From positions 199,150 to 263,149 of the forward strand of contig JACPKL010000005.1 of assembly GCA_016187035.1 (NCBI GenBank): DNA of 64,000 nucleotides, in the 5' to 3' direction. This document shows positions 1 to 64,000 of the stretch, piece after piece. The DNA comes from Candidatus Daviesbacteria bacterium. Its GTDB lineage: Bacteria; Patescibacteriota; Microgenomatia; Daviesbacterales; UBA10151. How positions within the stretch are numbered: position 1 is the stretch's first letter; the number at the start of each line of letters is the position of its first letter. The position numbers and the translations under genes are program-made. Under the pieces are notes generated by a model, which saw only the letters and a list, made by a program, of their open reading frames with translations, made no database searches and was not told the origin of the DNA.

Positions 1-2
1 CA

Positions 3-1877
3 AGTTTTATTTCTTTATCGCATTCATTATTATTTCTTTCTCCTCATTGGTTTAAAAACGTATTTGGAAATATAACTCAACTGCGTTTTGAGTTTATCCT
101 TATTCCAATATTAGTTTTTTTAGCGCCACTGTTTAGGCCAAGGAATCGTTTAGTTGGGTTTTGGCTGGTGATTGCATTAATTTCAATCTTTTTAACCAAA
201 GGTTCTTCTGAGCCATTTGGAGAATTTTATTCTTGGCTTTATTCAAAATTATTAGGCTTCTCTTTGTTTCGGGACTCGTCTAAGTTTTTCTTCTTAACAG
301 CACTTTCTTATACTATTTTAATAGGAATTACAGTTGATGAAATTATCAAGAAAATAAACACTTCATCAATTAGAAATCTATTTTTAGTTATTTTAACAAC
401 TTATTTAATATTTTTAGTTAGCCCTGTTTGGTTGGGTAAGATGACTGGTACCTTTTCTACCCCTTCTTTACAAAAGGAATACGAGCAACTTAACAAATTG
501 ATTCTCAAGGATAATAAAGAAAGCAATATTTTTTGGATACCTACGATCTATCCTTTAACAAGTTTAAATAATCTTCATCCATCGGTTGAAGCTGCACGTT
601 TGGCTCAGAAAAGACCTTTTGCTCAAGCTATTAAAGGAAGCTATGAAACATTTAACTTTTTAAGAGAAGCAAATTATATGGGTCAACTGTTTGATATAGC
701 TAATATAGGATATGTAGTATATCCTCAATTAAATCCAAAAAGAGATAATCTGAATTCAGATAATATCAAATATTACTATACTTTTTTAAATCAGTTGTCT
801 CATTTGGATTGGTTGTCAAGAATTGACAGCTCTAAAGTTCCTTTATTAAGGGTTAAGTCGTATCAAAATAAATTTTTTGTTACTCCAAATACTTGGGTAG
901 TTTTTGGTTCAGACAAAATTTATACTGAATCAACAAAAAGTGCTAATTTAGCTCTTTCAAAAAATGCACTTGTATTTGCTGAAGAATTTTCTTCATTTGG
1001 CAAAGAAATAGACAAATTACCACAAGCCAAAATTGTCCTTTTTCACAAAAACATATTAGATTTAGCAGCTAGCTTTGTTGAAAATAAAGATTTAATCTTC
1101 CCAGCAAAATTTTTAAATCATGACCCGGATGTCTCTAGATGGTGGAAAAGAGATACTTCAGATTTTCGAAATTGGAAAGATTTTTTAGATGATAAATATG
1201 GAATTAATAATCAAGATTTTGATTTGAAGGGAGGATGGGCTATTAGTGAAGGTAATTTAGAGTTGAAAGTAGAAAGCCAGCAAATTACGAAAGGTAAGAT
1301 ATTATTAGCCAGAGTGATGGAGAGTTCAAAATCTGGACAGGTAAATTTTTATCAAAATAATAAGCTAATTGGAGGAATTACTACACAAAAAAAAGATGAT
1401 AATGTTAGATGGTTTGAAGTTGGAATATTAAACGGCGACAGTCAAATAAATATTAAAACAGTCGGCAGTATTAATGTTATTAATGCTTTGGCAGTATTAT
1501 CATTATCAGAGTGGCAGTTATATAAGCAAAAAGCTTTGATTTATAAAGATAAGATAACGGATTTTGAAGATGCAGGAGATGCTAAGGATGATATAGCAGA
1601 TGTACATATTACGTATCAACAAATCAATCCTACAAAATATAAAGTTAGTATAAAAAATTTGAAAAAGAATGCTACGTTGGTATTTGCTCAATACTTTGAT
1701 GATAATTGGAGGTTAAATAGTAAATCTCCATTTTCTGTTTATAGTTTACTTAATGGATTTGAGTTAGACAAAGATGGGATTTATGAGTTAGTTTTTACCC
1801 CACAGGAATATATCCCAATTGGACTAATAATTTCAGCTGCTACATTGCTTCTGTCAATTGTTTTACTTTTTGTATAA
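3..1877 (+). CDS. 5'-partial large membrane protein, function unassigned (possibly glycan-assembly related)
   Basis: Track ORF 168..1877 starts at an internal GTG. The same frame has no stop back to nt 3, so the gene enters from upstream of the window. Hydrophobic N-terminal segments, a long soluble middle and a C-terminal TM helix (IGLIISAATLLLSIVLLFV). It heads a glycosyltransferase operon. Confidence 0.6.
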   Translation, partial: SFISLSHSLLFLSPHWFKNVFGNITQLRFEFILIPILVFLAPLFRPRNRLVGFWLVIALISIFLTKGSSEPFGEFYSWLYSKLLGFSLFRDSSKFFFLTALSYTILIGITVDEIIKKINTSSIRNLFLVILTTYLIFLVSPVWLGKMTGTFSTPSLQKEYEQLNKLILKDNKESNIFWIPTIYPLTSLNNLHPSVEAARLAQKRPFAQAIKGSYETFNFLREANYMGQLFDIANIGYVVYPQLNPKRDNLNSDNIKYYYTFLNQLSHLDWLSRIDSSKVPLLRVKSYQNKFFVTPNTWVVFGSDKIYTESTKSANLALSKNALVFAEEFSSFGKEIDKLPQAKIVLFHKNILDLAASFVENKDLIFPAKFLNHDPDVSRWWKRDTSDFRNWKDFLDDKYGINNQDFDLKGGWAISEGNLELKVESQQITKGKILLARVMESSKSGQVNFYQNNKLIGGITTQKKDDNVRWFEVGILNGDSQINIKTVGSINVINALAVLSLSEWQLYKQKALIYKDKITDFEDAGDAKDDIADVHITYQQINPTKYKVSIKNLKKNATLVFAQYFDDNWRLNSKSPFSVYSLLNGFELDKDGIYELVFTPQEYIPIGLIISAATLLLSIVLLFV

Positions 1878-1892
1878 TTTTTCAAAGAAGAA

Positions 1893-1922
1893 TTAACAGA
1901 TTCTGCGAGCGCGAAGTATAAT
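1893..1922 (+). promoter_or_regulatory. Possible sigma70-like promoter (TTAACA-18-TATAAT) upstream of the flippase gene
   Basis: Hexamers at 1893-98 and 1917-22. The -10 lies inside the 12-bp palindrome TATAATATTATA and is flanked by GCGAGC direct repeats. Confidence 0.35.
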
Positions 1923-1964
1923 ATTATATACTGAAGTGCGAGCAGGTTCTTATGATTTAAGTAT

Positions 1965-3236
1965 ATGTTAAGAAAGATTTTATCAACTCAAACTTGGAGG
2001 CATTCACAAATTACTATTCTGGGAACCATTATTAATGGGGTCTTGGGTGCTATTTTCTATATTTTAATGGCTAGATTCTTAGGACCTGCTGATTTTGGTT
2101 TATTAACAGTTACAATTGTCACCTTAACATTAATTTCTGATATTGGTGATTTAGGGATTAATACTGGTTTAATTCGTTTTGTTTCTTCGTCTTTAAAGAC
2201 TGATAAAGAGAAGGCATTCAGATTTTTGAAACTTAGTTTAGAAATAAAGTTTTTGGTTTGGTTATTAATTCTTATTTCAGGCTTTTTCTTATCCCCCATT
2301 GTTTCTTCGTTAATATTTGGTAAACCTGAACTGATTGTACCTTTGAGGTTGGCGATGATTGGAGTAGGAGGTGCGCTGCTATTTTCTTTTGCAACTTCTG
2401 CTCTACAATCTTTTCAAAAATTCTTTCTTTGGAGCTTTGTTAATATAAGCTCTAATCTATTAAGATTACTGATAATTTTATTTCTCTCTTTTAGCCAACA
2501 GTTAAATCTTTTTTACGGAATTTCAACTTATATAATTCTTCCTTTTTTTGGTTTTTCACTTACACTACTATTTTTACCAGCAAAAAGGATTTTAGCTGTT
2601 TCTAATGAAAGAAGCGTTGCAAAAGAATTTTTCAGATTCAATAAATGGGTTGCCCTTTTTACTTTCATTGCAGCTATTTCATCCAGACTGGATACTTTTT
2701 TAAATACCCGACTTTTATCAGTTCAAGATATTGGTATATATGGAGCTGCCAATCAGCTGACTCAAATTATTCCTCAGGTTGTAGGAGCATTAGGAGTGGT
2801 GGCAGCACCTAAATTTGCTAGCTTCCAAGATAATAAACAGATGCTTAATTACTTTAAAAAGTTCCAGTTTTTAGTATTAGGTTTGAGTTTGTTAATAAGT
2901 CTTGCTATCCCACTATCATTTTTTGCTTTACCATTTTTGTATGGATCGAAGTACTTACAATCAGTTACACCTTTTATTATTTTACTTGTAGCTATGTTGG
3001 TTTTTCTAATTTCAGTGCCATTACATAACTGCATAATTTTTTATTTTGGCAGATCAGATATTTTTGTTTGGATTTCAATTATTCACCTTTTTATCATAGG
3101 TGTCTTAGGATACTTAATGATTACGAATTACGGAGTAATCGGAACTGCCTTAACAGTGTTGGTTGGTATGATTGCTAATTTCCTACTTCCTTTATTTTGG
3201 TTTATTAAATTGAATAAAGAAAAGGTGAAAAAATGA
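1965..3236 (+). CDS. Wzx/MOP-family polysaccharide flippase
   Basis: 423 aa and polytopic. The N-terminus (ITILGTIINGVLGAIFYILMARFLGPADFGLL) is typical of polysaccharide-biosynthesis (Wzx-like) transporters. ATGA overlap with the next gene. Confidence 0.7.
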   Translation: MLRKILSTQTWRHSQITILGTIINGVLGAIFYILMARFLGPADFGLLTVTIVTLTLISDIGDLGINTGLIRFVSSSLKTDKEKAFRFLKLSLEIKFLVWLLILISGFFLSPIVSSLIFGKPELIVPLRLAMIGVGGALLFSFATSALQSFQKFFLWSFVNISSNLLRLLIILFLSFSQQLNLFYGISTYIILPFFGFSLTLLFLPAKRILAVSNERSVAKEFFRFNKWVALFTFIAAISSRLDTFLNTRLLSVQDIGIYGAANQLTQIIPQVVGALGVVAAPKFASFQDNKQMLNYFKKFQFLVLGLSLLISLAIPLSFFALPFLYGSKYLQSVTPFIILLVAMLVFLISVPLHNCIIFYFGRSDIFVWISIIHLFIIGVLGYLMITNYGVIGTALTVLVGMIANFLLPLFWFIKLNKEKVKK

Positions 3237-4024
3237 CTATTTGGGTGAATGCTATTGTACATAATGAGGAAAATTTTCTCTGGTTTGCTATTATGAGTGT
3301 GGTAGATTATGTTGATAAAGTTTTAGTATATGATACAGGTTCAACTGATAAAACTGTAGAGATAATAAGGGGAATAAGGGGGATTAAGGGGGATAAGGTG
3401 GAGTTTAAGGAGGTAGGTGTTGTTGATAAGGATAGGTTTCCTAAAATGCGTCAGGCTATGCTTGATGAGTCAAGATGTGATTGGATTTTAGTTTTAGATG
3501 GAGACGAAATTTGGTGGGAGGCTTCAATAAAAAAAGTTATAAATACTATCCAGAAAGAAGGAAATAAAATAGATGGAATTGTAGTGCCGATGATTGTTCC
3601 GGTGGGAGATATTTACCATTTTCAAGAAGAAAAGGCTGGGCAATATCAACTTTTGGGTAGAAAAGGGCATCTTAGTTTAAGGGCAATTAACAAAAAAATT
3701 CCTGGCCTTCATGTAGATTGGCCATATGGGAAGGAGAGTTATTTGGATAAAAACAATTCCCTGATTCAAGAAAGAGAAAATGTTATTTTTTTAGACAGCC
3801 CTTATCTGCATGTCACTCATCTTAAAAGATCTACTTCTAAGAGATGTTCCAATAAATTTAAACATGAATTGGGAAATATAAAAAAAGATTTTCAATATCC
3901 AGAAGTTTTTAGCAAAAGATTTCCTTCTATTGTTTCTTCACCCTGGCAAAAAATAAAAGGTGTAGATTTATTGATAGCAAAAGTATTAACACCATTTAGA
4001 AAAATTAAGAGGAGAATAAAATGA
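3233..4024 (+). CDS. GT2-family glycosyltransferase
   Basis: VYDTGSTDKT and VLDGDE (DxD) motifs of the GT-A fold. ATGA overlaps on both sides. Confidence 0.75.
   Translation: MTIWVNAIVHNEENFLWFAIMSVVDYVDKVLVYDTGSTDKTVEIIRGIRGIKGDKVEFKEVGVVDKDRFPKMRQAMLDESRCDWILVLDGDEIWWEASIKKVINTIQKEGNKIDGIVVPMIVPVGDIYHFQEEKAGQYQLLGRKGHLSLRAINKKIPGLHVDWPYGKESYLDKNNSLIQERENVIFLDSPYLHVTHLKRSTSKRCSNKFKHELGNIKKDFQYPEVFSKRFPSIVSSPWQKIKGVDLLIAKVLTPFRKIKRRIK
3369..3401 (+). repeat. In-CDS G-tract module (GGGGaataaGGGGGattaaGGGGGataaGGtGG)
   Basis: Three G4-5 runs at 9-10 nt spacing plus a split fourth run. Encodes RGIRGIKGDKV in a GT2 gene. Confidence 0.8.
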
Positions 4025-4728
4025 AGTTCTTCAAAAAAATGGGTAAATACACAGGTACTTCAACATTAGAGAGTATGAGCCAGGCAGAGTTTTATAATAA
4101 GTGGACTTTAAGTAAATTTAGAAAATATTTGAAAGGTGAAATATTGGAAATTGGTTGTGGAATAGGTAATTTTACTTCCACCTTATCTAAATTTGGAAAA
4201 GTTACCTCTATAGATATAGATAAGCATCTAATTGATATTTCCAGAAAAAATAATAGTTATAATATTCAAGTAGGTTTTGGGAATATAGAGAAAGGACAAT
4301 ATTTTTTTAAAGAAAAATTATTCGACACGGTAGTTTGTATAAATGTTTTAGAACATATTAATAATGATACCGAAGCTTTGAAGAATATGTTTAAACTTTT
4401 GAAAAAGGGTGGGAATTTAATTCTTTTGGTTCCCATTTACGATTTCTTATTTGGTGAAATAGATAAAGCTGTTTTGCATTTCCGAAGATATAACCCTGAT
4501 AATTTAGTTAAAGAAATGCAAGAGATAGGTTATACAGTTATTTCCCATAGAAAATTAAATTTTATAGGTGCAATTGGTTGGTTTATTTCCGGAAGAATAT
4601 TAAAAAATAAACAAATTACTGAGGGAAAAATAAAATTATTTAATTTATTTTCACCACTTTTATATTTAGAGAATATAATTGAACCACCAATAGGAACTTC
4701 GATTTTAGTAATTGTAGAGAAGGAATAA
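4021..4728 (+). CDS. Class I SAM-dependent methyltransferase
   Basis: Motif I ILEIGCGIGNFT and a later VVCINVLEHI segment, typical of the Methyltransf_11/23 type. Confidence 0.8.
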   Translation: MKFFKKMGKYTGTSTLESMSQAEFYNKWTLSKFRKYLKGEILEIGCGIGNFTSTLSKFGKVTSIDIDKHLIDISRKNNSYNIQVGFGNIEKGQYFFKEKLFDTVVCINVLEHINNDTEALKNMFKLLKKGGNLILLVPIYDFLFGEIDKAVLHFRRYNPDNLVKEMQEIGYTVISHRKLNFIGAIGWFISGRILKNKQITEGKIKLFNLFSPLLYLENIIEPPIGTSILVIVEKE

Positions 4729-4730
4729 AT

Positions 4731-5441
4731 TTGAAACTATCCATTATAATCCCTGTATATAATGAAGAAAAAACTATCGGTGAGCTTCTGCAAAAAGTTA
4801 ATAATCAAAAGCTACCCAAAGGTTTAATAAAAGAAATAATTGTTGTTGATGATGGTTCCTCAGATCTTACTCAAAATATTCTTAAGGGATATAAGAACAA
4901 GATGATAAAGGTTTTCCGGCATAAGGAAAACCTTGGTAAAGGAGCTGCAATAAGAACAGGACTGGAAAAAGTATCAGGAGAAATTTGTATAATCCAGGAT
5001 GCAGATTTGGAGTACGATCCTCAAGACTATCAGAGATTGCTTGACCCCATATTGAAAGATCAAACACAAGTTGTGTATGGTACCCGGTTAATTAATTACC
5101 CACTAAAGTTCTGGGGTCAAGAAAAAACTGTCTTACCCTTACATTTAATTGCTAATAGATTTTTAACTCTACTTACAAATATTCTATACGGAAGCAATTT
5201 AAGTGATATGGAAACAGGGTATAAACTATTTAGAAAAAAAGTGTTGGAAAATATAGTAGTAAACTCTCGTAAGTTTGATTTTGAAGCTGAAATAACGGCG
5301 AAGATCTTGAGGCAGGGTATTAAAATAGTGGAAGTTCCAATTAAATGTAAGCCACGTACATATAACGAAGGGAAAAAGATAAGCTGGAAGGATGGAGTTA
5401 GTGCAATTTGGACCCTTTTTAGGTATCGTTTAATTGATTAG
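4731..5441 (+). CDS. GT2 glycosyltransferase, polyprenol-phosphate sugar synthase (Dpm1/GtrB-like)
   Basis: LSIIIPVYNEEKTI, VVDDGSSDLT and IQDADLEYDP motifs. TTG start as in the track. Confidence 0.8.
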   Translation: MKLSIIIPVYNEEKTIGELLQKVNNQKLPKGLIKEIIVVDDGSSDLTQNILKGYKNKMIKVFRHKENLGKGAAIRTGLEKVSGEICIIQDADLEYDPQDYQRLLDPILKDQTQVVYGTRLINYPLKFWGQEKTVLPLHLIANRFLTLLTNILYGSNLSDMETGYKLFRKKVLENIVVNSRKFDFEAEITAKILRQGIKIVEVPIKCKPRTYNEGKKISWKDGVSAIWTLFRYRLID

Positions 5442-5444
5442 TTT

Positions 5445-6428
5445 ATGAAGATTTTATTTCTTAACAGGTATCAAAGTAGAATTGAAAGAGGAGCTGAAAG
5501 TTTTATTGGAGAGTTGAGTAGCAGATTATCCTTGAAACATTCTGTTGATATTTTTTCTGATAATAAAGCTGATTCATTAAAAGCAGTACTAAAAGGTAAA
5601 TACGATATTGTAGTTCCAGTAAACGGTAGATGGCAAAGTCTAAAGGTTTCTCTCGCAAAATACATAGGTGGATATAAGCAAAGCTTGAATTTTTCGCTTC
5701 GCTCAAAATATAAAGTATTAATTACTGGTCATAGCGGTCAGGGCTGGGATGATATTTGGAATATAGCTGTCGCTAAACCGGATGTATTTGTAGCACTGAC
5801 AGACAATATGGCGGCTTGGGCTAGAAAGTGGGCATGGGGCAGCAGGGTAGTAAAGATTCCAAATGGTATTGATTTAAGTAAATTTTCACCCAGAGGTGAG
5901 AAAATATATCTTGATTTACCAAGACCCATTATTTTATCTTGTGGAGCTTTAGTTTGGTATAAGCATCACGAAAAAGTAATTGATGCGGTTTCAAAGATGG
6001 ATGAAGGATCAGTATTAATAGTAGGTGAAGGGCGTTTAAAGGATGAGTTAATAAAAAGAGCTAATGAAACTTTAAGTAAAAGATTCATGATATTAAACGT
6101 TAAACATGAGGATATGCCAAAAATATATAGATCAGTAGATTTATTCACCCTTCCTTCTTGGGATAGAGAAGCGTTTGGTATTGTTTATTTGGAAGCTTTA
6201 GCATCTGGCTTAGGGATTGTGGCGCCAGATGACGCTACAAGAAGAGAGATAATAGGAGAGGCGGGAATACTAATCAATGAAAAAGATTCATTGATTTACG
6301 CAAAAGCCTTGGGTCAAGCTTTAAGAATGAATTGGGAAAATAAAGCTAGACTACAAGCAGAAAAATTTTCCTGGGAGAAAATTGCAAGACAATATGAGCA
6401 AATAATGATGGAGATTTTGCCAAAATGA
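5445..6428 (+). CDS. GT4-family (GT-B) glycosyltransferase
   Basis: C-terminal EAFGIVYLEALASGLGIVAPD (E-x7-E) and a KFSWEKIARQ tail shared with the other GT4 genes here. Confidence 0.8.
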   Translation: MKILFLNRYQSRIERGAESFIGELSSRLSLKHSVDIFSDNKADSLKAVLKGKYDIVVPVNGRWQSLKVSLAKYIGGYKQSLNFSLRSKYKVLITGHSGQGWDDIWNIAVAKPDVFVALTDNMAAWARKWAWGSRVVKIPNGIDLSKFSPRGEKIYLDLPRPIILSCGALVWYKHHEKVIDAVSKMDEGSVLIVGEGRLKDELIKRANETLSKRFMILNVKHEDMPKIYRSVDLFTLPSWDREAFGIVYLEALASGLGIVAPDDATRREIIGEAGILINEKDSLIYAKALGQALRMNWENKARLQAEKFSWEKIARQYEQIMMEILPK

Positions 6429-7168
6429 TCAGCGTTACAATAATTACATTAAACGAAGAAAAAAATCTTAGAAAATCCTTAATAAGTATAAAAAATTTAG
6501 CAGACGAAATAATTGTGGTTGATAGTGGAAGTAATGATAATACTGTAAAAATTGCCAAAGAGTTTGGAGCTAAAGTTTTTTTTAGAAAATTTGATAACTT
6601 TGCAAATCAAAAGAATTGGGCAATGTCAAAAGCTTCTAATGATTGGATACTTTCAGTTGATGCAGACGAGGAAATATCTAATCAGTTGGCTGATGAAATA
6701 AAAGTTGTCACTGATGGTGGTAATTACAATGGGTTTTTAATCCCGAGAAAAAACTTTATATTAGGAAAAGAAATTAAATATTCAAGGTGGAGTCCTGATG
6801 AACATATTTGGCTTTGGAAAAAAGCCTCTGGAAAATGGACAGGAGATGTGCATGAAGAAGTGATAGTTAAAGGGAAGGTGGGAAAACTGAAATATAGCAA
6901 ACTCCATTACTCACACAAAACAATAAATCAAATTTTAGCGTCAAATAATTTTTATTCAACACTTCTTTCCCAAAGTATGTATAAAAATAATATAAAGTTT
7001 TCGATAATAAAAATGTTCTGGAATTCTTCCTTTGAATTTAGCATAAGATTCTTTTATAAATTAGGATTTCTGGATGGATGGAGGGGATTTGTTCTAGCCT
7101 ATATAATGGGTATTTATCAATTAACGGTATGGGTTAAACTTTGGGAGCTACATCAAGAAAAACCTTAA
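6425..7168 (+). CDS. GT2-family glycosyltransferase
   Basis: ISVTIITLNEEKNL, VVDSGSNDNT and SVDADEE motifs. ATGA overlap upstream. Confidence 0.8.
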   Translation: MISVTIITLNEEKNLRKSLISIKNLADEIIVVDSGSNDNTVKIAKEFGAKVFFRKFDNFANQKNWAMSKASNDWILSVDADEEISNQLADEIKVVTDGGNYNGFLIPRKNFILGKEIKYSRWSPDEHIWLWKKASGKWTGDVHEEVIVKGKVGKLKYSKLHYSHKTINQILASNNFYSTLLSQSMYKNNIKFSIIKMFWNSSFEFSIRFFYKLGFLDGWRGFVLAYIMGIYQLTVWVKLWELHQEKP

Positions 7169-8598
7169 TGTTATTATTTATACTTTTTCTAGGATTTATT
7201 TTAAGAAGTATAAGTTTGAATCAGAGTCTTTGGTTGGATGAGGCGATTAATGTTTTAGCTGCCCAAAAATTTTCCTTATGGGGAATTATTTCAGAATATG
7301 CTATAGCAGATTTTCATCCACCAGGATATTTTGTTATCCTTTGGCTTTGGACAAAGTTTTTTGGAATTAGTGAAATTTTAGTCAGAATTCCTTCGATGAT
7401 ATTTGGAATTCTGACAATATATATTGTTTTCTTATTAGGTCAAAAATTACATTCAAAGACTTTAGGAATTATCTCTGCTTTATTATTAGCAATTAATCCC
7501 TTGCATATTTATTACAGCCAAGAGGCCAGAATGTATGCTTTGGCAACTCTTGCAGTCTCAATAAATATGCTTCTTTTTATAAAGCTTATCAATAGGGATA
7601 AGGGGAATAGGGGTGATAGGGTGATTTATATATTAAGCAATCTTTTAGTTTTAGTCTCTGATTATGTAGCATATTTCATTTTTCCCGCCCAACTTATAAT
7701 TCTTTTTATCTTAAAAAAAGGGGCAATGGTCAAAAAATGGTTTATTGCACTTGCAGTATCAGTCCTTCTTGGCATTTGGTGGTTACCAGTATTTATCAAT
7801 CAGTTGAGTGTTGGGTCGGCAGCTTCTGCAAATTTGCCAACCTGGAAATTTGTAGTGGGAGGATTTGATGTTAAAGCAATACCATTAACTTTTGTAAAAT
7901 TCATTATTGGTAGAATTAACCTAGCAAATAAAATTATTTACTATTCATTACTTTTACCGATTTGTTTATTATTCTTATTTTTTATTTCAAGAGGGATTAA
8001 ATATATCAAAGGTGATGTGCGCAATTTATTGATAATTTGGTTGGGGATTCCTTTAATTTTGGCAACTTTGATTTCTTTTACCTTACCCATATACAGCTAT
8101 TTTAGACTTATATTTATTCTGCCAGCCTTTATAATATTAATTGCCTCGGGTGTTCTTTCTTTTCAATCTAAATTAAGATATCTATTTTTGGGAACAATTT
8201 TATTAGTTTATTTTTTTTCAACCTTCGTTTATTTATTTAATAATTCATTCCAAAGAGAGGATTGGAGAGGTTTAATAAATTATTTGAAACTAGTGGATAA
8301 AAATTATTTAGTTTATTTTGAAAGTTCTGGAACATTTCCTTCCTTTGATTATTATGCTAAAAACAGTATAAACGCAAAAGGCGCGCTCAAGGATTTTCCA
8401 GCAAAAGATAAAGATAATTTGATAAATTTAAAAACTGATTCTGAAAATACTAAAGATATTTATTTAGTTGATTATTTAGTTGACATTAGTGATCCGAATA
8501 GATTAGTTGCAAAAGAATTAGAAAATTTGGGATATGTTCAAAGCGGGATTAAAGACTTTATTGGGGTTGGATTTGTTTATCATTATGTTAAAAAGTAA
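7168..8598 (+). CDS. Polytopic GT-C glycosyltransferase (ArnT/PMT_2-like, GT39/83-type)
   Basis: Many TM helices and an LWLDEAINV acidic motif in the first external loop. The track start at 7141 (TTG) was trimmed to the ATG at 7168, which overlaps the upstream TAA (TAATG). Confidence 0.65.
   Translation: MLLFILFLGFILRSISLNQSLWLDEAINVLAAQKFSLWGIISEYAIADFHPPGYFVILWLWTKFFGISEILVRIPSMIFGILTIYIVFLLGQKLHSKTLGIISALLLAINPLHIYYSQEARMYALATLAVSINMLLFIKLINRDKGNRGDRVIYILSNLLVLVSDYVAYFIFPAQLIILFILKKGAMVKKWFIALAVSVLLGIWWLPVFINQLSVGSAASANLPTWKFVVGGFDVKAIPLTFVKFIIGRINLANKIIYYSLLLPICLLFLFFISRGIKYIKGDVRNLLIIWLGIPLILATLISFTLPIYSYFRLIFILPAFIILIASGVLSFQSKLRYLFLGTILLVYFFSTFVYLFNNSFQREDWRGLINYLKLVDKNYLVYFESSGTFPSFDYYAKNSINAKGALKDFPAKDKDNLINLKTDSENTKDIYLVDYLVDISDPNRLVAKELENLGYVQSGIKDFIGVGFVYHYVKK
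7595..7621 (+). repeat. In-CDS G-tract module, canonical G4 motif (GGGataaGGGGaataGGGGtgataGGG)
   Basis: Four G3-4 runs with 4-5 nt loops, about 9-nt period. Encodes RDKGNRGDR in a loop of the ArnT-like protein. Confidence 0.85.
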
Positions 8599-9937
8599 AA
8601 TAGCTATAGTTTTTTTAGCACTTTTAATTATTCTACATACTTTTCTATTATCCAGGCTTATTTTCTTCCCCTACCCAGAGCTATTTGTCTATCCATATTT
8701 GACTAATAGAGGCCTTAAACCTTATCAACAAATATTAGATCAACATTTTCCTGGCTTAATGTTTCTGCCAATCAACTTTGATAATTTAGGGATGAAAACG
8801 CCTGAGGTGGCTAGACTTTGGTTAATTTCCGTTGTTAGTTTCACTCATTTATTACTTTTTTTAATTAGCAGCAAAATATTAAAAAGCAAATTTAGGGCGT
8901 TACTTGTAAATCTTCTATATTTGATTTGGCAGCCTTTTTTTGAAGGATGGGTTTTATGGATAGATAGTCTCCTACCTATTGTACTATTGCCAGCTTATTA
9001 TGCTTTATATAAGCGGAAGTTTTTTCTGACTGGACTTTTGTTAGGTATGGGGATTATTTTTAAACAGGTTCTTATCCCGCTTGCTGGACTAGTTTTAATA
9101 TATATATTTTGGGAGATGAGAGAGGTAAGGGTGATTAGAAGATATTTATATGGGTTAGGCTTACCTCTTGTTTTTGTGACTGCTTATCTTTTCTCAATTG
9201 GGGTTTTAGGGGATTTTTGGTATTGGACTATTGTTTTTAATATGATTACTTATGTGCAATTTGGTCGAGGAATGGGACCTTCTTTTGCTCATTTTGCAAG
9301 GGTAGCCTTAGTTTTTGGAATAGCTTCTTTTATTCTTCTAAAGATAAAGACGCGGGATGCCCAGCTCTTACTAATTTTTCTATTTGGGACCTTGTTTGGG
9401 CTTTCAACCAGATTTGATTTTGTCCACTTTCAGCCGGCCTTACCTTTCGCTGCCTTGGCAACTGCCTATATATTTTGGAAACTTGGAGGATCTTGGGTAG
9501 TCAAGGTTTTTGCGGTAGGTTATTTATTAACTACTGTATGGTGGTTAGTCACTTTTTACAGAGGACACCTTGGTGAGAAAATTCTTTTTTTTGATAAACA
9601 GACTGTTGAGGTTGCTAGTAAAATTAGAAGGTATACAAAAAATAATGATAAAATCTTTGTTTTTGGGGCAGCTCCAAATCTTTATCAAATGTCTGATAGG
9701 TTACCTGCTGGAGATATTTTTGTTTTCCAATTTCCTTGGTTTTTAATGGCAGCAGAAGATAGATTGTTGGCGGGGATAATAAAAGATCAGCCCCAAATCA
9801 TTGTTTCTGATAGAAACACGGAGATTGAAGGGCGAAAAATTTCAGATTTTGCTCCTAAGTTAGATAAGTATATTATTCAAAACTATCATTCAATCGATAA
9901 GGTAGGAACAGTGTCAATACTTAATCGGAATCCTTAG
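8585..9937 (+). CDS. Polytopic membrane protein, possible GT-C-like glycosyltransferase
   Basis: About 12 hydrophobic helices followed by a soluble C-terminal domain. No diagnostic motif recognised. The track start at 8534 was trimmed to the ATG at 8585 (MLKSKIAIVF...). Confidence 0.45.
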   Translation: MLKSKIAIVFLALLIILHTFLLSRLIFFPYPELFVYPYLTNRGLKPYQQILDQHFPGLMFLPINFDNLGMKTPEVARLWLISVVSFTHLLLFLISSKILKSKFRALLVNLLYLIWQPFFEGWVLWIDSLLPIVLLPAYYALYKRKFFLTGLLLGMGIIFKQVLIPLAGLVLIYIFWEMREVRVIRRYLYGLGLPLVFVTAYLFSIGVLGDFWYWTIVFNMITYVQFGRGMGPSFAHFARVALVFGIASFILLKIKTRDAQLLLIFLFGTLFGLSTRFDFVHFQPALPFAALATAYIFWKLGGSWVVKVFAVGYLLTTVWWLVTFYRGHLGEKILFFDKQTVEVASKIRRYTKNNDKIFVFGAAPNLYQMSDRLPAGDIFVFQFPWFLMAAEDRLLAGIIKDQPQIIVSDRNTEIEGRKISDFAPKLDKYIIQNYHSIDKVGTVSILNRNP

Positions 9938-9967
9938 TTCCTACATATAATCTGATACAATAATTCT

Positions 9968-10981
9968 ATGCGTGTAGGAATGGATATTTCACAACTTGCA
10001 CATAAGGGAGGAGTAGTTACTTATACATTGAATTTAGCACAGCAGCTTTCTAGAGTTGAAGATTTAGATATGGTTTACTTTTTTTCTTCCCTAAGAAAAA
10101 AAGCCCCTCTTAATATTGATGGGAATATCAAAAAATTTTATCTACCTTCTACGCTTTTTGAAATGCTTTTTAATAAATGGAGAAATATACCAATTGAGAG
10201 ATTTATTGGAAAAGTGGATATATTTCATTCTTCTGATTGGATTCAACCTCCGTCTAGGGCTAAAAAAGTCACTACTTATCATGATGTTATTCCTCTAAAA
10301 TACCCGCAATGGTCCCACCCAAAAATTGTTGAAGTTCATAAGCGAAGGTTGAAATTAGTTGAGGATGAAATTGACATGGTGATTGCTGTTTCAGAAACCA
10401 CAAAAAAAGACTTGCTTGAAGTTTCCAGGATACCTGAGAAAAAAATTACTGTTATTTATGAAGGATCTACAATATCTAATAGCGTTAGAATCCAGAGTGA
10501 GGCTGAACTACGAAGATTTAGGGAGAAGTATAAGCTACCGGAAAGGTATATCCTAGCTATAGGAGGAGTAGGGGAAAGAAAAAACTTAAAAAGGGTGAAA
10601 GATGCTTGCCGCGGCTATAATTTGGTGATTGCAGGTGTTACACTCCCTTGGTTGAATATAGAAGAATTAAAGCTGCTTTATGCTTCTGCTGAGGTTTTGC
10701 TTTATCCGTCACTTTATGAAGGATTTGGTTTGCCGATATTGGATGCTCAAGCTTATGGATGTCCTGTTGTTACTTCTAATGTTTCCGCTATGCCTGAGGT
10801 AGCTGGAAAAGGCGCTATATTGGTAAACCCTTATTCAATTGAGGATATAATTAGAGGGATTAGGCAAGTTAAGGAAATTAGGGAAGAGGTTATACAAAAG
10901 GGTTTTGAGAATGTAAAAAGATTTTCCTGGGAAAAGTGTGCAAAAGAAACTGTAGAGGTGTACGGGAGGCTGATGAGATGA
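9968..10981 (+). CDS. GT4-family glycosyltransferase
   Basis: YEGFGLPILDAQAYGCPVVTSNVSAMPEVAG and [10 protein letters not shown]. Its C-terminal third is a close paralog of 50588..51754. Confidence 0.85.
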   Translation: MRVGMDISQLAHKGGVVTYTLNLAQQLSRVEDLDMVYFFSSLRKKAPLNIDGNIKKFYLPSTLFEMLFNKWRNIPIERFIGKVDIFHSSDWIQPPSRAKKVTTYHDVIPLKYPQWSHPKIVEVHKRRLKLVEDEIDMVIAVSETTKKDLLEVSRIPEKKITVIYEGSTISNSVRIQSEAELRRFREKYKLPERYILAIGGVGERKNLKRVKDACRGYNLVIAGVTLPWLNIEELKLLYASAEVLLYPSLYEGFGLPILDAQAYGCPVVTSNVSAMPEVAGKGAILVNPYSIEDIIRGIRQVKEIREEVIQKGFENVKRFSWEKCAKETVEVYGRLMR

Positions 10982-12108
10982 ATATCTGGATAGATGGGTA
11001 TGAAGCAAATGAATCCCAAAGACTTGGGTCCTCACAGGTAGCTTTTGAGCTGATAAAACATTTTGAAAAAATAGATAAGCAAAATACATATACAGTTTTG
11101 TTGCCGGGTAAACCTTTATATGATTTGCCTAAAGAAAGGAATGGATGGAGATATAAAGTTCTAAAACCTAAAAGACTTTGGACTAAGGTTGCTTTACCTT
11201 TGTCGTTGTATACTGCGAAACTGAAACCTCAAGTATTTTTTTCACCAACACATTATATTCCAAGCTTTTCACCCTCATCAGTTAAAAGAATAGTAACTAT
11301 ATTTGACTTATCTTTCCTGTATTTTCCAAAGATGTTTAATAAAAAAGATCTTTGGCAACTGATTAGTTGGACTAAATACTCCGCTTTGAATGCAGATCAT
11401 ATTATTACGATTTCTAATTTTTCTAAAAAAGATATTTGTGAGCAATACAAAGTTGATAAAAGTAGGGTTACAGTAGCTTATCCTGGATATGATAGAGATA
11501 AGTTCAAGGTTCAAGGTTCAAAGTTCAAAGTTGATGAAACTAAAAATAAATATAATTTAGGAGATAACTATAACTACATTATATATATAGGGACCATACA
11601 GCCTAGGAAAAATCTAATCAGATTAATTGAGGCAGTTTCACGGATAGATAATTTAGCTTTGGTAATTGTTGGTAAAACTTCAGGTGAAGGCAGAGGGGGT
11701 TGGATGTATGAAGAGACTTTATCAGCACCACAAGAATACGCAGTAGCAGATAGAGTTAAATTTTTGGGCTTTGTACCTACAGAAGATTTACTTTATTTAC
11801 TCTCTGGCGCTAAAGCGTATATTTTACCGTCACTTTGGGAGGGTTTTGGCATTCCGGTTTTAGAAGCGATGGCTTGTGGAGTGCCAGTAATAGTATCCAA
11901 TGTATCATCATTACCTGAAGTAGTTGGCAAAGCAGGACTTTTGATTGACCCTTATTCTGTTTCGCAGATAGAACAGGCAATTAGGACTGTTGTCACTGAT
12001 AAAAAATTGCAAAGTAAATATTCAAAAGCAGCTTTAGAACAAGTAAAGAAGTTTTCCTGGGAAAAAACAGCCAAGGCTGTTTTAAAAGTATTTGAAAACT
12101 TTGCTTAG
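10978..12108 (+). CDS. GT4-family glycosyltransferase
   Basis: WEGFGIPVLEAMACGVPVIVSNVSSLPEVVG and KFSWEKTAKA. The ATG at 10978 has GGGAGG 11 nt upstream and overlaps the upstream stop (ATGA). The track start at 10936 was rejected. Confidence 0.85.
   Translation: MNIWIDGYEANESQRLGSSQVAFELIKHFEKIDKQNTYTVLLPGKPLYDLPKERNGWRYKVLKPKRLWTKVALPLSLYTAKLKPQVFFSPTHYIPSFSPSSVKRIVTIFDLSFLYFPKMFNKKDLWQLISWTKYSALNADHIITISNFSKKDICEQYKVDKSRVTVAYPGYDRDKFKVQGSKFKVDETKNKYNLGDNYNYIIYIGTIQPRKNLIRLIEAVSRIDNLALVIVGKTSGEGRGGWMYEETLSAPQEYAVADRVKFLGFVPTEDLLYLLSGAKAYILPSLWEGFGIPVLEAMACGVPVIVSNVSSLPEVVGKAGLLIDPYSVSQIEQAIRTVVTDKKLQSKYSKAALEQVKKFSWEKTAKAVLKVFENFA
11504..11538 (+). repeat. Heptanucleotide tandem array TCAAGGT x2, TCAAAGT x2, TGATGAA inside a GT4 gene
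   Basis: Read directly. Encodes KFKVQGSKFKVDE. Confidence 0.9.
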
Positions 12109-12109
12109 T

Positions 12110-12146
12110 TTGGACTATTAGGACAACATATCCAAGGACCGTCCCC
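12110..12146 (+). repeat. Family-A repeat copy A1 (core AAGGACCGTCCCC at 12134-12146; left part diverged)
   Basis: Shares the invariant 11-mer AGGACCGTCCC. Intergenic, 45 nt upstream of the acetyltransferase ATG. Confidence 0.7.
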
Positions 12147-12191
12147 AATGTGTTTGCTTATGGAAGACTATATCCAATATAATTAGTTGAT

Positions 12192-12794
12192 ATGGTGTTC
12201 ATTAGAGATCGGATGGGAAAACCTTTAACTATGACTGAAGTATCTGTAAAGGTTGTTAGCAGGGTGTTTAATTGGATTTTGGATTTGGAGTTAATGATCT
12301 TAATATGGGTTGGTTTGGTGCCTTCTCATTTATTCCGTTTGCTACTTTATAGAATGGCTGGAATTAGAATAGGTAAAGGTTCAAGAATTCATACTGGAGC
12401 AAGATTTTTCTATCCTGCCAATATCAAGATAGGTCAGGATTCTATTATTGGAAATGATGTTTTTTTAGATGGCAGGGCAACTATTAATATTGGTAATCAT
12501 GTAGATATTGCCTCTGAAGTGATGATTTATAATAGTGAACATGATATAAACTCTGAGGATTTCCATGCCACAACCGGTTCTGTTACTATTGAAGATTACG
12601 TTTTTATAGGCCCTAGAGTAATTATTTTACCGAATGTGAGAATTGGTAAGGGAGCAGTTGTGGCTGCCGGAGCAGTGGTTACTAAAGATATTGATGAGTA
12701 CTCAATAGCGGGTGGAGTACCTGCGCAAATAATAGGAGAAAGGAAACTCAAAGACTTACATTACCAGCTAGGAAGAGCGCGGTTATTCCAATAA
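12192..12794 (+). CDS. Hexapeptide-repeat (LbH) O-acetyltransferase with N-terminal hydrophobic segment
   Basis: Repeated [LIV]-G-x-x-x-x hexads (IGKGSRIHTGARF..IGQDSIIGNDVFL..IGNHVDIASEVMI..IGKGAVVAAGAVV), as in WbbJ/WcaF/Mac-type acetyltransferases. Confidence 0.8.
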   Translation: MVFIRDRMGKPLTMTEVSVKVVSRVFNWILDLELMILIWVGLVPSHLFRLLLYRMAGIRIGKGSRIHTGARFFYPANIKIGQDSIIGNDVFLDGRATINIGNHVDIASEVMIYNSEHDINSEDFHATTGSVTIEDYVFIGPRVIILPNVRIGKGAVVAAGAVVTKDIDEYSIAGGVPAQIIGERKLKDLHYQLGRARLFQ

Positions 12795-12795
12795 A

Positions 12796-13338
12796 ATGAA
12801 ACAGGTTTTCATCTTTTTCTCAGCAGTGCTTTTAATATATATGCTTTGGCCTGGGCCTAGTAAAATCTCTGATTTTAGAGCGCTCCCAAATTCAGACAAA
12901 TCTACTTTGGAAGGAGATACGATTCAGATTCCTAATGTGGCCGGGTATTTTTCAGATAATTTCAGGAATTTTGTAGTACCTTTCTATTCAAAAGATTATA
13001 AAAATTTAAACCATTTCTTTTTCCCTCCGCTTAAGTTAAACCATCCGCCTGAATATTCCTGGATAGCCATAAAAAAACATACAGATTCAACGTACCTTGA
13101 AGAATTGATCTATCCTCTCAGAAGTTCTTTATACGTAAATGGTTTTGAACCGTTTTACGAAGACGGAACTCCTAAATTTTGGGGTTCAGTCAGAGTTGAA
13201 GTAAACAAACATAACTGGTATACCAAAACTACTTTGCGATTTTACCCTGCAAAATTGATAGTCAGAATTTTAGTTTGGGCAGCAATTGTAACTTCAATTT
13301 ATTGGCTTTTTAAGTTAGGAAAGAAAATTGTGGTTTAA
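12796..13338 (+). CDS. Hypothetical membrane-anchored protein
   Basis: N- and C-terminal hydrophobic helices. No recognised motif. Tightly packed in the operon. Confidence 0.5.
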   Translation: MKQVFIFFSAVLLIYMLWPGPSKISDFRALPNSDKSTLEGDTIQIPNVAGYFSDNFRNFVVPFYSKDYKNLNHFFFPPLKLNHPPEYSWIAIKKHTDSTYLEELIYPLRSSLYVNGFEPFYEDGTPKFWGSVRVEVNKHNWYTKTTLRFYPAKLIVRILVWAAIVTSIYWLFKLGKKIVV

Positions 13339-13339
13339 C

Positions 13340-14755
13340 ATGAATAAGCTCAACATTAATAATGTATTATTTTTTCTGATACTTTTTCTTTTTGCCTTTA
13401 TTCCTTTATACCCAAAATTTCCATTAATCAATATTAAAGGAACTTTTGTAGCAATAAGAATAGAAGACTTTATTATTGCTTTAACTGTGGGGCTCTGGTT
13501 TATCTATTTAATTTTATCAAACCAGCTAAAAGCTTATTTAAAAGATAAATTAAATCAGGTTATTCTGCTGTTTTTCATGATTGGACTTGCTTCAACCTTT
13601 TCTGCTATTTTTCTTACCTCAAGCGTTACGCCTCATTTGAGTATACTTCATCTACTTCGCAGGGTTGAATTTATGGCGCTTTTACCAGTTGTAGCTGCTG
13701 TTTCGACAACTCAGAAAAGGTTTATCTGGGTACTGATTGTTCTTGCTTCGACCATTTTTTTGACAAATATCTATGCATTGGGACAACAATATTTAGATTG
13801 GCCAGTGATTTCTACTACCAATTCCGAATTTTCAAAAGGATTAATTTTAAGATTAACCCCTGGAGCCAGAGTAAACTCCACTTTTGCAGGACATTATGAT
13901 TTTGCAGCCTTTTTGTCTATGGCAATAGTTACTTTAACTGCTCTTTTTTTCGCAGTAAAGAAAATAATAAGCCCTTTAATTGTTTTACTGGGAGGACTAT
14001 CTTTAGCTGTTCTGATAATGACAGCGGCTAGACAATCATTTGTGGCTGCTTTGATTGGTATAACCTTAGCTTTAATTCTTTCAAAAAAGAAAAAGTATAT
14101 CTTGTTAATTGTGATTGTAGTAACGGGAATACTTATTCTGCCTTCACAGCTTCGTGATAGATTTGTTTCAACAGTTACAGTTAATTTTCTAAACTTAGGA
14201 CAAAGATATCAGGGCAGAACAGATGATCAAAAAGCGAGAAGTAAATTAAATATTCCTACGTTGGCAGTAAAAACATCGAGTACATCAGCAAGTACTTCGA
14301 CTTTCGCCTCACCTTCTGGTTTGGTCGCTACTGATATAACGCCTGGTGAGCCAATTGACACTACACAGCTAGGAGTATACAGGTCATTTCAGATTAGATT
14401 AAATATTGAATGGCCTAGGGCTATCAGAGCTTTTATTAAAAATCCCTTACTTGGAACTGGTTATTCTTCTATTGACATAGCCACGGATAATGATTTCTTA
14501 AGGTCTGTAGGTGAAGTAGGTATTTTGGGGACTTCAGCTTTAGTTTTGATTTTTATTGAGACTGGTAAGAGAATATTATCCGGAGTGAAGAAAAATAATA
14601 TGCTGCTTCGTTATTTTTCAGCCGGAGTTTTCTCTATGATGATTGCATTTATTGTTAATGGACTTTTTATTGACGTATTTGAAGCCTCTAAAGTAGCCTC
14701 AATTTTTTGGATGATGTTAGGGTTGAATTTAGGATTGTTAAAATATTATGAATAA
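13340..14755 (+). CDS. O-antigen ligase/polymerase-like (Wzy_C-type) polytopic membrane protein
   Basis: At least 10 hydrophobic helices with a large Ser/Thr-rich external loop. The architecture and context fit the WaaL/Wzy family. No single diagnostic motif checked. Confidence 0.5.
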   Translation: MNKLNINNVLFFLILFLFAFIPLYPKFPLINIKGTFVAIRIEDFIIALTVGLWFIYLILSNQLKAYLKDKLNQVILLFFMIGLASTFSAIFLTSSVTPHLSILHLLRRVEFMALLPVVAAVSTTQKRFIWVLIVLASTIFLTNIYALGQQYLDWPVISTTNSEFSKGLILRLTPGARVNSTFAGHYDFAAFLSMAIVTLTALFFAVKKIISPLIVLLGGLSLAVLIMTAARQSFVAALIGITLALILSKKKKYILLIVIVVTGILILPSQLRDRFVSTVTVNFLNLGQRYQGRTDDQKARSKLNIPTLAVKTSSTSASTSTFASPSGLVATDITPGEPIDTTQLGVYRSFQIRLNIEWPRAIRAFIKNPLLGTGYSSIDIATDNDFLRSVGEVGILGTSALVLIFIETGKRILSGVKKNNMLLRYFSAGVFSMMIAFIVNGLFIDVFEASKVASIFWMMLGLNLGLLKYYE

Positions 14756-16220
14756 AGCTTTTCTCAATATATGGAATCTGTTAAAGTCGCAATATTTTTG
14801 GCTTATTATTATTCTATTATTAGCGTTGGCTGCCAGACTTTATAAGATAGACAGTCCTATTGCTGATTGGCATTCTTGGAGGCAAGCAGATACTGCAGCA
14901 GTAACTAGAAATTTTGTCAAAATGGGTTTTAATCCATTTATAACTTATTATGATGATATGTCAGGGGTGTCAGAGATACCAGTTGTTAATCCCAACCGTT
15001 TCCGTTTTGTAGAGTTTCCCATTTATAACATAGTTACTTATCCTATTTATTTGTTCTTTGGAATTGAGGATAAATACTCACGATTAGTATCAGTTATATT
15101 TTCTTTAGGCAGTATTGTTTTTTTGTACCTTATTTGTAAAAGATATTTTGGAGCTAAAGTTTCTTTATTGACAGCGTTAATCTATGCTTTGCTGCCTTTC
15201 AATATATTTTTTTCCCGTACTACCCTGCCAGAACCGACTTTTTTGTTCTTTGCCTTAGGAATGATGTATTTTGTTGATAAGTGGATATGGGAGGGTAAGG
15301 GAGTTTGGGGAAGTTTAGGGTTTTTATTTACAGCAATAGCTTTTTTAATTAAACCTTGGGCAATATTTTTTACACCTCCTTTAATTTATTCTCTGTTGAG
15401 TAGATTTAGATTAGCTATTCCTAAAAAGTTTTTTTTACTTGCCTTAGCACTTCTGCCATTTATAGTTTGGAGGCTATGGATATTACAGCAACCTGAAGGG
15501 ATTCCGGCATCTGGTTGGTTGATGAATGGAGATCATATCCGTTTCAGACCAGCATTTTGGTGGTGGTTAATTTCTGAAAGAATAGGCAGAGAAATCTTAG
15601 GAGCTACAGGTTTAGTGCTTTTTGTCATTGGACTGTTGATTAGATCAAAGAAAGGATACTTTATGCATATTTGGCTTTTATCAAGTTTTCTATACTTTGC
15701 AATTTTTGCAACAGGTAATATTAGACATAATTATTACCAGTATATTTTTGTGCCAATTGCGGCTGTTTTTTTAACCCAGGGATTTATCAATCTGCTTTTA
15801 GGAGTGAGAGAATTTATACCAAGAATTTGGACAGTTAGTCTAGCATTACTTCTTTTACCTTTGTCATTTTATTTTAGTTGGACTCAAGTAAAAGGGTTTT
15901 ATCAAATTAATAACCCTGTAATAATCGAAGCAGGTAAAAAAGCTGACCAAATTTTACCAAAAGAGGCTATTGTTGTGGCACCATATAATGGAGATACAGC
16001 TTTCTTATATCAAACAAATAGACCTGGATGGCCAGTATCAGCCTTACCATTACCTGAGCTAGTTGCTGATTATGGTGTTACCCATTATGTATCTACTACC
16101 AGAGACGATAAAACAAATTGGGTACTAAGACATTTTTCTGTTTTAGAAGATAACCCTAAATTCGTTGTTGCTGACTTGACTAAAATAACCAAGCCTTTTA
16201 ATGATGATCCAGAACCATAA
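14748..16220 (+). CDS. Polytopic GT-C glycosyltransferase (ArnT/PMT_2-like)
   Basis: N-terminal IADWHSWRQADTAAVTRNF loop motif, then multiple TM helices and a soluble C-terminal domain. Confidence 0.6.
   Translation: MNKAFLNIWNLLKSQYFWLIIILLLALAARLYKIDSPIADWHSWRQADTAAVTRNFVKMGFNPFITYYDDMSGVSEIPVVNPNRFRFVEFPIYNIVTYPIYLFFGIEDKYSRLVSVIFSLGSIVFLYLICKRYFGAKVSLLTALIYALLPFNIFFSRTTLPEPTFLFFALGMMYFVDKWIWEGKGVWGSLGFLFTAIAFLIKPWAIFFTPPLIYSLLSRFRLAIPKKFFLLALALLPFIVWRLWILQQPEGIPASGWLMNGDHIRFRPAFWWWLISERIGREILGATGLVLFVIGLLIRSKKGYFMHIWLLSSFLYFAIFATGNIRHNYYQYIFVPIAAVFLTQGFINLLLGVREFIPRIWTVSLALLLLPLSFYFSWTQVKGFYQINNPVIIEAGKKADQILPKEAIVVAPYNGDTAFLYQTNRPGWPVSALPLPELVADYGVTHYVSTTRDDKTNWVLRHFSVLEDNPKFVVADLTKITKPFNDDPEP
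15289..15320 (+). repeat. In-CDS G-tract module, canonical G4 motif (GGGaGGGtaaGGGagtttGGGGaagtttaGGG)
   Basis: Five G3-4 runs. Encodes WEGKGVWGSLG in the second ArnT-like protein. Confidence 0.85.
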
Positions 16221-16229
16221 TTATTTAAG

Positions 16230-17417
16230 ATGAAGATTTTAATGCTAACTCCGTATCTTCCATATCCGTTACTTACAGGAGGGCAAACTAGATCATACAA
16301 TTTAATTAAAAGGTTGTCTTCCCTGGGGCATGAGATAACTCTTTTTAGCCTGGTTAAAAGTAATGATGAAAGAAAGTATGTTGGAGAACTTGAAAAATAT
16401 TTAAGCGAAATTAAAGTTTTTAGCAGGTCTGAGAAGCCCTGGACTATAGAAAATATTCTGAAAACAGGATTTTCCTTTTATCCTTTTTTAGTAATCAGAA
16501 ACTGGGCGAAAGGGGAGCGGTCTGCTATTAAGAAGAAACTGGAAAGTGAAAATTTTGATCTTATTCACGCAGAGACTTTTTATGTTATGCCTCATATTCC
16601 GAAAACCAACGTACCAATGTTGCTGGTTGAGCAAACTATTGAGTATCTAGTTTATCGTCATTTTGTAGACGAGTTTAAATTTCCTTTAATGAAACAATTA
16701 TTATATTTAGATGTGGCAAAGTTAAAATATTGGGAACTAAAGTATTGGAATAGGGCGAAAAAGGTAGTGGCAATGTCCCAAGAAGATAAAAAGTCAATGT
16801 TGGCCCAAATCCCAACACTAGATGTAGATATTGTGCCTAATGGAGTAGACAGTGCGTTTTTTGGTCAAAAGATCAAATCCAGATTAGCGAATCCAATTAT
16901 ACTTTATCTAGGTAATTTCACATGGTTACAAAATAGGGAAGCTGTAAATATTTTGATTAATAAAATTTGGCCTGAAGTTAAAAAAAGAATTCCAGTTTCC
17001 AACCTCTGGGTTATAGGCAAGGAAGCTAAAGGATTTTTTTCGAAATTAGAATCTGAGGATATTCGGGTAGATGAGGTGTCAGATGTAAGGGAAGTTTATC
17101 AGCAAGCTTCGGTGTTAGTAGCACCTATTTATGGGGGCGGAGGAACAAGATATAAAAATCTAGAAGCTTTTGCATCTGGTTTACCAGTTGTCACTACCTC
17201 TATAGGTATCAGGGGTACTACAGTAAAGGACGGTCAGGAAGTTATTATCAGAGATGATCCTCAGGGTATTGCTGATGCTGTGGTGGAACTGTTAACTAAT
17301 AAAACTCTCTATAACACAATCGCAGATAAGGCAAAGAAAATGGTTAAAGAAAAGTACGATTGGGACCCGATTGCCCTAAGCTTAAGCCAAATCTATCAGG
17401 AATTAGGAGAAAAGTAG
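16230..17417 (+). CDS. GT4-family glycosyltransferase
   Basis: MKILMLTPYLPYPLLTGGQTRSYNL N-terminus and GGGTRYKNLEAFASGLPVVTTSIG C-terminal motif. Confidence 0.85.
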   Translation: MKILMLTPYLPYPLLTGGQTRSYNLIKRLSSLGHEITLFSLVKSNDERKYVGELEKYLSEIKVFSRSEKPWTIENILKTGFSFYPFLVIRNWAKGERSAIKKKLESENFDLIHAETFYVMPHIPKTNVPMLLVEQTIEYLVYRHFVDEFKFPLMKQLLYLDVAKLKYWELKYWNRAKKVVAMSQEDKKSMLAQIPTLDVDIVPNGVDSAFFGQKIKSRLANPIILYLGNFTWLQNREAVNILINKIWPEVKKRIPVSNLWVIGKEAKGFFSKLESEDIRVDEVSDVREVYQQASVLVAPIYGGGGTRYKNLEAFASGLPVVTTSIGIRGTTVKDGQEVIIRDDPQGIADAVVELLTNKTLYNTIADKAKKMVKEKYDWDPIALSLSQIYQELGEK

Positions 17418-17421
17418 ACTT

Positions 17422-18540
17422 ATGAATATTGTTATTGATTGTCGGATGTATTCTGAGTCTGGTATTGGCAGGTATATCAGGAATTTGGTTTTCCAACTTC
17501 AACAGCTAGATCAGAAAAATCTATATTATCTTCTTTATTTAAATAAAGAGTATAAAACTTTACAGCATCGCTCTAATTTTAGAAAAGTTTTAGCTGATTT
17601 TAAGTGGTACGGAGTAGCAGAACAAATTAAGTTACTTGGGTTACTTAGGTCGCTTAAACCTGATCTTGTGCATTTCCCACATTTTAATACCCCCTTTTTT
17701 TACATAGGGAAATATATAGTGACGATTCACGATTTAATTCACCAGCATTTTTCTATGAAAAGGGCAACTACCCATGGATCAGTAATTTATAAAATTAAAC
17801 AAGCAGGATATAAAATTATTTTTAAAAACGCTCTGTTTAAATCTGCAAAAATCTTAGTGCCTTCGCAATTTGTTAAAGATCAATTAATCGGAGATTGGCA
17901 AGTCAATACAGAAAAAATTATAGTAACCCCAGAAGCAGTTGATAGTAATATCAAATATCAAATATCAAAGATCAAAGATGAAATGGTATTGAAAAAATTC
18001 AATATTAAGAAACCTTATATTTTTTATGTAGGGAACGCTCATCCTCATAAAAATATTGAGGGGCTAATCAGGGTATTTATGGTACTTAGGGAAAAGTATC
18101 ATAGGCTGCAGTTGGTTTTATCAGGACATGATCATTATTTTTGGGAAAAGATAAGAAAGAACAACAAACACAAAGATATTATTTATACAGGAAAAATAAA
18201 TGATGAAGAATTGGTTGTATTATATAAAAATGCTAAATGTTTTGTTATGCCTTCTTTTGAAGAAGGGTTTGGAATACCTATTCTAGAAGCAATGGCTTGC
18301 GGTTGTTGTGTTGTTTCATCTAATAAAGGAGCTCTGAGTGAAGTGGGGGGGGATGCAGTTGTTTATTTTGATCCTTATAATGCGGAAGACATGATAGAAA
18401 AAATCGAAAGCGTATTGAAATCAGATAAATTAAGACAGGGTTTAATAAAATTAGGTTATGAAAGAGTTGGTGGGTTTAGTTGGGAAAAATTAGCAAGACA
18501 AACTTTGGAGGTATATGAAAGTAGCTATTGTACACGATGA
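17422..18540 (+). CDS. GT4-family glycosyltransferase
   Basis: EEGFGIPILEAMACGCCVVSSNKGALSEVGGDA and GFSWEKLARQ. Contains a 7-nt tandem array and a G8 tract (see findings). Confidence 0.85.
   Translation: MNIVIDCRMYSESGIGRYIRNLVFQLQQLDQKNLYYLLYLNKEYKTLQHRSNFRKVLADFKWYGVAEQIKLLGLLRSLKPDLVHFPHFNTPFFYIGKYIVTIHDLIHQHFSMKRATTHGSVIYKIKQAGYKIIFKNALFKSAKILVPSQFVKDQLIGDWQVNTEKIIVTPEAVDSNIKYQISKIKDEMVLKKFNIKKPYIFYVGNAHPHKNIEGLIRVFMVLREKYHRLQLVLSGHDHYFWEKIRKNNKHKDIIYTGKINDEELVVLYKNAKCFVMPSFEEGFGIPILEAMACGCCVVSSNKGALSEVGGDAVVYFDPYNAEDMIEKIESVLKSDKLRQGLIKLGYERVGGFSWEKLARQTLEVYESSYCTR
17951..17985 (+). repeat. Heptanucleotide tandem array TCAAATA x2, TCAAAGA x2, TGAAATG inside a GT4 gene
   Basis: Read directly. 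Same 2+2+1 architecture as 11504-11538. Encodes IKYQISKIKDEM. Confidence 0.9.
18345..18352 (+). repeat. Poly-G tract (G8) inside the GT4 gene 17422..18540
   Basis: gtG GGG GGG Gat encodes V-G-G-D in the conserved SEVGGDA segment. Confidence 0.95.
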
Positions 18541-19594
18541 TATTGTTCAGTGGGGGGGAGCAGAAAGGATACTGTTAGGTCTTTGTGAGATTTACCCTGA
18601 GGCATCTATTTTTACTTCTGTGTATGACTATACAAACGAAGAACTTCGCAAAAGATTTGGAAATAAAAGAATAATTACTTCATTTTTACAAAAAATTCCC
18701 GGATGGAGAAACTTATATAAAATTTTATTACCCTTGTATCCGCTTGCTTTTGAAAGCTTTAATTTTGATCAGTTTGATTTGGTAATTTCCCATACTACTC
18801 GTTTTGCAAAAAGCATTATTACTAAACCTGAAACTAAACATGTATGCTTTTGCCATACACCGCCTAGGTTTTTATGGCATTTTTCAGATGCAATAAATTA
18901 CGGTTTTGGAGAATTATTGCTGACAAAACTTCGTTTATATGACCAGATATCATCAAGGAGAGTAGATTATTTTTTGGCTGGTTCTAAAAATGCTGAAAAA
19001 AGAATTAAAAAAATTTATCATCAAGATTCAAAACTAATTTATCCATTTATTGATTTAGACAGATTTAATTCTATAGAAAGCTTTGATGGGGGGTATTTTC
19101 TAGTCATTTCCAGACTAAATAAATATAAAAGAATAGATTTAGCTGTTAAAGCTTGTTTAAGCTTAGGGTCATCTTTAAAAATTATTGGAGTAGGACCCCA
19201 ATTGGATAGATTAATTGATTTAGGAGGTGTTAAAGGAGTGAGGGGTGTTGAATTTTTAGGTAATTTAAGTGATCAAATGGTAATTAATGTTTTGGCTGGA
19301 TGTAAGGCATTAATAATTGCAGGTATAGAGGATTTTGGTATTACCTCAATTGAGGCACAAGCTTTAGGAAAACCTGTAATAGCTTATGGATATGGAGGAG
19401 TTTTAGAAACAGTTATTGAAGGTAAAACAGGAATATTCTTTTACAAACAAACAGTTGAAAGTTTAATGTCTGCTATAAAAAGAATAGATTCAGTGAGAAT
19501 AAATGGAGAAGATTGTAAAACGAATGCTAAGAAGTTTAGCAAAAAATTATTTTTTAGTAATTTTAAACAAGCAATAACTTCCTCAATTACTTAA
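18515..19594 (+). CDS. GT4-family glycosyltransferase
   Basis: MKVAIVHDDIVQWGGAERIL N-terminus and EDFGITSIEAQALGKPVIAYGYGGVLETV motif. 26-nt overlap with the upstream gene. Confidence 0.8.
   Translation: MKVAIVHDDIVQWGGAERILLGLCEIYPEASIFTSVYDYTNEELRKRFGNKRIITSFLQKIPGWRNLYKILLPLYPLAFESFNFDQFDLVISHTTRFAKSIITKPETKHVCFCHTPPRFLWHFSDAINYGFGELLLTKLRLYDQISSRRVDYFLAGSKNAEKRIKKIYHQDSKLIYPFIDLDRFNSIESFDGGYFLVISRLNKYKRIDLAVKACLSLGSSLKIIGVGPQLDRLIDLGGVKGVRGVEFLGNLSDQMVINVLAGCKALIIAGIEDFGITSIEAQALGKPVIAYGYGGVLETVIEGKTGIFFYKQTVESLMSAIKRIDSVRINGEDCKTNAKKFSKKLFFSNFKQAITSSIT
18552..18558 (+). repeat. Poly-G tract (G7) near the 5' end of the GT4 gene 18515..19594
   Basis: tGG GGG GGa encodes W-G-G at codons 13-15. 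Confidence 0.95.
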
Positions 19595-19604
19595 ACTTTT
19601 CCTT

Positions 19605-19633
19605 TTGACAATGGATTTCTAAAAACGTAAACT
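19605..19633 (+). promoter_or_regulatory. Possible sigma70-like promoter (TTGACA-17-TAAACT) upstream of the priming transferase
   Basis: Hexamers at 19605-10 and 19628-33, 10 nt before the ATG at 19644. Confidence 0.4.
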
Positions 19634-19643
19634 AATAGAACCG

Positions 19644-20324
19644 ATGTCTTATGTTATTACAGATAACACTATACCTCAAGCGATAAACGAAGTTAGTCTA
19701 TACGATTTTGCCAAAAGACTGGTAGATACTTTAGGATCTTTGTTTGCTTTAATATTACTTACCCCATTTATACTTCTGGTTTCTATAGCTATAAAATTAG
19801 ATTCTCCGGGGCCTGTTTTTGCTGATACTCCAATGAGAGCTGGTAAAGGGGGTAAATTGTTTAAGATTTATAAATTCCGCTCTATGGTACAAAATGCCCA
19901 TGAGCTTTTGGAAAATAACCCCAAACTCTTAGAAGAATATAAAAAAAACAGCTATAAAATTTTTAATGATCCAAGGGTTACTCCTGTAGGAAAGTTTATT
20001 AGGAGATTTTCTATTGATGAAATACCTCAGTTTTTTAATATTTTGAGAGGAGAAATGAGCCTAGTAGGTCCAAGGGCATACTATCCTTATGAGCTTGAGG
20101 AACAGCAAAAGAATTATCCCTCTTCCCGTAAATTTGTTAAAATCATTTTATCTGGTAAACCTGGAGTAACCGGACTTTGGCAGGTTTCAGGCAGATCAGA
20201 AATTAATTTTGATAAGAGGGTAAAAATGGACGCATTGTATATTACTAGGCGTTCCTTGCTATATGATTTTTGGATTATGTTAAAGACTATCCCAGCAGTT
20301 GTTTCTGGCAGGGGAGCAGTATGA
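19644..20324 (+). CDS. Undecaprenyl-phosphate sugar phosphotransferase (small WbaP/EpsL-type priming transferase, Bac_transf)
   Basis: SPGPVFADTPMRAGKGGKLFKIYKFRSM, DEIPQFFNILRGEMSLVGPRA and PGVTGLWQVSGRS are hallmark motifs of the family. Confidence 0.9.
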   Translation: MSYVITDNTIPQAINEVSLYDFAKRLVDTLGSLFALILLTPFILLVSIAIKLDSPGPVFADTPMRAGKGGKLFKIYKFRSMVQNAHELLENNPKLLEEYKKNSYKIFNDPRVTPVGKFIRRFSIDEIPQFFNILRGEMSLVGPRAYYPYELEEQQKNYPSSRKFVKIILSGKPGVTGLWQVSGRSEINFDKRVKMDALYITRRSLLYDFWIMLKTIPAVVSGRGAV

Positions 20325-20361
20325 GGACCTACGATCATTGCAACATACGGTCTAAAGGATT

Positions 20362-22227
20362 ATGGCACTTGTCAATTTGAATCAAATACTAAATAAAAAG
20401 ACTGTTAAACACAAAACTATAAATAGGTTAATAGTAGTTTTAGTTATCTTACTTATTTTTGTAGGTATTCCTTTGATTTTTATTCTTTGGGAAGCTAAAG
20501 ATATTATTAGTCACGGAAGAGGAATTGTTGCTTCATATAAGCAGCAGAATTTTGATAATTTGAAAAAAGAGGTTAGTTCTACAAAATGGGAATTACAAAA
20601 GACAAACATTGCTCTAGGTTTTCTTTTTTGGGTTAAAGCTATACCTATACTTGGGGGATATTATTCTGATGTAAAGGGGTTTGCAGGAGCTGGAGTAGAG
20701 GAGTTAGAAGCTATGGATAAATTACTATCCAGTCTTCAACCAAGTAAAGCAGAATTGGGATTTGATGGTTATCCAAAGAGCGGACCTGACAGAATTACCC
20801 AGGCAGTTAAAATTTTGGATAAATCTTTACCTAATATTGATAAGATTGAAGGTAATTTAAAAAAAGCAGCTGAGTTGGTTAAAAATATAGATACCAATAA
20901 ATACCCGCAAAAATTTAAGGGCAAAGATATCAGAGATAATTTAGAAACAGCTAAAAATTTTATTATGGGAGCTCAAGTTGCTGTTAAAGAAGGAAAAGAA
21001 GCGCTGACTATAGCACCTCAGGCTTTAGGTTTAACTTCACCTAGAACTTACCTTTTACTTTTCCAGAATGACAAGGAAATACGCCCTACCGGAGGGTTCA
21101 TGACAGCCTATGCTACGATAACTTTAAGCAGTGGCCAGGTTAACGCAACCACCTCAGATGATATCTACAGGCTAGATGAAAAATTATTAAACGTTTGTTT
21201 GACAAAAATATGCCCTCTGACTCCCCCGTCCCCTATTGTGAAATATTTGCCTGAGGTTACCGGTAAAGTAAGGTCTGCCTGGAGTATGAGAGATTCAAAT
21301 ATTTCACCGGATGTACCTACTTCTGCCAGGGAATTTGAAAGAATGTATCAGCTTTTGGGCCAGGGTTTACCATTTGATGGAATAATTTTTATAGATACAC
21401 AAGTAGTGGAGGAGTTAATTGAGGTAACAGGGCCAATAGATGTTTACGGAACAAAATACTCTCAAGAGATAGATAAAAGGTGTAATTGCCCTAATGTGAT
21501 TTATGAGCTTGAATCATATGCAGAAATTGCTGCTAAAGGAGAAAAGGATAGGAAAGCGATTTTAGGAGTGTTAATGCAGCAAATACTTGCAAGGTCTGTT
21601 GGGTCTGATGTAGAAAAGCTGCCTCAACTTATAGAAACAGTAGCCACTTTAGCTAACCATAAACATGTGATGTTTTTTATGCATGATACAAATACCCAAA
21701 AAGCTTTAGCTAACCTAAATTGGACAGGGGAAATTAAAAATACAGACACTGATTATTTACATATTAATGACTCTAATTTTGCCGGAGGTAAGTCTAATAT
21801 ATATGTTGAGCAAACAGTCACTCAGGAAATCAATACTCAAAAGGATGGGGTTAAGAAAAAGATTACCATTGAGTATAAAAATCCCCAGGCGTTTAATACC
21901 TGGTTAAATGGTATAAATCGGGATTATGTCAGATTCTATGTGCCAAAGGGAAGTAAATTGATTTTTTCCAAAGGATCAGAGGTGGAGGTAACTACCATTG
22001 AAGACTTGGGTAAAACAGTCTTTGAGGCATTTGTCCAGGTTAGGCCCACAAATTTGCGGAAGCTTGAGATAGAATACACGATCCCCTATCAGTTAGAAGG
22101 AGAATACAAATTATTAATTCAAAAACAACCAGGAGCTAAAGATTTCAAGTATAAAATTAAACTAAACGGTTCCCAAAAGGCAGACTTTAACTTAGACACT
22201 GACAAAGAATTTAAATTTGATATCTGA
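20362..22227 (+). CDS. DUF4012-like membrane-anchored protein
   Basis: N-terminal TM helix. The LLLFQNDKEIRPTGGFMTAYATITL segment matches my recollection of the DUF4012 signature (NxxE-R-x-TGG). The family is often next to polysaccharide loci. Assignment from memory only. Confidence 0.55.
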   Translation: MALVNLNQILNKKTVKHKTINRLIVVLVILLIFVGIPLIFILWEAKDIISHGRGIVASYKQQNFDNLKKEVSSTKWELQKTNIALGFLFWVKAIPILGGYYSDVKGFAGAGVEELEAMDKLLSSLQPSKAELGFDGYPKSGPDRITQAVKILDKSLPNIDKIEGNLKKAAELVKNIDTNKYPQKFKGKDIRDNLETAKNFIMGAQVAVKEGKEALTIAPQALGLTSPRTYLLLFQNDKEIRPTGGFMTAYATITLSSGQVNATTSDDIYRLDEKLLNVCLTKICPLTPPSPIVKYLPEVTGKVRSAWSMRDSNISPDVPTSAREFERMYQLLGQGLPFDGIIFIDTQVVEELIEVTGPIDVYGTKYSQEIDKRCNCPNVIYELESYAEIAAKGEKDRKAILGVLMQQILARSVGSDVEKLPQLIETVATLANHKHVMFFMHDTNTQKALANLNWTGEIKNTDTDYLHINDSNFAGGKSNIYVEQTVTQEINTQKDGVKKKITIEYKNPQAFNTWLNGINRDYVRFYVPKGSKLIFSKGSEVEVTTIEDLGKTVFEAFVQVRPTNLRKLEIEYTIPYQLEGEYKLLIQKQPGAKDFKYKIKLNGSQKADFNLDTDKEFKFDI

Positions 22228-22247
22228 CGGATAAAGAAGAGGCAAAA

Positions 22248-22300
22248 ATAAATTATGCTATATTTAGGTTGTTGTATCAATATTTCTTAGGACCGTCCCT
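22248..22300 (+). repeat. Family-A repeat copy A2 (..TATTTAGGTTGTTGTATCAATATTTCTTAGGACCGTCCCT)
   Basis: Aligns over about 50 nt with copies A4-A6. Intergenic between the DUF4012-like gene and recO. Confidence 0.8.
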
Positions 22301-22367
22301 AATGAAACATTAGTCAGTAACAGGAGAGTGCATAATCAGTTACTAGAAATAATTAAATCCATTCTAC

Positions 22368-22425
22368 CTAAAGGTGTGAAGCTAGTAGTAGTACACCCTT
22401 AGGGTGTGCAATGCAAGTGCAAACT
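22368..22425 (+). repeat. Family-B hairpin repeat B1 (orphan copy)
   Basis: AAAGGTGTGAAGCTAGTAGTAGTACACCCTTAGGGTGTGCAATGCAAGTGC. Stem ACACCC/GGGTGT with loop TTA. No transposase nearby. Confidence 0.8.
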
Positions 22426-22469
22426 TTTTTAAAGTTGCAGAGGGCTTTAAGATAAGATAAACTCCCCTC

Positions 22470-23129
22470 ATGCAAGGATTTAAGGCAGAGGGGATTGTGT
22501 TAAAAAGAAGGAATTTTGGGGAAGCGGACAGGATATTGACAATTTTATCTAAAAGCAAAGGAAAGATTGTTGTTTTGGCAAAAGGAGTAAGGAGAATTAC
22601 TTCCAGAAGAGCTGGGAATGTAGAGCTTTTAAACAGGGTATCTATATATCTTCATCAGACAAAAGGAATACCTATTTTAACTGAAGCAGAGAGTATAGAG
22701 AATTTCTCAAGATTAAAAGAAGATTTAATCCTGTCTACAGTAGCCTTTCATATAATTGAGCTGGCTGATAAATTAACAGCTGAAAACCAGGAGAATGGGA
22801 TTTTATATAATCATTTAGTGGAGGTATTACAAAGACTGGGGAAAAACCCCAGACAAATTTTAGTCAGAGCATTTGAGGCAAAGATATTAAGTAACTTGGG
22901 TTTTATGAGTTTCAGGGAGATTAGGGAGGAGAAGAGTCCAGTGGACTCTTCGAGTGGAGGGATTGGGGAATTATTAAAAGATTTAGAAATAGCTTCCTGG
23001 GATGAGATAGAAAAAAAGGAAATTAATCAAAAACAAGCTCTGGAAGTGGAACGCATATTACGATATCATTTAGAAAGAGTAATAGAGGGATCACTTAAGA
23101 GTAGGCAGTTTTTGAAAAAATATGAATAA
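22470..23129 (+). CDS. recO: DNA repair protein RecO
   Basis: N-terminal OB-fold sequence FKAEGIVLKRRNFGEADRILTILSKSKGKIVVLAKGVRR is typical of RecO. Confidence 0.85.
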   Translation: MQGFKAEGIVLKRRNFGEADRILTILSKSKGKIVVLAKGVRRITSRRAGNVELLNRVSIYLHQTKGIPILTEAESIENFSRLKEDLILSTVAFHIIELADKLTAENQENGILYNHLVEVLQRLGKNPRQILVRAFEAKILSNLGFMSFREIREEKSPVDSSSGGIGELLKDLEIASWDEIEKKEINQKQALEVERILRYHLERVIEGSLKSRQFLKKYE

Positions 23130-24438
23130 TAACTTAATGGAAAAAGTTGTAGCACTTTGTAAAAGAAGAGGGTTTATTTTCCCTGGTTCTCAAATTTATG
23201 GAGGATTGGCTAACTCCTGGGATTATGGTCCTTTAGGGGTAGAGCTGAAAAATAATATTAAACAGGCCTGGTGGAAAAGGTTTGTCCATCTTAGGGAAGA
23301 TGTTTTGGGAATAGATGCAGCCTTAATTATGAATCCTTTAGTTTGGGAAGCTTCAGGACATGTTGCTAATTTTCAAGATCCTTTAATAGAGTGTAAAAAG
23401 TGCCACCAGCGTTATAGGGTCGACTACATTAAAGATAAGATCTGTCCTAATTGTGGTGGAAAAGATTCTTTTACTGATGAAAAGATGTTTAATCTGATGT
23501 TTAAAACCTTTATTGGTCCAGCAGAGGAGCAAACAAACACTGCATATTTTAGGCCGGAAACAGCCCAGGCTATGTTCGTAGATTTTAGAAATGTAGTGGA
23601 TACCCAAAGATTAAGGCTGCCTTTTGGAATTGCCCAAATCGGGAAAGCGTTCAGGAATGAAATTACTCCAGGGAATTTTATATTTCGGACCCGCGAATTT
23701 GAACAAATGGAAATTGAATATTTTATCCCTCCTCCCAAATCTGAGAAAGATTGGCAAGGGCCATTTGAGGTTTGGAGAAAAGAGATTTTAGCCTGGACTG
23801 CCAATGATCTAGGTGTGGGACTGGAGAAAATCCATGAACATGAAATTCCTGCTAGTCAAAGGGCACATTACTCAAAACGGACCATTGATTTTGAGTATGA
23901 TTTTCCTTTTGGTGTGAGTGAATTATATGGATTGGCTTACAGGACTGATTTTGATTTAGCAAACCATGAGAGATACTCCGGACAAAATTTAAAATATAGG
24001 GATCCTGATACTGGTGAAGAATTTATCCCTCATGTAATAGAACCAACCTGGGGAGTAGACAGGTCAGTATTGGTTGTATTAATAGATAGCTATACTGAAG
24101 ATCAGGGAAGGGTGATTTTAAAACTTCCTCCAAAACTAGCTCCTATAAAGGTAGCTGTATTTCCACTTCTTGCGAATAAACCGGATCTGGTTGGAAAGGC
24201 AAAGGGAATATATCAGGATTTAAAGCATCAGTTTACAGTTGCCTGGGATGACAGGGGAAATATTGGAAAAAGGTATGCTTCTCAGGATGAGATTGGTACA
24301 CCATTTTGTATTACAGTGGATTTTCAAAGTTTGGAAGATGAAGCTGTGACAATTAGAGATAGAGACAGCGCTAAGCAAGAAAGAGTTAAAATAGTTGACT
24401 TAAAGACACACTTTTTTGGTAAGATAGAAGTAGAGTGA
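23122..24438 (+). CDS. glyQS: Glycine--tRNA ligase (dimeric class II type)
   Basis: CKRRGFIFPGSQIYGGLANSWDYGPLGVELKNNIKQAWW, FRPETAQAMF and FRNEITPGNFIFRTREFEQMEIEYF are class II motifs. Confidence 0.93.
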   Translation: MNNNLMEKVVALCKRRGFIFPGSQIYGGLANSWDYGPLGVELKNNIKQAWWKRFVHLREDVLGIDAALIMNPLVWEASGHVANFQDPLIECKKCHQRYRVDYIKDKICPNCGGKDSFTDEKMFNLMFKTFIGPAEEQTNTAYFRPETAQAMFVDFRNVVDTQRLRLPFGIAQIGKAFRNEITPGNFIFRTREFEQMEIEYFIPPPKSEKDWQGPFEVWRKEILAWTANDLGVGLEKIHEHEIPASQRAHYSKRTIDFEYDFPFGVSELYGLAYRTDFDLANHERYSGQNLKYRDPDTGEEFIPHVIEPTWGVDRSVLVVLIDSYTEDQGRVILKLPPKLAPIKVAVFPLLANKPDLVGKAKGIYQDLKHQFTVAWDDRGNIGKRYASQDEIGTPFCITVDFQSLEDEAVTIRDRDSAKQERVKIVDLKTHFFGKIEVE

Positions 24439-25331
24439 AACTTCAAAAACTGCTAAGGTTTAATAGGACTACTATAATTTTAGTATTTGCGATTATCCTA
24501 TTAGGAGTATTAAGTTGGTTAGGGGTACAAAAGTTTACTTCTCAAACTGTTGAACCTTTGGAAGAAGTTGATTTACCTTTTGATGCTGAAGGGCCTTATG
24601 CCATTTTATCTCCAAGACGTGATGGAAATGCTCTAATTTTAAATTTGAAAAGAACAGCGTCTTATGATTCTGTTATTTATGAGTTAGCCTACACCAGCAA
24701 AGTTGAAGATACAAAAGTGCAGGGTACTAAAGTACTTGAGGAGGGAGAGGGTCAGGGTAATGGAGGTAGTATAGACAGGGGAGTTCAGGGGACAATTGAT
24801 ACTAAAGACAAGAAAGGTGAGTACGAACAGGAGATTTTGTTTGGAACTTGTTCTAAAAATGTTTGTAAATATGATAAGGGAGTAGAGAACGGTACTTTAA
24901 CATTACATATTAAGAAAGGTAATAAAGCTTACAAAATGGTAACCCAATGGTATCTACAAAAGCCCGATATAGCACTTGGAGTTTTAACATCTGGAGACAA
25001 CCACTTAACCTACAAAGTAGATGCCTCAAGGGAGGAATTATCAAATGTAGGATTTTCTATTATTAATGATTTAACAGGAGTTCCAAAGTTGCCTGCTGGT
25101 AAAACAGCATTGGGTAAGGTTTATTCCTTGAATGTGCCTATTGCCAAAGAGTTAAAAAAAGGTTCAGTTACTCTAGAATTAGCAGAGAGCCCTTCGCCTG
25201 ATGTTAAGCTTTATAGATATAATCAATCAAAAGGTGATTGGGAGCAGTTGGATACAAAAATAGAAGGAAGTAAATTGTCAGCTGATGTTAGCGGAGCCGG
25301 TATATTTGCTGTTTTCGCCCTTAAGAAGTAG
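24435..25331 (+). CDS. Hypothetical membrane-anchored/secreted protein
   Basis: GTG start in an overlap with the glyQS stop. N-terminal TM helix (TIILVFAIILLGVLSWL). No recognised domain. Confidence 0.55.
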   Translation: MKLQKLLRFNRTTIILVFAIILLGVLSWLGVQKFTSQTVEPLEEVDLPFDAEGPYAILSPRRDGNALILNLKRTASYDSVIYELAYTSKVEDTKVQGTKVLEEGEGQGNGGSIDRGVQGTIDTKDKKGEYEQEILFGTCSKNVCKYDKGVENGTLTLHIKKGNKAYKMVTQWYLQKPDIALGVLTSGDNHLTYKVDASREELSNVGFSIINDLTGVPKLPAGKTALGKVYSLNVPIAKELKKGSVTLELAESPSPDVKLYRYNQSKGDWEQLDTKIEGSKLSADVSGAGIFAVFALKK

Positions 25332-25408
25332 AGTTCAATAATTACTTCAACTCCACAGTTGTTCCTAGGTCTCCTTACATAAATTGGGGACTTGACAAAT
25401 GCACTTAT

Positions 25409-25454
25409 AATGGCGGAAAATGGTAATACATGGTGAATAATGGCATGTGCCATT
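25409..25454 (+). promoter_or_regulatory. Candidate MraZ operator: four TGG[CT] direct repeats at exact 10-bp spacing, plus an inverted half-site
   Basis: TGG at 25411, 25421, 25431 and 25441, with the last unit forming AATGGCA-tg-TGCCATT. Lies 37-80 nt upstream of the mraZ start, just downstream of TTGACA (25392-97) and TATAAT (25406-11) hexamers. Confidence 0.45.
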
Positions 25455-25490
25455 GAAACTTAAATTCTGCCCAGAATTGAGGATGTCCTC

Positions 25491-25907
25491 GTGTTTTTGG
25501 GCGAATATCAAACAAAGTTTAGCGGAAAAGGAAGAATAATTCTTCCTCGAAAAATTAGACAAGAGTTGGCAGGCAAGGAAATAATATTAGGCCGTGGTTT
25601 TGAAAGTTGTATTTTTGGATATGATTTAAAAGATTTTGAAGAGGAAGCAAGAAAGCAGCTTGAAATATCTGCTTCAGAAGAACGGGCCAGGTATATGCGG
25701 AGGTACTTATTTTCTGGCAGCCAGTCAGTAGAGTTAGATGCTCAAGGTCGGATTGTTATACCATCTGCCCTATTAGATTTTGCTAGCGTTAAGTCTGATG
25801 TGGCAATTATTGGCGCGGGCGATCATTTTGAAATTTGGGATTTAACAGGGTGGAAAAAGCATATTAAGACTATTGAAGAGGAGTATAACGATGGAAGGAT
25901 ATCATAG
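25491..25907 (+). CDS. mraZ: Transcriptional regulator MraZ
   Basis: FLGEYQTKFSGKGRIILPRKIR and DAQGRIVIPSALLDFA form a duplicated SpoVT/AbrB-type MraZ half-domain. First gene of the dcw cluster. GTG start. Confidence 0.9.
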   Translation: MFLGEYQTKFSGKGRIILPRKIRQELAGKEIILGRGFESCIFGYDLKDFEEEARKQLEISASEERARYMRRYLFSGSQSVELDAQGRIVIPSALLDFASVKSDVAIIGAGDHFEIWDLTGWKKHIKTIEEEYNDGRIS

Positions 25908-26766
25908 GTCCGTTCTTCTAAGAGAAGTGATTAAGGCTTTGGATGTTCAGGATGACTATTGGTATTTGGATTGTACTTTAGGTGATGGTGGACATAGTCT
26001 AGAGATTCTAAAGCAAGGCGGGAAAGTGGTAGGGTTGGATGTGGATCCCCAAGCTTTAGAAAGAACTGAGGTCAGGTTAGGGGGTTTAGGGAATGTGGTA
26101 TTAATTCAAGGTAATTTTAGAGATTTAAAAGATTTACTAAAACAGCAGACGGACACTGACAGTCTAAAGTTTGCAGGTGCAATCTTTGATCTGGGGGTTT
26201 CCAGTTTGCAGTTCGAAGACCCCAACAGGGGTTTTTCCTTCTTAAGGCAAGGCCAGTTGGATATGAGAATGGATCCTTCCCTGCAGGTTAAAGCCCTTGA
26301 TTTGATTAACGTTTTATCAAGAAAGGAGTTATATGAATTATTTCATAATTTGGGTGAAGAGAAATATTCTAAGCGTTTGGCTGCTGCTTGCTCAAGCACC
26401 CGTGAAGTAGTGCCAATAAGAACAACAACAGAGTTAGCCGAACTGATGGTTAGGGCGGTGGGGGGTCTTAGAGAAAAGATTCATCCTGCTACCAGAGTAT
26501 TCCAAGCCTTAAGGATAGCTGTAAATGATGAGCTAAATGCTTTAAAAGCTGGTTTAGATCAGGTTAAGGATTTAGTTTATGGGTACATTTGCGTTATTTC
26601 TTTTCATTCTTTGGAAGATAGAATTGTTAAGACTGTATTTAAAGAATGGGAAGGCAAGGGTGTGGGTCAGATAGTAACAAGGAAACCCATTGTGCCTTCT
26701 GATGAAGAAATATATGAAAATCCCAGGTCCAGGTCGGCAAAAATGAGAGTTTTTAAAAAGATATGA
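25891..26766 (+). CDS. rsmH: 16S rRNA (cytosine1402-N4)-methyltransferase RsmH/MraW
   Basis: HRSVLLREV, DCTLGDGGHS, DLGVSSLQFED and FHSLEDRIVK. The ATG at 25891 has GAGGAG 8 nt upstream. The track start at 25873 was rejected. Confidence 0.92.
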   Translation: MEGYHRSVLLREVIKALDVQDDYWYLDCTLGDGGHSLEILKQGGKVVGLDVDPQALERTEVRLGGLGNVVLIQGNFRDLKDLLKQQTDTDSLKFAGAIFDLGVSSLQFEDPNRGFSFLRQGQLDMRMDPSLQVKALDLINVLSRKELYELFHNLGEEKYSKRLAAACSSTREVVPIRTTTELAELMVRAVGGLREKIHPATRVFQALRIAVNDELNALKAGLDQVKDLVYGYICVISFHSLEDRIVKTVFKEWEGKGVGQIVTRKPIVPSDEEIYENPRSRSAKMRVFKKI

Positions 26767-27059
26767 CTATCACAAAAAAATTTGAGCCGGAGGGAATACT
26801 AAAAAAGTATCCAAAAAAGTATGTTATATTTACCGTTTTTTTCTTGTTGGCTTTAATGTTAGCTGAGATTTACACTAGCAATAATGTGACTGCTTATGGA
26901 GATAAGTTTGATAAATTATCTGCTTTAGAAAAAAGTTTACAAACAGAAAATCAAATTTTAGAAAATGAAATAGCAAAAGATTCCTCACTAAAAGTAGTCG
27001 CCTCTAAATCTGCACAGCTTGGCTTTACTAATAGTCAAGATATACAATATATTCGGTAA
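26763..27059 (+). CDS. ftsL: FtsL-like cell-division protein
   Basis: 98 aa with a single TM helix, then a coiled-coil (LSALEKSLQTENQILENEIA). Conserved position between rsmH and ftsI. Confidence 0.6.
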   Translation: MTITKKFEPEGILKKYPKKYVIFTVFFLLALMLAEIYTSNNVTAYGDKFDKLSALEKSLQTENQILENEIAKDSSLKVVASKSAQLGFTNSQDIQYIR

Positions 27060-28756
27060 TGCGAATATTCTGGATTAAACTTTTTTTCCTATTATTTTTC
27101 TTAAGCATTTTGGTCAGACTATTTTATTGGCAAGTTGTTAAAGCAGAGTTCTTACAAGCACAAGCTGAAGGCCAATATTATACAGATATTAAAGTTAGGG
27201 CTTTAAGGGGTAACATACTTTTTTCTGATGGAGCTATTTTGACCTCAACCAACCCCTCTTTTAATGTTTTTGGCCAGCCAAAATTAATGGAGCCGGATAA
27301 AATTACTAAAAATGGATATTTGTTAGCTAAAGTATTGACTGAAGATGGAGAGGATATAGATGATCTGGCTAAAGATTTTATCAATAAATTATCACAACCT
27401 TTATACTGGGTACTTTTAAAAAAACAGGTTTCCTTTGATAAGAAAAAACAAATGGAGGATTTGAATTTAGAAGGAATTGGATTTGAGCAAACAAGTAATA
27501 GATTTTATCCTGAAGGATCATCTTCTGCTCACCTTTTAGGGTTTGTTGGTTTTGATGCAAAAGGCGATAACAAAGGTTATTTTGGAATAGAAGGTTTTTA
27601 TGATAGAGAACTTAAGGGAATTCCAGGAACACTTAGACATGAGAAAGATGCTGCTGGATTGCCTATTCTAATAGGAAATTTTCTAACTTCTGATGCAAAA
27701 AATGGCAAGGAATTAATTTTAAACATTGATAGGACTGTTCAGTTTATTATTGAAGACCAGTTAAAAGAAGGAATAGAAAAATATGGAGCCAAAGCTGGGT
27801 CAGTGGTGATCATGGATCCAAAAACAGGAGCTATTTTAGCTCTGGCAGCTTACCCTAATTATGATCCTGAAAAATATACTGGTTTTCCCAAAGAATATCT
27901 TAAAAATCCTGTTGTTGCAGACCAGTATGAGCCTGGCTCAACCTTTAAAGTTTTTGTAATGGCTGCTGCGATGAATGAGGGTTTAGTAACACCAGACACC
28001 AAATGTGATATATGTTCTGGACCAGTTTCACTTGGCGGGTTTTCGATTAGAACTTGGAACAATAAATATTATGCTAATACCAGTTTAAAAGATGTGATTA
28101 TTCACTCAGATAATACAGGGATGGTTTTTGTGTCAAAAAAGTTAGGTTTAGATAGATTTTATTCTTACTTGGAAAATTTTGGTTTTAGTAAATCTACAGA
28201 AATTGATTTACAGGATGAGACTGATGCGGAGATAAAACCTAAAAAAGAATGGAGAGAGATTGATTTAGCTACTGCTTCGTTTGGACAAGGAATTGCGGTT
28301 ACGCCGATCCAGATGATTAGAGCTGTATCAGTAATTGCTAATGGTGGTTATTTATTTGAACCGCATGTAGTTAGACTTATTAAAGATGACAAAGATACTT
28401 TTGAAATAAAACCAAAAATAATCAGGCAAGTGATTAAGGATTCTACTGCCCAAACTATTAAAGAGATGATGGTGGCAGCAGTTGAAGAAGGTGAAGCAAA
28501 ATTCTTTAAGCCAAAAGGGTTTAAAATTGCTGGTAAAACTGGAACTGCTCAAATTCCTGTTGCTGGCCATTATGATGCAAATAAAACAATAGCTTCATTT
28601 GTTGGATTTGCCCCTGCTGATGATCCAAAATTTGTGATGCTTGTCAGATATGATCAGCCAAGCGCATCCATTTATGGTGCAGAAACAGCAGCACCTACTT
28701 TTTTTGAAATCGCAAAAGAGCTTTTTACTTATTACAAAATAGCTCCAACAGAATAG
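27059..28756 (+). CDS. ftsI: Penicillin-binding protein (class B transpeptidase, FtsI/PBP2-type)
   Basis: SxxK (STFK), SxN (HSDN) and KTG (KTGTA) active-site motifs. N-terminal TM anchor. dcw context. Confidence 0.9.
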   Translation: MRIFWIKLFFLLFFLSILVRLFYWQVVKAEFLQAQAEGQYYTDIKVRALRGNILFSDGAILTSTNPSFNVFGQPKLMEPDKITKNGYLLAKVLTEDGEDIDDLAKDFINKLSQPLYWVLLKKQVSFDKKKQMEDLNLEGIGFEQTSNRFYPEGSSSAHLLGFVGFDAKGDNKGYFGIEGFYDRELKGIPGTLRHEKDAAGLPILIGNFLTSDAKNGKELILNIDRTVQFIIEDQLKEGIEKYGAKAGSVVIMDPKTGAILALAAYPNYDPEKYTGFPKEYLKNPVVADQYEPGSTFKVFVMAAAMNEGLVTPDTKCDICSGPVSLGGFSIRTWNNKYYANTSLKDVIIHSDNTGMVFVSKKLGLDRFYSYLENFGFSKSTEIDLQDETDAEIKPKKEWREIDLATASFGQGIAVTPIQMIRAVSVIANGGYLFEPHVVRLIKDDKDTFEIKPKIIRQVIKDSTAQTIKEMMVAAVEEGEAKFFKPKGFKIAGKTGTAQIPVAGHYDANKTIASFVGFAPADDPKFVMLVRYDQPSASIYGAETAAPTFFEIAKELFTYYKIAPTE

Positions 28757-28761
28757 ATTTC

Positions 28762-29412
28762 TTAAGGATTAGGCTGCGGATTTGAAGAATCTGGGGGATT
28801 AAAGTATCTAATCAGATTCTCAATATGCTGAGGTACAGGGGTGGCAGGGGATTTACCTTGAATTAAGGATAGAGCTTCATCCATACCTTGCACTAGAAGA
28901 GTAAGATCGAAAAATCCCTGCCTTAATCCTGTTAATGTTTCTGGATTAGTTGACGACGGATCACCTTCTAAACTCGCGATTCTATCTGCCAATCTATCTC
29001 CTGTTTGCGCATATAGTACGAGACGCCTTTGAGCTTGTTCTATTCCTTCCTGAGTTTGGACTGAGGCCATTGTTAAATCTCTGACGTATTTTCTTGCAAT
29101 GGTTCCTAAGGACGGTTCAGAATCCTCAGGATTTCCATTTATGGATCCATCTTCCATAGCTTTCCCAACCTGACCCAATCTATGAAGAGTATGAAACAGC
29201 ACGTTTCTAGTTGTAGTCCGTGTTCCTGTAAGAGATTTATCATCTACCGCAGATAATAAGCAGGCTACAAAAGTCAAAGTCGCAAGTGTCATTGCCTTTC
29301 TCTCAACTTGAGATAGATGGTCCATTCCAGGATTGTTAAGTGTTATATTTGCTTCTGATCCAGTGCTAGTATCTGTTACCTGTATTTTTCTTAGTCGATC
29401 TGGTGTTGACAT
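28762..29412 (-). CDS. Hypothetical protein (ORFan), antisense to the dcw operon
   Basis: 216 aa, no recognised motif, visibly more G+C-rich than its neighbours. Own sigma70-like promoter. Its stop lies 5 nt from the ftsI stop (convergent). Confidence 0.55.
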   Translation of the reverse strand: MSTPDRLRKIQVTDTSTGSEANITLNNPGMDHLSQVERKAMTLATLTFVACLLSAVDDKSLTGTRTTTRNVLFHTLHRLGQVGKAMEDGSINGNPEDSEPSLGTIARKYVRDLTMASVQTQEGIEQAQRRLVLYAQTGDRLADRIASLEGDPSSTNPETLTGLRQGFFDLTLLVQGMDEALSLIQGKSPATPVPQHIENLIRYFNPPDSSNPQPNP

Positions 29413-29425
29413 AAATTAGGTCAAT

Positions 29426-29454
29426 ATTCTACTAAGGGTTTTTATATTTGTCAA
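29426..29454 (-). promoter_or_regulatory. Sigma70-like promoter for the ORFan (TTGACA-17-TAGAAT on the minus strand)
   Basis: The minus strand reads TTGACAaatataaaaacccttagTAGAAT. The -10 ends 13 nt before the ATG at 29412. Lies immediately outside repeat copy A3. Confidence 0.45.
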
Positions 29455-29466
29455 GGTTTGTCGTTT

Positions 29467-29518
29467 GGGGACGGTCCTAGAATTTACAGTTATAACAATC
29501 TAAATAAGTCAAACTTTT
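29467..29518 (-). repeat. Family-A repeat copy A3 (inverted; overlaps the RAYT stop codon)
   Basis: The minus strand reads TTATTTAGATTGTTATAACTGTAAATTCTAGGACCGTCCCC. Confidence 0.8.
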
Positions 29519-30159
29519 CTTCTTCTCAAATATTTTCTTTTAGAAAGGGTATTAAATTTATTTGATCCAATAGTCGCTTCTTCCTTTTCAAATAATTCGT
29601 CTATTTCAGCAAAATCTTTAGAAATTCCATCATAAATAAATTTTTCATATTCCTTTCTTGAATTATGTGAATCCCCAATCAGTCTTACAATATCTCTATC
29701 TAGTATTTTGAAAGCCTCCATTCCTATTGCTTCCTTAAAACTACTGTATAAATAATCCCTTGGATCTGAAACTAGTCCTGCTTTCACTGGATTTAAATAG
29801 ATATATTGAGATAGTTTTAGAAAGTATGAATCATTCTCAATTAATATGCTTTTAAATCTATTTTGGAAAACTGGCCCAAAGTGTTGAAAAGTTTTATTAA
29901 AATACATTGAATAACTAGTTGTCAGCGAAGACATTATTTTGGATATTGGAATTTTCCTGGTTTGAATAGAGATATGAAAGTGATTAGGCATTAAACAGAA
30001 AGCATAGATAGAATGATCGTATTTATCTTTTAATTGTAGAAGCTTTCTTAGAAAAAAGTTATAATCAGCTTCAGAGAGAAAAATTGGTTGTTTATTAATC
30101 CCTCTGTTAAATACATGATAAAAAGCGTTTTGGAAAGTAAATCTTGGGCCTCTAGGCAT
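29509..30159 (-). CDS. REP-associated tyrosine transposase-like protein (RAYT / IS200-like Y1 HUH transposase)
   Basis: FYHVFNRG, an HUH triad in CLMPNHFHISI, and the catalytic-Tyr helix QYIYLNPVKAGL (PF01797-type). The track start at 30204 (TTG) was trimmed to the ATG at 30159 (MPRGPRF...). Confidence 0.85.
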   Translation of the reverse strand: MPRGPRFTFQNAFYHVFNRGINKQPIFLSEADYNFFLRKLLQLKDKYDHSIYAFCLMPNHFHISIQTRKIPISKIMSSLTTSYSMYFNKTFQHFGPVFQNRFKSILIENDSYFLKLSQYIYLNPVKAGLVSDPRDYLYSSFKEAIGMEAFKILDRDIVRLIGDSHNSRKEYEKFIYDGISKDFAEIDELFEKEEATIGSNKFNTLSKRKYLRRRKV

Positions 30160-30215
30160 TAATAAAACTATGTCATTTCTAGGTTGTTCTGTCAAGCTTA
30201 TCAAGGACCGTCCCC
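30153..30215 (+). repeat. Family-A repeat copy A4; left member of the 63-bp direct repeat framing murE
   Basis: TAGGCATTAATAAAACTATGTCATTTCTAGGTTGTTCTGTCAAGCTTATCAAGGACCGTCCCC. By manual alignment, 61/63 identical to 31372-31434. Confidence 0.9.
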
Positions 30216-31381
30216 TTCTTCAGAAGTTAAAAAACATTTTTTATCATTTGCCGCAGGCTTTTATAGCTAATATTTTATATGGGTTTCCGTCAAATGGTAT
30301 GACGATTGTTGGAGTAACTGGGACTGATGGAAAAACAACTACTACTAATTTGATTTATAAAATCCTTAAAGATTCAGGCAAAAAGGTCTCAATGATTTCT
30401 ACTATTAATGCTGTGATAGGGGGGAAAACCTATGACACCGGTTTTCATGTAACTAGTCCAGATCCTTTTACGTTGCAAAAATTTATTAGAAATGCAAAAA
30501 ATTCAGGGGATAATTACTTAGCTTTGGAAGTCACCTCACATGCTTTAGACCAATACAGATTCTGGGGGATTAATTTTACAGTTGGGGTAATCACCAATAT
30601 AACTCATGAACATTTAGATTACCATCAGACTTTTGAAAATTATTTTAAGACTAAATTAAAGCTTATTAAATATGCTAAGTGGAGGGTTGTTAATGAAAAT
30701 CTGAAGGGAGATTGGGGTGATAGGGGAAGTAAGGGTAATGGGGTAGTCACATTTGGTAGCAGTGGCCCCAAGCTTAATTTAAAACTAATAGGTGATTATA
30801 ATCTTGAAAATGCTTATGCCTCTTTGGCTGTAGCTAAGGTTTTAGGAATTGATGCAGAAAGCGCCCAAAGATCTGTGGAAGGGTTTACAGGTATTCCTGG
30901 AAGAATGGAAGAAGTAAAAAACAATAGGGGTATTAAAATATTTGTTGATTTTGCTCATACTCCGAATGCCTTAAAGCAAGCTCTTAAAGCTTTACGTCCC
31001 AAGGCATACGGAAGATTGATTGTTGTTTTTGGGGCTGCTTCAGAAAGAGATATTTTGAAACGTCCCATTATGGGAGAAATTGCTGCAAAAGAAGCTGATA
31101 TGACTATACTGACTGATGAAGATCCAAGGCACGAAGATAGAAATAAAATCTTAAATGAAATTGCCGGAGGAGCTATGATGGCGGGAGCAAAAGATGGGAT
31201 AAATCTATTTAAGGAACCGGATAGAGCTAAAGCTATTAAGTTGGCTATAACTTTAGCCAAAAAAGGAGATATAATAGGAATTTTTGGAAAAGGTCACGAA
31301 AAATCAATTAATTATAGGGGAGTGGAAACTCCGTGGTCAGATTTTGAGGCAGTAAAGAAAGCTTTAACTAATAGGCATTAA
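30170..31381 (+). CDS. murE: UDP-N-acetylmuramoyl-L-alanyl-D-glutamate--(2,6-diaminopimelate or L-lysine) ligase MurE (short form)
   Basis: GVTGTDGKTTTT P-loop, HEHLDYHQTFENYF and VDFAHTPNALKQAL. EDPR sits at the DNPR position. The ATG at 30170 lies inside repeat A4; an alternative ATG at 30299 sits just before the P-loop. Confidence 0.85.
   Translation: MSFLGCSVKLIKDRPLLQKLKNIFYHLPQAFIANILYGFPSNGMTIVGVTGTDGKTTTTNLIYKILKDSGKKVSMISTINAVIGGKTYDTGFHVTSPDPFTLQKFIRNAKNSGDNYLALEVTSHALDQYRFWGINFTVGVITNITHEHLDYHQTFENYFKTKLKLIKYAKWRVVNENLKGDWGDRGSKGNGVVTFGSSGPKLNLKLIGDYNLENAYASLAVAKVLGIDAESAQRSVEGFTGIPGRMEEVKNNRGIKIFVDFAHTPNALKQALKALRPKAYGRLIVVFGAASERDILKRPIMGEIAAKEADMTILTDEDPRHEDRNKILNEIAGGAMMAGAKDGINLFKEPDRAKAIKLAITLAKKGDIIGIFGKGHEKSINYRGVETPWSDFEAVKKALTNRH
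30706..30743 (+). repeat. In-CDS G-tract module, canonical G4 motif (GGGagattGGGGtgataGGGGaagtaaGGGtaatGGGG)
   Basis: Five G3-4 runs starting at 30706, 30714, 30723, 30733 and 30740. Encodes KGDWGDRGSKGNG in murE. Confidence 0.85.
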
Positions 31382-31434
31382 TGAAACTATGTCATTTCTA
31401 GATTGTTCTGTCAAGCTTATCAAGGACCGTCCCC
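31372..31434 (+). repeat. Family-A repeat copy A5; right member of the 63-bp direct repeat framing murE
   Basis: TAGGCATTAATGAAACTATGTCATTTCTAGATTGTTCTGTCAAGCTTATCAAGGACCGTCCCC. Contains the murE stop codon. Confidence 0.9.
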
Positions 31435-31475
31435 ATGGATTATGGATGGATCCATAGAACATGGAAAGGCTTTAG

Positions 31476-32060
31476 ATGGATAGCAAGTACAAATTAATAA
31501 TAGATTCTTTTGGAGTTGAAAGATTTAAATTTAATGAACCTTTAAAAAATTTTACAGTATTGCAAGTTGGAGGGCCAGCGGAACTTTTTTTTGTGGCTTT
31601 TACTATTTCGGAACTGGTTAAGATAATAAAAATGTGCAGGCAATTAAAGTTAAACTTTTTTTTATTTGGGACTGGTTCTAAATTCTGTATGTCTGACTTG
31701 GGTTATTCTGGGCTAGTAATTAAAAACAGAACCAAAAATATCCAGACAATCTCTATTAAAGGTAAGGTAACTAAATTTGGAATTGGGGTTGAAGAAGCAA
31801 TTATAGAGGTTGATTCAGGAGTTAGCATAAATAAGTTTTGTGAGTATCTTCAGTCTCAAAATTTAGAGCTAGATCTTCTTAAAGATATTCCGGGAAGCAT
31901 TGGCGGCAATCTTTTTTTAAATAGATTTTTGCAAACAAAGGTCAAAAGTATTAAAGTATTAGATCAAATGTCTGAAATTGAGGATGTTTCGGTTGGTGAT
32001 TTGAAACTAGGAAAGATGATAATTTTATCAGCAGTGTTTAGGATTAAAGCCAAAAGTTAA
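31476..32060 (+). CDS. murB: MurB-like protein, FAD-binding N-terminal portion only (truncated UDP-N-acetylenolpyruvoylglucosamine reductase)
   Basis: LKNFTVLQVGGPAELFF, FLFGTGSKF and IPGSIGGNLFLN align to the MurB FAD-binding domain. The ORF ends at 194 aa, with murA starting 3 nt later, so the C-terminal substrate-binding domain is absent. Confidence 0.6.
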   Translation: MDSKYKLIIDSFGVERFKFNEPLKNFTVLQVGGPAELFFVAFTISELVKIIKMCRQLKLNFFLFGTGSKFCMSDLGYSGLVIKNRTKNIQTISIKGKVTKFGIGVEEAIIEVDSGVSINKFCEYLQSQNLELDLLKDIPGSIGGNLFLNRFLQTKVKSIKVLDQMSEIEDVSVGDLKLGKMIILSAVFRIKAKS

Positions 32061-32062
32061 TC

Positions 32063-33331
32063 ATGCAATACATAATTAAAGGTGGTAATAAACTAGAAGG
32101 TAAAATCCATATATCTGGAAATAAAAATGCGGTTTTCCCCTGTGTGGCAGCTGCACTTTTAACTGATGAAGAAGTGGTATTAGAAAACATCTCTCAATTA
32201 AAAGATACTGAAGTATTAATTCAAATACTCAAAAAGTTAGGTGTGTCTATACAAAAGTCAGGGTCAAGATTAATTATTAAAGCATCCAGTATCCGTCACT
32301 ACACTCTTCCTGATAAATTAATGACAAAACTTCGTGGATCAATAGTTTTGGTAGGAAGTATTTTAAGCAGGGTAGGCAAAGCAGTTTTTTGGCACCCAGG
32401 AGGGGATATTATTGGAAGAAGAAGTATTGAAACTCATTTAGAGGGATTTAAGGCTTTGGGTGCCAGTATAAAAAGAAACAATTTGAAATATGTTGTTACC
32501 TTAGAAAAGAAAGATAGAAGTAAGATTTTTGATATCTTTTTTAAAGAGGCTTCAGTTACTGCAACAGAAAACTTAATTCTAGCATCAGTGTTAGGAAAAC
32601 AAAAAGTAATACTTAAAAATTGTGCTAAGGAGCCTCATGTTTTGGATTTATGCAGAATGCTTACCCAAATGGGGGCTCAAATTACAGGAATAGGAACAGA
32701 TAGATTGGAAATTAGTGGAGTTGATAAACTGTTTGGAACCAAATTTAGGATTGGAATAGACTTTATTGAAGTCGGTACTTATATGATAGCTGCTGTTATA
32801 ACGCAGGGAAAAATTACAATTGAAGGTATAGATGCTTCAGACTTAAGATCAATATTTATTCATTTAAAAGAATTTGGAATTCAGATAGAGCAAAAGAATG
32901 ATAGTATTATAGTTTGGGCAGATAGATTAAAATCTCCTGCTAAAATAACAACAAATATTTGGCCTGGTTTTCCCACAGACTTAATGAGTGTAGCTATGGT
33001 TTTAGCAACCCAATCCAAGGGGGTTATTTTATGTCATGATTGGATGTATGAATCAAGAATGTTTTTTGTAGATAAACTTATATCAATGGGTGCAAAAATA
33101 GTTTTAGCTGATCCTCACCGAGTGTTAGTATCGGGGCCCACCAAACTTAGGGGAAGATCTTTGGAAACTCCAGATATTAGAGCAGGAATGGCTTTGGTTT
33201 TGGCTGGATTAGTAGCGAAAGGTAAGAGTAAGATAAATCAGTCAGAGCTAATTGAAAGAGGATATGAAGATGTAGTTGGGAAGTTAAGAAGTTTAGGCGC
33301 AGAAATTGAAAGAATTGATGAGAAGAGGTAA
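32063..33331 (+). CDS. murA: UDP-N-acetylglucosamine 1-carboxyvinyltransferase MurA (Asp at the Cys115-equivalent position)
   Basis: GNKNAVFPCVAAALLT, LRGSIVLVGSILSRVG..PGGDIIGRRSIETH and PGFPTDLMS. Full-length, 422 aa. Confidence 0.92.
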   Translation: MQYIIKGGNKLEGKIHISGNKNAVFPCVAAALLTDEEVVLENISQLKDTEVLIQILKKLGVSIQKSGSRLIIKASSIRHYTLPDKLMTKLRGSIVLVGSILSRVGKAVFWHPGGDIIGRRSIETHLEGFKALGASIKRNNLKYVVTLEKKDRSKIFDIFFKEASVTATENLILASVLGKQKVILKNCAKEPHVLDLCRMLTQMGAQITGIGTDRLEISGVDKLFGTKFRIGIDFIEVGTYMIAAVITQGKITIEGIDASDLRSIFIHLKEFGIQIEQKNDSIIVWADRLKSPAKITTNIWPGFPTDLMSVAMVLATQSKGVILCHDWMYESRMFFVDKLISMGAKIVLADPHRVLVSGPTKLRGRSLETPDIRAGMALVLAGLVAKGKSKINQSELIERGYEDVVGKLRSLGAEIERIDEKR

Positions 33332-33338
33332 CGCGATA

Positions 33339-34451
33339 ATGGGTTTTTTGGCTAAGCAATATGCCAAATTATATCCAGCAAACTATTTTATTGGTATAAC
33401 TGGTTCAGTTGGTAAGACTGTATGTGTGCAGTCTGCAAAAACAATTTTATCTCAGAAATTCCAGATTTTGTCTACGGAATTTGATTTAAATTCAGATTTA
33501 GATATTCCAAAAACTATTTTAAAATTAAACCCTACACTTAAAAAAGTAATTTTGGAAATGGGTATTGAAAATAAAGGAGAGATGGATTTTTATCTTTCTC
33601 TTATCCACCCCAAAACTGTTGTTTTTACTAAAATTGCATACGACCATAGTGAAAGCCTAGGAGAATTAGATGATATTATTATGGAAAAAGGGAAGCTGAT
33701 TAAACAGCTGGATGAGAAAGGTTTAGCAATTCTTAATTTTGATGATTCAAGTTGCAAAAAATTAGCAAAAGATTGTAAAGGTTCTGTACTTTATTACGGA
33801 ACTGACCCAAATAATTGCTCTATTTGGGCAGGGAATATTCAAATAGAAGATTTTAAGACAACTTTTGAATTAAATTTAGGGGTTGAAAGAGTGAAAGTTA
33901 ACTTTCCATATTGTGGTTTGCATTTAGTTTATCCTGCTATGGCAGCAGCTGCTTTAGGAGTAATAAATAATATACCATTGACAAAAATTAAGCTAGCTTT
34001 AGAAGCTGTCAAACCTTTAGAACACTTAATGCAGGTGGTAGCTGGACCTAATGGTTCTGTTGTATTGGATGATACTATCAATTCTTCATCAGTTGCTTTA
34101 GATTCAGCAATAGATACTTTACAGCAAATTAATGCTAGAAGAAGAGTATTGGTGTTGGGGGAAATGAGGAATTTAGGGAAATACTCAGATACTATACATC
34201 GTCAAATTGCTCAAAAGATTTTTAAAGAGAAAATAGATTTTGTATTTCTAGGACAGGGAAATACAGAAATTATAGCCGCTGAATTAAAGAGTTTAGGTTT
34301 TTGGGAAGAGAGAGTAGAAAATAACTTACAAAATTCACAAATTGTGTCAAGACTTTTAAATTTGCTTAGAAAAGGCGATTTAGTTTTAATAAAAGGCGCT
34401 TATTCTGCTAGATTAGATGAAATAGTGAAAAGAATTTCTAAGAAAACTTAA
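33339..34451 (+). CDS. murF: Mur ligase, most likely MurF (UDP-MurNAc-tripeptide--D-Ala-D-Ala ligase), short form
   Basis: IGITGSVGKTVCV P-loop, LEMGIENKGEMDF and VFTKIAYDHSESLG. Position before mraY. The ATG at 33339 has GAGGT upstream; the track start at 33306 overlaps murA. Confidence 0.7.
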   Translation: MGFLAKQYAKLYPANYFIGITGSVGKTVCVQSAKTILSQKFQILSTEFDLNSDLDIPKTILKLNPTLKKVILEMGIENKGEMDFYLSLIHPKTVVFTKIAYDHSESLGELDDIIMEKGKLIKQLDEKGLAILNFDDSSCKKLAKDCKGSVLYYGTDPNNCSIWAGNIQIEDFKTTFELNLGVERVKVNFPYCGLHLVYPAMAAAALGVINNIPLTKIKLALEAVKPLEHLMQVVAGPNGSVVLDDTINSSSVALDSAIDTLQQINARRRVLVLGEMRNLGKYSDTIHRQIAQKIFKEKIDFVFLGQGNTEIIAAELKSLGFWEERVENNLQNSQIVSRLLNLLRKGDLVLIKGAYSARLDEIVKRISKKT

Positions 34452-34468
34452 GAGAGGAGTTTGTAAGA

Positions 34469-35476
34469 ATGGGTCAATTATTAGGATTAGTATTATTATC
34501 ATTTGCTATTACTTCTGTTTTTATGGTGCCCTTTATTGACTTTTTATTTCATTTAAAACGTAGATTTGAAAAAACTCCCACTAGCATAAAAAGATCTGAG
34601 ACTCCCATACATGATAAGTTGATGAAGTCGGATATAGGAACACCGTCTGGAGGGGGGATTCTAATAATATTAATTTTAGTTTTCCTGACTGTAGGATATG
34701 GATTTTTTAGTTCGTTTGTCGATAAAGTCAGTTTAAAAATTATTTTATTTACTCTAATTTCATTTGGGCTTTTAGGATTAATCGATGATATTAAATTAAT
34801 TCAAACTAAACGAGTTGGAAAATTTTTAGGACTTGGTAGAAAAAAAATGCTTTTAATACAGTCTCTTTTATCTGTTTCAATAGGAGGAATGCTATATTTT
34901 TTAGCTGGAATAAATAATATCTATATATTAGGGTTAGGGAATTTTGTTATAGGAGGATGGTATATTATTTTAGCTTCATTTGTAATAATTTCTTTTGCCA
35001 ATGCATATAATATATCGGATGGTTTAGATGGTCTTTCTGCAGGACTTTTACTGATTTGTTTATTTGCTTTCTTAGCACTTGCATCAACTTCTTTAGATTT
35101 AACACTTGCATCATTCATTGGTATTTGGATAGGTAGTTTATTTTCTTTTCTTTATTTCAATATTTGGCCAGCAAGGATTTTTTTAGGAGACGCAGGATCT
35201 TTAGCTTTTGGTGCAACTTTAGCCGTAGTTGGGCTTTTAACCGGAAAAGTATTAGCTGTGGCAATTATTGGAGGAATGTTTGTTGTGATAGTCTTTTCTT
35301 CTTTGCTGCAAATTATTTCTAAAAAAATATTTGGAAGAAAGATATTACCAGTATCTCCAATACACATGTGTTTTAAATATATTGGTTGGGAGGAACCAAA
35401 AATAGTAACAAGATTTTGGTTAGCACAAGGGTTATTTGCAATTTTAGGGCTTTGGTTAGCTTTCCTTTCAAGATGA
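34469..35476 (+). CDS. mraY: Phospho-N-acetylmuramoyl-pentapeptide transferase MraY
   Basis: NAYNISDGLDGLSAG and GDAGSLAFGATLA motifs. Ten-TM profile. Confidence 0.93.
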   Translation: MGQLLGLVLLSFAITSVFMVPFIDFLFHLKRRFEKTPTSIKRSETPIHDKLMKSDIGTPSGGGILIILILVFLTVGYGFFSSFVDKVSLKIILFTLISFGLLGLIDDIKLIQTKRVGKFLGLGRKKMLLIQSLLSVSIGGMLYFLAGINNIYILGLGNFVIGGWYIILASFVIISFANAYNISDGLDGLSAGLLLICLFAFLALASTSLDLTLASFIGIWIGSLFSFLYFNIWPARIFLGDAGSLAFGATLAVVGLLTGKVLAVAIIGGMFVVIVFSSLLQIISKKIFGRKILPVSPIHMCFKYIGWEEPKIVTRFWLAQGLFAILGLWLAFLSR

Positions 35477-36582
35477 AAAGACTGGATTTCTCTCTCAGGC
35501 TTCAGAAAAATAGCGTAGCAGATATTCCCTTACTGATAAGCATTTTAATTTTAATAAGTTTTGGATTGATTATGGTTTATGATGCATCAGTAGTACAGGG
35601 GCTAAAAGATTTTAACGATAGCTTTTACTATATTAGACAACAATTAATTTGGGTAGTATTAGGTTTGTTATCAATGACTTTTTTCACTAAATTCAATTAC
35701 CAAAGATTTAAAATTTTTTCTTTGACGTTTATGTTATTTTCATTTTTGTTACTCCTTGCAGTTTTTATTCCTTCTCTGGGAATTTCTGGGGGAGGTGCTC
35801 ATCGTTGGTTAAAGATTGGTTCAATTACAATTCAACCAGTAGAGATTATTAAACTTGCTAGTGTAATTTATTTATCAACACTTTTTGAGAAAAAGATAAG
35901 ACTGATGCCACTACTTGTTTTAGTTTTGGTAGTTGGTTTGGTAATTGCTGTTTTGCAAAAGGATTTAGGATCTGCTTTGGTATTTGTGATTACATCAGGG
36001 TTGCTTTATTTTGTTAGTGGAGGTAAAATCTGGCATTTTTTAGCAAGCCTCCCTTTGGCAGCAGTTGCCATATTCATATTAATTTTTACCTCTGGTTATA
36101 GGGTTAAAAGGATCTTGGCTTTTATTGATCCTTTTTCTGATCCCCAAGGATACACTTATCATATCTCACAGGTTCTAATAGCTCTTGGGTCAGGAGGGAT
36201 ACTTGGTTTAGGTTTAGGCCATTCAAGACAAAAGTTTCAATATATCCCGGAAGTGTCTACAGATTCTATTTTTGGGATTATTGGAGAAGAACTAGGTTTT
36301 TTAGGAGCTTTAGTGTTAATTGGATTATTTTTTTTAGTTATATTAAGAGGGTTAAAAATAGCTCAAAATTGTGAAGATCGCTTTGGAAAAGTTTTAGCAT
36401 CAGGGTTGACTTGCTGGTTAGGTATCCAAATTGTGATTAATCTATCTTCTATGGTTGCATTGTTGCCTTTAACAGGTGTTCCTTTACCTTTTATTTCTTA
36501 TGGCGGATCGGCTTTAGTTGTTAACTTAACTGCTGTAGGAATCCTACTGAATATTTCAAGACAAAATAACGTATCATTATAG
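35473..36582 (+). CDS. ftsW: SEDS-family peptidoglycan polymerase FtsW
   Basis: QPVEIIKLA, PEVSTDSIFGIIGEELGF and PLPFISYGGSA. The ATG at 35473 overlaps the mraY stop (ATGA). The track start at 35386 was rejected. Confidence 0.9.
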   Translation: MKRLDFSLRLQKNSVADIPLLISILILISFGLIMVYDASVVQGLKDFNDSFYYIRQQLIWVVLGLLSMTFFTKFNYQRFKIFSLTFMLFSFLLLLAVFIPSLGISGGGAHRWLKIGSITIQPVEIIKLASVIYLSTLFEKKIRLMPLLVLVLVVGLVIAVLQKDLGSALVFVITSGLLYFVSGGKIWHFLASLPLAAVAIFILIFTSGYRVKRILAFIDPFSDPQGYTYHISQVLIALGSGGILGLGLGHSRQKFQYIPEVSTDSIFGIIGEELGFLGALVLIGLFFLVILRGLKIAQNCEDRFGKVLASGLTCWLGIQIVINLSSMVALLPLTGVPLPFISYGGSALVVNLTAVGILLNISRQNNVSL

Positions 36583-36583
36583 A

Positions 36584-37708
36584 ATGAAAGTATTGCTTAC
36601 TGGCGCGCATTTTACTCCTGCTATTGCTGTCATTGAAGAATTAAAAAAGAATTCTGATGTTAAACTAATATATGTTGGGAGAAAAACAACATTGGAAGGG
36701 GATAAGACAGCTTCCGTAGAATCAAAAGTGTTGCCGTCCCTAGGAATTAAATTTATCCCTATCACTACTGGTAGGCTCTTGAGAGTATTTTCTATTTACA
36801 CTATTTCATCTATTTTAAAAATTCCCGTAGGATTTTTTCAGGCTTTTTATATAATTTTATCTGAAAAACCTGATGTGATTTTATCTTTTGGAGGATATGT
36901 TGCAATACCGATTATTATAATAGGTTGGTTTTTTTCGATCCCAATTATTATTCATGAACAAACTCTAGTTATTGGGCTGGCAAATAAAATAAGCTCTCTT
37001 TTTGCTGATAAAATAGCAGTCTCTTTTTCTAGGCATTCTAAAAGCGAAAAAAATATTTTAACAGGAAATCCTTTACGTAAAGAGATTCTAAAACCAATTG
37101 AAAAACTTCCCTCTGATTTTATTCAACTGTTTAACCAGGCAAAAAAGTTGTCACTTCCTGTTATTTTAGTAATGGGTGGGAATCAAGGCTCTCATTTGAT
37201 TAACACATGTTTGGAAAATGCTTTAGAAGAGTTAATTAAAATAGCTTGTGTGATTCATGTTAGCGGCAGTAACAAGTTTGGAGATTATGAAAGACTTAAT
37301 GAGTTTAGAAAAATTAACCAAATAAAAGAAAAGTATTTAGTAAAACATTGGATAGGAGAAGAATTTGGAACGATTCTTAAAAAAGCAGATCTGGTTGTGT
37401 GTAGAGCGGGGATAAATACATTAATAGAATCAGCATTTTCAGAAGTTCCATCTTTAGTTATTCCTATCCCCTATCTTTATCAAGATGAACAAAGTAAGAA
37501 TGCAAAGTTTTTTCAGATGTTAGGTGTTTCAGAGATTCTTCATCAATCGAATTTGTCACCGAAGACTTTAGTTAAAAATATCAAACTAATGTTGGATAAT
37601 TTAAATAATTTTAGAGATAACTTTGATAAAACTAAAGAATTTATTATTACAGACGCTGCGAAAAGATTAGCCTTAGAGACGTTGCTTTTAGGAAGTAAGA
37701 AATTATGA
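36584..37708 (+). CDS. murG: MurG (UDP-GlcNAc:lipid I GlcNAc transferase, GT28)
   Basis: N-terminal TGAHFTPAIAV (variant of the GGHxxPA loop), GGNQGSHLIN and CRAGINTLIES. dcw position. Confidence 0.85.
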   Translation: MKVLLTGAHFTPAIAVIEELKKNSDVKLIYVGRKTTLEGDKTASVESKVLPSLGIKFIPITTGRLLRVFSIYTISSILKIPVGFFQAFYIILSEKPDVILSFGGYVAIPIIIIGWFFSIPIIIHEQTLVIGLANKISSLFADKIAVSFSRHSKSEKNILTGNPLRKEILKPIEKLPSDFIQLFNQAKKLSLPVILVMGGNQGSHLINTCLENALEELIKIACVIHVSGSNKFGDYERLNEFRKINQIKEKYLVKHWIGEEFGTILKKADLVVCRAGINTLIESAFSEVPSLVIPIPYLYQDEQSKNAKFFQMLGVSEILHQSNLSPKTLVKNIKLMLDNLNNFRDNFDKTKEFIITDAAKRLALETLLLGSKKL

Positions 37709-37729
37709 AGGGGACCCTCTAATAAGATT

Positions 37730-39829
37730 ATGAAGAGAAAGAAAAAATCTCGTTTTTTTTTAAAATTACTTCTTATATTATTACTGACTATTTTATTATT
37801 TCTTATATTTTTCAAAACTAATCTTTTTACAGTAAATTATCTTGAGGTAAATTTAAATAACACAAAATGTGTCGATGAGGAAAGAATAAAAAGTTCCACT
37901 AATATTTTAGGGCAAAACCTTTTCTTGATTAATAAGAATTTCCAAGAGGGGATTTTAAAGAAAAAATTTATTTGTATTAAAGCAGTTAATTTATCTAGAT
38001 CTTTCCCAAATAAAATTAAATTAGGAATTTCAGGTAGAAAACCAGAAGCTATAATTTTCCAGTTTAATATTAGAGATGCAACTGAATCTGCAGATTTAGA
38101 AAATATAGCTACTCCCAGCGCTAATCTATCCTTAGATGGTTTATTAATAGATAATGAAGGAGTTATATTCAGTAAGGATAATTTTAACTTAGGTATACCG
38201 AAAGTATTTATTGCGCAGCAACAAACTTCATTTATTAACAAAAACTATTCTATAGGTAGTCAGATGGAAGATAATATTTTTATAACCTTTTTAAAAATTT
38301 TAGATGCAGTAAAGAAATTTGGGATTAATATAAACTCTTCAATAATATCAGGCATGAACTTAATAATTTTTTCAGAACCCAAAATAATATTTAGATTAGA
38401 TAATGATGTAGATACTCAAATTGCATCTTTACAATTGATCCTAGGGAAGGCTAAAATAGATTCTAGTAAGCTTGAGTTTATCGATTTGCGGTTTGATAAA
38501 CCCATAATTAAGGTAAGCCCCAAAAAAATGGCGAAAGATAAAATTATTTGTGGAATAGATGTTGGTTCATCAAAAATTGCTACTTTAATTGCATCTTTGG
38601 ATGATCAGGGAAAAATTAGTTTAATTGGTATATCCGCTACTCCTTCGAGAGGTGTTAGAAAAAACCAGGTAGTAGATATTGATGAAGCAGTTGATGCTAT
38701 TACAGAATCTGTGGAGGCTTCTGAAAGGATGGCAGGTTATTCTATATCTGCAGCATATGTTTCTTTAGGTGGACCACAAATAGAAAGTATTAATCAACAT
38801 GCGGTAGTGGCAGTATCTGAACCAGAGGGAGAAATAAAACATAGTGATATTCAAAGAGTTAACGAAGCTGCTAGGGCGATTCCGCTTTCATCTGCCAGAG
38901 AGATTTTGCATGTTATCCCCAGGACCTTTACTGTAGATGGACAAGAAGGCATTAAAGATCCAATTGGAATGACGGGTGTGAGGTTAGAAACTGAAACTCA
39001 CATAATAACTGGTTCCTCAACCTCTATGAGAAATTTAGTTAAATGTATATCTGAAGTTGGTATTGATGTGACAGAGTTAGTTTTTTCTGGAGTATCTTCG
39101 TCATTTGCTATTTTAACTGATACAGAAAAAGAATTAGGAGTTGTTTTAGTTGATATTGGCGGAGAAACAACAGATGTAGTGATTTACATAGATGGGTCAG
39201 TAGCTTATTCTTCTGTGATACCAATAGGGGCTCGTCATATTACATCTGATATGGCGGTAGGACTTAGAGTTTCTTTAGAATCAGCTGAAAAAATAAAATT
39301 GTCGCTCGGGAAAAAACAAAAAATACCGGTTCAGGCTGAAGAAAGTGACGACAAGAGTAAGGCTGCTTCTTTAAACAAGAAGAAAGAGGAGGAATTTTTA
39401 GATATTAGATTATTAGGAATAGAAGAGGATGTTCAAAAGATTTCTAGAAAAAGTGTGGTTGATGGGATAATAAAACCAAGGTTGCAGGAGATATTTAAAT
39501 TTGTGGGAAAAGAAATCAAAAAAAGCGGATTTGGTACACAGATTCCGTCAGGATTAGTTCTTTGTGGTGGAGGAGCTCAAACTGTCGGGGTTTTAGAACA
39601 GGCAAAATATGTTCTAGGATTTCCTGCAAGAGTAGGGGAGATTCAAGGGTTATCTGGTTTAGTTGAGGAAATAGATTCTCCTGCATTTGCCTCTGCAGCT
39701 GGATTAATTTTATATGGCTCTACCCAAAGGTCGCAAGGAGAATTGCATATACCAGTTTTTTCATCAAACCTGCCTATTAAAAATATAGTTCAAAAAGGCA
39801 TTGCTTTGGTAAAATCTCTCCTGCCCTAG
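37730..39829 (+). CDS. ftsA: Single uninterrupted ORF encoding an FtsQ-like module (TM + POTRA, aa 1-266) followed by complete FtsA (from Met267 at 38528)
   Basis: The N-part has a K-rich tail, a TM helix and a POTRA-like region (FTVNYLEVNLNNTKCVDEERI...SRSFPNKIKLGISGRKPEA). The C-part has GIDVGSSKI, VDIGGETTDV and a C-terminal amphipathic helix. No stop codon separates the two parts. Confidence 0.85.
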   Translation: MKRKKKSRFFLKLLLILLLTILLFLIFFKTNLFTVNYLEVNLNNTKCVDEERIKSSTNILGQNLFLINKNFQEGILKKKFICIKAVNLSRSFPNKIKLGISGRKPEAIIFQFNIRDATESADLENIATPSANLSLDGLLIDNEGVIFSKDNFNLGIPKVFIAQQQTSFINKNYSIGSQMEDNIFITFLKILDAVKKFGININSSIISGMNLIIFSEPKIIFRLDNDVDTQIASLQLILGKAKIDSSKLEFIDLRFDKPIIKVSPKKMAKDKIICGIDVGSSKIATLIASLDDQGKISLIGISATPSRGVRKNQVVDIDEAVDAITESVEASERMAGYSISAAYVSLGGPQIESINQHAVVAVSEPEGEIKHSDIQRVNEAARAIPLSSAREILHVIPRTFTVDGQEGIKDPIGMTGVRLETETHIITGSSTSMRNLVKCISEVGIDVTELVFSGVSSSFAILTDTEKELGVVLVDIGGETTDVVIYIDGSVAYSSVIPIGARHITSDMAVGLRVSLESAEKIKLSLGKKQKIPVQAEESDDKSKAASLNKKKEEEFLDIRLLGIEEDVQKISRKSVVDGIIKPRLQEIFKFVGKEIKKSGFGTQIPSGLVLCGGGAQTVGVLEQAKYVLGFPARVGEIQGLSGLVEEIDSPAFASAAGLILYGSTQRSQGELHIPVFSSNLPIKNIVQKGIALVKSLLP

Positions 39830-39902
39830 CCCTCTTGCTATTTGACTTAAAAATCTGCTAATATGCTGCCAAGATTGAGTATTAGTTGATTACACATAAA
39901 CT

Positions 39903-41057
39903 ATGTTGATTAAACCAGACATACAAAGATTTGCCAAGATTAAAGTAATTGGGTTAGGTGGCGGCGGTTCGAACTCGTTAAACTCAATGATTTCCTTACA
40001 ACAAATTCAAGGTGTTGAGTTTATTGCTGTAAATACTGATGCACAAGCATTAATGAATAACCAGTCCCCTACTAAGGTGCAAATTGGAGAAACTATCACG
40101 CGTGGATTAGGTTCTGGAGGAGATCCTGAGGTCGGGAGACAATCAGCAGAAGAGTCATCCCAGAAATTGGAGGATGTGTTACAGGATTCAGATATGGTGT
40201 TTCTAACAGCAGGTATGGGAGGAGGTACAGGTACAGGTTCTATCCCAATTGTTGCCCAGGTTGCTAAAAATGTTGGTGCATTGACTGTAGCAGTGGTAAC
40301 CAAGCCATTTGCATTTGAAGGCACTAGAAGGATGATGGTAGCAGAAGATGGATTGGAGAAACTTAGAGATAAGGTTGATGCATTAATAGTTATTCCTAAT
40401 CAAAGACTTTTAGAAACAGTTGAGAAAAATATGACTTTACAAGAAGCATTTAAATTAGCTGATTCAGTTTTAGGTCAAGGGGTTCAAGGTATTTCTGATT
40501 TAATCACTATGCCAGGACTTATCAATGTTGATTTTGCTGATGTTAAAACAATTATGTCTAGTGCTGGATCTGCCTTAATGGGAATTGGTGTGGCAGGAGG
40601 AGAAAACAGGGCTGCAGCTGCTGCTAGAATGGCTATAGCTTCACCGCTTTTGGAAGTTTCAATTGAGGGAGCTAAAGGGGTTCTGTTTAATATTGTAGGT
40701 GGGTCTGATTTATCTATGAATGAGGTTAATGAGGCAGCACAGATTATTGCTCAGGCTGCAGATCCTGATGCTAATATCATTTTTGGAGCAACTATTAAAG
40801 AAGATCAGCTGGATCAGATTAAAGTTTCAGTGATAGCAACAGGTTTTGATGAAACTAGAAGAAAATTAAGGGAGTATATTGGGACAGGCATTGGTTCTGC
40901 TCATATGCAGCAGGCACAAAACACTCATTGGTCTCAAGAGGTAGAAGAAGTTCCAACCAGACAAGCAGTTTCACAACAAGCAGATGAGGAAATAGAAAAA
41001 ACCCATGATGAAGATGAAGACCTTGAAATTCCAGCATTTTTAAGGTCGAATAGATGA
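39903..41057 (+). CDS. ftsZ: Cell-division GTPase FtsZ
   Basis: GLGGGGSN, GMGGGTGTGS (tubulin signature) and a C-terminal DLEIPAFLR peptide. Confidence 0.97.
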   Translation: MLIKPDIQRFAKIKVIGLGGGGSNSLNSMISLQQIQGVEFIAVNTDAQALMNNQSPTKVQIGETITRGLGSGGDPEVGRQSAEESSQKLEDVLQDSDMVFLTAGMGGGTGTGSIPIVAQVAKNVGALTVAVVTKPFAFEGTRRMMVAEDGLEKLRDKVDALIVIPNQRLLETVEKNMTLQEAFKLADSVLGQGVQGISDLITMPGLINVDFADVKTIMSSAGSALMGIGVAGGENRAAAAARMAIASPLLEVSIEGAKGVLFNIVGGSDLSMNEVNEAAQIIAQAADPDANIIFGATIKEDQLDQIKVSVIATGFDETRRKLREYIGTGIGSAHMQQAQNTHWSQEVEEVPTRQAVSQQADEEIEKTHDEDEDLEIPAFLRSNR

Positions 41058-41061
41058 TAAT

Positions 41062-41316
41062 ATGAAAAATAGGATTGAGTATGAGAGTGATAAAGACCAT
41101 TTAAAAAGATATGATAATGTTTTGGAAGGCATGCAAAGAGCGTATGAATTTTTTTATGACCTAGCAGAAGTATTTCCTAATAGACTAACTAAGGGTTTGG
41201 TTGAAAAAGCAATGGTTCTGTTAGAGCGGATATCTTACGAGAGTATCGGTAGGAGAAGGTTTTTTAGATTGACTGGATTTATCCGTGTACCACTGACTTG
41301 CAAAACCCACCCTTAG
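41062..41316 (+). CDS. Hypothetical small protein
   Basis: 84 aa, starting 4 nt after the ftsZ stop. No recognised motif. Its 3' end overlaps the family-B hairpin B2, so the C-terminus may be element-derived. Confidence 0.35.
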   Translation: MKNRIEYESDKDHLKRYDNVLEGMQRAYEFFYDLAEVFPNRLTKGLVEKAMVLLERISYESIGRRRFFRLTGFIRVPLTCKTHP

Positions 41317-41340
41317 GGTGTGTAATGTAATGTAAGTGTA
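41300..41340 (+). repeat. Family-B hairpin repeat B2
   Basis: CAAAACCCACCCTTAGGGTGTGTAATGTAATGTAAGTGTAAG. Lies 5-45 nt beyond the transposase stop. Confidence 0.8.
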
Positions 41341-41344
41341 AGAT

Positions 41345-42016
41345 TCACTCTAGGGCTAAATGTTTAATTTTATCTAATTCTCTCTGATAATCAACTTGAT
41401 CATTGGTGAACTGGATAAATTTATTTACAGATGGGAAATAACTGAGGATTACATTAGTATTTATAATGTCTGATGTTTGTTTACCTAAATAAGTAGAAAA
41501 GGAGGACCAGGGATAGGTTGTTAGTTGTTCAATGGTTTTCAGAATAAAAGCTGTGACAGGATTTAAGTGGATATAACGAGCTACATGAATTAACTGTTCA
41601 TCTGTTTCTATCCTGACTGCTTTGAACATAGTTTGAAATAAACTTCCACTGCGTTTTGTTTTTATATTAAAATATTTAGCATAACTGTTTTGGAAGTTAC
41701 TCATAAAAGTTGATATCCCTTTTTGTTTTATTTCTTTAATTAGGAAATGAATATGGTTAGGCATGAGGCAAAAAGTCATTATTTCAACTTGTTTTTCTCC
41801 TTTTCTTAAATTTGCCATGAATTCGGTTTTTTGCGCTTCAGGCATGCGTTTATAATGAGAAAAACGGATAGAAGGATTAAAATAACTATAGAAAGTTAGG
41901 ACATCTAAAGCCCTTTGGTAATCATAAGTTGAGAGAAAAATTGGTTGTTTTGCAATACTTCTATTAAATACATGGTAAATTTCACCCACAGCTAATGGGG
42001 TTTTTCTAATAGTCAC
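41345..42016 (-). CDS. RAYT / IS200-like Y1 HUH transposase (second paralog)
   Basis: IYHVFNRS, an HUH triad in CLMPNHIHFLI, and the Tyr helix ARYIHLNPVTAFI. 223 aa. Confidence 0.85.
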   Translation of the reverse strand: MTIRKTPLAVGEIYHVFNRSIAKQPIFLSTYDYQRALDVLTFYSYFNPSIRFSHYKRMPEAQKTEFMANLRKGEKQVEIMTFCLMPNHIHFLIKEIKQKGISTFMSNFQNSYAKYFNIKTKRSGSLFQTMFKAVRIETDEQLIHVARYIHLNPVTAFILKTIEQLTTYPWSSFSTYLGKQTSDIINTNVILSYFPSVNKFIQFTNDQVDYQRELDKIKHLALE

Positions 42017-42037
42017 TTATCCATGATAAAATAGTTA

Positions 42038-42085
42038 CCCAAAGGTGTCAAGCTAGTACACCCTTAGGGTGTAATGTAATGCTGC
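42038..42085 (+). repeat. Family-B hairpin repeat B3
   Basis: CCCAAAGGTGTCAAGCTAGTACACCCTTAGGGTGTAATGTAATGCTGC. Lies 22-70 nt upstream of the transposase start. Confidence 0.8.
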
Positions 42086-42121
42086 TGGTCAGTTTTGCCT
42101 CTTTCTGTTAATATTTACTTC

Positions 42122-44929
42122 ATGGTTAGATTTAAACCTGTTTTGTCGACAGTAGATTTTTTTGAAATTGAGGAGCAGTTAATTAAATACTGGGAAGACA
42201 ATAAAATATTTGAAAGGTCTATTAATGAACGGCCTGAGGATCGGAAATGGACATTTTTAGATGGTCCTCCTTTTGTGACTGGCACACCTCACTTCGGGTC
42301 ACTGCTTTCTTCTATTCCTAAAGATGTATTTGGCAGATACTTCACCATGAAAGGATATCGGGTCAGAAGGGTTTGGGGATGGGATGGCCATGGTTTGCCA
42401 ATTGAAAATAAAGTTGAGCAGGAGTTGAGGTTGAAGAGTAAAAAAGACATAGAAGAAAAGGTGGGGGTGGATAGGTTTATTAAAGAATGTTTAAAGTATG
42501 TTCAGGATGTGTCAGCTGATTGGGAGTGGTATATTAAGCACATTGGCAGGTGGGTAGATTTTAAAAACGCTTATAAAACCTGGGATTTGCCTTATATGGA
42601 ATCGGTAATGTGGGTTTTTAAGCAAATTTATGATAAGGGTTTGGTTTATAAAGGTTTAAGAGTTTCCCTTTACTGCCCTCATTGCGCTACCCCAATTTCC
42701 AATTTTGAGGTAGCCATGGATGCGGATAATTATAAAGATGTGACAGAAGCCTCGAATGTTTATAAATACCCTTTAAAGGATCAGCAAAACACTTTCCTTT
42801 TAGCATGGTCAACAACTCCCTGGAATAAAATTGTTACCCCTGCTTTGGCTGTTAATCCCAAATTGACTTATGTAAAAGTTAAACAAGGTGATGAAAATTA
42901 TATTCTGGCTAAAACTACTTTAAAAATGCTTAAAGAAGAGCCAAAAATAGAAGTTTTAGAAGAGTTTAAAGGAAGTGAGTTAATAGGCAAAAAATTTATC
43001 CCCCATTATGATTTTTACCCAATTAATCCAGGAAAATTGGCTTTTGTCGTGGTAGGAGGGGATTTTGTATCAGATGAGGAAGGGACAGGGATTGTGACTT
43101 TGGCTGCATATGGTGAAGAAGATTTGGAAATAATGAAAAAGGAAAACATTCAAATTGTCTTACACGTTGATGATGAGGGTATTATTTTGGACTCTGTGCC
43201 CAAATTTGGCGGAATGTATTACCTGAAGGCCAATGAACTGGTTAATAAAGACCTGGCTGACAGAGGGTTACTTTATGATGAAAAACAACTTTCACATTCT
43301 GTTGCCCATTGCTGGAGGTGCGCAACCCGTTTGTTTTATGCTCCCAAGGATGCTTGGTATATTGATGTACAGAAAATTAAACCGCAACTGTTTAAAAATA
43401 ATGAGCCAATAAACTTCTTCCCCAAACATTTTAAAATGGGGAGATTTAAAAAAAGCATGGAAGCTGCCCCTGATTGGAATATTTCCAGGAACAGATACTG
43501 GGGTTCACCTGTGCCTGTTTGGGAATGTGAATGCGGGGAAAGGTTTGTGCCGGGCGGAGTAAAAGAACTGGAAGAGAAGTCAGGACAGGAAGTGAGTAAT
43601 CTGCACAAACCATTTATTGATGAAGTTAAAATCACTTGTAAAAGTTGTGGCAAGAAAGTTGCGAGAGTTCCGGAGGTTCTGGATTCCTGGATAGAGGCCG
43701 GGTCAGCATCTTTTGCAGAACGCCACTTTCCTTTTGAAAAAGATTTAAAGCTGGAAGACTTTTTTCCTCCTGATTTTATTGCTGAATATACAGGACAAAT
43801 AAGAGCCTGGTTTTATGTGCTTCATGTCATTGGTACAGCGCTTTTCAACTCCCCTGCTTTTAAGAATGTTTTGGTGGAAGGGGTCATGCTTGGGACTGAC
43901 GGCAGGAAAATGAGCAAGAATTATGGAAATTTCCCTGACCCAAAAGAAATCATGACCCAATATGGCGGAGATGCTTTACGTCTTTATCTTTTGGGATCTC
44001 CGGTAATGAAAGGGGAAGATGTTAATTTCTCCAGTGACGGTGTACCGCAAGTTTCAAGAGGGTTTTTATTAATTCTTTGGAACTGTTATAAATATTTTGT
44101 AGATTATGCCAATACATTTGACTTCAGTTATACTTCTTCTGAGGATTTAACAATATTAGATAAATGGATTTTAGCCAGGTTAACCCAAGTAGTTTTAGAT
44201 ATAAAAAACTCTTATGAAAATTATGATACTTCAGCTGCTGTTAAACTTTTAAAGGAATTTATAGTAAATGATTTATCTACCTGGTATATCAGGAGATCAA
44301 GGGGCAGGAAAGAAGCTTTAAATATTCTTTATGATTGTCTAATAACTTTAACTAAACTTTTAGCTCCCCTGGCTCCGTTTATTTCTGAGGAAATATTTAA
44401 AAATTTAACAGGTGAGGAGTCAGTGCATTTACAGCAGTTTCCCAGAGGGGATCAAAAACTTTTGGATAATAGGGTGATAAGGGAAATGAGGCTAGTTAGG
44501 GAAATAGGGGAGAAAGCGCATGCTTTAAGAAAAGAAGCTAACATTAAACTTAGACAACCATTAGCTTCTCTTACTTATGCAATGGATCATCAATTGGATA
44601 AAGATTTAGAACAAATTTTAGCAGAAGAATTGAACGTTAAGAAGATTGAGTATAAACAGTCTTCAGAATCCGAGCCAAAAGTTGAACTGAATACAAATAT
44701 TACTCTTGAGCTTAAAGAAGAAGGTGAAGTTAGAGATTTAATCAGGCAAATCCAACAACTTAGGAAAAATCAAAACCTAACTTTAGCTGATAAAACTAAA
44801 ATTATCGCTCCTTCCTGGTCTAAAGATTTCGAAGAGCAGATTTTAAAAAGCACAACTTCGACTTCAATTGTTAAAGGAGGTCAATTGGAGATAGTAAAAG
44901 CAGAGAATGAAGTTAGTAAAGGTAGTTAA
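42122..44929 (+). CDS. ileS: Isoleucine--tRNA ligase
   Basis: PPFVTGTPHFGS (HIGH-type), GWDGHGLP, a CP1 editing insert, KMSKN (KMSKS) and Cys clusters (CPHCATP, CWRCATR, CECGERF..CKSCGKK). ATG at 42122 (MVRFKPV...) preferred to the track TTG at 42095. Confidence 0.93.
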   Translation: MVRFKPVLSTVDFFEIEEQLIKYWEDNKIFERSINERPEDRKWTFLDGPPFVTGTPHFGSLLSSIPKDVFGRYFTMKGYRVRRVWGWDGHGLPIENKVEQELRLKSKKDIEEKVGVDRFIKECLKYVQDVSADWEWYIKHIGRWVDFKNAYKTWDLPYMESVMWVFKQIYDKGLVYKGLRVSLYCPHCATPISNFEVAMDADNYKDVTEASNVYKYPLKDQQNTFLLAWSTTPWNKIVTPALAVNPKLTYVKVKQGDENYILAKTTLKMLKEEPKIEVLEEFKGSELIGKKFIPHYDFYPINPGKLAFVVVGGDFVSDEEGTGIVTLAAYGEEDLEIMKKENIQIVLHVDDEGIILDSVPKFGGMYYLKANELVNKDLADRGLLYDEKQLSHSVAHCWRCATRLFYAPKDAWYIDVQKIKPQLFKNNEPINFFPKHFKMGRFKKSMEAAPDWNISRNRYWGSPVPVWECECGERFVPGGVKELEEKSGQEVSNLHKPFIDEVKITCKSCGKKVARVPEVLDSWIEAGSASFAERHFPFEKDLKLEDFFPPDFIAEYTGQIRAWFYVLHVIGTALFNSPAFKNVLVEGVMLGTDGRKMSKNYGNFPDPKEIMTQYGGDALRLYLLGSPVMKGEDVNFSSDGVPQVSRGFLLILWNCYKYFVDYANTFDFSYTSSEDLTILDKWILARLTQVVLDIKNSYENYDTSAAVKLLKEFIVNDLSTWYIRRSRGRKEALNILYDCLITLTKLLAPLAPFISEEIFKNLTGEESVHLQQFPRGDQKLLDNRVIREMRLVREIGEKAHALRKEANIKLRQPLASLTYAMDHQLDKDLEQILAEELNVKKIEYKQSSESEPKVELNTNITLELKEEGEVRDLIRQIQQLRKNQNLTLADKTKIIAPSWSKDFEEQILKSTTSTSIVKGGQLEIVKAENEVSKGS
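44472..44510 (+). repeat. In-CDS 9-nt periodic G-tract module in ileS
   Basis: Units aatagggtg / ataagggaa / atgaggcta / gttagggaa / ataggggag. Encodes NRVIREMRLVREIGE. Confidence 0.75.
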
Positions 44930-45968
44930 TTGGCCAATTTGTTTGTCCAGTTTATTTCTAGTATCTATTGGTATTTTAGTTATTTATTCTTCTTCAGAGG
45001 AATTAGCCTTGCAACAGCTTATTTTTACTTCAGTTGGGTTTGTATTATTTTTACTCATATCTCAATTAGACTTACATATTTTAAAAAGATTTGTTAAACC
45101 ATTATATTTTTTTACAATATTTCTTTTAATATTAGTAATAATCTTAGGTATAGAAACAAGAGGGTCATTACGTTGGATACCGCTTGGTTTTTTCAATATC
45201 CAACCTTCTGAATTTGCTAAAGTTGTTTTAATTTTGTTATTAGCTGCATTTTGGACTAAAAGCTTACCTTCCTGGATTAATATTTTTAAAAGTCTGATTT
45301 GGCTTACTCCGCTTTTTTTATTTATATTCAAACAACCTGATTTAGGTTCATCATTAACGCTCATTGCTATTTGGCTGGGAATGCTCTTGGTATCTCAAAT
45401 CTCTCTTAGAAAAATCTTAAGTTTGATTTTAATTGGGACCTTAATAATTCCAATAACCTGGTTTTTTTTACATGATTACCAAAAAGAGAGAATTACAGGC
45501 TTTCTTGCGCCAGAGTTAGATCCTTTAGGCCGTGGTTATAACCTAATTCAATCCACTATTGCTGTAGGTTCTGGGCAATTATTCGGTAGGGGATTGGGAA
45601 GAGGGACTCAATCCCGCTTACAATTTTTGCCCGAATTTAGGACGGATTTTATTTTTGCTTCAATTGCAGAAGAGTTAGGTCTTTTAGGTTCACTGGTTAT
45701 TTTACTCATTTATTTATATATGCTTTTATATTGTTTAAAAATAGCAAATCAAACTGAAGATAAATTTAGTTATCTAATAATTATTGGGGTTTCCTCTATG
45801 CTGCTTTTCCAAGTTTTTGTTAATATTGGTATGAATATAGGTATTTTGCCTATAACAGGAATTACTTTACCCTTAATTTCTTATGGGGGCAGCTCCTTGA
45901 TAGTAACTTTTATTTGTTTAGGGTTAATTGCATCGGTTACCAAAAATAGGAAAAAATTTGCAATTTAG
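44907..45968 (+). CDS. rodA: SEDS-family protein RodA/FtsW paralog
   Basis: IQPSEFAKV, PEFRTDFIFASIAEELGLLG and LPLISYGGSS. Second SEDS gene in the window. Confidence 0.85.
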   Translation: MKLVKVVNWPICLSSLFLVSIGILVIYSSSEELALQQLIFTSVGFVLFLLISQLDLHILKRFVKPLYFFTIFLLILVIILGIETRGSLRWIPLGFFNIQPSEFAKVVLILLLAAFWTKSLPSWINIFKSLIWLTPLFLFIFKQPDLGSSLTLIAIWLGMLLVSQISLRKILSLILIGTLIIPITWFFLHDYQKERITGFLAPELDPLGRGYNLIQSTIAVGSGQLFGRGLGRGTQSRLQFLPEFRTDFIFASIAEELGLLGSLVILLIYLYMLLYCLKIANQTEDKFSYLIIIGVSSMLLFQVFVNIGMNIGILPITGITLPLISYGGSSLIVTFICLGLIASVTKNRKKFAI

Positions 45969-45993
45969 AGTATGAAAATGTAAAATTGAGCAC

Positions 45994-46299
45994 ATGTTAG
46001 ATTATGCAGTTTGTGAGGTTAGCGGTAAGCAATACAAAGTAGTTCCTAACAAACCTTTGGATGTAGATTTTTTAGGAGAAGGGCTAAAACAGGTTGAAGC
46101 TAAAGTTTTGTTATTATCAAAGGATGGAAAGGTTAAAATTGGCACCCCTTACCTGAAAGATAAAATAACATTAGACTTTATAGATACCAGAAAAGCTAAT
46201 AAGATCCGTGTTGCCAAATTCCATGCTAAAGCAAACTTTAGAAAAGTGGTTGGGTTTAGAGCTACAAAAACTAGATTGCTGTTAACTGTGGAAAAATAG
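45994..46299 (+). CDS. rplU: 50S ribosomal protein L21
   Basis: YAVCEVSGKQYKV N-terminus and KIRVAKFHAKANFRKVVGFR. Confidence 0.93.
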   Translation: MLDYAVCEVSGKQYKVVPNKPLDVDFLGEGLKQVEAKVLLLSKDGKVKIGTPYLKDKITLDFIDTRKANKIRVAKFHAKANFRKVVGFRATKTRLLLTVEK

Positions 46300-46309
46300 C
46301 ATCAGAGGG

Positions 46310-46338
46310 TTGACAATTCTTTTCACGCGTTGTATCTT
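46310..46338 (+). promoter_or_regulatory. Possible sigma70-like promoter (TTGACA-17-TATCTT) between rplU and rpmA
   Basis: Hexamers at 46310-15 and 46333-38. The -10 is weak. Confidence 0.25.
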
Positions 46339-46352
46339 ACTAACATCATAGT

Positions 46353-46598
46353 ATGGCACATAAAACAGGCGGAGGCAGCACCAGAAAAAATAAAGATTCT
46401 ATTTCAAAACGTTTGGGTGTTAAGATTTATGGCGGACAAAAAGTAACTGTTGGCAATATTATAGTTAGACAAAAAGGAAACAAATTTTACCCAGGTGTAG
46501 GCACAAAACAGGGAAATGATTATACTATCTTTGCTATTGCTTCTGGAAAAGTTGAGTTCAAGAAAAAGATTGACAAAAGAATTGTTAGCGTTGGTTAA
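46353..46598 (+). CDS. rpmA: 50S ribosomal protein L27
   Basis: [46 protein letters not shown]. Confidence 0.96.
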
Positions 46599-46629
46599 TT
46601 AAACAAAAACCCGTTTACTATTTGTTATT

Positions 46630-47478
46630 ATGGAAGAGCAGGTTTACGAACTGGAAATAGATTTATTACAACCCAATCCTTTACAGCCGCGTGGTTTAAT
46701 TAGTCCTGAGTCACTGGCTGAACTGGGTGAATCAATCAAGGTGCATGGTGTTTTAGAACCTATAGTGGTAGCCAAGACTCCGGCAGGTTATCAGATTATT
46801 GCCGGTGAAAGAAGGTGGAGAGCCTCAAAGTTGATTGGCCTGCCTAAGGTGCCGGTCATTATCAGGGAAACCAGCCCGCAGGGGATGCTGGAAATGGCCA
46901 TTGTCGAAAATGTCCAGAGAATTGATTTAAATCCTTTAGAACGGGCCCAGGCTTATACCAGATTGATGGAAGAATTTGGCCTGACCAATTCTGAGATTTC
47001 TGAAAGAGTTTCCAAAAGTCCGGCCTATATTTCTAATACCATCAGGTTATTAACTTTGCCTGATGCTTTAAAGGATGCTTTAATGGCGCAAGCAACAACT
47101 GAAGGCCATGCCAGGGCTTTGGCTGCATTAGAAGAGCCACATTTAATTATAGAAGGCTACAAAGAAGTATTAAAAAGGAACTTGTCTGTCAGGGGCGCTG
47201 AGGAATTGGTCAGGAGGTTAAAGGCAAGACAGGGGATTGGGTCCAGAAGGACTTCAAGTACCGAGAACATGCATATACTTTCTGAAAATATAGATAAGAT
47301 CCAAAGTGATTTGACTGTAGCCTTAAGTAAAAGAGCTCAGAAAACACAAGTTAAATGTTCTCAAACAGGAAGAAGGGTAAGGTTGGAAATGATTATAGAA
47401 GGTGAGCCAACTCATACATCTGAAGTTTTAGGGTATCTTCATCAGGCTATTGTTGGCTACTTCAACCTTAATGAATAA
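46630..47478 (+). CDS. parB: ParB/Spo0J-family partition protein
   Basis: LQPNPLQPR, EPIVV and IIAGERRWRASKL (ParB box II), plus an HTH segment (NSEISERVSKSPAYISNTIRLL). No parA adjacent. Confidence 0.9.
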   Translation: MEEQVYELEIDLLQPNPLQPRGLISPESLAELGESIKVHGVLEPIVVAKTPAGYQIIAGERRWRASKLIGLPKVPVIIRETSPQGMLEMAIVENVQRIDLNPLERAQAYTRLMEEFGLTNSEISERVSKSPAYISNTIRLLTLPDALKDALMAQATTEGHARALAALEEPHLIIEGYKEVLKRNLSVRGAEELVRRLKARQGIGSRRTSSTENMHILSENIDKIQSDLTVALSKRAQKTQVKCSQTGRRVRLEMIIEGEPTHTSEVLGYLHQAIVGYFNLNE

Positions 47479-47479
47479 A

Positions 47480-48076
47480 TTACTTGCCAGTCAGTAATCC
47501 AACGCTGTTAGGAGGCCAGTATCTAAAGAAAGCTCTTCCAACAATTTCCTCTTTAGTAATACTACCCCATTCTCTAGAATCTGAGGAATGGTTGCGGTTA
47601 TCTCCTAAAACGAAATATTGATTTTGGCTAAGTTTAATAGATGTTCCCTCTGAGAGAAATGATCCTGCATGAGTTGGGGTATCTTGTGGAAGGTAGTTTT
47701 CCTTAATCAATCCCCCATTTACAAAAACTGAGCTATTTTCAATTTTGATAGTGTCATTTGGAAGAGCAATGATTCTTTTTATAAAATCCTGGGATTCATC
47801 ACGAGGATTTTTTAATACAATAATATCCCCTCTTTTATGTTCACCTATTTTGTAACTAATTTTTTCTGTTATTAAATAGTCACCGCTATGCATTGTTGGA
47901 AACATTGAATTACCAGAGACTTTATGAAATTGAGCTACAAAAAGGTAAATTAGAGCAAAAATAGCTCCAAATACTACCAGGGTTTGGATAAGATCAATCA
48001 GGTGAGAGCCTAAGCTTTCAAAAAACCCCTTTTGGGGAGGAGTACCAAAGGAATTTAAATAATTTTCTGAATCCAC
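47480..48076 (-). CDS. lepB: Signal peptidase I
   Basis: VSGNSMFPTM (catalytic Ser), RGDIIVLK, KRIIALPNDTI (catalytic Lys) and GDNRNHSSDSR. GTG start. Confidence 0.92.
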   Translation of the reverse strand: MDSENYLNSFGTPPQKGFFESLGSHLIDLIQTLVVFGAIFALIYLFVAQFHKVSGNSMFPTMHSGDYLITEKISYKIGEHKRGDIIVLKNPRDESQDFIKRIIALPNDTIKIENSSVFVNGGLIKENYLPQDTPTHAGSFLSEGTSIKLSQNQYFVLGDNRNHSSDSREWGSITKEEIVGRAFFRYWPPNSVGLLTGK

Positions 48077-48109
48077 AAGCTTAATTATCTCAGAAATTAA
48101 GCTTGAGAT
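48077..48109. other. 10-bp perfect inverted repeat (AAGCTTAATT-N8-AATTAAGCTT) with an overlapping alternative stem, in the lepB / tRNA-Val divergent region
   Basis: Arms at 48077-86 and 48095-104. ATCTCA (48087-92) pairs with TGAGAT (48104-09). Abuts the lepB GTG start. Confidence 0.7.
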
Positions 48110-48138
48110 GCAATAGCATGGATGGTATTATTGGAAGG

Positions 48139-48215
48139 GGTCGTGTAGCTCAGCTGGTTAGAGTGCTTCGTTCACATCGAAGAGGTCTCTGGTTCGAGTC
48201 CAGACACGACCACCA
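48139..48215 (+). tRNA. tRNA-Val (anticodon CAC), CCA encoded
   Basis: Manual cloverleaf: acceptor GGTCGTG/CACGACC, D arm GCTC..GAGT, anticodon stem CTTCG/CGAAG with loop TTCACAT, T arm TCTGG-TTCGAGT-CCAGA, then ACCA. Confidence 0.9.
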
Positions 48216-48220
48216 AAAAT

Positions 48221-48742
48221 ATGGTACTTGAGGAAATATTTAAAAAAAGAGAGGCAGTCAGAAATTATTTAGAAAAGGATGTTTCTGAGGATTTGATTAA
48301 AAAAATATTAAAGCTTGCCAGTTTGTCTCCTTCAGCAGGTAACCTACAGGCAAGAAGAGTAATTATTGTGAAAAATCCAGCTATTAGAAAAAAACTAAAA
48401 GTAACTTGCAGTGGATTGGGAAGATTTACTATTGAGCCTCCGGTAATTTTTGTTATATGCAGTGTTCCAGAAGAATCTGCAATTAGATATGGAGATAGAG
48501 GGAGAAATCTCTATGCTTTACAGGATGCTACTATTTTTGCTTCCTACCTTCAGCTGGCAGCTGTATCTTTGGGTTTGGCTAGTTGCTGGGTTGGTTCTTT
48601 TGATGAGAATAAAGTTTCAGAAATCCTTAATATACCCAAAAATTTAGTACCAGTTGTGATGATTCCAGTTGGGTTTTCTGAAGAAGAACCCGGAGAAAAA
48701 TCCAGGAAAATATTAGCAGAATTAGTCTTTAAAGAAATTTGA
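48221..48742 (+). CDS. Nitroreductase-family flavoprotein
   Basis: 173 aa. RKAVRNY-like N-terminus (REAVRNYLEKDVSEDLIKKIL..ASLSPSAGNLQ) and a C-terminal G-S-F region typical of the NAD(P)H nitroreductase fold. Confidence 0.7.
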   Translation: MVLEEIFKKREAVRNYLEKDVSEDLIKKILKLASLSPSAGNLQARRVIIVKNPAIRKKLKVTCSGLGRFTIEPPVIFVICSVPEESAIRYGDRGRNLYALQDATIFASYLQLAAVSLGLASCWVGSFDENKVSEILNIPKNLVPVVMIPVGFSEEEPGEKSRKILAELVFKEI

Positions 48743-48754
48743 TACAATCTAATA

Positions 48755-50002
48755 GTGAAGCAAATTTTAAAACAAACCTCCTGGTTGATTATAGCCCAAG
48801 TTTTAACTAAGGTAATTGGATTTTTTTATACTATTTTTTTAGCAAGAAATTTAGGAGTATCTGATTTTGGTTTATTTACTGTGGCCTTGACTTATTTTTC
48901 CTTAGTTTCCGCCACTACAGATTTTGGATTTAACAGATTCTTAATCCGGGAAATTGCCAGAGATCAATTTAAACCTGCACAGCTGATATTTGGCATCAGC
49001 CTTTTGAGATTGATGCTGACAGCAGTATTGTTTGCTGTACTTTCCATATTTTTATATTTGTTTGATCCGGATAAAATAAGGGTTTCTTTAACCCTGCTTG
49101 GTGTTTTGGCAGTATTTCCACTGGCTTTGGGTCAGGTTTTGGATGCCATATTCATCGGATTTAAAAAAATGCAATATTCAGCAATTGCTTTAGTGGTCCT
49201 AAACGCGTCAACAGCATTTTTGGGAATCATCCTGATCAACTTAAAATTTGGTACTATCGGGGCAGTGGCAGCCCTGATTTTAGGGCAGCTCGTATATTTA
49301 ATATTTCTTTTATTATCGCTCCACATCCAAAAAATCCAGCTTTTTTCTGTAGTTAAAACTGCTGTTTTAAAAGAGATTATAAGAGGTTCCCTGCCTTATG
49401 GGATATTGGGAATATTAGGTTTAATTTATTTTAGGGTAGATATCCTGCTCCTTTCTTACCTTAGGGGAAATTTTGATACGGGTATTTACGGGATAGCATA
49501 TAAGTTTTTTGAAGCAGTGGTTTTTATTCCTTCTGCTTTGTCAACAGTCCTGTTTCCACATTTTGCAAAACTTCATACTGACAATTTAGATCAGGTTGTT
49601 AAACTTTATTTTAAAAGCCTAAAAATATTATTTGCACTAAGTATAGTAATAGTGCTGGCTTATATACTGATACTGCCTCTGGTAATCCAAACATTCCTGC
49701 CAAATTATCTGCCGGCAATTTCGGCAATTAAAATACTTTCAATTGCCATACCGTTTATGTTTTGCCATTTTCCCGCTGCTTCGGTTTTGCTTTCAACGGA
49801 TAAGTACCTGAAAGCAACTTTTTGGCTTTCGCTTTTGATGTTGTCTTTAAATATAGCTTTGAACTTGATATTTATTCCCAAGTCTGGCCTGGTAGCCGCA
49901 TCCTGGATAACTGTCTTTTCAGAGGCTTTAAGTTTTTTAATTTTCTTTAAGTTCCTTATGAAAAACTTTAAGGGAAAAGTTTATGAAAAAGAATTGGGAT
50001 AA
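48755..50002 (+). CDS. Wzx/MOP-family polysaccharide flippase (second copy)
   Basis: 415 aa and polytopic. The N-terminus SWLIIAQVLTKVIGFFYTIFLARNLGVSDFGLF parallels 1965..3236. GTG start. Confidence 0.7.
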   Translation: MKQILKQTSWLIIAQVLTKVIGFFYTIFLARNLGVSDFGLFTVALTYFSLVSATTDFGFNRFLIREIARDQFKPAQLIFGISLLRLMLTAVLFAVLSIFLYLFDPDKIRVSLTLLGVLAVFPLALGQVLDAIFIGFKKMQYSAIALVVLNASTAFLGIILINLKFGTIGAVAALILGQLVYLIFLLLSLHIQKIQLFSVVKTAVLKEIIRGSLPYGILGILGLIYFRVDILLLSYLRGNFDTGIYGIAYKFFEAVVFIPSALSTVLFPHFAKLHTDNLDQVVKLYFKSLKILFALSIVIVLAYILILPLVIQTFLPNYLPAISAIKILSIAIPFMFCHFPAASVLLSTDKYLKATFWLSLLMLSLNIALNLIFIPKSGLVAASWITVFSEALSFLIFFKFLMKNFKGKVYEKELG

Positions 50003-50591
50003 ATTTTACTCTAAAACATACTCGCTTGAGTATCTTATTCAAAATGCCTTTTATCACCTTAAATTTTTTAACGCTATTTGGGAGGAATCTCCTAAAAAAA
50101 TACTGGAAGTAGGAGTGGGAACAGGTTCCATGTCGATCTTTTTTTCCTATTTAGGTTTGGATGTTACTGGTTTGGATAATGATAAAGATATTTTAAAAAG
50201 GGTTTCAGATTTAACTAAAAAGCTAAACGGGAAAGTTAAATTAGTTTTAGGAAACGCCTTAAAGCTTCCGTTTAAAAGTAAATCTTTTGATCTAATATTT
50301 CATCAGGGTTTTTTGGAGCATTTTGAGGAGAAAGAAATTATTGAGCTTCTTTGGGAGCAGTTGAGGGTTAGTCAAACAGTGGTTTTTAGCGTCCCAAACA
50401 ACTTTTATCAAAAAAAAGATTTTGGTGATGAGAGATTACTGTCCAAAGCTTACTGGGATAAACTGTTACAAACAAACTATAATTTAATAGAAAGCCAAAA
50501 TTATAACCCTGTCAGAAAAACTTTTTTTAAAGGACGCTTGCCATATAAAGTAGTCCAAAATATGTATTTTGCCAAAATAACAAAAAAGTGA
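49983..50591 (+). CDS. Class I SAM-dependent methyltransferase
   Basis: Motif I ILEVGVGTGSMS, then DLIFHQGFLEHF. Confidence 0.75.
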   Translation: MKKNWDKFYSKTYSLEYLIQNAFYHLKFFNAIWEESPKKILEVGVGTGSMSIFFSYLGLDVTGLDNDKDILKRVSDLTKKLNGKVKLVLGNALKLPFKSKSFDLIFHQGFLEHFEEKEIIELLWEQLRVSQTVVFSVPNNFYQKKDFGDERLLSKAYWDKLLQTNYNLIESQNYNPVRKTFFKGRLPYKVVQNMYFAKITKK

Positions 50592-51754
50592 AAAAAATAG
50601 CAGTTGATTTAAGACCTCTTGAGAGCCCAACAGGCAAAAGAGGCGTAGGTTATTTTAACAGGCATCTTTTTAAGGCATTACTAGAAAAGCCTCATCCTGA
50701 TTTTAAATTTAATCTTTTTACTTTCCCAAACAGCAGGCTGCAAAACGGGTTTAAGGTGGGGCCGGATGATAAGTTCCAATCAGTTCCCGCCCTATATTGG
50801 CCCAAGAAAGGACTTAGAAGGTTTGATCCGCTATTTTCATTAATTTGGTCCCGCACTATCAATACACTAAAACCCGATCTTTTACACATCCCTTTCCTCT
50901 TTGATGTTTATTATCTGGCAGTTTTGGATAATATCAGGGTGGTTGTGACCCTTTATGACACTATTCCGCTTACTTTTCCAAAAGAGTATTTCCAAAATGA
51001 GAAAGCAAAGCTTTGGTATATGGAAAGATTGACTCAGGCAAAAAAGGCAGCAAAGATTATCACTATTTCCAAGTCATCAAAAAAAGACATAGAAAGATTA
51101 TTAGAAATTCCGCCAGAAAAAATTAAAGTAATTTATGGGGGAATTGACCAGAAATTTAAAGTCATGGAAATACTGAAAATTAGGGAGACTCTGAGGAAAT
51201 ATAAAATCAAAACACCGTATATTTTAACAGTTAGTACCCACAGTTTTCATAAAAATATAGAAAGAATTTTTCAGGCTTTTAAGAAATATATGATAGAAGA
51301 AAAGAATGCACAGTTAATTTTAGTAGTAGTCTGCAGATTGATTTCTGGTGAAAAACGGGATTGGGTGAAACAATTAAAAGAGCTTGGGATAGAAAAAAGG
51401 GTAATACTTACAAACTTTGTTGAGGATGATGATTTACCTGCAATTTATAATGGGGCTAAATTATTTTTATTTCCTTCACTATATGAGGGATTGGGGTTAC
51501 CAATACTGGAAGCCCAGGCTTGTGGCTGTCCGGTGATTACTTCAAATATTTCATCCATGCCTGAGGTGGCTGGGAAAGGGGCAATCCTGGTAGATCCTTA
51601 CTCAACTAAAGATATTATCAGGGGGGTTAGGGAAGTTAGGGAAATTAGGGAAGAATTGATAAAAAAAGGATTTGAGAATGTAAAAAGATTTTCCTGGGAA
51701 AAATGTGCAAGGGAAACGCTGGAAGTATACAGAGAAATTCTACAAGGCCATTAA
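50588..51754 (+). CDS. GT4-family glycosyltransferase (paralog of 9968..10981)
   Basis: [41 protein letters not shown]...[10 protein letters not shown]. Shares an identical 32-nt run with the 10.9-kb paralog. Confidence 0.85.
51621..51650 (+). repeat. In-CDS G-tract module, canonical G4 motif (GGGGGGttaGGGaagttaGGGaaattaGGG)
   Basis: TTAGGG at 51627, 51636 and 51645, an exact 9-nt period. Encodes [10 protein letters not shown] in a GT4 gene. The paralog at 10857-10883 holds a decayed version. Confidence 0.85.
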
Positions 51755-52870
51755 TATAACCCAAATTAAAAGAGGTGGATAAAAAAGGGTATTGGCAAAA
51801 AAACTTTGGGCAATCAGCCCCAAAAGAGCAGCAGGCAAAAACTTTTGGTTCCATCCGGATTTTACTAAAGTAAATAAAAAGAATATGTAAGTTAAAAAGC
51901 CTAAAATTCCTGTTGTTGCCGCAACATATAATAAGCTTGAGTCGTTTGTTGACGATCCATGAGTCTTCAGGAACTGTTCATCACCCAAGTTATATGTTTT
52001 AAGACCGTAACGATATGCATTAAATCCCACTCCAAAAATTGGGTGAGTTTGAAAAAGCTGCCAGCCCTGTTGCCAGGAATTTTGACGGGATTGTGCCGAC
52101 TGGGATCTGTTGATACCTCTTGGCTGTGCCACCCCTGTTTGGTAAAGATGAAATCCTAAAAGTAGCCCTAAGGATAAACTAATGGTTAAAAGCATTTGTC
52201 TTAAAGACTTATTAAGAAACGAAAGCATTGTAAAGGTAACAAAAAAGGCCAGATAAGCCCCTCTGGAAAATGTTACCAGCAGGGCAAAATAAATTATTCC
52301 AAGTGTCAAAATTTTCCATTTTTTAACTTTTGATAAGTTTTGGAATAGCAACAACAAAGTTAGTACCAGGTATGCCCCCAAAAAATTCGGATCTAAAAAA
52401 GTTGAAACCGCCCTAAAATAATGCGGATCCCAGCCAGCTTTGGTTAAAAATCTAAGATCAGGTAAAAAATAAAACTGCACAAGACCCAATATAGCCAGAA
52501 TCAATCCGGAGAATGATAAAACAGCGGGAATTTTATTTTTTAGGGAAGGATAAGCACCTGAATAAATCTCCCATCCCAGCAGGATGTATATGCAAAACCT
52601 GATAGCATAAGAAAAACTGATTAGATATTGGGGTAATTGTAAGTTGAGTGGAGTGAGGATAAGGGATAGTACACCAGTTAAAATAAATGTTAAGGCGGCT
52701 GTTAAAAATAGAGGTGGCTTTTTAAGTTTAAACTTTAATTTAACAAGACCCAATACACTCAAAGCTAAAACTGCCACATCCAGTAAGATAATTCCACCGT
52801 TACCTAACGGTAATTTAATTAATTGACCAGAAATAATAGTGAATGTTAAGATCAAGCTGGCTAAGTTCAT
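51740..52870 (-). CDS. O-antigen ligase/polymerase-like (Wzy_C-type) polytopic membrane protein
   Basis: About 11 hydrophobic helices with an external loop (GVAQPRGINRSQSAQSRQNSWQQGW..HPIFGVGFNAYRY). 15-nt convergent overlap with the GT4 gene. Confidence 0.55.
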   Translation of the reverse strand: MNLASLILTFTIISGQLIKLPLGNGGIILLDVAVLALSVLGLVKLKFKLKKPPLFLTAALTFILTGVLSLILTPLNLQLPQYLISFSYAIRFCIYILLGWEIYSGAYPSLKNKIPAVLSFSGLILAILGLVQFYFLPDLRFLTKAGWDPHYFRAVSTFLDPNFLGAYLVLTLLLLFQNLSKVKKWKILTLGIIYFALLVTFSRGAYLAFFVTFTMLSFLNKSLRQMLLTISLSLGLLLGFHLYQTGVAQPRGINRSQSAQSRQNSWQQGWQLFQTHPIFGVGFNAYRYGLKTYNLGDEQFLKTHGSSTNDSSLLYVAATTGILGFLTYIFFLFTLVKSGWNQKFLPAALLGLIAQSFFANTLFYPPLLIWVILMAL

Positions 52871-53598
52871 TGCTGATACGTAACTTTTATGGAAGTCTCG
52901 CTGGAATTTAAGGCAGCATCAATTGCTTTAATATCAAAATTATTATCCCCATCATTTAGAATTTGTTCTGATGAAAAGTTACCATCTTTATCAACAATAA
53001 CTTGGTTGTCATTGATAAAAATTCGTGAACCTGCTTCTGTGCTGCCTGTAAATTTAACTTTTTTGTCACCCCCTTGGATTTTTTTATTATCCTCTGGTTC
53101 AGATAAATTTAATCTTGGTTTCTCATTATCATAAATAATTTTTATAAGTTTCGATGGAAGGCTTTCTTGTTCTTTCTCATTGATACTTTTTCCATAAATA
53201 TTATTAGTTCCCAAATTTAATTTAATATCTTTTATTTCAAAAGTGCCGTCAGAGGTTACATCTACAGTGTTAATTTTTTCATCATCCAAAAATATAACAA
53301 CTTTTGATAAAGGAGCGCTGTAGCCTTTAATATCAACCTGGGCTGAATTAGTAGCTTCAAAAGGAATATTTAACACAGGAGGCGCTAAAGAGGTTTCTTC
53401 TAAAGGATTAGCTATAGTTTGTTTTGGAGGGTTAAATTTATTTTTAATAAGTCCTACTCCATTTACAAGAGAAGGCAAGATCCAATTAACAGTTACTATG
53501 GATAACAGAATAATTAAGATAATAGTTGCTAAAAAATTCTGTTTACTCCTTTGAGCAAATTTTTTTGTTTTTCTCCTTGAACGGTAACTGTATGCCAT
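52867..53598 (-). CDS. Membrane-anchored protein with two Ig-like/beta-sandwich repeats
   Basis: Basic N-terminus and a TM helix (MAYSYRSRRKTKK..ATIILIILLSIV), then two similar segments (V-x-G-x..DG-x-F..L-x-x-G-x-N-x). The ATG at 53598 has AAGGA 4 nt upstream; the track start at 53640 was rejected. Confidence 0.5.
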   Translation of the reverse strand: MAYSYRSRRKTKKFAQRSKQNFLATIILIILLSIVTVNWILPSLVNGVGLIKNKFNPPKQTIANPLEETSLAPPVLNIPFEATNSAQVDIKGYSAPLSKVVIFLDDEKINTVDVTSDGTFEIKDIKLNLGTNNIYGKSINEKEQESLPSKLIKIIYDNEKPRLNLSEPEDNKKIQGGDKKVKFTGSTEAGSRIFINDNQVIVDKDGNFSSEQILNDGDNNFDIKAIDAALNSSETSIKVTYQQ

Positions 53599-53648
53599 AT
53601 CCTTAAAGACTAAGATACCACTAATCTGATAAAATAGCATCTATATTT

Positions 53649-53720
53649 GCGGTGGTAGTTCAGTGGTAGAATGTCTCCTTCCCAAGGAGAAGGTCGGGGG
53701 TTCAAATCCCCTCCACCGCT
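53649..53720 (+). tRNA. tRNA-Gly (anticodon CCC)
   Basis: Acceptor GCGGTGG/CCACCGC, D arm GTTC-AGTGGTA-GAAT, anticodon stem TCTCC/GGAGA with loop TTCCCAA, T arm GGGGG-TTCAAAT-CCCCT, discriminator T. No CCA encoded. Confidence 0.9.
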
Positions 53721-53779
53721 CGTGGTAGAGCAATCCCTTCGTAAGGGAAAGATCGTGAGTTCAAATCCCACCGTTGGCT
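53718..53779 (+). pseudogene. 5'-truncated tRNA-Thr (anticodon CGT) fragment fused to the 3' end of tRNA-Gly
   Basis: A D arm (GCTC-GTGGTA-GAGC), an anticodon arm with loop TTCGTAA, a T arm (GTGAG-TTCAAAT-CCCAC, one A.C mismatch) and the 3' acceptor strand CGTTGGC are present. The complementary 5' acceptor strand (GCCAACG) and nt 8-9 are missing. Confidence 0.6.
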
Positions 53780-53785
53780 CACTTA

Positions 53786-53837
53786 AAAACTATGATTAAT
53801 TTAGGTTGTTGTACCAATCTATTTAAGGACCGTCCCC
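53786..53837 (+). repeat. Family-A repeat copy A6
   Basis: AAAAACTATGATTAATTTAGGTTGTTGTACCAATCTATTTAAGGACCGTCCCC, starting a few nt after the tRNA-Thr fragment. Confidence 0.85.
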
Positions 53838-53870
53838 AGATTAAGATTCGCAGATTCCGGCTCCCAGCTC

Positions 53871-55487
53871 TTACTTGTTTGCTTCAGCCAGACCTGCTTG
53901 GGCTGCCTGGTTTTGTGGATCTACAGTCAATATTAAATTAAAAATTTCTTTGGCTTTATTTTTTTCACCCATGTTTAGATAAACAATTCCCAGATTGAGC
54001 CTTAAATTTAAATTATTAGGGTTTATAGTTATAGCTTTTTGGATATTTTCCAGCGCCTTCTCGTATTGTTTTTCCTTAAAATATATGGCAGCCATATTTT
54101 GATAGGATTGCCAAAGGTTAGGGTTAAATTGAGTAGCTTTTTGATAATATTCTAAAGCTTGATCAGGTTGGCCTAATTCCACATAAGTATTTGCAGCATT
54201 ATGGTAAGCATCAGCATAATTTGGTTTTAAAGCAATGGCGGTTTGAAACTCCTGTAAAGCTTTTTGTTTGTCCCCCTGCCTTCCATATACATCTCCTAGA
54301 TTATTATGGGTGTTAGGGGAGGAAGGTGAGGTTTTGCCTGTGGCTATCCATAGGTTGTCTTCATTTTTCCAGTCAATATTGCGGATTATAGTTCTTGTTG
54401 AAAGTAAAATTAAAATAATTATTACAATGGAATAATCCAACCACTTAAGTTTTAATTTTTCAGCAAGTTTAGTTATACCTAATCCTGAAACAACTAAAAT
54501 TCCTAAGATTGGAAGGTATAAATATCTTTCTGCCACAATCCAGTTTAACCTAAAAGGAGTTAAAGTAGGGGAGAGTGCAATCAGAAAAAGAGATAACCAA
54601 AAGAAGATATATTTGTTCTTTATATAACTTAAACCAACTGCACCAAAAAATACTAAGGTAATTAAAATTCTAATAATAAATCCTAATTGGCTAAAATTTA
54701 GTTCTGAATGATAAAGAGTTAAAACCTTTGGATAAAAAATTAACTCAAAATATGAAGTAATGGCAGTGGGGATCAGGAAAAAAATACTATCTACTCCTCT
54801 TTCCTGGTAATGTACGTTCTTTAGGGTATTCTCTCTTTCAGATATGCCGGTTAAGGTAACCAGGAGAAAAAATATAGTTATAATCAAAAAGGGTACAGAT
54901 TTTTTCCAATTTTTTTTGATATTACCAAATAGAAATTCCCAAACCGGGAAAACTATAAAAAGGGATAAAGGCATTTGGGGATGTGACATGAAGGTAAAGA
55001 TAAAAGAAATAAGCGCAGCAAAATAATATTTAATCTTCTCTTTTGATTTTAGGTAAAAAAGCAAAGATAGCAGAAAAAAGAAAGTATATTGAGGATACAT
55101 TCCTCCAGAAATCCACACAATTGCTTCAGAAATAGCAGGATGAACAGCAAAGATTGAAGTAACAATTAAAGCCAGTCTTTTCGAAAAGAGTAGATTAAGT
55201 AGTGCATATATTAAGATAACTGAGCCTATGTGGAAAAAGAGGTTAATCAGTCTAAAATACATAGGTACCAGGCCGATTTGGAAAGCTAACCAGTAGAGAA
55301 TTAAACGTATAAAACCAAAAGGATGAGCAGAAATTGCATATTTTAAGCTGCCAACGTTAGGATTATTAGCTATTTCAGCCAGATCATCTGAGAGAAAAAC
55401 GTTATTTAGAGAATTGCCATAAGTGATTAAGGTTAATGTTAAAAGTAATGTTAAAGAAGGCCAGTGCTTTTTGAACCAATTTAGCAT
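53871..55487 (-). CDS. TMTC-like membrane protein: polytopic GT-C-type N-terminal domain + C-terminal TPR repeats
   Basis: N-terminal NNVFLSDDLAEIANNP (DD loop motif), about 10 TM helices, then at least 4 TPR units (AIALKPNYADAYHNAANTYVELGQPDQALEYYQKATQFNPN...). Confidence 0.7.
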   Translation of the reverse strand: MLNWFKKHWPSLTLLLTLTLITYGNSLNNVFLSDDLAEIANNPNVGSLKYAISAHPFGFIRLILYWLAFQIGLVPMYFRLINLFFHIGSVILIYALLNLLFSKRLALIVTSIFAVHPAISEAIVWISGGMYPQYTFFFLLSLLFYLKSKEKIKYYFAALISFIFTFMSHPQMPLSLFIVFPVWEFLFGNIKKNWKKSVPFLIITIFFLLVTLTGISERENTLKNVHYQERGVDSIFFLIPTAITSYFELIFYPKVLTLYHSELNFSQLGFIIRILITLVFFGAVGLSYIKNKYIFFWLSLFLIALSPTLTPFRLNWIVAERYLYLPILGILVVSGLGITKLAEKLKLKWLDYSIVIIILILLSTRTIIRNIDWKNEDNLWIATGKTSPSSPNTHNNLGDVYGRQGDKQKALQEFQTAIALKPNYADAYHNAANTYVELGQPDQALEYYQKATQFNPNLWQSYQNMAAIYFKEKQYEKALENIQKAITINPNNLNLRLNLGIVYLNMGEKNKAKEIFNLILTVDPQNQAAQAGLAEANK

Positions 55488-55506
55488 ACTGAAACAGTAT
55501 ACAAAA

Positions 55507-56181
55507 TTATCTGGGGATAGTTAAGACCTGTCCAGGATAAATTAGGTCAGGATTGGAAATATTATTGGCTTCAGCTATTTTTTGATAGGTAAAGATATCA
55601 CCATAAGCACGGCCTGCTATGATAGATAACCAATCTCCTTCTTGCACTGTATAAGTATTGCCCGTAATTTTTGGCCCCCACTGTGCATCTGCAGTAGTAT
55701 TGTCAGTTGTATTTGGGGTCGTTATTTCTGGTGAAGGGGAAGGAGAAGGGGTTTCTGAGGGGTTAGGTAAAGATGCTATTTCTAGTTTGGGGATTTCTAG
55801 AACCTGCCCTGCTGTAATAGCATCAACATCAGTTAGATTATTAGCTTTGGCCAGATCTTCAAATTTACTCCCATCCTGATAATATTTTTCTGCGATAGTA
55901 AACAGAGTATCACCTTCCTTGACAGTATATTTACCTGGAAGTTGATTTGGATTAGCATCTTGTTGTTCTTCAGTGGTAGTTTGAGCAGGACCAAGGTCTG
56001 GTTTGTTTCTGTTAAAGTAGTTAAAAATTAAAATACCTACTACTAAAACAATTAAAGCTCCTAAAATCATGTTCAATTTAGATTGATTTGAGGAAACTTC
56101 ATGGTTAACTCTCTCAAGATAACTTTCGTTTTGTTTAGATTCTTCTAATTTCTTAGGTTTTCCTCGTTGAGCCATTAGCAA
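55507..56181 (-). CDS. Membrane-anchored protein with two LysM domains
   Basis: TM helix, then YTVKEGDTLFTIAEKYY...ITAGQVLEIP and YTVQEGDWLSIIAGRAY...IYPGQVLTIP, separated by a PS/T-rich linker. Confidence 0.88.
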   Translation of the reverse strand: MLMAQRGKPKKLEESKQNESYLERVNHEVSSNQSKLNMILGALIVLVVGILIFNYFNRNKPDLGPAQTTTEEQQDANPNQLPGKYTVKEGDTLFTIAEKYYQDGSKFEDLAKANNLTDVDAITAGQVLEIPKLEIASLPNPSETPSPSPSPEITTPNTTDNTTADAQWGPKITGNTYTVQEGDWLSIIAGRAYGDIFTYQKIAEANNISNPDLIYPGQVLTIPR

Positions 56182-56305
56182 ACGCCTCCTTGTGCGCTAG
56201 ATTTTATGAGGCAGATTTGGGGGCAAGATTTATACATAAATCTTTTAAATGATTGTGAATAAATTGTCAAGAGGCAAATATGGTATGAGTTCAGTTTTTC
56301 CCAGC

Positions 56306-56366
56306 GTCATTCCCGATCTAATCGGGAATCCATATTATATAGATTCCGTGTCAAGCACGGAATGAC
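56306..56366. other. Twin-hairpin palindromic element (ATTCCCGAT-cta-ATCGGGAAT and ATTCCGTG-tcaag-CACGGAAT, enclosed by GTCATTCC...GGAATGAC)
   Basis: Hairpin 1 at 56309-56329, hairpin 2 at 56343-56363. The outer 8-mers at 56306-13 and 56359-66 are mutually complementary. Intergenic, downstream of hicA. Confidence 0.75.
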
Positions 56367-56410
56367 AAGGTATTGGTAAAAACCGAATAGTTACTTGCAA
56401 ACAGTTAGGG

Positions 56411-56641
56411 CTACAATAGTTTCTTAAAATCCTCTAACGATAAATTGACAGGTTTTAGGATACCACTTAAAAGTGTGCCTTTACGGATAATTTTATGATT
56501 TGGAACTGTAATAAGTTGTTTAGATTTACCTTGTATCCGAACAAGTCTAATGTGACTGCCTTTTTGTCTGGAAACCTGAAAACCAACTTTGTTTAAAGCT
56601 TTAATTACCTCTTTACCACTAATTTGAGGAACATTTGACAT
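56411..56641 (-). CDS. hicA: HicA-family mRNA interferase toxin
   Basis: 76 aa. ISGKEVIKALNKVGFQVSRQKGSHIRL carries the conserved G-S-H of HicA/YcfA. Confidence 0.85.
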   Translation of the reverse strand: MSNVPQISGKEVIKALNKVGFQVSRQKGSHIRLVRIQGKSKQLITVPNHKIIRKGTLLSGILKPVNLSLEDFKKLL

Positions 56642-56881
56642 TTATGGAGTTGAAACTTGGACAGGAACAATGAACCGATCTTTATGTATATTACCCTCTT
56701 CAATCTTATCATTATCTGCATCTTCCAAATAAAGTTCAGTTGCCTCCTTTATATTACTAATAGCTTCTTCTAGGTTACCTCCTTGGGAAGTACAACCAGG
56801 TAGGTCAGGAATCCAAACAGAATACCCCCCATCTGCCTCTTTTTCAAAAACAGCATCATATTGTAGGACTTTTTGTTTCAT
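56642..56881 (-). CDS. hicB: HicB-family antitoxin (short, UPF0150-type, no DNA-binding extension)
   Basis: YDAVFEKEADGGYSVWIPDLPGCTSQGGNLEEAISNIKEATELYLE is a typical HicB N-domain. Its stop abuts the hicA start. Confidence 0.85.
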   Translation of the reverse strand: MKQKVLQYDAVFEKEADGGYSVWIPDLPGCTSQGGNLEEAISNIKEATELYLEDADNDKIEEGNIHKDRFIVPVQVSTP

Positions 56882-57077
56882 ATACGTTAATTATACACCT
56901 TTGCAGATATCTTGATCCAAAAAATTGGAACCTTTATATAGGAATCTAATTTATCAGTATAGAACTTTGCAGCAGTTAGGAATAAATTAATCAACCTCAA
57001 CTACTCCTTAAGATGAACTTGAAAAAAGAGGAGGAGATATCTATGCTAATCCTTTTAAGGAAGTACAATGAATACCC

Positions 57078-57836
57078 CTAAATTCTTGCAGCCAGTAATG
57101 CTCTTGCTAAAGGAGCTTCATGAACTTCAACCATTTGTAAATCAGGCATGATTTGTGCATTACTTATACGGACAATCAATGGTTGTCTAACAAGTGAATA
57201 GTGCATTCTCATTAATCCTTTACCAAAGGAGTTGACATCCATCCTCTCAGACTCTCCAGCTGCAATTCTAGCCAAAGTAATGTGGAGAATATTAGAATAA
57301 TCATTTTCACCCAAGCCAAGGTTTTTTGCCACTTGGGTCATCTGTCTTCTAGCTTCTAAAACTTGAGTTGGTAATAAGAAAGCAGCAGCTGCAATTGTAT
57401 TACCTCCAAACAAAACATCAAAATCTATTATTAATCCTTCAAGGTTTTGTGCAGCTTCAGCTGCTCTTGGATCTTTTAGTACTTTTTCAAAAGCTTCCTC
57501 TTTAGATCCTGGTGTAGCCTCTGGTAAGTATAATAAGTTAGAAATAGTTGTGTGAAGAGTCCATAAAGTACCAGGATAAATAGAAACTCCATTTTCTGCT
57601 GCCAATTCTTCAATTGGTTTTATTAATCTATCATTAAGAACTCTATCTGTTTCTTCATCAAAAAAAGCTCTTAAAGTTATGCCGTTTGGATTATCAGAAG
57701 GGTTTCTAGTAAGAGGTTTTTGATTTCCTAAAGCATAAGTTTTTCTACCTGATCGTAGATTCCTTAAATATTTTTGATAAACATTAGGATCAATACCTAA
57801 GTCTTTAATTGAACGGATTGGTGAGGTTTCTGCCAT
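57078..57836 (-). CDS. 2H-phosphoesterase superfamily protein (LigT/ThpR-like), divergent
   Basis: Two H-x-T-x motifs about 100 aa apart (WTLHTTIS and ILHITLAR). Otherwise no recognisable similarity. Visibly higher G+C than the neighbours. Confidence 0.55.
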   Translation of the reverse strand: MAETSPIRSIKDLGIDPNVYQKYLRNLRSGRKTYALGNQKPLTRNPSDNPNGITLRAFFDEETDRVLNDRLIKPIEELAAENGVSIYPGTLWTLHTTISNLLYLPEATPGSKEEAFEKVLKDPRAAEAAQNLEGLIIDFDVLFGGNTIAAAAFLLPTQVLEARRQMTQVAKNLGLGENDYSNILHITLARIAAGESERMDVNSFGKGLMRMHYSLVRQPLIVRISNAQIMPDLQMVEVHEAPLARALLAARI

Positions 57837-57887
57837 AAGGGGAAATTATAGCAAAAATGGGCATAAATTGCAACCTATAGTTCTCTG

Positions 57888-57961
57888 CGGGGCCAACGGG
57901 ACTCGAACCCGCGACCTTCTGATCGACAATCAGACGCTCTAACCAACTGAGCTATGGCCCC
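57888..57961 (-). tRNA. tRNA-Asp (anticodon GTC)
   Basis: The reverse complement folds as acceptor GGGGCCA/TGGCCCC, D arm GCTC-AGTTGGTTA-GAGC, anticodon stem TCTGA/TCAGA with loop TTGTCGA, T arm GCGGG-TTCGAGT-CCCGT, discriminator G. Confidence 0.9.
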
Positions 57962-58029
57962 TTTTGTGAACCTAATTGTAACAGAGTGGTCATATGTATT
58001 CAATCCTAAATTAGTGATATATTACAGAT

Positions 58030-59790
58030 ATGGAGATTTCCAATAGCAGGATAGCTAAAATCCTCAGAGATGTAGCAGCTTCTTATATAATTAAAAATAT
58101 TGGGAATATTTTCCAGGTCAGGGCTTATGAAAATGCCGCAGATTCTGTGGAACACTCCACAACAGAAGTCCAGGACCTATGGGAAGAAGGCAGGCTTGAG
58201 GAAATTCCAGCTTTAGGGGAAAAGATCAGGAGTTATCTGGATGAATTATTTAAAACAGGTAAGGTTTCCCATTTTGCAGAAATCAAGAAAGATATCCCAG
58301 AGGTAGTTTTTGAACTGCTGGATATTCCTGGTATAGGTCCTAAACTTGCCCAAAAAATTGCGGACTTGGGTATAAAAAGCATAGAAGATCTGGAAATTCA
58401 GATTAAAACAGGCAGCCTGGTTCAAAAAGGCTTTTCAGCTAAACTGGCCCAGAATATCATGGAGGGTTTAAGGGAGGTAAAAAACAGAGGTAAGAGAATG
58501 TTATTGCCCTATGCTTTTGTCCAGGCAGAAAAAGTGGTGGCTTATCTCAAACAAAGCCAGGATGTGATAGATGTTCATCCCTTGGGTTCTTTAAGAAGAA
58601 TGGTGGCAACTGTTGGGGATTTGGATTTTTCTGTCAGCTCAAATAATAACGAAAAAGTTGTAGATTATTTCTGCAAAATGCCGGGAGTTTCCAGGGTTTT
58701 AGATAAAGGGTCATATAAGGCTACTGTGGCGCTTAAAAGCGGTATACAGCTGGATTTGCTGGTTGGTGAGCCTAATTCTTATGGAGCCTTATTACAGCAT
58801 TTTACAGGCTCGAAGTCTCATAACATAAAACTAAGGGAATTAGCCAATCAAATGGGTTATTCCCTATCTGAATATGGTGTGAAACGAGTGGAAGATGGAA
58901 AAATCATTCAAACAAAAACTGAAGATGAATTTTATAAGTTACTGGGTATGAGAACTCCCTTGCCTGAGATCAGGGAAGACACAGGAGAAATTGAAGCTGC
59001 CCTTCGACAGGCTCAGGGTAAACTTCCTGGTTTACCAAAGCTTGTGGAATCAAAAAATATTAAAGGAGATTTACATTTGCATTCTAACTTTCCTATTAAA
59101 AGTCCATCTCATGGGCCCGGAGGGGATACAATTGAGGATATAGTTAAGAAAGCCAGGGCTTTAAACTATGAATTTGTGGGAATTGCAGACCATTCACCAG
59201 GGTTTAGTACTAACAGCCCACAAGAGATAATTAAATGGGTAAAAGAGAGGACAAATTTTATTCGCGAGCTTCAAAAGAGGACAAAGAGTATTCGAATACT
59301 AAATGGCCTCGAAATAGATATATTAGGTAATGGTAGTTTAAGTATTCCTGATGAAGCTTTAGTTTATCTGGATTATTGCATTGCTGGAATCCACTCAGGA
59401 CATAGGGGTACAAAAGAGATAATTACCAAAAGGCTGCTTAATGCTTTAAATAACCCTTATGTAGATATAGTCTCACATCCTACCAATAGACTGTTAAATG
59501 AAAGGGATTCATCTGATGCAGACTGGCCACAAATTTTCCAGGCTGCAGCAAAAAATAATAAACTGCTGGAAATTAATGCTTTTCCCAACAGGTTGGACTT
59601 AAGGGATGATTTGGTAAGACTGGCATTAAAGTCTGGTGTCAAACTTGTTGTTAATACAGATGCCCATCAAATTGAACAGATGGGCAATATGCTTTTTGGG
59701 GTGGCTCAAGCCAGAAGAGGCTGGGCAACTGCAAAAGATATTGTTAATACCTGGGACTGGAAAAATTTTGCAAAATGGTTTAATATGTAA
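58030..59790 (+). CDS. polX: Family X DNA polymerase with C-terminal PHP domain (PolX)
   Basis: HhH segments ([17 protein letters not shown]), [15 protein letters not shown] (catalytic Asp pair) and PHP motifs ([22 protein letters not shown]). Confidence 0.9.
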
Positions 59791-59795
59791 GATAC

Positions 59796-60344
59796 ATGGC
59801 TTTATATATAATCATAGGTGTTTTAGTATTAATCGGTTTATGGTTTTTGATTACCTATAATAGTTTGATAACTTTAAGAAACCGGGTCAAAGAAGCCTGG
59901 TCTCAAATTGATGTCCAGCTAAAAAGAAGGTCATCTTTAATCCCCAATCTGGTTGAGGCAGTTAAAGGCTATGCCAAGCATGAAAAAGAGGTTTTTGAAA
60001 ATGTGACAAAAGCCAGGTCAGCGCTTTTAGGAGCAAAAGATCCTCATGAGAAAGCAGCAGCCAATGATATGTTAACAGGTGCTTTAAAATCCTTGTTTGC
60101 TGTGGCTGAGGCTTATCCAAACCTTAGGGCTTCTGAAAATTTTAAGCAGCTGCAGGATGAAATCTCTGATACAGAGACTAAAATTGCTGCTTCAAGACAA
60201 TTTTATAATACTAATGTTTTAGATCTTAACAATTCTTTGGAACAAATCCCTTCTGCCTGGATTGGTGTTATGTTTAACTTCCAAAAAGAGGAATTCTTCA
60301 AAGCTACAGAAGCAGAAAAAGCAGACATTAGCGTTAAATTTTAA
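59796..60344 (+). CDS. lemA: LemA-family membrane protein
   Basis: N-terminal TM helix plus [34 protein letters not shown] and [16 protein letters not shown], characteristic of LemA. Confidence 0.9.
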
Positions 60345-60384
60345 ATAACACTCCGCTTTTATCTTTTTATGGTATTCTGAAATA

Positions 60385-63300
60385 ATGACAGAGTCCTTAA
60401 CAGCAGTATCAGATAGACTAGGGCCACCCAGGAGAACCGTTGATTACCCTCCTCTATCTGATATTTCACCAATTCGAGTTTTTAGTCTTCCTGCTACTCC
60501 AGCAGAATTTAGAGCGATGATAGGTTTGGGTGAACAGCCTTTAATTTCTCCAGAGGAAATTTATGAGGAAAAAAGAAGGAGGGTAGAGGAATATGTAGAT
60601 CATCAGGCAGTTGCTATTCCTCGGAATTTTTTTGCAGGAGGAGAACTGCAAAGGTTAGACTATCAAGAAAGTCGGATACAGAGACAGGTGGCTGATCAAA
60701 ACCTGGCAACCAGGATTTGGCGGGGATGGATGAGAAGGCAGCTGACTTGGGCCGGTGTGGAACATGCAGCGCAGTTAATACAGACTATAGAAGAAAATGT
60801 AAGCATAGGTGACAGAAAAGATTTAAAACCATCAACATTAATACTACTACTAAAAGCTTCGGATCAACAAGATGAGGTAGAAGCTTTAAAAAAAATGAAT
60901 CTGGCTTTTAACAGGGCTCGCCAGTTTTGCCTTATTGCTGGAAGCGGAGATCTTAGGAATGTTCCAAATCAATCAATTGAGTTTATAGGTATTTTAGCAA
61001 ATACTCCAGAAGACAAATGGCAGGAGATTTATCACCAATTTGACGGACGAACTCAAGTTATATATAACTCTATTTATGGAGCCTTTGGTGAAGCCGAAGG
61101 AACTGGTCTTATACAGATTATTAAACAAGGGGGATTAACTACTCAGCAACAACAAACATTAACTAAAGCAGCAGTTTGGAAGGAATTTGGACATGCTTTA
61201 CCAGTTATTAGGAATCAAACCCAGGATAGAGGCTATGAATCTTGGCTATATTATGATGATTTACTAAATCCAGCAGTAGGACAACAGATTGATAAATACT
61301 ATCCTTATTTAGTTGACCGGGTAGCAGGTTCTCTTGATAGGGATGATAAAGGTTGTGGAGGTGGTGATTTTATTGTTGGGTTGCAACATCTTGAGTCTAC
61401 AGGTAAACTTGCTCTCCTTGAAAATCTCATAAACACCGGCTGGGACTGCAAGGGTATTTATCGGACTATGGATAGGTTAGCTTATCATCAAGGTGCTGAG
61501 GTAGGTAAGCAATTAGAAAATATAGATCAAATATTGGCTCAGGCAACTACATTTCAAGCTAACCCTGATAATATAGGTTGGGTGAAAGCATTTAATGAAT
61601 ACTTTCACGGCATGACAAAATTATTTACCACACAGGTTTCTTCTTATGAGGAGATGATAAGGAATAAAGATGATTTTGTATCAGTTGCTTTAATTTTAAA
61701 GTCCCTTCCTCAGACAGAAGATTTTAAACCCGGGAATTTCTTAAAAATAGAAGAAGGGCAAGCAAAAATTGACAGAAGAATGTTAAGTGATTATTTAGAA
61801 CATATTACCCAACAAGCAAATCTTCCAGATTTGGATAAAAGATATATTAAAGGACTCTTGAGTTTAATGGACACTGAAGGTGTTAGGTATAGTGAACCTA
61901 AGTATCTTTCTGCCGAAAAACTGTCTTTTTATCTATATTTAGCTGTTCATAAAGATAGAGTAGTTCCACAAATGTATGACAGCAGAGGAAACTTAGCTCC
62001 TCAGGCATCTTTTCTCAATGATCTTTCAAATCAAGGGGTAACTGTTGATAGTAAACTTATGGAGGATTTTGTTAGTAAGTGCGCAAATCAAGGGTTGCTA
62101 TCTTTTGACTTGAAAATTGCTTATTTTGATAAAATGACCATAGATAATAGAGTAAGTACCCTTGTGGCTTTACCTGATGAGTTATTGGTTGGACTACCTG
62201 CAGAAATACAGGCTTCAATAGCTATCTTTAGGCAATTACCAGTGACAGCACAAAGTATCTTAGTTTTTGATGGGTTAAATGGCTTGTCAAAGTATATCAA
62301 TAATAGACAGCCAACCGCAGTTTTGGTAGACAGCTCTTTAGCTTATGGTTATTTTCAAGAAATCAGACATTTTCTTACCCCGGAATTGATATCTTCTTTT
62401 GCTCCTGAACAAGGACAAGCTTTTCAAGCGTGTCTTAATCTACCCCCGGACGTTGTTAAACTGATGCAAGGATCATTGTCAGAGTGGAAACGCTGTCTTA
62501 GTGATGGTAAGCCAACACCTGCTTTTTTAAGAATGGTTGCGCTAAAAAGCCAACACGGAGAAATTGATATAGTTTTGGCAACAACGGATTTAAGCACATT
62601 TTCTCCTGCAGAACAAGCATATTGGAGTTTTTATAACAGCATTCCCCAAAGCCCGTATATGAGGAGTTTCCTATTACAACAAGAAAGCAAATTTTCACAA
62701 TTAGTTGTTAATGGCCAGCTTACCCCAGCTTTCCTGGAAGTGGCGGCTCAAGATAGAGATATTTTCGTAATAAGGGAAATATTACCTTATATCAAAATTG
62801 ATGAATTACCTGTTGAGCAGCAAGCTTTTTGGAGGCATTATCCAGTAATGGATCAACAAGGAGCTATGGAAATCCGGGATTATTTACTTCAACACAGGAA
62901 CCAATTTACTGAATTTATTGAAGACGGAAGGCCAACACTGGCTTTCTTTAACCAAATAAATGTTTTTGTTAATGGATCAGTGAATGAGAAATTGATCCAG
63001 GAAATTCTAGATCGAATTGATCGGAGTAAACTGTCTCCAGCAGATAATATTTTTTGGCAATATTATTCTGACAACCGGTCTTCTCCCTTTTCTTTATTTA
63101 TACTAAGAAACAAAAACCATTTTGCTCAAATGGTAGAGTATGGACAAGAGACATCATTCTTTTACCAAATGTTGGCCATCCAAGAATCAGAGATAATGCT
63201 TAATCTTCCTCATATTAAACCTGGATTATCCAGCAAACAGTATCAAGACATATGGCGGGTTGCGATAGGTAAAGAAGTAATTGATAGTTTTTTAGCTGCT

Positions 63301-64000
63301 CTGCCAACAGCTACTGATGAAGCCCGGAATGCTTTTACTACTAATACTTATGACCGCACCAGTGAATTTATTTGGTATTTAAAAAGGAGATTGCCGGCAG
63401 ACCAGTTTGAACTGACAGCAGCTGAGTTTTCCATGATGGCGCGATATGTATCTCAGTTTGGACTTGCTAGGAACGAAGCCATGTATAGATACTATCGTAT
63501 CCTCTATCTTTTCGAGCATCAGCAGATTGCTGATTTGCCAGATGAGATGAAAGCTTTGAGAATTACTTCTACTGCTGAAATGATTCAAAAAATCGATGAG
63601 TTAAAGAGAATGGTCTATGGAGAGAGACAATTAACAGATCCAGCAGAGCTTCGCAATTTGACCTTATTTGAAAGACAAATGTTAGCCAATGTAACCGGTT
63701 ATGATACTGCCCGTTTTGACCAGGGTGATGCAAATCGTTTGTCTGCTAAAATCGATCAATTTGCTGCTGATTTAGAGCAAGGCTTAATTATTCCTATCCC
63801 GTCTGGGTATGGGCCAGAATCTGTTGAGGCATCCAGCATTAAAGTTGAATTTAATGGCGCTGCAATAAAAGGAGATTATGAAATTCTCAGAGGAGAGATC
63901 TTAGAGTGTATTGATAATCCGCCAACAGTTGACAGATTGAAGGTTGCAGTTAGAGAAGTTATTGAAAGAAGAATCGGGAAAATCCATGATACCTTAAGTA
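60385..64000 (+). CDS. 3'-partial giant hypothetical protein (more than 1205 aa within the window), no recognised domain
   Basis: I read every codon from the ATG at 60385 to nt 63999 and found no in-frame stop. The upstream in-frame stop is at 60346-48. The ORF is missing from the supplied track, presumably because it has no stop in the window. No signal peptide, TM helix or catalytic motif was spotted. Confidence 0.85.
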   Translation, partial: MTESLTAVSDRLGPPRRTVDYPPLSDISPIRVFSLPATPAEFRAMIGLGEQPLISPEEIYEEKRRRVEEYVDHQAVAIPRNFFAGGELQRLDYQESRIQRQVADQNLATRIWRGWMRRQLTWAGVEHAAQLIQTIEENVSIGDRKDLKPSTLILLLKASDQQDEVEALKKMNLAFNRARQFCLIAGSGDLRNVPNQSIEFIGILANTPEDKWQEIYHQFDGRTQVIYNSIYGAFGEAEGTGLIQIIKQGGLTTQQQQTLTKAAVWKEFGHALPVIRNQTQDRGYESWLYYDDLLNPAVGQQIDKYYPYLVDRVAGSLDRDDKGCGGGDFIVGLQHLESTGKLALLENLINTGWDCKGIYRTMDRLAYHQGAEVGKQLENIDQILAQATTFQANPDNIGWVKAFNEYFHGMTKLFTTQVSSYEEMIRNKDDFVSVALILKSLPQTEDFKPGNFLKIEEGQAKIDRRMLSDYLEHITQQANLPDLDKRYIKGLLSLMDTEGVRYSEPKYLSAEKLSFYLYLAVHKDRVVPQMYDSRGNLAPQASFLNDLSNQGVTVDSKLMEDFVSKCANQGLLSFDLKIAYFDKMTIDNRVSTLVALPDELLVGLPAEIQASIAIFRQLPVTAQSILVFDGLNGLSKYINNRQPTAVLVDSSLAYGYFQEIRHFLTPELISSFAPEQGQAFQACLNLPPDVVKLMQGSLSEWKRCLSDGKPTPAFLRMVALKSQHGEIDIVLATTDLSTFSPAEQAYWSFYNSIPQSPYMRSFLLQQESKFSQLVVNGQLTPAFLEVAAQDRDIFVIREILPYIKIDELPVEQQAFWRHYPVMDQQGAMEIRDYLLQHRNQFTEFIEDGRPTLAFFNQINVFVNGSVNEKLIQEILDRIDRSKLSPADNIFWQYYSDNRSSPFSLFILRNKNHFAQMVEYGQETSFFYQMLAIQESEIMLNLPHIKPGLSSKQYQDIWRVAIGKEVIDSFLAALPTATDEARNAFTTNTYDRTSEFIWYLKRRLPADQFELTAAEFSMMARYVSQFGLARNEAMYRYYRILYLFEHQQIADLPDEMKALRITSTAEMIQKIDELKRMVYGERQLTDPAELRNLTLFERQMLANVTGYDTARFDQGDANRLSAKIDQFAADLEQGLIIPIPSGYGPESVEASSIKVEFNGAAIKGDYEILRGEILECIDNPPTVDRLKVAVREVIERRIGKIHDTLS

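Follow-up and report, generated by a model that had tools for sequence, protein, structure and literature searches.

A probable TIRtron and its dispersed terminal repeats in a Candidatus Daviesbacteria genome

The gene, its flanking repeats and the orphan copies

The stretch of Candidatus Daviesbacteria DNA analyzed here (64,000 nucleotides, hereafter the 64-kb window) carries at 29467-30215 a transposase gene, RAYT-A, bracketed by two inverted copies of one repeat. Four further copies of the repeat lie elsewhere in the window as orphans, as the first-pass annotation had proposed. The features are:

29509..30159, minus strand: RAYT-A, a 216-aa Y1 HUH (RAYT/TIRYT-type) gene, N-terminus MPRGPRF
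30153..30215, plus strand: upstream terminal inverted repeat (IRL), outer end AGGACCGTCCCC at 30204-30215
29467..29520, minus strand: downstream terminal inverted repeat (IRR), outer end GGGGACGGTCCT at 29467-29478, overlapping the RAYT-A stop codon
30167..30195, minus strand: sigma70-like promoter sequence inside IRL, facing RAYT-A, TTGACA-17-(TG)CATAGT, ending 7 nt before the ATG
12092..12147, plus strand: orphan single copy, IRR-like, overlapping the stop codon of ORF 10936-12108
22246..22300, plus strand: orphan single copy in the DUF4012-recO spacer
31372..31434, plus strand: orphan single copy, 97% identical to IRL
53783..53837, plus strand: orphan single copy directly 3' of a truncated tRNA-Thr-like fragment

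The ORF had been read as a RAYT-like HUH transposase from its motifs YHVFNRG, NHFHISI and YIYLNPVKAGL. All three are present, and the Pfam Y1_Tnp profile (PF01797) confirmed the assignment with an E-value of 4.7e-13 and 49.8 bits against a curated cutoff of 23. The NCBIfam REP_Tyr_transpos profile gave 76 bits, just under its equivalog cutoff of 80, and the IS200 profile (TnpA_IS200) gave 13.6 bits, below its cutoff of 55; on these scores RAYT-A is much nearer to the REP-associated tyrosine transposases than to IS200. Residues N59, H60, H62 and Y119-x3-N123-P124 were invariant in 29 homologs, which bore out the expected conservation of the catalytic His and Tyr residues, and the catalytic positions were also preserved in relatives of 32-59% identity. 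An AF2 model of the protein (pLDDT 78.8) found its best Foldseek match in 4ER8_A (E 1.7e-8, TM(target) 0.76), with the IS200, IS608 and ISDra2 transposases next in rank; as modelled, RAYT-A shares the HUH fold, and its HUH and Tyr motifs align with HMH and YIYINP of 4ER8. Residues 141-216 gave no Pfam match even at E <= 10, and the C-terminal tail of the model is merely helical. A Candidatus Daviesbacteria 'transposase' at NCBI matches RAYT-A at 100% identity, and one RAYT-A copy was present in the 64-kb window and one in each fetched locus. PADLOC gave no match, and viral contigs held no DNA or protein matches, which speaks against a phage association.

The 11-mer AGGACCGTCCC occurs exactly six times in the window, at 12135+, 22289+, 29468-, 30204+, 31423+ and 53826+. 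Its invariance in six copies had been recognized at first pass, at positions that were off by one. Shuffled sequences contained a mean of 0.13 matches and none of 100 shuffles reached six; allowing one mismatch added no further match in the window. The 11-mer always terminates a repeat of about 55 nt, and all six copies, rather than the four or five first counted, align to a common upstream consensus, AAAACTATG..TTTAGRTTGTT-N15-11-mer, with 12135 the most divergent. A profile built without the 11-mer recovered the same six copies of the window (E 2e-6 to 3e-4) and no credible decayed copies lacking the 11-mer; a candidate at 56062 (E = 0.07) was rejected, as it falls within a coding region and lacks a terminus. 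The IRL and IRR arms are about 55 nt long and are 71-75% complementary to other copies. Sorting the orphans and doublet arms into gene-upstream and gene-downstream types with position matrices was noisy and indecisive.

Window copies begin at the 3' end of the upstream gene or no more than about 20 nt from it. The earlier description of all copies as intergenic holds only roughly, since they abut or overlap gene ends, as at 30204, 31423, 12135 and 29468. IRL overlaps the RAYT-A start codon (30157-30159) and includes the ATG of the annotated murE ORF (30170), so that it appears to supply the murE start codon. Orphan 31423 keeps 7 nt of the RAYT-A 5' end (TAGGCAT) and provides the final codons and the stop of murE. 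Here a repeat end is fused to an essential gene, a tangible example of how such repeats can alter where genes start and stop. No RAYT pseudogene fragments were found adjoining the orphans.

As had been noted, single copies form no convincing stem-loop: when the five distinct copies of the window were folded as ssDNA, they gave z = +0.2 to +0.8 against shuffles and no hairpin. The repeat also has no GTAG foot and, as first suggested, differs from a textbook REP; it belongs to the TIR-flanked variant. The terminus contains GGAC-C-GTCC, a palindrome of the dsDNA type. A further consensus palindrome, AGATTG-N6-CAATCT, ends 5 nt ahead of the 11-mer. It was rejected as an established hairpin because only the outermost of its pairs exceeded column shuffles in 91 arms and the window singlets were unfolded.

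The promoter-like site within IRL would be RAYT-A's own. TTGACA/TTGGCA-N17-(C/A)ATA(G/C)T is likewise found upstream of RAYT-A homologs in two loci from other genomes (L001 and L003) and in the syntenic locus L076, and orphan 22289 bears an inward TTGATA-17-CATAAT on its minus strand. The promoter-like hexamers inside the repeats are directed either at the RAYT gene or, in antisense, at the upstream gene. Since IRL contains this site, binding of the enzyme there would be expected to autoregulate RAYT-A. Outside the repeats, sigma70-like hexamers had been reported downstream of two copies: the scan recovered the site downstream of 29468 (TTGACA-17-TAGAAT, 11/12 positions) but the one downstream of 12135 failed.

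Distribution in relatives and empty sites

Loci fetched from related genomes are given L-numbers (L001 etc.). As 69 of them were fetched by the 11-mer itself, its invariance is partly built into that set; the loci free of this bias, fetched by protein, are only L001-L006, L076 and L080. The unit of gene and inverted repeats with the same 11-mer is found in Daviesbacteria, Levybacteria, Curtissbacteria and Gottesmanbacteria, so the arrangement recognized at first pass, a transposase between its own inverted repeats, recurs across Microgenomates. The 11-mer stands on both sides of the unit in differing gene contexts in L001 (Daviesbacteria), L003 (Levybacteria), L026, L027, L032 and others. RAYT relatives at 51-59% identity have it on both sides, and one at 43% on one side. 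Related MAGs also contain many singlets and 15 gene-less inverted doublets with cores 118-149 nt apart and a total length of about 130-160 nt. As ssDNA these doublets form long hairpins (z = -2.4 to -8.6). The window has singlets only, doublets having been seen only in related genomes.

Presence and absence of copies in relatives, suggested earlier as a check, proved informative. In the syntenic locus L077 the ftsI-murE gap is 22 nt and holds no RAYT unit, the DUF4012-recO spacer is 24 nt and lacks orphan 22289, and no 11-mer occurs across 21 kb; murE and murB overlap there, which leaves the RAYT unit and two orphan sites empty. L076 and L080 have the unit at ftsI-murE, with an IRL orthologous to that of the window, and lack the murE-murB orphan; none of the three loci has a repeat between murE and murB, which overlap or abut. 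Compared with these syntenic relatives, the window orphans have been inserted.

RAYT-A is 79-81% identical to its syntenic copies, whereas the neighbouring cell-wall genes show 58-78% identity. Cross-class matches of RAYT-A reach 73-76%, and no MurE match outside Daviesbacteria exceeds about 57%. Since RAYT-A diverges less than the neighbouring essential genes and is syntenic within the clade, it fits vertical inheritance under purifying selection. About 24 matches were labelled Gammaproteobacteria. Cross-phylum transfer was rejected and these labels were treated as wrong: L039 and L061 are syntenic with a Curtissbacteria contig at 78-91% identity, and L040 with a Levybacteria contig. Distant homologs on proteobacterial plasmids (31-34% identity, 94% coverage) also have TIRs at their flanks, in which GGGGTCAG, GGGGACAG or AGGGTCAG occurs; among full-length homologs, the one on the R. 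rubrum plasmid has an exact GGGGTCAG and the one on the P. aeruginosa plasmid an exact GGGGACAG inside the TIRs.

Relation to known systems and rival explanations

Genomes of the Candidate Phyla Radiation (CPR) are tiny and are thought to be poor in repetitive DNA. The RAYT-A unit is not a textbook REP system and fits the published TIRYT/TIRtron kind, a known but little-studied element. We know of no biochemistry for this TIR-flanked class (TIRYT, subclass 2.1) and, to our knowledge, neither its role nor the way in which RAYT-type enzymes spread repeats has been settled. TIRYTs were described as RAYT-like genes between long TIRs starting GGGGWSAS (Di Nocera et al. 2013, PMC3733652), and subclass 2.1 of TnpAY1 as the TIR-flanked variant (Quentin et al. 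2018, PMC6006769); the group 1 RAYT of Bertels (PMC5581495) is likewise among the closest known systems. Like TIRYTs, the locus combines a RAYT-like Y1 gene with long TIRs that overlap both the 5' and the 3' gene ends, has no GTAG hairpin REPs, and shows a moderate number of repeats as singles and dimers. GGGGACGG agrees with GGGG[AT][CG]A[CG] at 7/8 positions, with G for A at position 7, and the proteobacterial plasmid homologs are flanked by their GGGGTCAG and GGGGACAG TIRs. Subclass 2.1 is marked by NH[YF]H, FQ replacing W, Y[IV]HLNP and an SS tail (Table 1, PMC6006769); RAYT-A has NHFH, VFQNRF, YIYLNP (Y for H at position 3) and YSSF. However, it has 216 aa against a median of 238 and shows no Pfam-detectable distal C-terminal HTH-like domain (Bac_DnaA_C, HTH_23 or HTH_28). 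The locus further differs in its long TIR (about 55 nt), of which the terminal 11-12 nt are conserved across classes, and in its CPR host (Microgenomates), for which our literature search found no earlier report. The locus would extend the TIRYT class to the Candidate Phyla Radiation.

Among solved proteins the best match in both sequence and structure is E. coli TnpAREP (YafM, PDB 4ER8). The HUH and Y-x-x-x-NP motifs of the two align, and the E. coli REPtron likewise has its gene between cognate inverted repeats and dispersed extragenic copies near gene 3' ends. However, the window repeat lacks the 5' GT[AG]G foot and a single copy forms no stable hairpin, the GTAG-recognition residues of TnpAREP (W94/Q95 region) are FQ in RAYT-A, and E. 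coli holds hundreds of REP/BIME copies, far more than were found in the 64-kb window. The gene-less inverted doublets of about 140 nt, folding into long hairpins, resemble REPINs (Bertels & Rainey 2011, PMC3116915), as does the apparently single-copy, slowly evolving associated gene; yet the arms here are about 50 nt, imperfect and not hairpins themselves, and orphan 31423 copies the resident gene-proximal end directly and is not half of a doublet. With the IS200/IS605 enzymes (IS608, ISDra2 TnpA) RAYT-A shares the Y1 HUH fold and, by analogy, would be expected to share the single-strand cleavage chemistry. In contrast to them, its Y motif ends in NP and not in Q, its ends are inverted repeats and not same-strand subterminal hairpins, and the unit has no tnpB and a gene that is not multi-copy here.

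Taken together, we regard it as probable that 29467-30215 is a TIRtron and that the orphans are its non-autonomous end derivatives, produced by a nick-rejoin mechanism of the Y1 type. It would consist of a single slowly evolving RAYT-class Y1 HUH gene of the TIRYT type between terminal inverted repeats of about 55 nt, whose outer 11-12 nt (GGGGACGGTCCT / AGGACCGTCCCC) appear identical throughout Microgenomates. The four other copies would have been inserted at further gene borders within this lineage, and the doublets of about 140 nt in relatives would be REPIN/MITE-like.

The same arrangement could be left by an ordinary selfish insertion sequence that moves whole and autonomously, the orphans being solo ends after deletion of full copies. 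L001, L003 and the window have the unit in gene contexts unrelated to one another, and within one clade its side relative to cargo genes in the ftsI-murE gap varies; across classes, protein identity is flat (73-76%) and not obviously tree-like; a Pseudomonas plasmid relative occupies three places in one record; L040 retains both ends around other genes with the RAYT gene missing; and the 7 nt kept by orphan 31423 would suit a solo end. Nevertheless, we consider this origin unlikely, given one RAYT-A copy in 64 kb and per fetched locus, a syntenic position in the clade with divergence below that of neighbouring essential genes, and orphans that adjoin no RAYT pseudogene fragments. The uniform length of the 15 doublets, which come from different genomes, fits propagation of a miniature element and not independent deletions, and one-strand Y1 action, as in the IS608 mechanism, cannot process both inverted ends for excision. 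Because unit contexts differ among classes and the Pseudomonas plasmid relatives are multi-copy, the TIRtron interpretation leaves room for the whole unit to be mobile to some degree, horizontally or autonomously.

A regulatory or operator role had been offered at first pass as an alternative reading, by which the repeat would be a promoter, operator or protein-binding site for downstream genes and RAYT-A merely one of the regulated genes. In five of the six copies the CCCC end does face a co-directional gene, as had been observed, at a distance of 42-170 nt, and the dsDNA-type palindrome, the hexamers within the repeat and the apparent murE start inside IRL agree with such a role. However, a strand bias of insertion explains the orientation equally well, the internal promoter-like sites point away from the downstream gene, and the downstream genes are unrelated in function. 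Orthologous sites in L077, L076 and L080 do without copies, the same genes abutting or overlapping there, and in many genomes the repeat also occurs as doublets without a gene and on both sides of a transposase homolog. As a primary function this role is not supported and seems very improbable. Still harder to credit is a structured RNA (sRNA, terminator or 3'-UTR stabiliser) transcribed at gene ends. The copies do lie close to the upstream gene, with starts at its 3' end or about 20 nt away at most, and REPs of other bacteria can act in 3'-UTRs; but Rfam matched tRNAs and no other RNA family, a scan found no terminator-like sites at the repeats, singlets folded no better than shuffles, and covariation was absent from the 91 arms except for one pair.

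Flank reiteration and strand orientation

The sequence just outside the repeat was tandemly reiterated in 54 of 104 distinct repeat ends, compared with 4.9% of random positions, 5/101 inner flanks and 7.5% of positions following stop codons. In the window, the outer flank of orphan 53826 reads CAGATTA AGATTCG CAGATTCC. Reiteration was present alike at gene-flanking ends, doublets and singlets, and the two ends of one doublet bear different reiterated units. Unit starts cluster at 11-mer positions 4-6 and 9-10, their full spread being 3-6 and 9-10, and the unit often begins at AGGACC|GTCCC, which suggests a nick site there. Passages on these elements in PMC3733652, PMC6006769 and PMC5581495 describe no such flank reiteration, and our literature search found no flank duplication reported next to REP or TIR ends; we regard the signature as new.

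If it works like its homologs E. coli TnpAREP and IS608 TnpA, the enzyme would recognise the conserved terminus on single-stranded DNA, nick it through a 5'-phosphotyrosine link and then rejoin the strand, and it may act in trans on the orphans as well. Binding and cleavage of the repeat by this protein, and the nick position, are inferred here. The reiteration of the outer flank, often in the form AGGACC[GTCCC-X][GTCCC-X], would then best be explained in three steps: nicking at AGGACC|GTCCC, brief extension of the 3'-OH by strand displacement, and resealing by the enzyme. We propose only tentatively that the reiteration is an in vivo scar of Y1-enzyme action of this sort; slippage at a protein-bound end could also be its source. 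If the proposal is true, the scars report a continuously active, domesticated RAYT/TIRYT system, vertically inherited across Microgenomates and more conserved than the neighbouring essential cell-wall genes, whose repeats can be co-opted, for instance as the murE start. They would also reveal, from sequence alone, the cleavage site of a RAYT class without known mechanism. The putative scar is statistically strong and predicts a specific nick site, and the locus offers an unusually clean test system: the 11-12-nt terminus is invariant, the enzyme is compact at 216 aa, and relatives provide naturally empty sites and gene-less doublets.

GC skew is positive across the whole 64-kb window. On the G-rich strand the sequence ...AGGACCGTCCCC is read in all four orphans and in 29 of 41 singlets elsewhere, a bias that is modest and confounded with gene orientation. 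The orientation of the singlets suggests a lagging-strand template, and in this the strand bias is consistent with the IS200/IS605 systems. A similar reiteration was seen at the hairpin repeats of a second Y1 paralog.

The terminal repeat and the gene it brackets

An exact search for the 11-mer AGGACCGTCCC revealed six matches in the window, compared with a mean of 0.13 in the shuffled window, and allowing one mismatch added no further copies there:

12135(+), single copy without a RAYT gene (orphan)
22289(+), orphan
29468(-), downstream repeat, at the RAYT-A stop
29509-30159(-), RAYT-A, a Y1 HUH tyrosine transposase-like ORF
30204(+), upstream repeat, at the RAYT-A start, on the murE side
31423(+), orphan
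53826(+), orphan

The 11-mer terminates a repeat of ~55 nt, whose consensus is AAAACTATG..TTT-RGRTTG-N6-CAA..N-AGGACCGTCCC-Y-A-A. A profile built without the 11-mer recovered the identical six window copies and no others; therefore all detectable window copies have an intact terminus. Exact search and profile bear out the invariance reported in the first-pass annotation, whose RAYT-like ORF between inverted copies, 29468(-) and 30204(+), also stands. Copies 30204 and 31423 are direct repeats either side of murE (97% identity over 63 nt). The consensus contains a palindrome, AGATTG-N6-CAATCT, with no supporting covariation, and the window singlets gave z = +0.2 to +0.8 when folded as ssDNA, in agreement with the earlier remark that a convincing stem-loop is missing; no hairpin is claimed for the single repeat. 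Folded in the same way, gene-less inverted pairs (doublets) gave long hairpins (z = -2.4 to -8.6).

RAYT-A has 216 aa (N-terminus MPRGPRF) and matches Pfam Y1_Tnp; its NCBIfam scores were 76 bits for REP_Tyr_transpos (cutoff 80) and 13.6 bits for IS200. The closest solved structure by sequence, E. coli TnpAREP (4ER8), was also the top Foldseek match of the AlphaFold model (pLDDT 78.8; E 1.7e-8), before the IS200, IS608 and ISDra2 transposases. The proposed catalytic His and Tyr residues are conserved: H60, H62 and Y119-x3-NP were invariant across 29 homologs and kept in relatives at 32-59% identity. An identical NCBI protein is named 'transposase' (Candidatus Daviesbacteria), and homologs at 70-83% identity number over 100 cluster representatives, spread over Daviesbacteria, Levybacteria, Curtissbacteria and other Microgenomates.

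Di Nocera et al. gave the name TIRYT/TIRtron to RAYT-like genes that have long terminal inverted repeats (TIRs) on either side in place of GTAG REPs (PMC3733652). These TIRs have GGGGWSAS in common, in some cases overlap gene ends, and occur as singles and dimers in families of moderate abundance (PMC3733652). Most TIRYTs belong to subclass 2.1 of Quentin et al., with motifs NH[YF]H, FQ and Y[IV]HLNP and without REP hairpins (PMC6006769). For the group 1 RAYTs of Bertels et al., flanking 16-mers occur ~12 times genome-wide (PMC5581495). RAYT-A has NHFH, FQNRF, YIYLNP and YSS, its TIR starts GGGGACGG, in agreement with GGGGWSAS at 7 of 8 positions, and the TIRs of its full-length proteobacterial plasmid homologs (31-34% identity) contain GGGGTCAG, GGGGACAG or AGGGTCAG. 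The distal HTH-like domain of subclass 2.1 was undetected in it. Judged from these features, RAYT-A is probably a TIRYT-type member, and its system is neither canonical REP/RAYT nor IS200.

Distribution of the unit and its place among neighbouring genes

Loci fetched by protein homology to RAYT-A (L001, Daviesbacteria; L003-L006, Levybacteria) showed unrelated gene contexts, and in all of them the gene is bracketed by GGGACGGTCCT...AGGACCGTCCC, ~740 nt apart. A genome scan with TNTRGRTTG-N17-AGGACCGTCCC gave 69 loci, against ~17 chance matches estimated from pattern complexity and database size; 11-mer invariance among them is partly ascertainment, as the pattern contains it, and the high-GC singletons are probably chance matches. 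Besides many singlets, several per MAG in some genomes, the scan yielded 11 more pairs that flank a gene, among them relatives at 51-59% identity, and 15 doublets without a gene, whose cores are separated by 118-149 nt. No matches to the repeat or RAYT-A were found in viral contigs.

Several repeat-bearing loci are titled 'uncultured Gammaproteobacteria bacterium' (L007, L013, L014, L018, L019, L024 and ~18 more), and are TPA MAGs with GC of 35-48%. These labels look wrong from the sequences: L039 and L061 are syntenic with a Curtissbacteria contig (78-91% nucleotide identity) and L040 with a Levybacteria contig. At 3571-5461 of L040, an upstream-type arm occupies the position of the RAYT unit in syntenic L003, and a decayed arm of the downstream type (AGGGCCATCCC) is found at a distance of 1.8 kb; in the interval, a gene pair that we take from the sequences to be Phd-like/PIN-like and a 307-aa ORF replace the RAYT gene. 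L040 also carries a copy of the repeat type flanking RAYT-B, a second Y1 paralog (stem CCACCT/AGGTGG).

The closest MurE homologs (64-67% identity) share contigs with the closest RAYT homologs (79-82%). In fully syntenic L077, the ftsI-murE gap is 22 nt and without a RAYT unit, murE and murB overlap, the DUF4012-recO spacer is 24 nt and the 11-mer is absent over 21 kb. The unit adjoins murE in the ftsI-murE gap of L076 and adjoins ftsI in L080, where a different cargo gene separates RAYT and murE; both are without an orphan at murE-murB. Therefore the unit is an old ftsI-murE resident of one subclade, and at least two window orphans (22289, 31423) are lineage-specific insertions. RAYT-A is 79-81% identical to its syntenic counterparts and the neighbours 58-78%, so that its conservation equals or exceeds that of every syntenic neighbour.

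The window gap also holds a 216-aa ORF between ftsI and the unit (28762-29412(-); GC ~41% vs 34.6% for the window), with a near-consensus promoter, TTGACA-17-TAGAAT, nearby at 29454-29426, just outside the downstream repeat. It had no Pfam, NCBIfam, PADLOC or PHROG match, nothing equivalent to it is present in L076, L077 or L080, and it is probably acquired cargo. Elsewhere, a 287-nt direct repeat (77% identity; 10677-10963 and 51444-51730, 40.8 kb apart) falls inside ORFs 9968-10981/10936-12108 and 50588-51754, which are probably paralogous genes; related short repeat families exist.

Read towards RAYT-A, the upstream repeat contains TTGACA-17-(TG)CATAGT, 7 nt upstream of the ATG, a layout also present in L001, L003 and L076. 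From this position, the RAYT mRNA may be leaderless or nearly so, and autoregulation through the upstream repeat is possible. Promoter-like hexamers are kept in orphans 31423 and 22289, directed antisense into the upstream gene. L076 and L077 retain a TGGTATAAT box and a start codon that belong to murE itself. Both are missing from the window, where the end of the repeat is ~60 nt nearer to the core of murE. Here no start is plausible except the ATG within ACTATG of the upstream repeat (30170; repeat segment 30170-30215), and K-D-R-P is accordingly encoded by the 11-mer. The NCBI annotation gives the same 403-aa product. The last murE codons and stop (..NRH*; 31372-31384) are supplied by orphan 31423, on both sides of which the ancestral overlapping murE-stop/murB-start sequence is present; murE and murB overlap in the relatives.

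Could the unit be an autonomous selfish IS? Its varied gene contexts, the plasmid relatives of RAYT-A and the L040 arms around other genes would agree with this, but the apparent single RAYT-A copy (within the 64-kb window), the synteny of the unit and the slow evolution of RAYT-A fit poorly, and we consider it unlikely. A host regulatory role for the repeat is more doubtful still, because it conflicts with the empty orthologous sites and with the way in which the internal promoter-like sites face, while an RNA element, for which no support of any kind was found, seems highly improbable.

Repeat orientation and flank reiteration

GC skew is positive over the whole window, and therefore the + strand is leading-strand sequence and lagging-strand template; it reads ...AGGACCGTCCCC for all four orphans. 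Elsewhere, 29/41 singlets were on the G-rich strand, and a hand tally by locus gave ~14 vs 5 where absolute skew exceeded 0.05. This bias fits single-strand targeting as in IS608, but gene orientation is a confounder.

Immediately beyond the terminus, the flanking sequence is repeated in tandem, typically as AGGACC[GTCCC-X][GTCCC-X] in 2-3 copies, where X differs by locus, is 5-12 nt long and often ends in C or CC (examples are L035, L033, L041, L008, L023, L046, L064, the L003 downstream and L080 upstream repeats). Scored as recurrence of the first flank 6-mer within 36 nt, reiteration was found at 54/104 distinct repeat ends (binomial p ~4e-42), namely 48% of gene-flanking, 67% of doublet and 44% of singlet ends, compared with 4.9% of random positions, 5/101 on the inner side and 7.5% after stop codons. 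Window copies 31423 (ATGGAT) and 53826 (CAGATT) show it, and 29468 partly. Unit starts cluster at 11-mer positions 4-6, G6 being commonest, and at positions 9-10. Target-site duplication was ruled out because X differs between the two ends of one doublet. The enzyme might nick between AGGACC and GTCCC, the 3'-OH would be briefly extended, and the enzyme would then rejoin the tyrosine-linked 5' end, with a preference for 3' ends similar to ...CC; alternatively, the reiteration could come from slippage at an end bound by protein. The literature searched yielded no account of this signature.

In L018 (3191-3260) and L073 (304-345) the terminus itself is tandem, with two 11-mers 27-32 nt apart and reiterated units of GTCCC pentamers and CCCTAAACTT, respectively, as extreme cases. 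Directly before copy 53826, a 5'-truncated tRNA-Thr(CGT)-like fragment (53722-53782), starting at the D-loop (GTGGTAGAGCA) and not called by ARAGORN or Rfam, abuts the 3' end of tRNA-Gly(CCC) (53649-53721).

The second Y1 paralog

RAYT-B (41345-42016(-), 223 aa; Y1_Tnp 3.7e-11) is 33% identical to RAYT-A. Its repeats (41290-41345, 42035-42085 and 22355-22420) consist of AAGGTGTSAAGCTAGT followed by a perfect hairpin, ACACCC-TTA-GGGTGT, and their reverse complement reads TTGACA-N17-TATCAT-N6-GTG upstream of the gene. At 80 metagenome loci, homologs (43-66% identity) have the same kind of hairpin in their flanks, mostly inverted, whereas the window flanking copies are direct. The stems vary by locus through compensatory changes (CCACCT/AGGTGG, CAACCT/AGGTTG, CAAACC/GGTTTG) and agree between both flanks of any one gene. 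Short-period direct repeats were present in these flanks at 18-25% of loci vs 2.3% in controls.

Follow-up and report, generated by a model that had tools for sequence, protein, structure and literature searches.

Among the described systems closest to the locus analyzed here are the REP/REPIN-RAYT systems, such as E. coli TnpA-REP with REP/BIME and the REPINs of Pseudomonas (Bertels & Rainey, PMC3116915, PMC3337134), and the Correia elements, which are mentioned in bioRxiv 10.1101/2021.07.10.451892. Our literature search found no paper linking RAYTs to CPR. The ends of IS200/IS605 elements have subterminal hairpins and no terminal inverted repeats, and these elements leave no duplications. 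In REPIN-RAYT systems, a REP unit is a short imperfect palindrome able to fold into a hairpin, inverted doublets (REPINs) with long hairpins are what replicates, singlets are their remnants, and the RAYT is single-copy and inherited vertically. Rickettsia palindromic elements (RPEs) and the Correia elements of Neisseria are small repeats that enter genes or bring promoters with them, the RPEs inserting in frame within open reading frames (ORFs), and adjacent deletions mediated by an insertion sequence (IS), like gene termini supplied by an IS, are a general phenomenon.

In the window, that is, the whole 64,000-nucleotide stretch of Candidatus Daviesbacteria DNA under analysis, the essential gene murE of the dcw cluster is framed by two copies of a repeat unit (units A and B, Table 1), and we consider it very probable that resident RAYT units remodelled the termini of murE in place and that the gene was neither captured nor mobilised. 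The significance is mostly deflationary, in that the bracketed essential gene would represent collateral remodelling by resident RAYT-type repeats in a compact operon. A repeat search recovered the 63-bp same-orientation repeats with two mismatches that the initial annotation had described around murE: they are direct repeats, identical at 61/63 positions (97%), with starts 1219 nt apart, and their 48-nt core has no sites in the window beyond these two (0.00 expected in shuffles). The sequence and the ORF list likewise bear out that the murE ATG at 30170 and the first 15 codons (MSFLGCSVKLIKDRP) lie within copy A, that the next in-frame ATG is at 30299, and that copy B supplies the last two murE codons, AGG CAT, with the TAA stop and repeats the ATG-CCT, which no ORF follows there. 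The RAYT start, CAT at 30157-30159 on the minus strand, had been placed correctly within copy A, since orthologues (L056, L041, and others; L-numbers label the related loci and genomes compared) also begin MPRGPRF. Thus the anatomy in the earlier reading stood, both the RAYT-type transposase and the start and stop of murE supplied by the repeat, and of the explanations that it offered, capture of murE is not supported, loss of a second RAYT is unlikely, and the third, repeat insertions remodelling both murE termini, is supported.

Table 1. Coordinates of the features around murE and of the further repeat units in the window
Feature	Position	Strand	Remarks
Solo unit E, divergent	12094..12146	+	Overlaps the last codons and stop of the ORF at 10936-12108
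Solo unit D, intergenic	22238..22300	+	3' of the ORF at 20362-22227
ftsI (PBP, 565 aa)	27059..28756	+	ORF; C terminus KIAPTE-stop as in relatives
ORF216, lineage-specific orphan between ftsI and the RAYT element	28762..29412	-	GC 41% vs 34.6% for the window
3'-flank unit (left element end)	29467..29519	-	nhmmer E=6.7e-7; overlaps the RAYT stop codon
RAYT-type Y1 (HUH) transposase, 216 aa	29509..30159	-	MPRGPRF start; Pfam PF01797, E=4.7e-13
Unit A, 5'-flank unit (right element end)	30153..30215	+	Contains the RAYT start codon; orthologous units in L120, L122, L121, L162, L056
murE, chimeric ORF, 403 aa	30170..31381	+	First 15 codons and last 2 plus stop repeat-derived
Left copy of duplicated target GAAAGCTTTAA (native murE 3' end)	31355..31365	+	Relatives have ...AAAGCTTTAAATGGATA...
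Unit B, solo copy of unit A (61/63)	31372..31434	+	In the former murE/murB overlap; gives murE AGG CAT TAA
Filler, unit B to murB	31435..31475	+	Repeats of the murB start, ATGGAT, at 31435, 31442, 31446; small hairpin
murB (194 aa)	31476..32060	+	N terminus MDSKYKLI, same as in relatives
Solo unit C	53781..53837	+	3' of tRNA-Gly and a tRNA-like fragment

The transposase scores just below the cut-off of NCBIfam REP_Tyr_transpos (76 bits against 80, E=2.7e-21), and its best match by sequence among solved structures is 4ER8, E. coli TnpA-REP, with which the HUH and Tyr motifs align (NHFHIS/EHMHC and YIYLNPVK/YIYINPVK); it has 820 homologues, the best of them 83% identical. Together with the two outward-facing units on either side, the gene makes up the autonomous element of about 750 bp, both outer ends of which read ...AGGACCGTCCCC. 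The outer terminus of the 3'-flank unit is GGGGACGGTCC at 29467, and with unit A it makes a 15-nt terminal inverted repeat (14/15 matches). The same inverted-unit architecture is found at L056, L041, L120-122, and L162, and RAYTs occupy other sites in L056 and in 36 metagenomic loci. On the minus strand of unit A, a promoter-like match, TTGACA-17-TGCATAGT (30195->30167), stops 8 nt short of the RAYT ATG, and both of its boxes fall on conserved blocks of the 5'-flank units. Promoter-like matches across the region were not in excess of those in shuffles (13 vs 10.2), and the 5'-flank unit probably holds the RAYT promoter, judging from the consensus match and its conservation. To the left of the element lies ORF216, which has no Pfam or NCBIfam match and only itself as a database match, carries a promoter-like site of its own (TTGACA-17-TAGAAT at 29454->29426), and is absent from this position in L162, L121, and L120.

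The repeat that frames murE is one unit of a dispersed family tied to this RAYT-type Y1 transposase. An nhmmer search found six unit copies in the window (12094-12146, 22245-22299, 29467-29519(-), 30160-30215, 31379-31434, and 53784-53837), four of them solo copies in 64 kb that lie at or past gene ends, and all six end in the 11-mer GGACCGTCCCC, which occurs six times where 0.14 occurrences are expected; the outer-end sequence can also be written ...CTAGGACCGTCCCC. Units are also found in Daviesbacteria, Curtissbacteria, Gottesmanbacteria, Levybacteria, and other Microgenomates MAGs, and a 16-base unit pattern is also matched by chance, many times, in unrelated phyla. An apparent spread to Gammaproteobacteria is probably a labelling problem, the RAYT in question lying on L041's 92,728-bp contig, which is 'Candidatus Microgenomates' at NCBI. 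DNA folds of the six units gave no significant hairpin (MFE -0.6 to -2.9 kcal/mol, z-scores +0.3 to +1.7), which rules out a classical palindromic REP, the sole symmetry being GGAC-C-GTCC, and an Rfam scan of the window for known RNA families returned three tRNAs only. Inverted doublets of the unit are absent from the window and occur in L013, L028, L031, L060, and L100, where the units are 28-42 nt apart and the folds reach -16 to -29 kcal/mol, with pairing largely between the termini. A solo copy near the 5' end of the RAYT is not a general rule, as only the window and L056/L137 show one. The bracketing of murE, which had been called unusual, is real but less remarkable than it first seemed, since the repeat is a member of a dispersed family and such units are the usual neighbours of RAYT genes: inverted units abut the RAYT coding sequence in 31 of the 32 metagenomic loci with both sides present.

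The relatives make it possible to follow how the start of murE may have been rebuilt. In L001 to L005, which represent the pre-insertion state, ftsI and murE are separated by 13-22 nt and murE and murB overlap by 8 nt. A RAYT lies between ftsI and murE in the window (whose ftsI is 75-77% identical to that of relatives) and in L120, L121, L122, and L162; in the window, the 1413-nt insertion block starts directly after the ftsI stop codon. The proposal that the left unit in L120 supplies the ftsI stop codon could be ruled out, the upstream ORF there not being ftsI. On the right side of the element, L162, L120, and L122 have unit A, then a spacer, TGGTATA(T)AAT, and then murE's own ATG, and L162 additionally retains GCTTCAACAGAATAG, a 15-nt relic of ftsI on the far side of the element that matches the ftsI end of the window at 14/15 positions. 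The element appears to have been long resident in the very tight ftsI/murE junction of one Daviesbacteria group, where unit A is followed by the ftsI-end relic, an ancestral spacer of about 33 nt (TGnTATAAT), and the native start codon. Compared with these relatives, the window lacks about 58-60 nt, corresponding to the spacer with its TATAAT and about 8-9 murE codons. A deletion from the exact outer end of unit A probably removed them, possibly with the involvement of the transposase. The remainder of murE is fused in frame to an ATG inside the unit, the complement of the RAYT -10 box (ACTATG), and this ATG is now the only usable murE start. In an alignment of 25 homologues, the first 15 residues of the window's MurE are unique and the relatives begin M-K-K... 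4-7 residues later, and the refuting case named in the initial annotation, identical murE termini in relatives without any repeat, does not apply, as the termini of the relatives differ. The N terminus, which the initial annotation considered uncertain, can be assigned, as ATG 30170 is the sole in-frame ATG, GTG, or TTG upstream of N22, H26, and P28, residues that are invariant or nearly so in the 25 homologues.

At the other end of the gene, unit B is absent from L001, L004, L120, L121, L122, and L162, and the murE/murB junctions of L162, L120, and L122 are tight. Over a 52-nt core, A and B are identical at 50 positions and other unit pairs at 31-42, and AAGCTTATCAAGG is common to A and B and absent from L120 and L122. 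B has the look of a singlet that was copied recently, and a copy of unit A was placed in the 8-nt overlap of murE and murB, 1.2 kb downstream, parting the genes, with the RAYT as the presumed catalyst. In this process, murE gained two new codons and a TAA, and murB retained its ATG, which now lies downstream of about 41 nt of filler consisting of duplicated target sequence. The flanks of unit B read GAAAGCTTTA / GAAAGGCTTTA; its outer junction, ATGGATT/ATGGAT, shows the flank reiteration typical of the family, and within the filler, at 31462-31473, the murE 3' end recurs in degenerate form as GAAAGGCTTTAG, which now supplies an SD-like GGAAAGG 6 nt upstream of the murB ATG. The C-terminal tails of MurE past KKAL are variable among homologues. 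The 27-mer at the B junction was not present in JGI metagenomes, and look-ups of the exact MurE, MurB, and MurA sequences returned no record.

The same end state could also have arisen if the element had inserted independently and straight into codon ~8 of murE with no later deletion, the unit supplying the start codon of murE either way, and A and B could be alike by gene conversion, with B not recent; we regard this as unlikely. The RAYT-bearing genomes do not group together in the MurE tree, as recurrent site-specific insertion would allow, and the left sides of the element differ, with ORF216 in the window and other genes in L121 and L122. However, the RAYTs adjacent to murE are each other's closest relatives (79-83% identity), unit A is nearly identical among them over TGTCATTTCTAGATTGTTCTGTCAAGCT, and L162, L120, and L122 have homologous right flanks. 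We infer a single ancestral insertion mainly from these homologous flanks and from the RAYT similarity, because the MurE tree is star-like, with RAYT-bearing and RAYT-free genomes intermixed; MurE identity to the closest relative available is only about 61-67%.

It is less probable still that the units are regulatory modules (promoter, operator, terminator, or RNA-stability elements) selected by the host, so that the bracketing of murE would be adaptive. Each unit has a promoter-like site, five of the six window copies are found at a gene's 3' end and share its orientation, and REP elements have been co-opted in a similar way in other bacteria (PMC3337134). Yet most genes of the window are on the plus strand, so that chance alone would be expected to give this orientation preference; neither a terminator-like structure nor a significant fold was detected, the relatives do without B, and the promoter-like site of B (minus strand, 31414->31386) would fire antisense, back into murE.

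The loss of a second RAYT copy, which the initial annotation had further suggested, would make B what remains of a second full RAYT element downstream of murE whose transposase was later lost, and the first 7 nt of the RAYT coding sequence within B (ATGCCTA, minus strand) do resemble the start of a truncated gene. This is very unlikely. The gene to the left of B would have had to occupy the sequence of murE itself, which is intact and conserved to within 2-3 codons of its end; B sits in what is in relatives the 8-nt overlap of murE and murB, and there is no 3'-flank-type unit nearby. Moreover, other solo units (unit D of the window, L035, and L028) also keep an AGGCA-type stretch at that position, and the sequence of B is specifically A-like.

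That murE is bracketed exactly by direct repeats of a transposon end, and that recombination between A and B would yield a circle holding murE and one unit, had also invited the idea of a cassette, with a foreign murE captured or exchanged between element ends by repeat recombination or one-ended transposition. We consider this highly improbable, and capture or cassette replacement is not supported because the divergence and base composition of murE match those of its neighbours. The gene order is that of all relatives, murE is 66/64% identical to the murE of relatives that are 67% identical to each other, its GC (0.361) and GC3 (0.265) fall inside the range of its neighbours, and the nearest MurE homologues are all from Daviesbacteria; a foreign origin was rejected. 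In addition, relatives with a RAYT at the same site have murE but no copy B. The protein has the domains PF08245 (Mur_ligase_M) and PF02875 (Mur_ligase_C) only, with the P-loop present, scores 378.8 bits against TIGR01085 (cut-off 257.3), and matches all 97 invariant columns of the 25 aligned sequences. Nor was murE truncated by an insertion, as its close homologues are all 370-423 aa long and lack the N-terminal domain clade-wide. Remodelling in place by resident units thus remains our preferred reading, in which murE would be vertically inherited, intact, and presumably functional and the direct repeats would be a by-product of local repeat activity rather than the borders of a mobile cassette. 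There is hardly any chance that an assembler created one of the copies or a join across it: repeats longer than the k-mer do break short-read graphs, Logan contigs of three samples stop inside unit A, and an independent contig across B was not found, but A and B differ at 2 positions and so represent distinct loci, on both sides of each copy the genes follow in the order seen in relatives, B is surrounded by target-derived duplications not expected from a misjoin, and the stretch from ftsI through ORF216 and the RAYT to unit A recurs in at least 3 independent samples.

The scars that the family leaves may hint at how its ends are processed. At 36% of its outer ends, short tandem duplications cross the junction and comprise the last 1-7 element bases and 5-8 flank bases, sometimes triplicated and most commonly with a 12-nt period, and some insertions have longer target duplications. 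Among 35 usable complete elements, from which three truncated Logan loci were left out because of a spurious self-match, no systematic direct duplication was found within 45 nt of both ends, the scores lying within the control range. To our knowledge, tandem junction duplications are not a known feature of Y1 transposition. It is possible, though we hold this only tentatively, that these elements form an undescribed RAYT-type family of Microgenomates-group CPR with long, non-palindromic, promoter-bearing ends and a distinctive activity scar. If so, their Y1 HUH end processing, perhaps a nick inside the end with short strand-displacement synthesis and rejoining, or else staggered cleavage, would differ from the 'peel and paste' of IS200/IS605, which leaves no scar, and could explain both how one end was copied locally (A to B) and how an adjacent deletion would have rebuilt the start of an essential gene. 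The junctions provide a concrete sequence signature for testing Y1/RAYT biochemistry.

Our findings offer a clean and reconstructable case in which the end of a mobile element was adopted as the translation start of an essential cell wall gene, and a second copy of it as the stop, with pre-insertion and intermediate states surviving in relatives. They also show that RAYT-type repeat systems, known so far chiefly from work on Proteobacteria, occur in the reduced genomes of CPR bacteria, in an atypical form with non-palindromic units and junction duplications. The 63-nt direct repeats may make murE prone to recombinational deletion or amplification, and short-read assemblies break at this locus.

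Compared with described systems, the element most resembles REPIN-RAYT systems in its RAYT-clade Y1 HUH transposase, in the placement of the gene between inverted copies of its cognate repeat, in the extragenic scattering of the repeat as solo copies here and as inverted doublets in other genomes, and in the sharing of one extragenic space by the RAYTs of several relatives. It differs from them in that the unit is 55-63 nt long, is not palindromic, forms no significant hairpin, and includes a putative promoter as well as the start codon of the RAYT; in that the arms of its doublets are differentiated into 5' and 3' types that pair well only at their termini; and in its IS-like presence at many different sites across genomes, its tandem junction duplications at the outer ends, and its CPR host. 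With IS200/IS605 elements and the MITE-like PATEs it has in common a PF01797 transposase, a small element size (about 750 bp), a differentiation between its left and right ends, and doublet derivatives that lack the transposase, whereas its terminal inverted repeat, the lack of a significant unit hairpin, its frequent junction duplications, and a protein that scores as RAYT and not as IS200 or IS608 TnpA set it apart. As with RPEs and Correia elements, a short mobile repeat is tolerated in or at housekeeping genes, adds codons, and can carry outward promoters, but in contrast to RPEs it replaces an extreme N terminus including the start codon, and also a stop, and both the repeat family and the enzyme are unrelated. 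As in adjacent deletions mediated by IS, finally, the missing 58-60 nt begin exactly at the outer terminus of the element; we know of no documented case in which Y1 or RAYT enzymes promoted such deletions, and this position suggests that the transposase may have done so here.

The murE gene begins and ends inside two copies of one 63-nt direct repeat, units A and B, which are identical at 61 of 63 positions and whose 48-nt core matches the window at these two places only, with none expected from shuffles. The ORF encodes MurE, with Mur_ligase_M and Mur_ligase_C domains and 379 bits against TIGR01085 (cut-off, 257); unit A contains its ATG and first 15 codons, and unit B its last two codons and stop, contributing AGG CAT TAA. 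Unit A also holds the ATG of a RAYT-type Y1 transposase gene (PF01797 match; 76 bits against NCBIfam REP_Tyr_transpos, below the cut-off of 80), whose MPRGPRF start is common to orthologues and whose best solved-structure match, in which the HUH and Tyr motifs line up, is E. coli TnpA-REP (4ER8). The anatomy described in the initial annotation is thus accurate.

Features of the murE region, repeat units, and related loci (window coordinates unless a locus or contig of a related genome, L, is named)
Feature	Coordinates	Strand	Remarks
Unit A	30153-30215		Profile search
Unit B	31372-31434		Profile search
Inverted unit	29467-29519		Profile search; abuts RAYT stop codon
Solo unit C	53784-53837		Profile search
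Solo unit D	22245-22299		Profile search
Solo unit E	12094-12146		Profile search; divergent; 12080-12146 together with the overlapped gene end
ORF overlapped by E	10936-12108		Ends ...KVFENFA, TAG
Motif after D	22301-22317
tRNA-Gly(CCC)	53649-53721
tRNA-Gly through unit C	53649-53837
RAYT	29509-30159	minus	Y1 transposase
ORF216	28762-29412	minus	Orphan; 41% GC; own promoter-like site 29454->29426
murE	30170-31381
murB	31476-32060
murF	33306-34451
Outer ends, window	31435-31451; 53838-53849		In duplication survey
Spacer, L001	5979-6000		(TG)GTATAAT
Spacer, L004	5988-6000		(TG)GTATAAT
Spacer, L120	896-928		(TG)GTATAAT
Spacer, L122	2094-2127		(TG)GTATAAT
L122 ORF	51-1262		403 aa; no Pfam match
L121 gene	3498-4835	minus	445 aa; faint HTH matches

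The window contains the terminal 11-mer GGACCGTCCCC six times (0.14 expected), and a profile made from four copies found six units there. RAYT lies between two outward-facing units whose final 15 nt form a terminal inverted repeat. The unit, with the consensus (AGGCAT.AAT.)AAACTATG....TTTAGRTTGTT....CAA........AGGACCGTCCCC, folds into no significant hairpin and matches no Rfam family. Read on the minus strand it contains TTGACA-17-TGCATAGT, ending 8 nt upstream of the RAYT ATG; its two boxes correspond to TGTCAA and AAACTATG, blocks that are conserved in the units at the RAYT start side (5'-flank units) in other genomes, and we infer that the unit carries a putative RAYT promoter. A promoter-consensus scan by itself was not significant (13 sites versus 10.2 in shuffles).

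The solo units have surroundings of their own. Directly after D stands TAATGAAACATTAGTCA, similar to the unit's 5' part (TAATGAAACTATGTCA in B); it may be a partial head-to-tail second copy. Unit E overlaps the final codons and stop of an ORF; here too a unit may have supplied a gene end. Between the tRNA-Gly gene and C lie about 60 nt resembling the D-arm-to-3'-end part of another tRNA, for which neither ARAGORN nor Rfam made a call.

A pattern scan of reference genomes followed by a profile filter found the full unit in Daviesbacteria, Curtissbacteria, Gottesmanbacteria, Levybacteria, and other Microgenomates-group MAGs, in three architectures: inverted units flanking RAYT (31 of 32 complete metagenomic loci), inverted doublets without RAYT, their arms 28 to 42 nt apart, and solo units. 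Since none of 36 metagenomic RAYT loci lies near murE or ftsI, the element occupies many different sites. Unit and RAYT also occur in several MAGs titled "uncultured Gammaproteobacteria" (L012, L021, L027, L028, L031, L041, L060, and others); because NCBI names the RAYT on the L041 contig "Candidatus Microgenomates," the organisms were probably mislabelled, and the titles do not point to transfer across phyla.

Relatives without RAYT (L001 to L005) share the window's gene order, mraZ-mraW-ftsL-ftsI-murE-murB-murA-murF-mraY, with a 13- to 22-nt ftsI-murE gap containing TGGTATAAT or GGTATAAT and an 8-nt murE/murB overlap (...GCTTTAAATGGATAA). In L162, L120, L121, and L122, and in three more by contig-length matching, a RAYT element stands in the ftsI-murE gap in the same orientation as in the window. 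In L162, L120, and L122, some 33 to 47 nt, the ancestral spacer among them, separate unit A from murE's own ATG (MLKRF..., MFIGV..., MKKFL...); in L121 a minus-strand gene intervenes, and none of the four has lost the tight murE/murB junction. In L162 (reverse complement), the stretch on the murE side of unit A begins with GCTTCAACAGAATAG, which matches the window ftsI end at 14 of 15 positions. It is thus a relic of target duplication, and the first insertion must have doubled 15 nt or more. A shorter remnant, GTTGTAG, is kept in L120 and L122.

The ancestral spacer contains a conserved (TG)GTATAAT about 8 to 10 nt before the murE ATG, lost in the window; its position suggests a putative internal promoter giving leaderless or near-leaderless murE mRNA in the clade. 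Lineage-specific genes adjoin RAYT at this junction (ORF216 in the window, others in L122 and L121), which seems to accumulate novel genes. The clade's Mur enzymes are short: MurE (about 370 to 423 aa) and MurF (about 370 to 381 aa) are without the N-terminal domain of canonical enzymes, and in MurB (193 to 199 aa) only FAD_binding_4 was detected, in the window and L001 to L005 alike.

The window has CTT CTT CAG... immediately after unit A, which corresponds in the alignment to codons ~9 to 11 of relatives, so that some 58 to 60 nt, the spacer and 8 or 9 murE codons, are missing, and the break coincides exactly with the outer end of the element. An element-adjacent deletion would have removed them; that the element inserted independently, straight into murE, is a less likely account of this break. 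The remainder of murE is in frame with the ATG inside the unit, and no other in-frame ATG, GTG, or TTG lies upstream of N22, H26, and P28, three residues with little or no variation in the alignment. Because the N-terminal ~10 residues vary among relatives, the replacement was probably tolerated.

Unit B, absent from all relatives examined, stands at the exact site of their murE/murB overlap. A and B share 50 positions of a 52-nt core, whereas other pairs, within the window or between genomes, share 31 to 42, and both contain AAGCTTATCAAGG, a sequence missing from the orthologous unit A in L120 and L122; B was therefore copied from A in the window's lineage, with gene conversion between older copies a possible alternative source of the likeness. 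To the right of B, ATGGAT (murB start) occurs three times, and the same stretch has a small hairpin and GAAAGGCTTTAG. The latter repeats the murE 3' end GAAAGCTTTAA in degenerate form and now makes up an SD-like GGAAAGG ahead of an unchanged murB ATG. A comparable case is seen in another Daviesbacteria (L056 and L137), where the closest relative of the 5'-flank unit is a solo copy lying 2.1 kb past the RAYT 5' end (45 of 52 positions); local copying of the RAYT 5' end is thus not unique to murE, nor is it general.

Of the explanations first proposed, remodelling of both murE termini by repeat insertions is supported, and its successive steps can be reconstructed. A mobile, captured, or replaced murE is unsupported: its identity to the L001 and L004 orthologues (66% and 64%) resembles that between those two (67%), its GC and GC3 are inside the range of neighbouring genes, and gene order is conserved. 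Loss of a second RAYT copy is unlikely, there being no room for one left of B. An assembly artefact is also unlikely, as A and B differ at two positions, the flanks of each are syntenic, and B sits among duplications derived from the target. The ftsI-ORF216-RAYT stretch recurs in Logan contigs from three samples, which end within A, as expected of a true repeat longer than the k-mer.

Among units in L007 to L162 and the window, 33 of 92 distinct outer ends carry a tandem duplication, sometimes a triplication, covering the unit's last 1 to 7 nt and 5 to 8 nt of flank; for inner boundaries the count is 1 of 92, and for random positions the rate is 0.5% (Fisher P, ~1.5e-10). Periods are 8 to 17 nt (mode, 12). 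No two sites have the same flanking portion, so the duplications arose independently and do not reflect a conserved motif. Around complete elements, no systematic direct duplication was seen within 45 nt of the two ends. To our knowledge, such junction duplications are not a known feature of Y1 transposition.

IS200/IS605 elements have hairpins and are not known to carry terminal inverted repeats or to leave duplications, whereas the window family has terminal inverted repeats, no significant hairpins, and duplications at about a third of its outer ends. In the library searched, no paper connects RAYTs or REPINs with CPR bacteria. What the family most resembles is the REP/REPIN-RAYT system (PMC3337134; bioRxiv 10.1101/2021.07.10.451892), with which it shares a RAYT-clade enzyme flanked by its own cognate repeat and dispersed extragenic copies. 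The doublets of other genomes, and a RAYT at one extragenic site common to several relatives, may be further points of likeness. It differs, or may differ, in three respects: the unit is not palindromic, the two arms of a doublet are unlike and pair chiefly at the tips, and the element lies at many different sites across genomes. The family is a variant form of the RAYT/REP kind in a CPR lineage.

Follow-up and report, generated by a model that had tools for sequence, protein, structure and literature searches.

Peptide-determined G-tracts and a small class of 9-nt G-tract arrays in coding sequences of a Candidatus Daviesbacteria contig

Results

The G-tract blocks found inside genes of a Candidatus Daviesbacteria (CPR) contig probably reflect two layers: G-tracts printed by the encoded peptide, and a few 9-nt arrays generated by slippage or conversion in tolerant loops, with G-quadruplex (G4) motifs as by-products. 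This reading is held with moderate confidence. The excess of G4 motifs over chance was real but modest, and a small class of true DNA-level 9-nt G-tract arrays was identified in GT2, GT4, ArnT1 and MurE. The sequence analysed (the window) was a 64,000-nt stretch from an AT-rich genome with a GC content of 34%. All ten blocks listed in the initial annotation were found where it had placed them, on the sense strand and in genes of the kinds it had named. The independent assemblies L089 and L090 were 100% identical to the window, and an assembly artefact was ruled out, as the GT2 and ArnT1 blocks were identical in an independent Logan assembly. An Rfam scan of the window returned three tRNAs and nothing else. 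The 6.8 kb gained upstream of the window contained no G-tract cluster, the extension downstream gave only contigs of <2 kb, and a scan of genome contigs found one unrelated locus only. The databases searched contained no variant nearly identical to any of the host proteins, and no within-population length variants were found.

G-quadruplex motifs and strand composition

A canonical G4 motif (PQS) was defined as (G3+N1-7)x3G3+, that is, at least four G3+ tracts with loops of 1-7 nt. Five such motifs were present on the + (sense) strand of the 64,000-nt window, at 7595-7621, 15289-15320, 30706-30735, 42360-42383 and 51621-51650, and none was present on the - strand. At least four blocks had been said to fit the motif, which proved correct; the IleS motif at 42360-42383 had been missing from the list. 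The blocks in GT2, RsmH, RecO and the GT4 paralog, and the IleS block at 44472, did not have this form. The runs had further been described as spaced about 9 nt apart and always in frame. An exact 9-nt spacing was seen in the GT4 block only (9, 9, 9), with GT2 close to it (9, 10) and distances of 4-12 nt elsewhere, and the codon phase of the G-runs varied within blocks (for example 3, 2, 2, 3, 1 in murE and 2, 3, 2, 2 in ArnT1).

The five observed motifs compared with 0.18 in codon-order shuffles, 1.47 in synonymous shuffles (p=0.008) and 1.88 in dinucleotide-preserving synonymous shuffles (p=0.013). Similarly, 36 pairs of G-run starts lay 8-10 nt apart, against 13, 18 and 22 in the three kinds of shuffle, respectively. 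Codon-preserving shuffles had been proposed as a check that could dispose of the pattern; at 1.5-1.9 the synonymous shuffles remained below the observed number, and the peptide thus explains most of the signal and leaves a residue of ~3-fold. Autocorrelation of G at synonymous third positions was flat over lags of 1-15 codons, both in the window and in relatives. This rules out a general tendency of G-ending synonymous codons to cluster locally and indicates that a few loci, and not regional heterogeneity in codon use, account for the excess. Tandem repeats of all kinds in the window numbered 28, against 27 in shuffles. Self-similarity at a shift of 9, given the peptide, was slightly high (p=0.02-0.11 per block), a test that is circular because the blocks were picked for their G periodicity. 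The dcw clusters of Daviesbacteria relatives showed no excess of G4 motifs (1 vs 1.6-2.7 in shuffles); the glycosylation cluster of the relative L095 had two motifs vs 0.3 in shuffles and, at a lag of <=12, a count of 46 vs 34.

GC skew was positive across the whole window, with 602 G3+ runs vs 316 C3+ runs, and the + strand preference of the blocks follows this general excess of G over C. A leading-strand bias of bacterial G4 motifs has been tied to GC skew in the literature (PMC12581993). AGG and GGG had been presented as unusual codons; they make up 30% of Arg and 19% of Gly codons in the window, neither being rare, and the argument from their use is circular because the blocks were selected for having G-runs. 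Only seven G6+ runs occur in the window, and the longest G-run within the blocks is 6 nt. A phase-variable contingency locus was rejected, as units of 9 or 18 nt preserve the reading frame and the G-runs are short.

The G-tracts could also be copies of a strand-oriented chromosomal signal, such as a KOPS/SRS-like FtsK guide or a Chi-like motif. G-rich words do lie strictly on the G-skewed strand, where TTAGGG occurs 48 times in the window against 9 on the opposite strand; this skew results from the codon pairs TTA-GGN and nTT-AGG-Gnn. However, in the 64 kb searched there was no invariant octamer (GGGNAGGG 2 vs 1), the 7- and 8-mers with the strongest skew were A/T-rich coding words, and signals of this kind are dispersed single copies and not clustered arrays. 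This explanation was already disfavoured and is considered highly improbable.

Blocks explained by the encoded peptide

In the catalytic domain of IleS, the motif at 42360..42383 (+) codes for WGWDGHG and follows from the peptide as a by-product (P(G4 given peptide)=0.18); GWDxHG is a conserved motif of class I synthetases. The other IleS block (44468..44515, +) has four G3+ tracts spaced too widely for a canonical motif. It encodes a helix, RVIREMRLVREIGEK, that aligns gap-free to KLEKEMAAVLQVVELG of the solved IleRS structure 8c8u_A, directly before the K(L/V)(R/K)QPL segment; the helix is thus a conserved structural element and not an insertion. The G-rich segment EEGEGQGNGGSIDRGVQG of the hypothetical protein (24738..24794, +) is likewise a conserved protein feature, its peptide and G-runs being common to the L084 and L086 orthologs (five and four runs, respectively).

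In RsmH, two tracts lie in the variable loop RLGGLGN (26074..26094, +), where ortholog length varies and several orthologs also have G-runs. A second RsmH cluster (26648-26666, +) falls in a conserved WEGKGVG segment, and its motif is kept in L083, L084, L086 and L088. The two RecO tracts lie in the C-terminal variable region FREIREE (22911..22931, +), which could not be aligned across orthologs; L087 has GGGGAAGTAAGGGGGGTTAGGG (EVRGVRE) nearby. A segment with four G3+ tracts that was absent from the earlier list was found in GT1 (WARKWAWGSR, 5818..5847, +). Its peptide is conserved (W-A-x-x-W-A-W-G-S/T), the L094 and L095 orthologs have G-runs as well, and the tracts are by-products of Trp and Gly codons. 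The second ArnT-like paralog, ArnT2, carries five G-tracts and a canonical G4 motif at 15285..15323 (+; WEG-KGV-WGS-LGF), a block that is largely peptide-determined (P(G4 given peptide)=0.25). The near-identical strings that had been reported to recur in unrelated genes correspond to helical EIREE or EIGEK peptides. A 2.5-3-fold enrichment of GxxGxxG was shared by proteins from the window, from Daviesbacteria relatives and from other CPR loci.

These results bear on the possibility that nothing happens at the DNA level. G-skewed codon usage, together with selection on proteins that favours Gly-rich loops and amphipathic R/E helices, would then produce the blocks by chance, and the residual statistics would be post-hoc artefacts. 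We regard this as rather unlikely, while noting that much fits it: the G4 motifs of MurE, ArnT2 and IleS have probabilities of 0.11-0.25 given their peptides, the total of window tandem repeats equals that of the shuffles within one repeat, synonymous third-position G shows no autocorrelation, and a broad GxxGxxG test and two MurE loops of relatives (both below) gave weak, null or expected values. When ortholog peptides were compared, as the annotation had proposed, about half of its list consisted of conserved protein features.

G-tract arrays at the DNA level

Arguing against that account, an unbiased TRF comparison over 160 kb of Daviesbacteria CDS found six G-tract in-frame tandem repeats vs 1.0 in synonymous shuffles, and none of the 60 shuffles reached six. 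The excess was confined to repeats with a G-tract and to Daviesbacteria: non-G in-frame repeats were at chance in the same CDS (17 vs 15.5), and other AT-rich CPR loci had one G-tract in-frame repeat vs 0.5. Codon choice was analysed in tandem [K/R/W/M]-Gly-x arrays, ascertained by peptide only and compared with matched K-Gly or R-Gly contexts, using a peptide pattern that was chosen after arrays had been seen. In the window, AAG was used in 5/6 cases (background 0.20) and AGG in 5/5 (background 0.33). The result was replicated in independent Daviesbacteria loci (AAG 6/6, AGG 4/4); other AT-rich CPR loci showed no effect (2/8). The Lys and Arg codons of [K/R]-Gly-x arrays ended in G in 20/21 cases, against a background of ~0.27, and in 6/7 when counted once per locus (p=0.002), the independent array loci numbering only about seven. 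With the broadest ascertainment, any GxxGxxG, the effect was weak in the window (0.30 vs 0.17, p=0.04) and absent in relatives. Further points against a purely protein-level origin are the duplication and indel seen at the ArnT1 loop of relatives (below), the excess in the L095 glycosylation cluster, and one array that lies outside any called CDS (L082:3602-3631). A nucleotide-level cause, as the annotation had argued for, is thus supported by codon choice and the tandem-repeat excess for a subset of its list.

To some extent the same arrays could be read as selected nucleic-acid structures, in which G4s in the mRNA or the non-template DNA slow translation or transcription at loops and domain junctions, or mark protein-binding sites, with synonymous G kept for that purpose. 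Several observations are in line with this. Canonical motifs exceed synonymous shuffles 3-fold; orthologous arrays at ~60% protein identity retain the G-ending Lys/Arg codons while the Gly third position varies; non-conservative exchanges among K, R, W and M keep the third-position G; and array spacers are C-poor (~5% vs 13-15%). The ViennaRNA G4 energy model placed a quadruplex in the predicted minimum-energy fold of ArnT1, ArnT2, GT4 and IleS, and a marginal one in MurE (-16.33 vs -16.0 kcal/mol). However, this folding is an in silico prediction, most arrays in the Daviesbacteria loci have only three tracts, and chains of 2, 3, 4 and 5 tracts numbered 121, 22, 6 and 1, a monotonic fall with no step at four. 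In addition, relatives' dcw clusters lack an excess of G4 motifs, arrays show no enrichment of GGG among their Gly codons, and array positions differ between lineages: L094 and L095 have a GT1 helix array that the window lacks, and L095 has weak counterparts, or none, of the window's GT2 and GT4 arrays. The idea of a selected G4 signal, raised in the annotation, therefore finds little place here, and we consider it distinctly unlikely. In Daviesbacteria, the probability of extending a G-run chain was 0.07 at the first step and 0.17-0.27 at later steps; in other CPR loci it was ~0.05-0.07 at the first two steps, with no chain of more than three runs.

The ArnT1 and MurE loops

The ArnT1 array (7591..7626, +; NRD-KGN-RGD-RV) lies in an inter-helix loop of an ArnT-like (PMT_2/GT39) protein and contains four G-tracts and a canonical G4 motif. 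The sequence was confirmed at 100% identity by the independent assembly L089. The loop is expanded by 3 aa relative to most orthologs. It is short (about KGEKLN) in 113/120 orthologs, and 3 or 6 aa longer in 6/120, including the window protein, the extra residues being [KRM]-G-[NGDS] units. The DNA of the expanded orthologs contains 9-nt and 18-nt tandem units. The L094 array holds an 18-nt near-perfect duplication that includes synonymous positions (TRF score 67), and between L094 and L095, whose genomes are 87% identical, there is a 9-nt indel within the ArnT1 array and a 27-nt indel in another G-tract array. The ArnT2 block aligns to the same loop of a paralog, and the two ArnT blocks are therefore not independent cases. 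The L095 ortholog of ArnT2 has a different indel pattern, with three tracts.

The MurE array (30701..30748, +) has five G-tracts and a canonical G4 motif. Its DNA reads AAG GGA GAT / TGG GGT GAT / AGG GGA AGT / AAG GGT AAT / GGG, encoding KGD-WGD-RGS-KGN-G. The MurE alignment is rich in indels at the loop that holds the block, and related x-Gly-x arrays occupy the same site in L082 (five tracts) and L083 (three tracts), the nearest relatives of each being without them. MurE loops range from 0 to 5 units among relatives, and the arrays are scattered over non-sister lineages. Given its peptide, the MurE block had P(>=5 runs)=0.017 and P(G4 motif)=0.11; the loops of L082 and L083 were within expectation (p=0.11 and 0.17). 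In the AlphaFold2 model of MurE, pLDDT fell below 50 internally only at residues 183-189, between strands 171-175 and 192-195, and this only such internal region is the block, in support of tolerance to change. Slippage, one of several causes that the annotation had offered, fits best, as relatives differ in the number of units at their ArnT1 and MurE loops.

The GT2 and GT4 arrays

The GT2 block (3365..3403, +) repeats in tandem every 9 nt; it has three G3+ tracts and lacks a canonical G4 motif. Its DNA is ATA AGG GGA / ATA AGG GGG / ATT AAG GGG / GAT AAG GTG, encoding IRG-IRG-IKG-DKV, and TRF reported ATAAGGGGG x4.1 at 3365-3402 with a score of 53-60. The orthologs have the same length at the block (consensus IIKEIxKIKGxKI), which indicates a homogenised helix-turn segment and not an insertion. 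The L094 ortholog is also 9-nt periodic (TAAGGGAAG x3.6).

The GT4 block (51617..51655, +) lies in the C-terminal helix, has a canonical G4 motif, and is a 9-nt tandem repeat x3.1 (AGG GGG / GTT AGG GAA / GTT AGG GAA / ATT AGG GAA; TRF GTTAGGGAA x3.1 at 51626-51653). In shuffles, period-9 repeats with a score of >=45 have an expected count of 0.02-0.07. Compared with other GT4 proteins, the segment has no extra length. The block in the GT4 paralog (10853..10888, +; IRG-IRQ-VKE-IRE), with two G3+ tracts, is a copy of the GT4 block. Identity between the two genes is ~20% overall but rises to 75-90% in the last ~90 codons, a sign of gene conversion. Both the block and its decayed copy thus exist as had been described, in a shared, gene-converted C-terminus, and the copy is not an independent occurrence. 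A local patch of A-to-G hypermutation was excluded, since G gains and losses between the paralogs over the last 140 aligned codons were 31 vs 32. Insertion of a mobile module was excluded as well, as the GT2, GT4 and IleS blocks have the length of orthologs or solved structures. The proposal of lineage-specific insertions accordingly holds for ArnT1 and partly for MurE, and not for GT2, GT4 or either IleS block. The L095 GT1 repeat also shows no length change relative to orthologs. For the GT2, GT4 and L095 GT1 repeats plain duplication is therefore insufficient, and conversion-like overwriting must be assumed.

Discussion

In the explanation that we favour, the first layer follows from the code. 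G on the skewed sense strand is concentrated in Gly (GGN), Arg (AGG), Trp (TGG), Met (ATG) and G-starting codons. Peptides that repeat every three residues, for instance in Gly-x-x loops or hydrophobic-Arg-Glu/Gly helices, thus yield sense-strand G-tracts about 9 nt apart, some of which fit the G4 motif. The second layer consists of a few DNA-level arrays with 9-nt, sometimes 18-nt, units of the form A[A/G/T]G-GGN-[G/A]AT or [G/A]TT-AGG-GAA. These occur across Daviesbacteria in change-tolerant loops or helix ends, where units appear to be gained, lost and homogenised. The mechanism would be slipped-strand mispairing or short template switching, in which GGG runs would provide stable microhomology in weakly pairing A/T-rich DNA. 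Within coding sequence only shifts by a multiple of three would survive, and every added unit would favour further slippage. Slippage seeded at GGG would account for the near-constant G-ending Lys/Arg codon before Gly. The G4 motifs would be by-products that at most might promote polymerase stalling; a G4 function is not needed for the explanation, and the comparisons above gave no sign of selected G-quadruplex formation.

Counted against this explanation were the small number of loci, the post-hoc codon pattern, the repeats of unchanged length in GT2, GT4 and the L095 GT1, the weak GxxGxxG effect and the dcw clusters without G4 excess, as well as the cluster-free 6.8 kb upstream and the lack of within-population length variants. 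The retention of G-ending codons at ~60% identity could reflect selection on the G-tract. A broader alternative is a lineage-specific mutational or selective regime in which 9-nt G-tract units seed, expand and overwrite loop arrays, possibly via G4-induced polymerase stalling, or in which the arrays are kept as RNA or DNA G4 pause sites. We consider it unlikely; if it were true, nucleic-acid structure would drive the evolution of protein loops in an AT-rich, repair-poor CPR lineage.

Gly-rich 9-bp repeats are known from mycobacterial PE_PGRS proteins (CGGCGGCAA units) and from the collagen-like Gly-X-Y regions of BclA and Scl, in which the units run to tens or hundreds and make up dedicated domains of surface proteins. 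The arrays described here share with them a G-rich 9-nt unit, a tripeptide with a fixed Gly, and length change by gain or loss of units. They differ in comprising 3-5 K/R/W/M-Gly-N/D units in enzyme loops, with no Pro/Thr or Ala, and the window arrays do not form a long uninterrupted Gly-tripeptide domain of tens of units. In the viral EBNA1 mRNA, the long, purine-biased Gly-Ala repeat forms RNA G-quadruplexes that limit translation, as shown experimentally. Synonymous codon choice in a Gly-rich repeat creates sense-strand G-tracts in both cases, while the arrays here are known from sequence alone.

Prokaryotic coding repeats prefer frame-preserving unit lengths (PMC12699852). As in coding SSRs and VNTRs formed by slipped-strand mispairing, the Daviesbacteria arrays have head-to-tail units that are multiples of three, differences in unit number and a location in tolerant regions; in contrast, they are very short (3-5 units), restricted to G-tract-bearing units and found in housekeeping and envelope enzymes of a CPR lineage rich in AT, and several are homogenised without length change. 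With G-strand-biased bacterial G4 sequences (PMC12581993) they share canonical G3+N1-7 motifs on the G-skewed strand only, whereas here the motifs are coding, occur at 34% GC and come from Gly/Arg codon junctions, and related arrays mostly have fewer than four tracts.

Taken as it is, this amounts to a modest curiosity rather than a new system. It carries a caution for G-quadruplex catalogues, in that many hits on G-skewed coding strands are junctions of Gly, Arg and Trp codons. If the DNA-level layer holds genome-wide, stable G-runs would be hotspots at which tripeptide units are added, removed and homogenised in enzyme loops, and sequence composition would shape protein evolution by a concrete route in a streamlined, AT-rich candidate-phylum bacterium.

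G-tract blocks and their host genes

The ten G-tract blocks described in the initial annotation were all present at their described places, and the observation was partly confirmed. An exact 9-nt spacing was seen only in the GT4 block (51617-51655), with the GT2 block (3365-3403) coming near it (9 and 10 nt); the other blocks did not show it. The codon phase of the G-runs was not constant, contrary to the claim that they are always in frame. The argument from AGG and GGG codon use does not stand, as AGG makes up 30% of the Arg codons and GGG 19% of the Gly codons in the window, neither of them rare, and it was circular because the blocks had been picked for having G-runs. A scan of the whole window for canonical G4 motifs (four or more G3+ tracts, 1-7 nt loops) identified five on the + strand (7595, 15289, 30706, 42360 and 51621) and none on the - strand.

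The GC content of the window was 31-38%, the GC skew was positive throughout (+0.07 to +0.25), and the + strand held nearly all of the long ORFs. There were 602 G3+ runs and 316 C3+ runs, and the strand asymmetry of the G4 motifs goes with this general G excess, in agreement with the bacterial leading-strand G4 bias tied to GC skew (PMC12581993). The hexamer TTAGGG occurred 48 times on the + strand and nine times on the - strand, a skew exceeding that of the G3+ runs. The common codon pairs TTA-GGN and nTT-AGG-Gnn fit this skew, which gives no hint of a telomere-like or signalling motif. The window also contained tRNA genes at 48139-48212 (+), 53649-53720 (+) and 57888-57961 (-), and an ORF (60350-64000; ≥1217 codons) that continues past the window end.

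Pfam analysis of the host genes identified Mur ligase M and C domains, PMT_2/GT39 (two genes), GT4 (two genes), GT2 (one gene), IleS, RsmH and RecO, with no Pfam family for the gene at 24435-25331. An NCBI protein of Candidatus Daviesbacteria matched the MurE-like protein (30170-31381) at 100% identity, and the matches ranked after it reached only 66-67%. This protein and its Daviesbacteria orthologs are short (~400 aa), with Mur_ligase_M and Mur_ligase_C found by Pfam and the N-terminal Mur ligase domain not found; in the window protein, one long N-terminal helix (residues 14-37) is predicted in its place.

Contribution of peptide sequence and codon choice

Composition and peptide sequence form one layer behind the blocks. 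The + strand genes of the window were subjected to 1000 codon-order, synonymous and dinucleotide-preserving synonymous shuffles each. The five G4 motifs observed compare with 0.18, 1.47 (p = 0.008) and 1.88 (p = 0.013), respectively, the six clusters of ≥4 G-runs with 0.30, 1.74 and 2.14, and the 36 G-run spacings of 8-10 nt with 13.4, 18.1 and 21.7. The amino-acid sequence therefore lifts the expectation ~ten-fold, leaving ~three-fold to codon choice. With peptide and window codon usage taken as given, a G4 motif had a probability of 0.11 for MurE (30701-30748), 0.026 and 0.25 for the paralogous ArnT-like genes ArnT1 (7591-7626) and ArnT2 (15285-15323), 0.022 for GT4 and 0.18 for the IleS motif at 42360. 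Synonymous G3 use in the window showed no local autocorrelation at any lag of 1-15 codons, and the residual excess thus belongs to a few loci. Relative to dinucleotide-preserving shuffles, G4 motifs were in excess in the glycosylation clusters of the window (2 vs. 0.3 expected) and of the Daviesbacteria locus L095 (2 vs. 0.3; lag≤12, 46 vs. 34), and the relatives' conserved dcw clusters had no G4 excess (1 observed vs. 2.7).

Ordinary peptide features that are conserved make up roughly half of the block list. The IleS motif at 42360 codes for WGWDGHG, and the IleS block at 44472 (RVIREMRLVREIGEK) aligns without gaps to a helix of a solved IleRS (8c8u_A), directly ahead of K(L/V)(R/K)QPL. For the hypothetical-protein block, RsmH 26648 and GT1 5818, both the peptides and the G-run clusters were found in Daviesbacteria orthologs. 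The GT2 block is a helix-turn of conserved length (consensus IIKEIxKIKGxKI, 30 orthologs), the GT4 block is not longer than the matching segment in other GT4 proteins, and the ArnT1 and ArnT2 blocks lie in one and the same inter-helix loop of two paralogs. The two GT4 genes (50588-51754 and 9968-10981), 40 kb apart, share ~20% identity for the greater part of their length, with 75-90% protein identity and up to 90% nucleotide identity in the last ~90 codons; such a pattern suggests that the C-terminal segment, with the supposed paralog copy of the block (10853-10888), underwent partial gene conversion. Compared with residue shuffles, GxxGxxG was 2.5-3 times as frequent in the window, Daviesbacteria relatives and other AT-rich CPR loci alike; three-residue Gly periodicity is thus a general protein property.

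To compare codon choice, tandem [K/R/W/M]-Gly-x arrays, ascertained from the peptide only, were set against K-Gly or R-Gly dipeptides outside such arrays. In the window arrays, Lys was AAG in 5/6 (background 0.20) and Arg was AGG in 5/5 (0.33); the independent Daviesbacteria loci gave 6/6 (0.24) and 4/4 (0.35), and other AT-rich CPR loci 2/8 (0.28) and 1/1 (0.34). The pooled Daviesbacteria count was 20/21, for an array pattern picked post hoc, after examples had been seen. Because neither the units of one array nor arrays shared by orthologs are independent cases, the bias was also counted per locus (6/7, p = 0.002). Arrays showed no enrichment of the GGG Gly codon. With the broadest ascertainment, which admits any GxxGxxG, the effect was weak in the window (0.30 vs. 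0.17, p = 0.04) and absent from the relatives. Selection on the G-tracts themselves may be at work: orthologous arrays keep G-ending codons, K/R/W/M exchanges leave the third-position G in place, and the array spacers are C-poor (~5% vs. 13-15%).

Repeat arrays and unit turnover

G-tract arrays of 9-nt period exist at the DNA level. TRF (tandem-repeat finder) identified 9-nt repeats at 3365-3402 and 51626-51653, where shuffles expect 0.02-0.07 period-9 repeats of that score. In 160 kb of pooled Daviesbacteria coding sequence (the window plus L082-L084, L086-L088, L093 and L095), six in-frame repeats with ≥2 G3+ tracts were found vs. 1.0 in synonymous shuffles (0/60 shuffles reached six), and 17 without G-tracts vs. 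15.5. In other AT-rich CPR loci (303 kb coding sequence), the G-tract repeats numbered 1 vs. 0.5, and the repeat excess fell in A-rich repeats. Canonical motifs numbered 10 in the Daviesbacteria loci (182 kb) and 1 in the other loci (367 kb). For chains of G-runs 7-11 nt apart, Daviesbacteria showed a climb from 0.07 to 0.17-0.27 in the probability of one further run; the other CPR loci gave ~0.05-0.07 at the first two steps and no chain longer than three runs. Two 7-nt tandem repeats also lie inside coding sequence, AAGTTCA x4.7 (11500-11532, TRF score 52, peptide KFKVQGSKFKV) and AATATCA x5.4 (17947-17984, score 55, peptide NIKYQISKIKD); as 7 nt is not divisible by three, the peptide period is seven residues.

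Unit number differs among relatives. The ArnT1 loop was short (~KGEKLN) in 113/120 orthologs, and six proteins, including that of the window, carried +3 or +6 residues of [KRM]-G-[NGDS] units. The loop DNA reads AGG GGT GGT, AAG GGA GGT, AAG GGT AGT in L095, and has a duplicated 18-nt unit with one mismatch (TRF score 67) in L094. These two loci are 87% identical across 14.5 kb, with a 9-nt indel exactly within the ArnT1 array and one of 27 nt in a further G-tract array. In L094, a second PMT-like gene includes a G-tract array of (L-G-x)n type (12320-12350; GGGTTGGGGAGTTTGGGGGTTTTGGGGAGGTTAGGG); in L095 (12350-12400) a 27-nt insertion breaks it up, and the window ortholog of the gene (8534-9937) has no G-tract array at that place.

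Counts of x-Gly-x units in the MurE loop are five (window), four (L082), three (L083) and 0-2 (elsewhere), and the expanded proteins, three in all, do not have one another as closest relatives. With the peptide taken into account, neither the L082 loop (p = 0.11) nor the L083 loop (p = 0.17) was significantly rich in G. At least one array sits in a flexible loop: in the AlphaFold2 model of the window MurE (mean pLDDT 86.7), the sole internal stretch below 50 is residues 183-189, predicted to lie between two strands and within the G-tract block. On the L082 contig, a four-tract 9-nt array (GGGAGATAT GGGTAATAA GGGGAATAT GGGAGATG; 3602-3631) fits the canonical G4 motif outside any called gene, in the gap that separates the MurE stop codon (3594) from the ATG of the following gene (3655). 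Its reading GDMGNKGNMGD falls in a frame without an ORF, and its units look like those of the MurE loop array on this contig. Arrays also occur where the window has none, as in a GT1 helix whose sequence is VIRAVREIGEGS in L095 and the equally long VIDAVSKMDEGS in the window.

Interpretation of the arrays

The interpretation in the initial annotation was partly supported: slippage, one of the causes it proposed, fits a subset of the blocks. Slipped-strand mispairing or short template switching would use GGG runs as an anchor in weakly pairing A/T-rich DNA, products keeping frame would be retained, and every unit gained would raise the odds of more slippage. Arrays without length change would need conversion-like overwriting. 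Nothing requires G4 folding behind the arrays, and a functional G4 role is unsupported: although the ViennaRNA G4 model predicts folding at most canonical sites, three-tract arrays predominate, array positions are not conserved, and tract-number frequency shows no step at four.

Gly-tripeptide 9-bp repeat families (PE_PGRS, collagen-like regions) and the G4-forming mRNA of the EBNA1 Gly-Ala repeat are among the nearest known kinds. Frame-preserving coding tandem repeats (PMC12699852) and strand-biased bacterial G4 motifs (PMC12581993) likewise belong to them. The Daviesbacteria arrays differ from these in being very short, inside enzyme loops, bound to G-tract units and apparently restricted to one CPR lineage.
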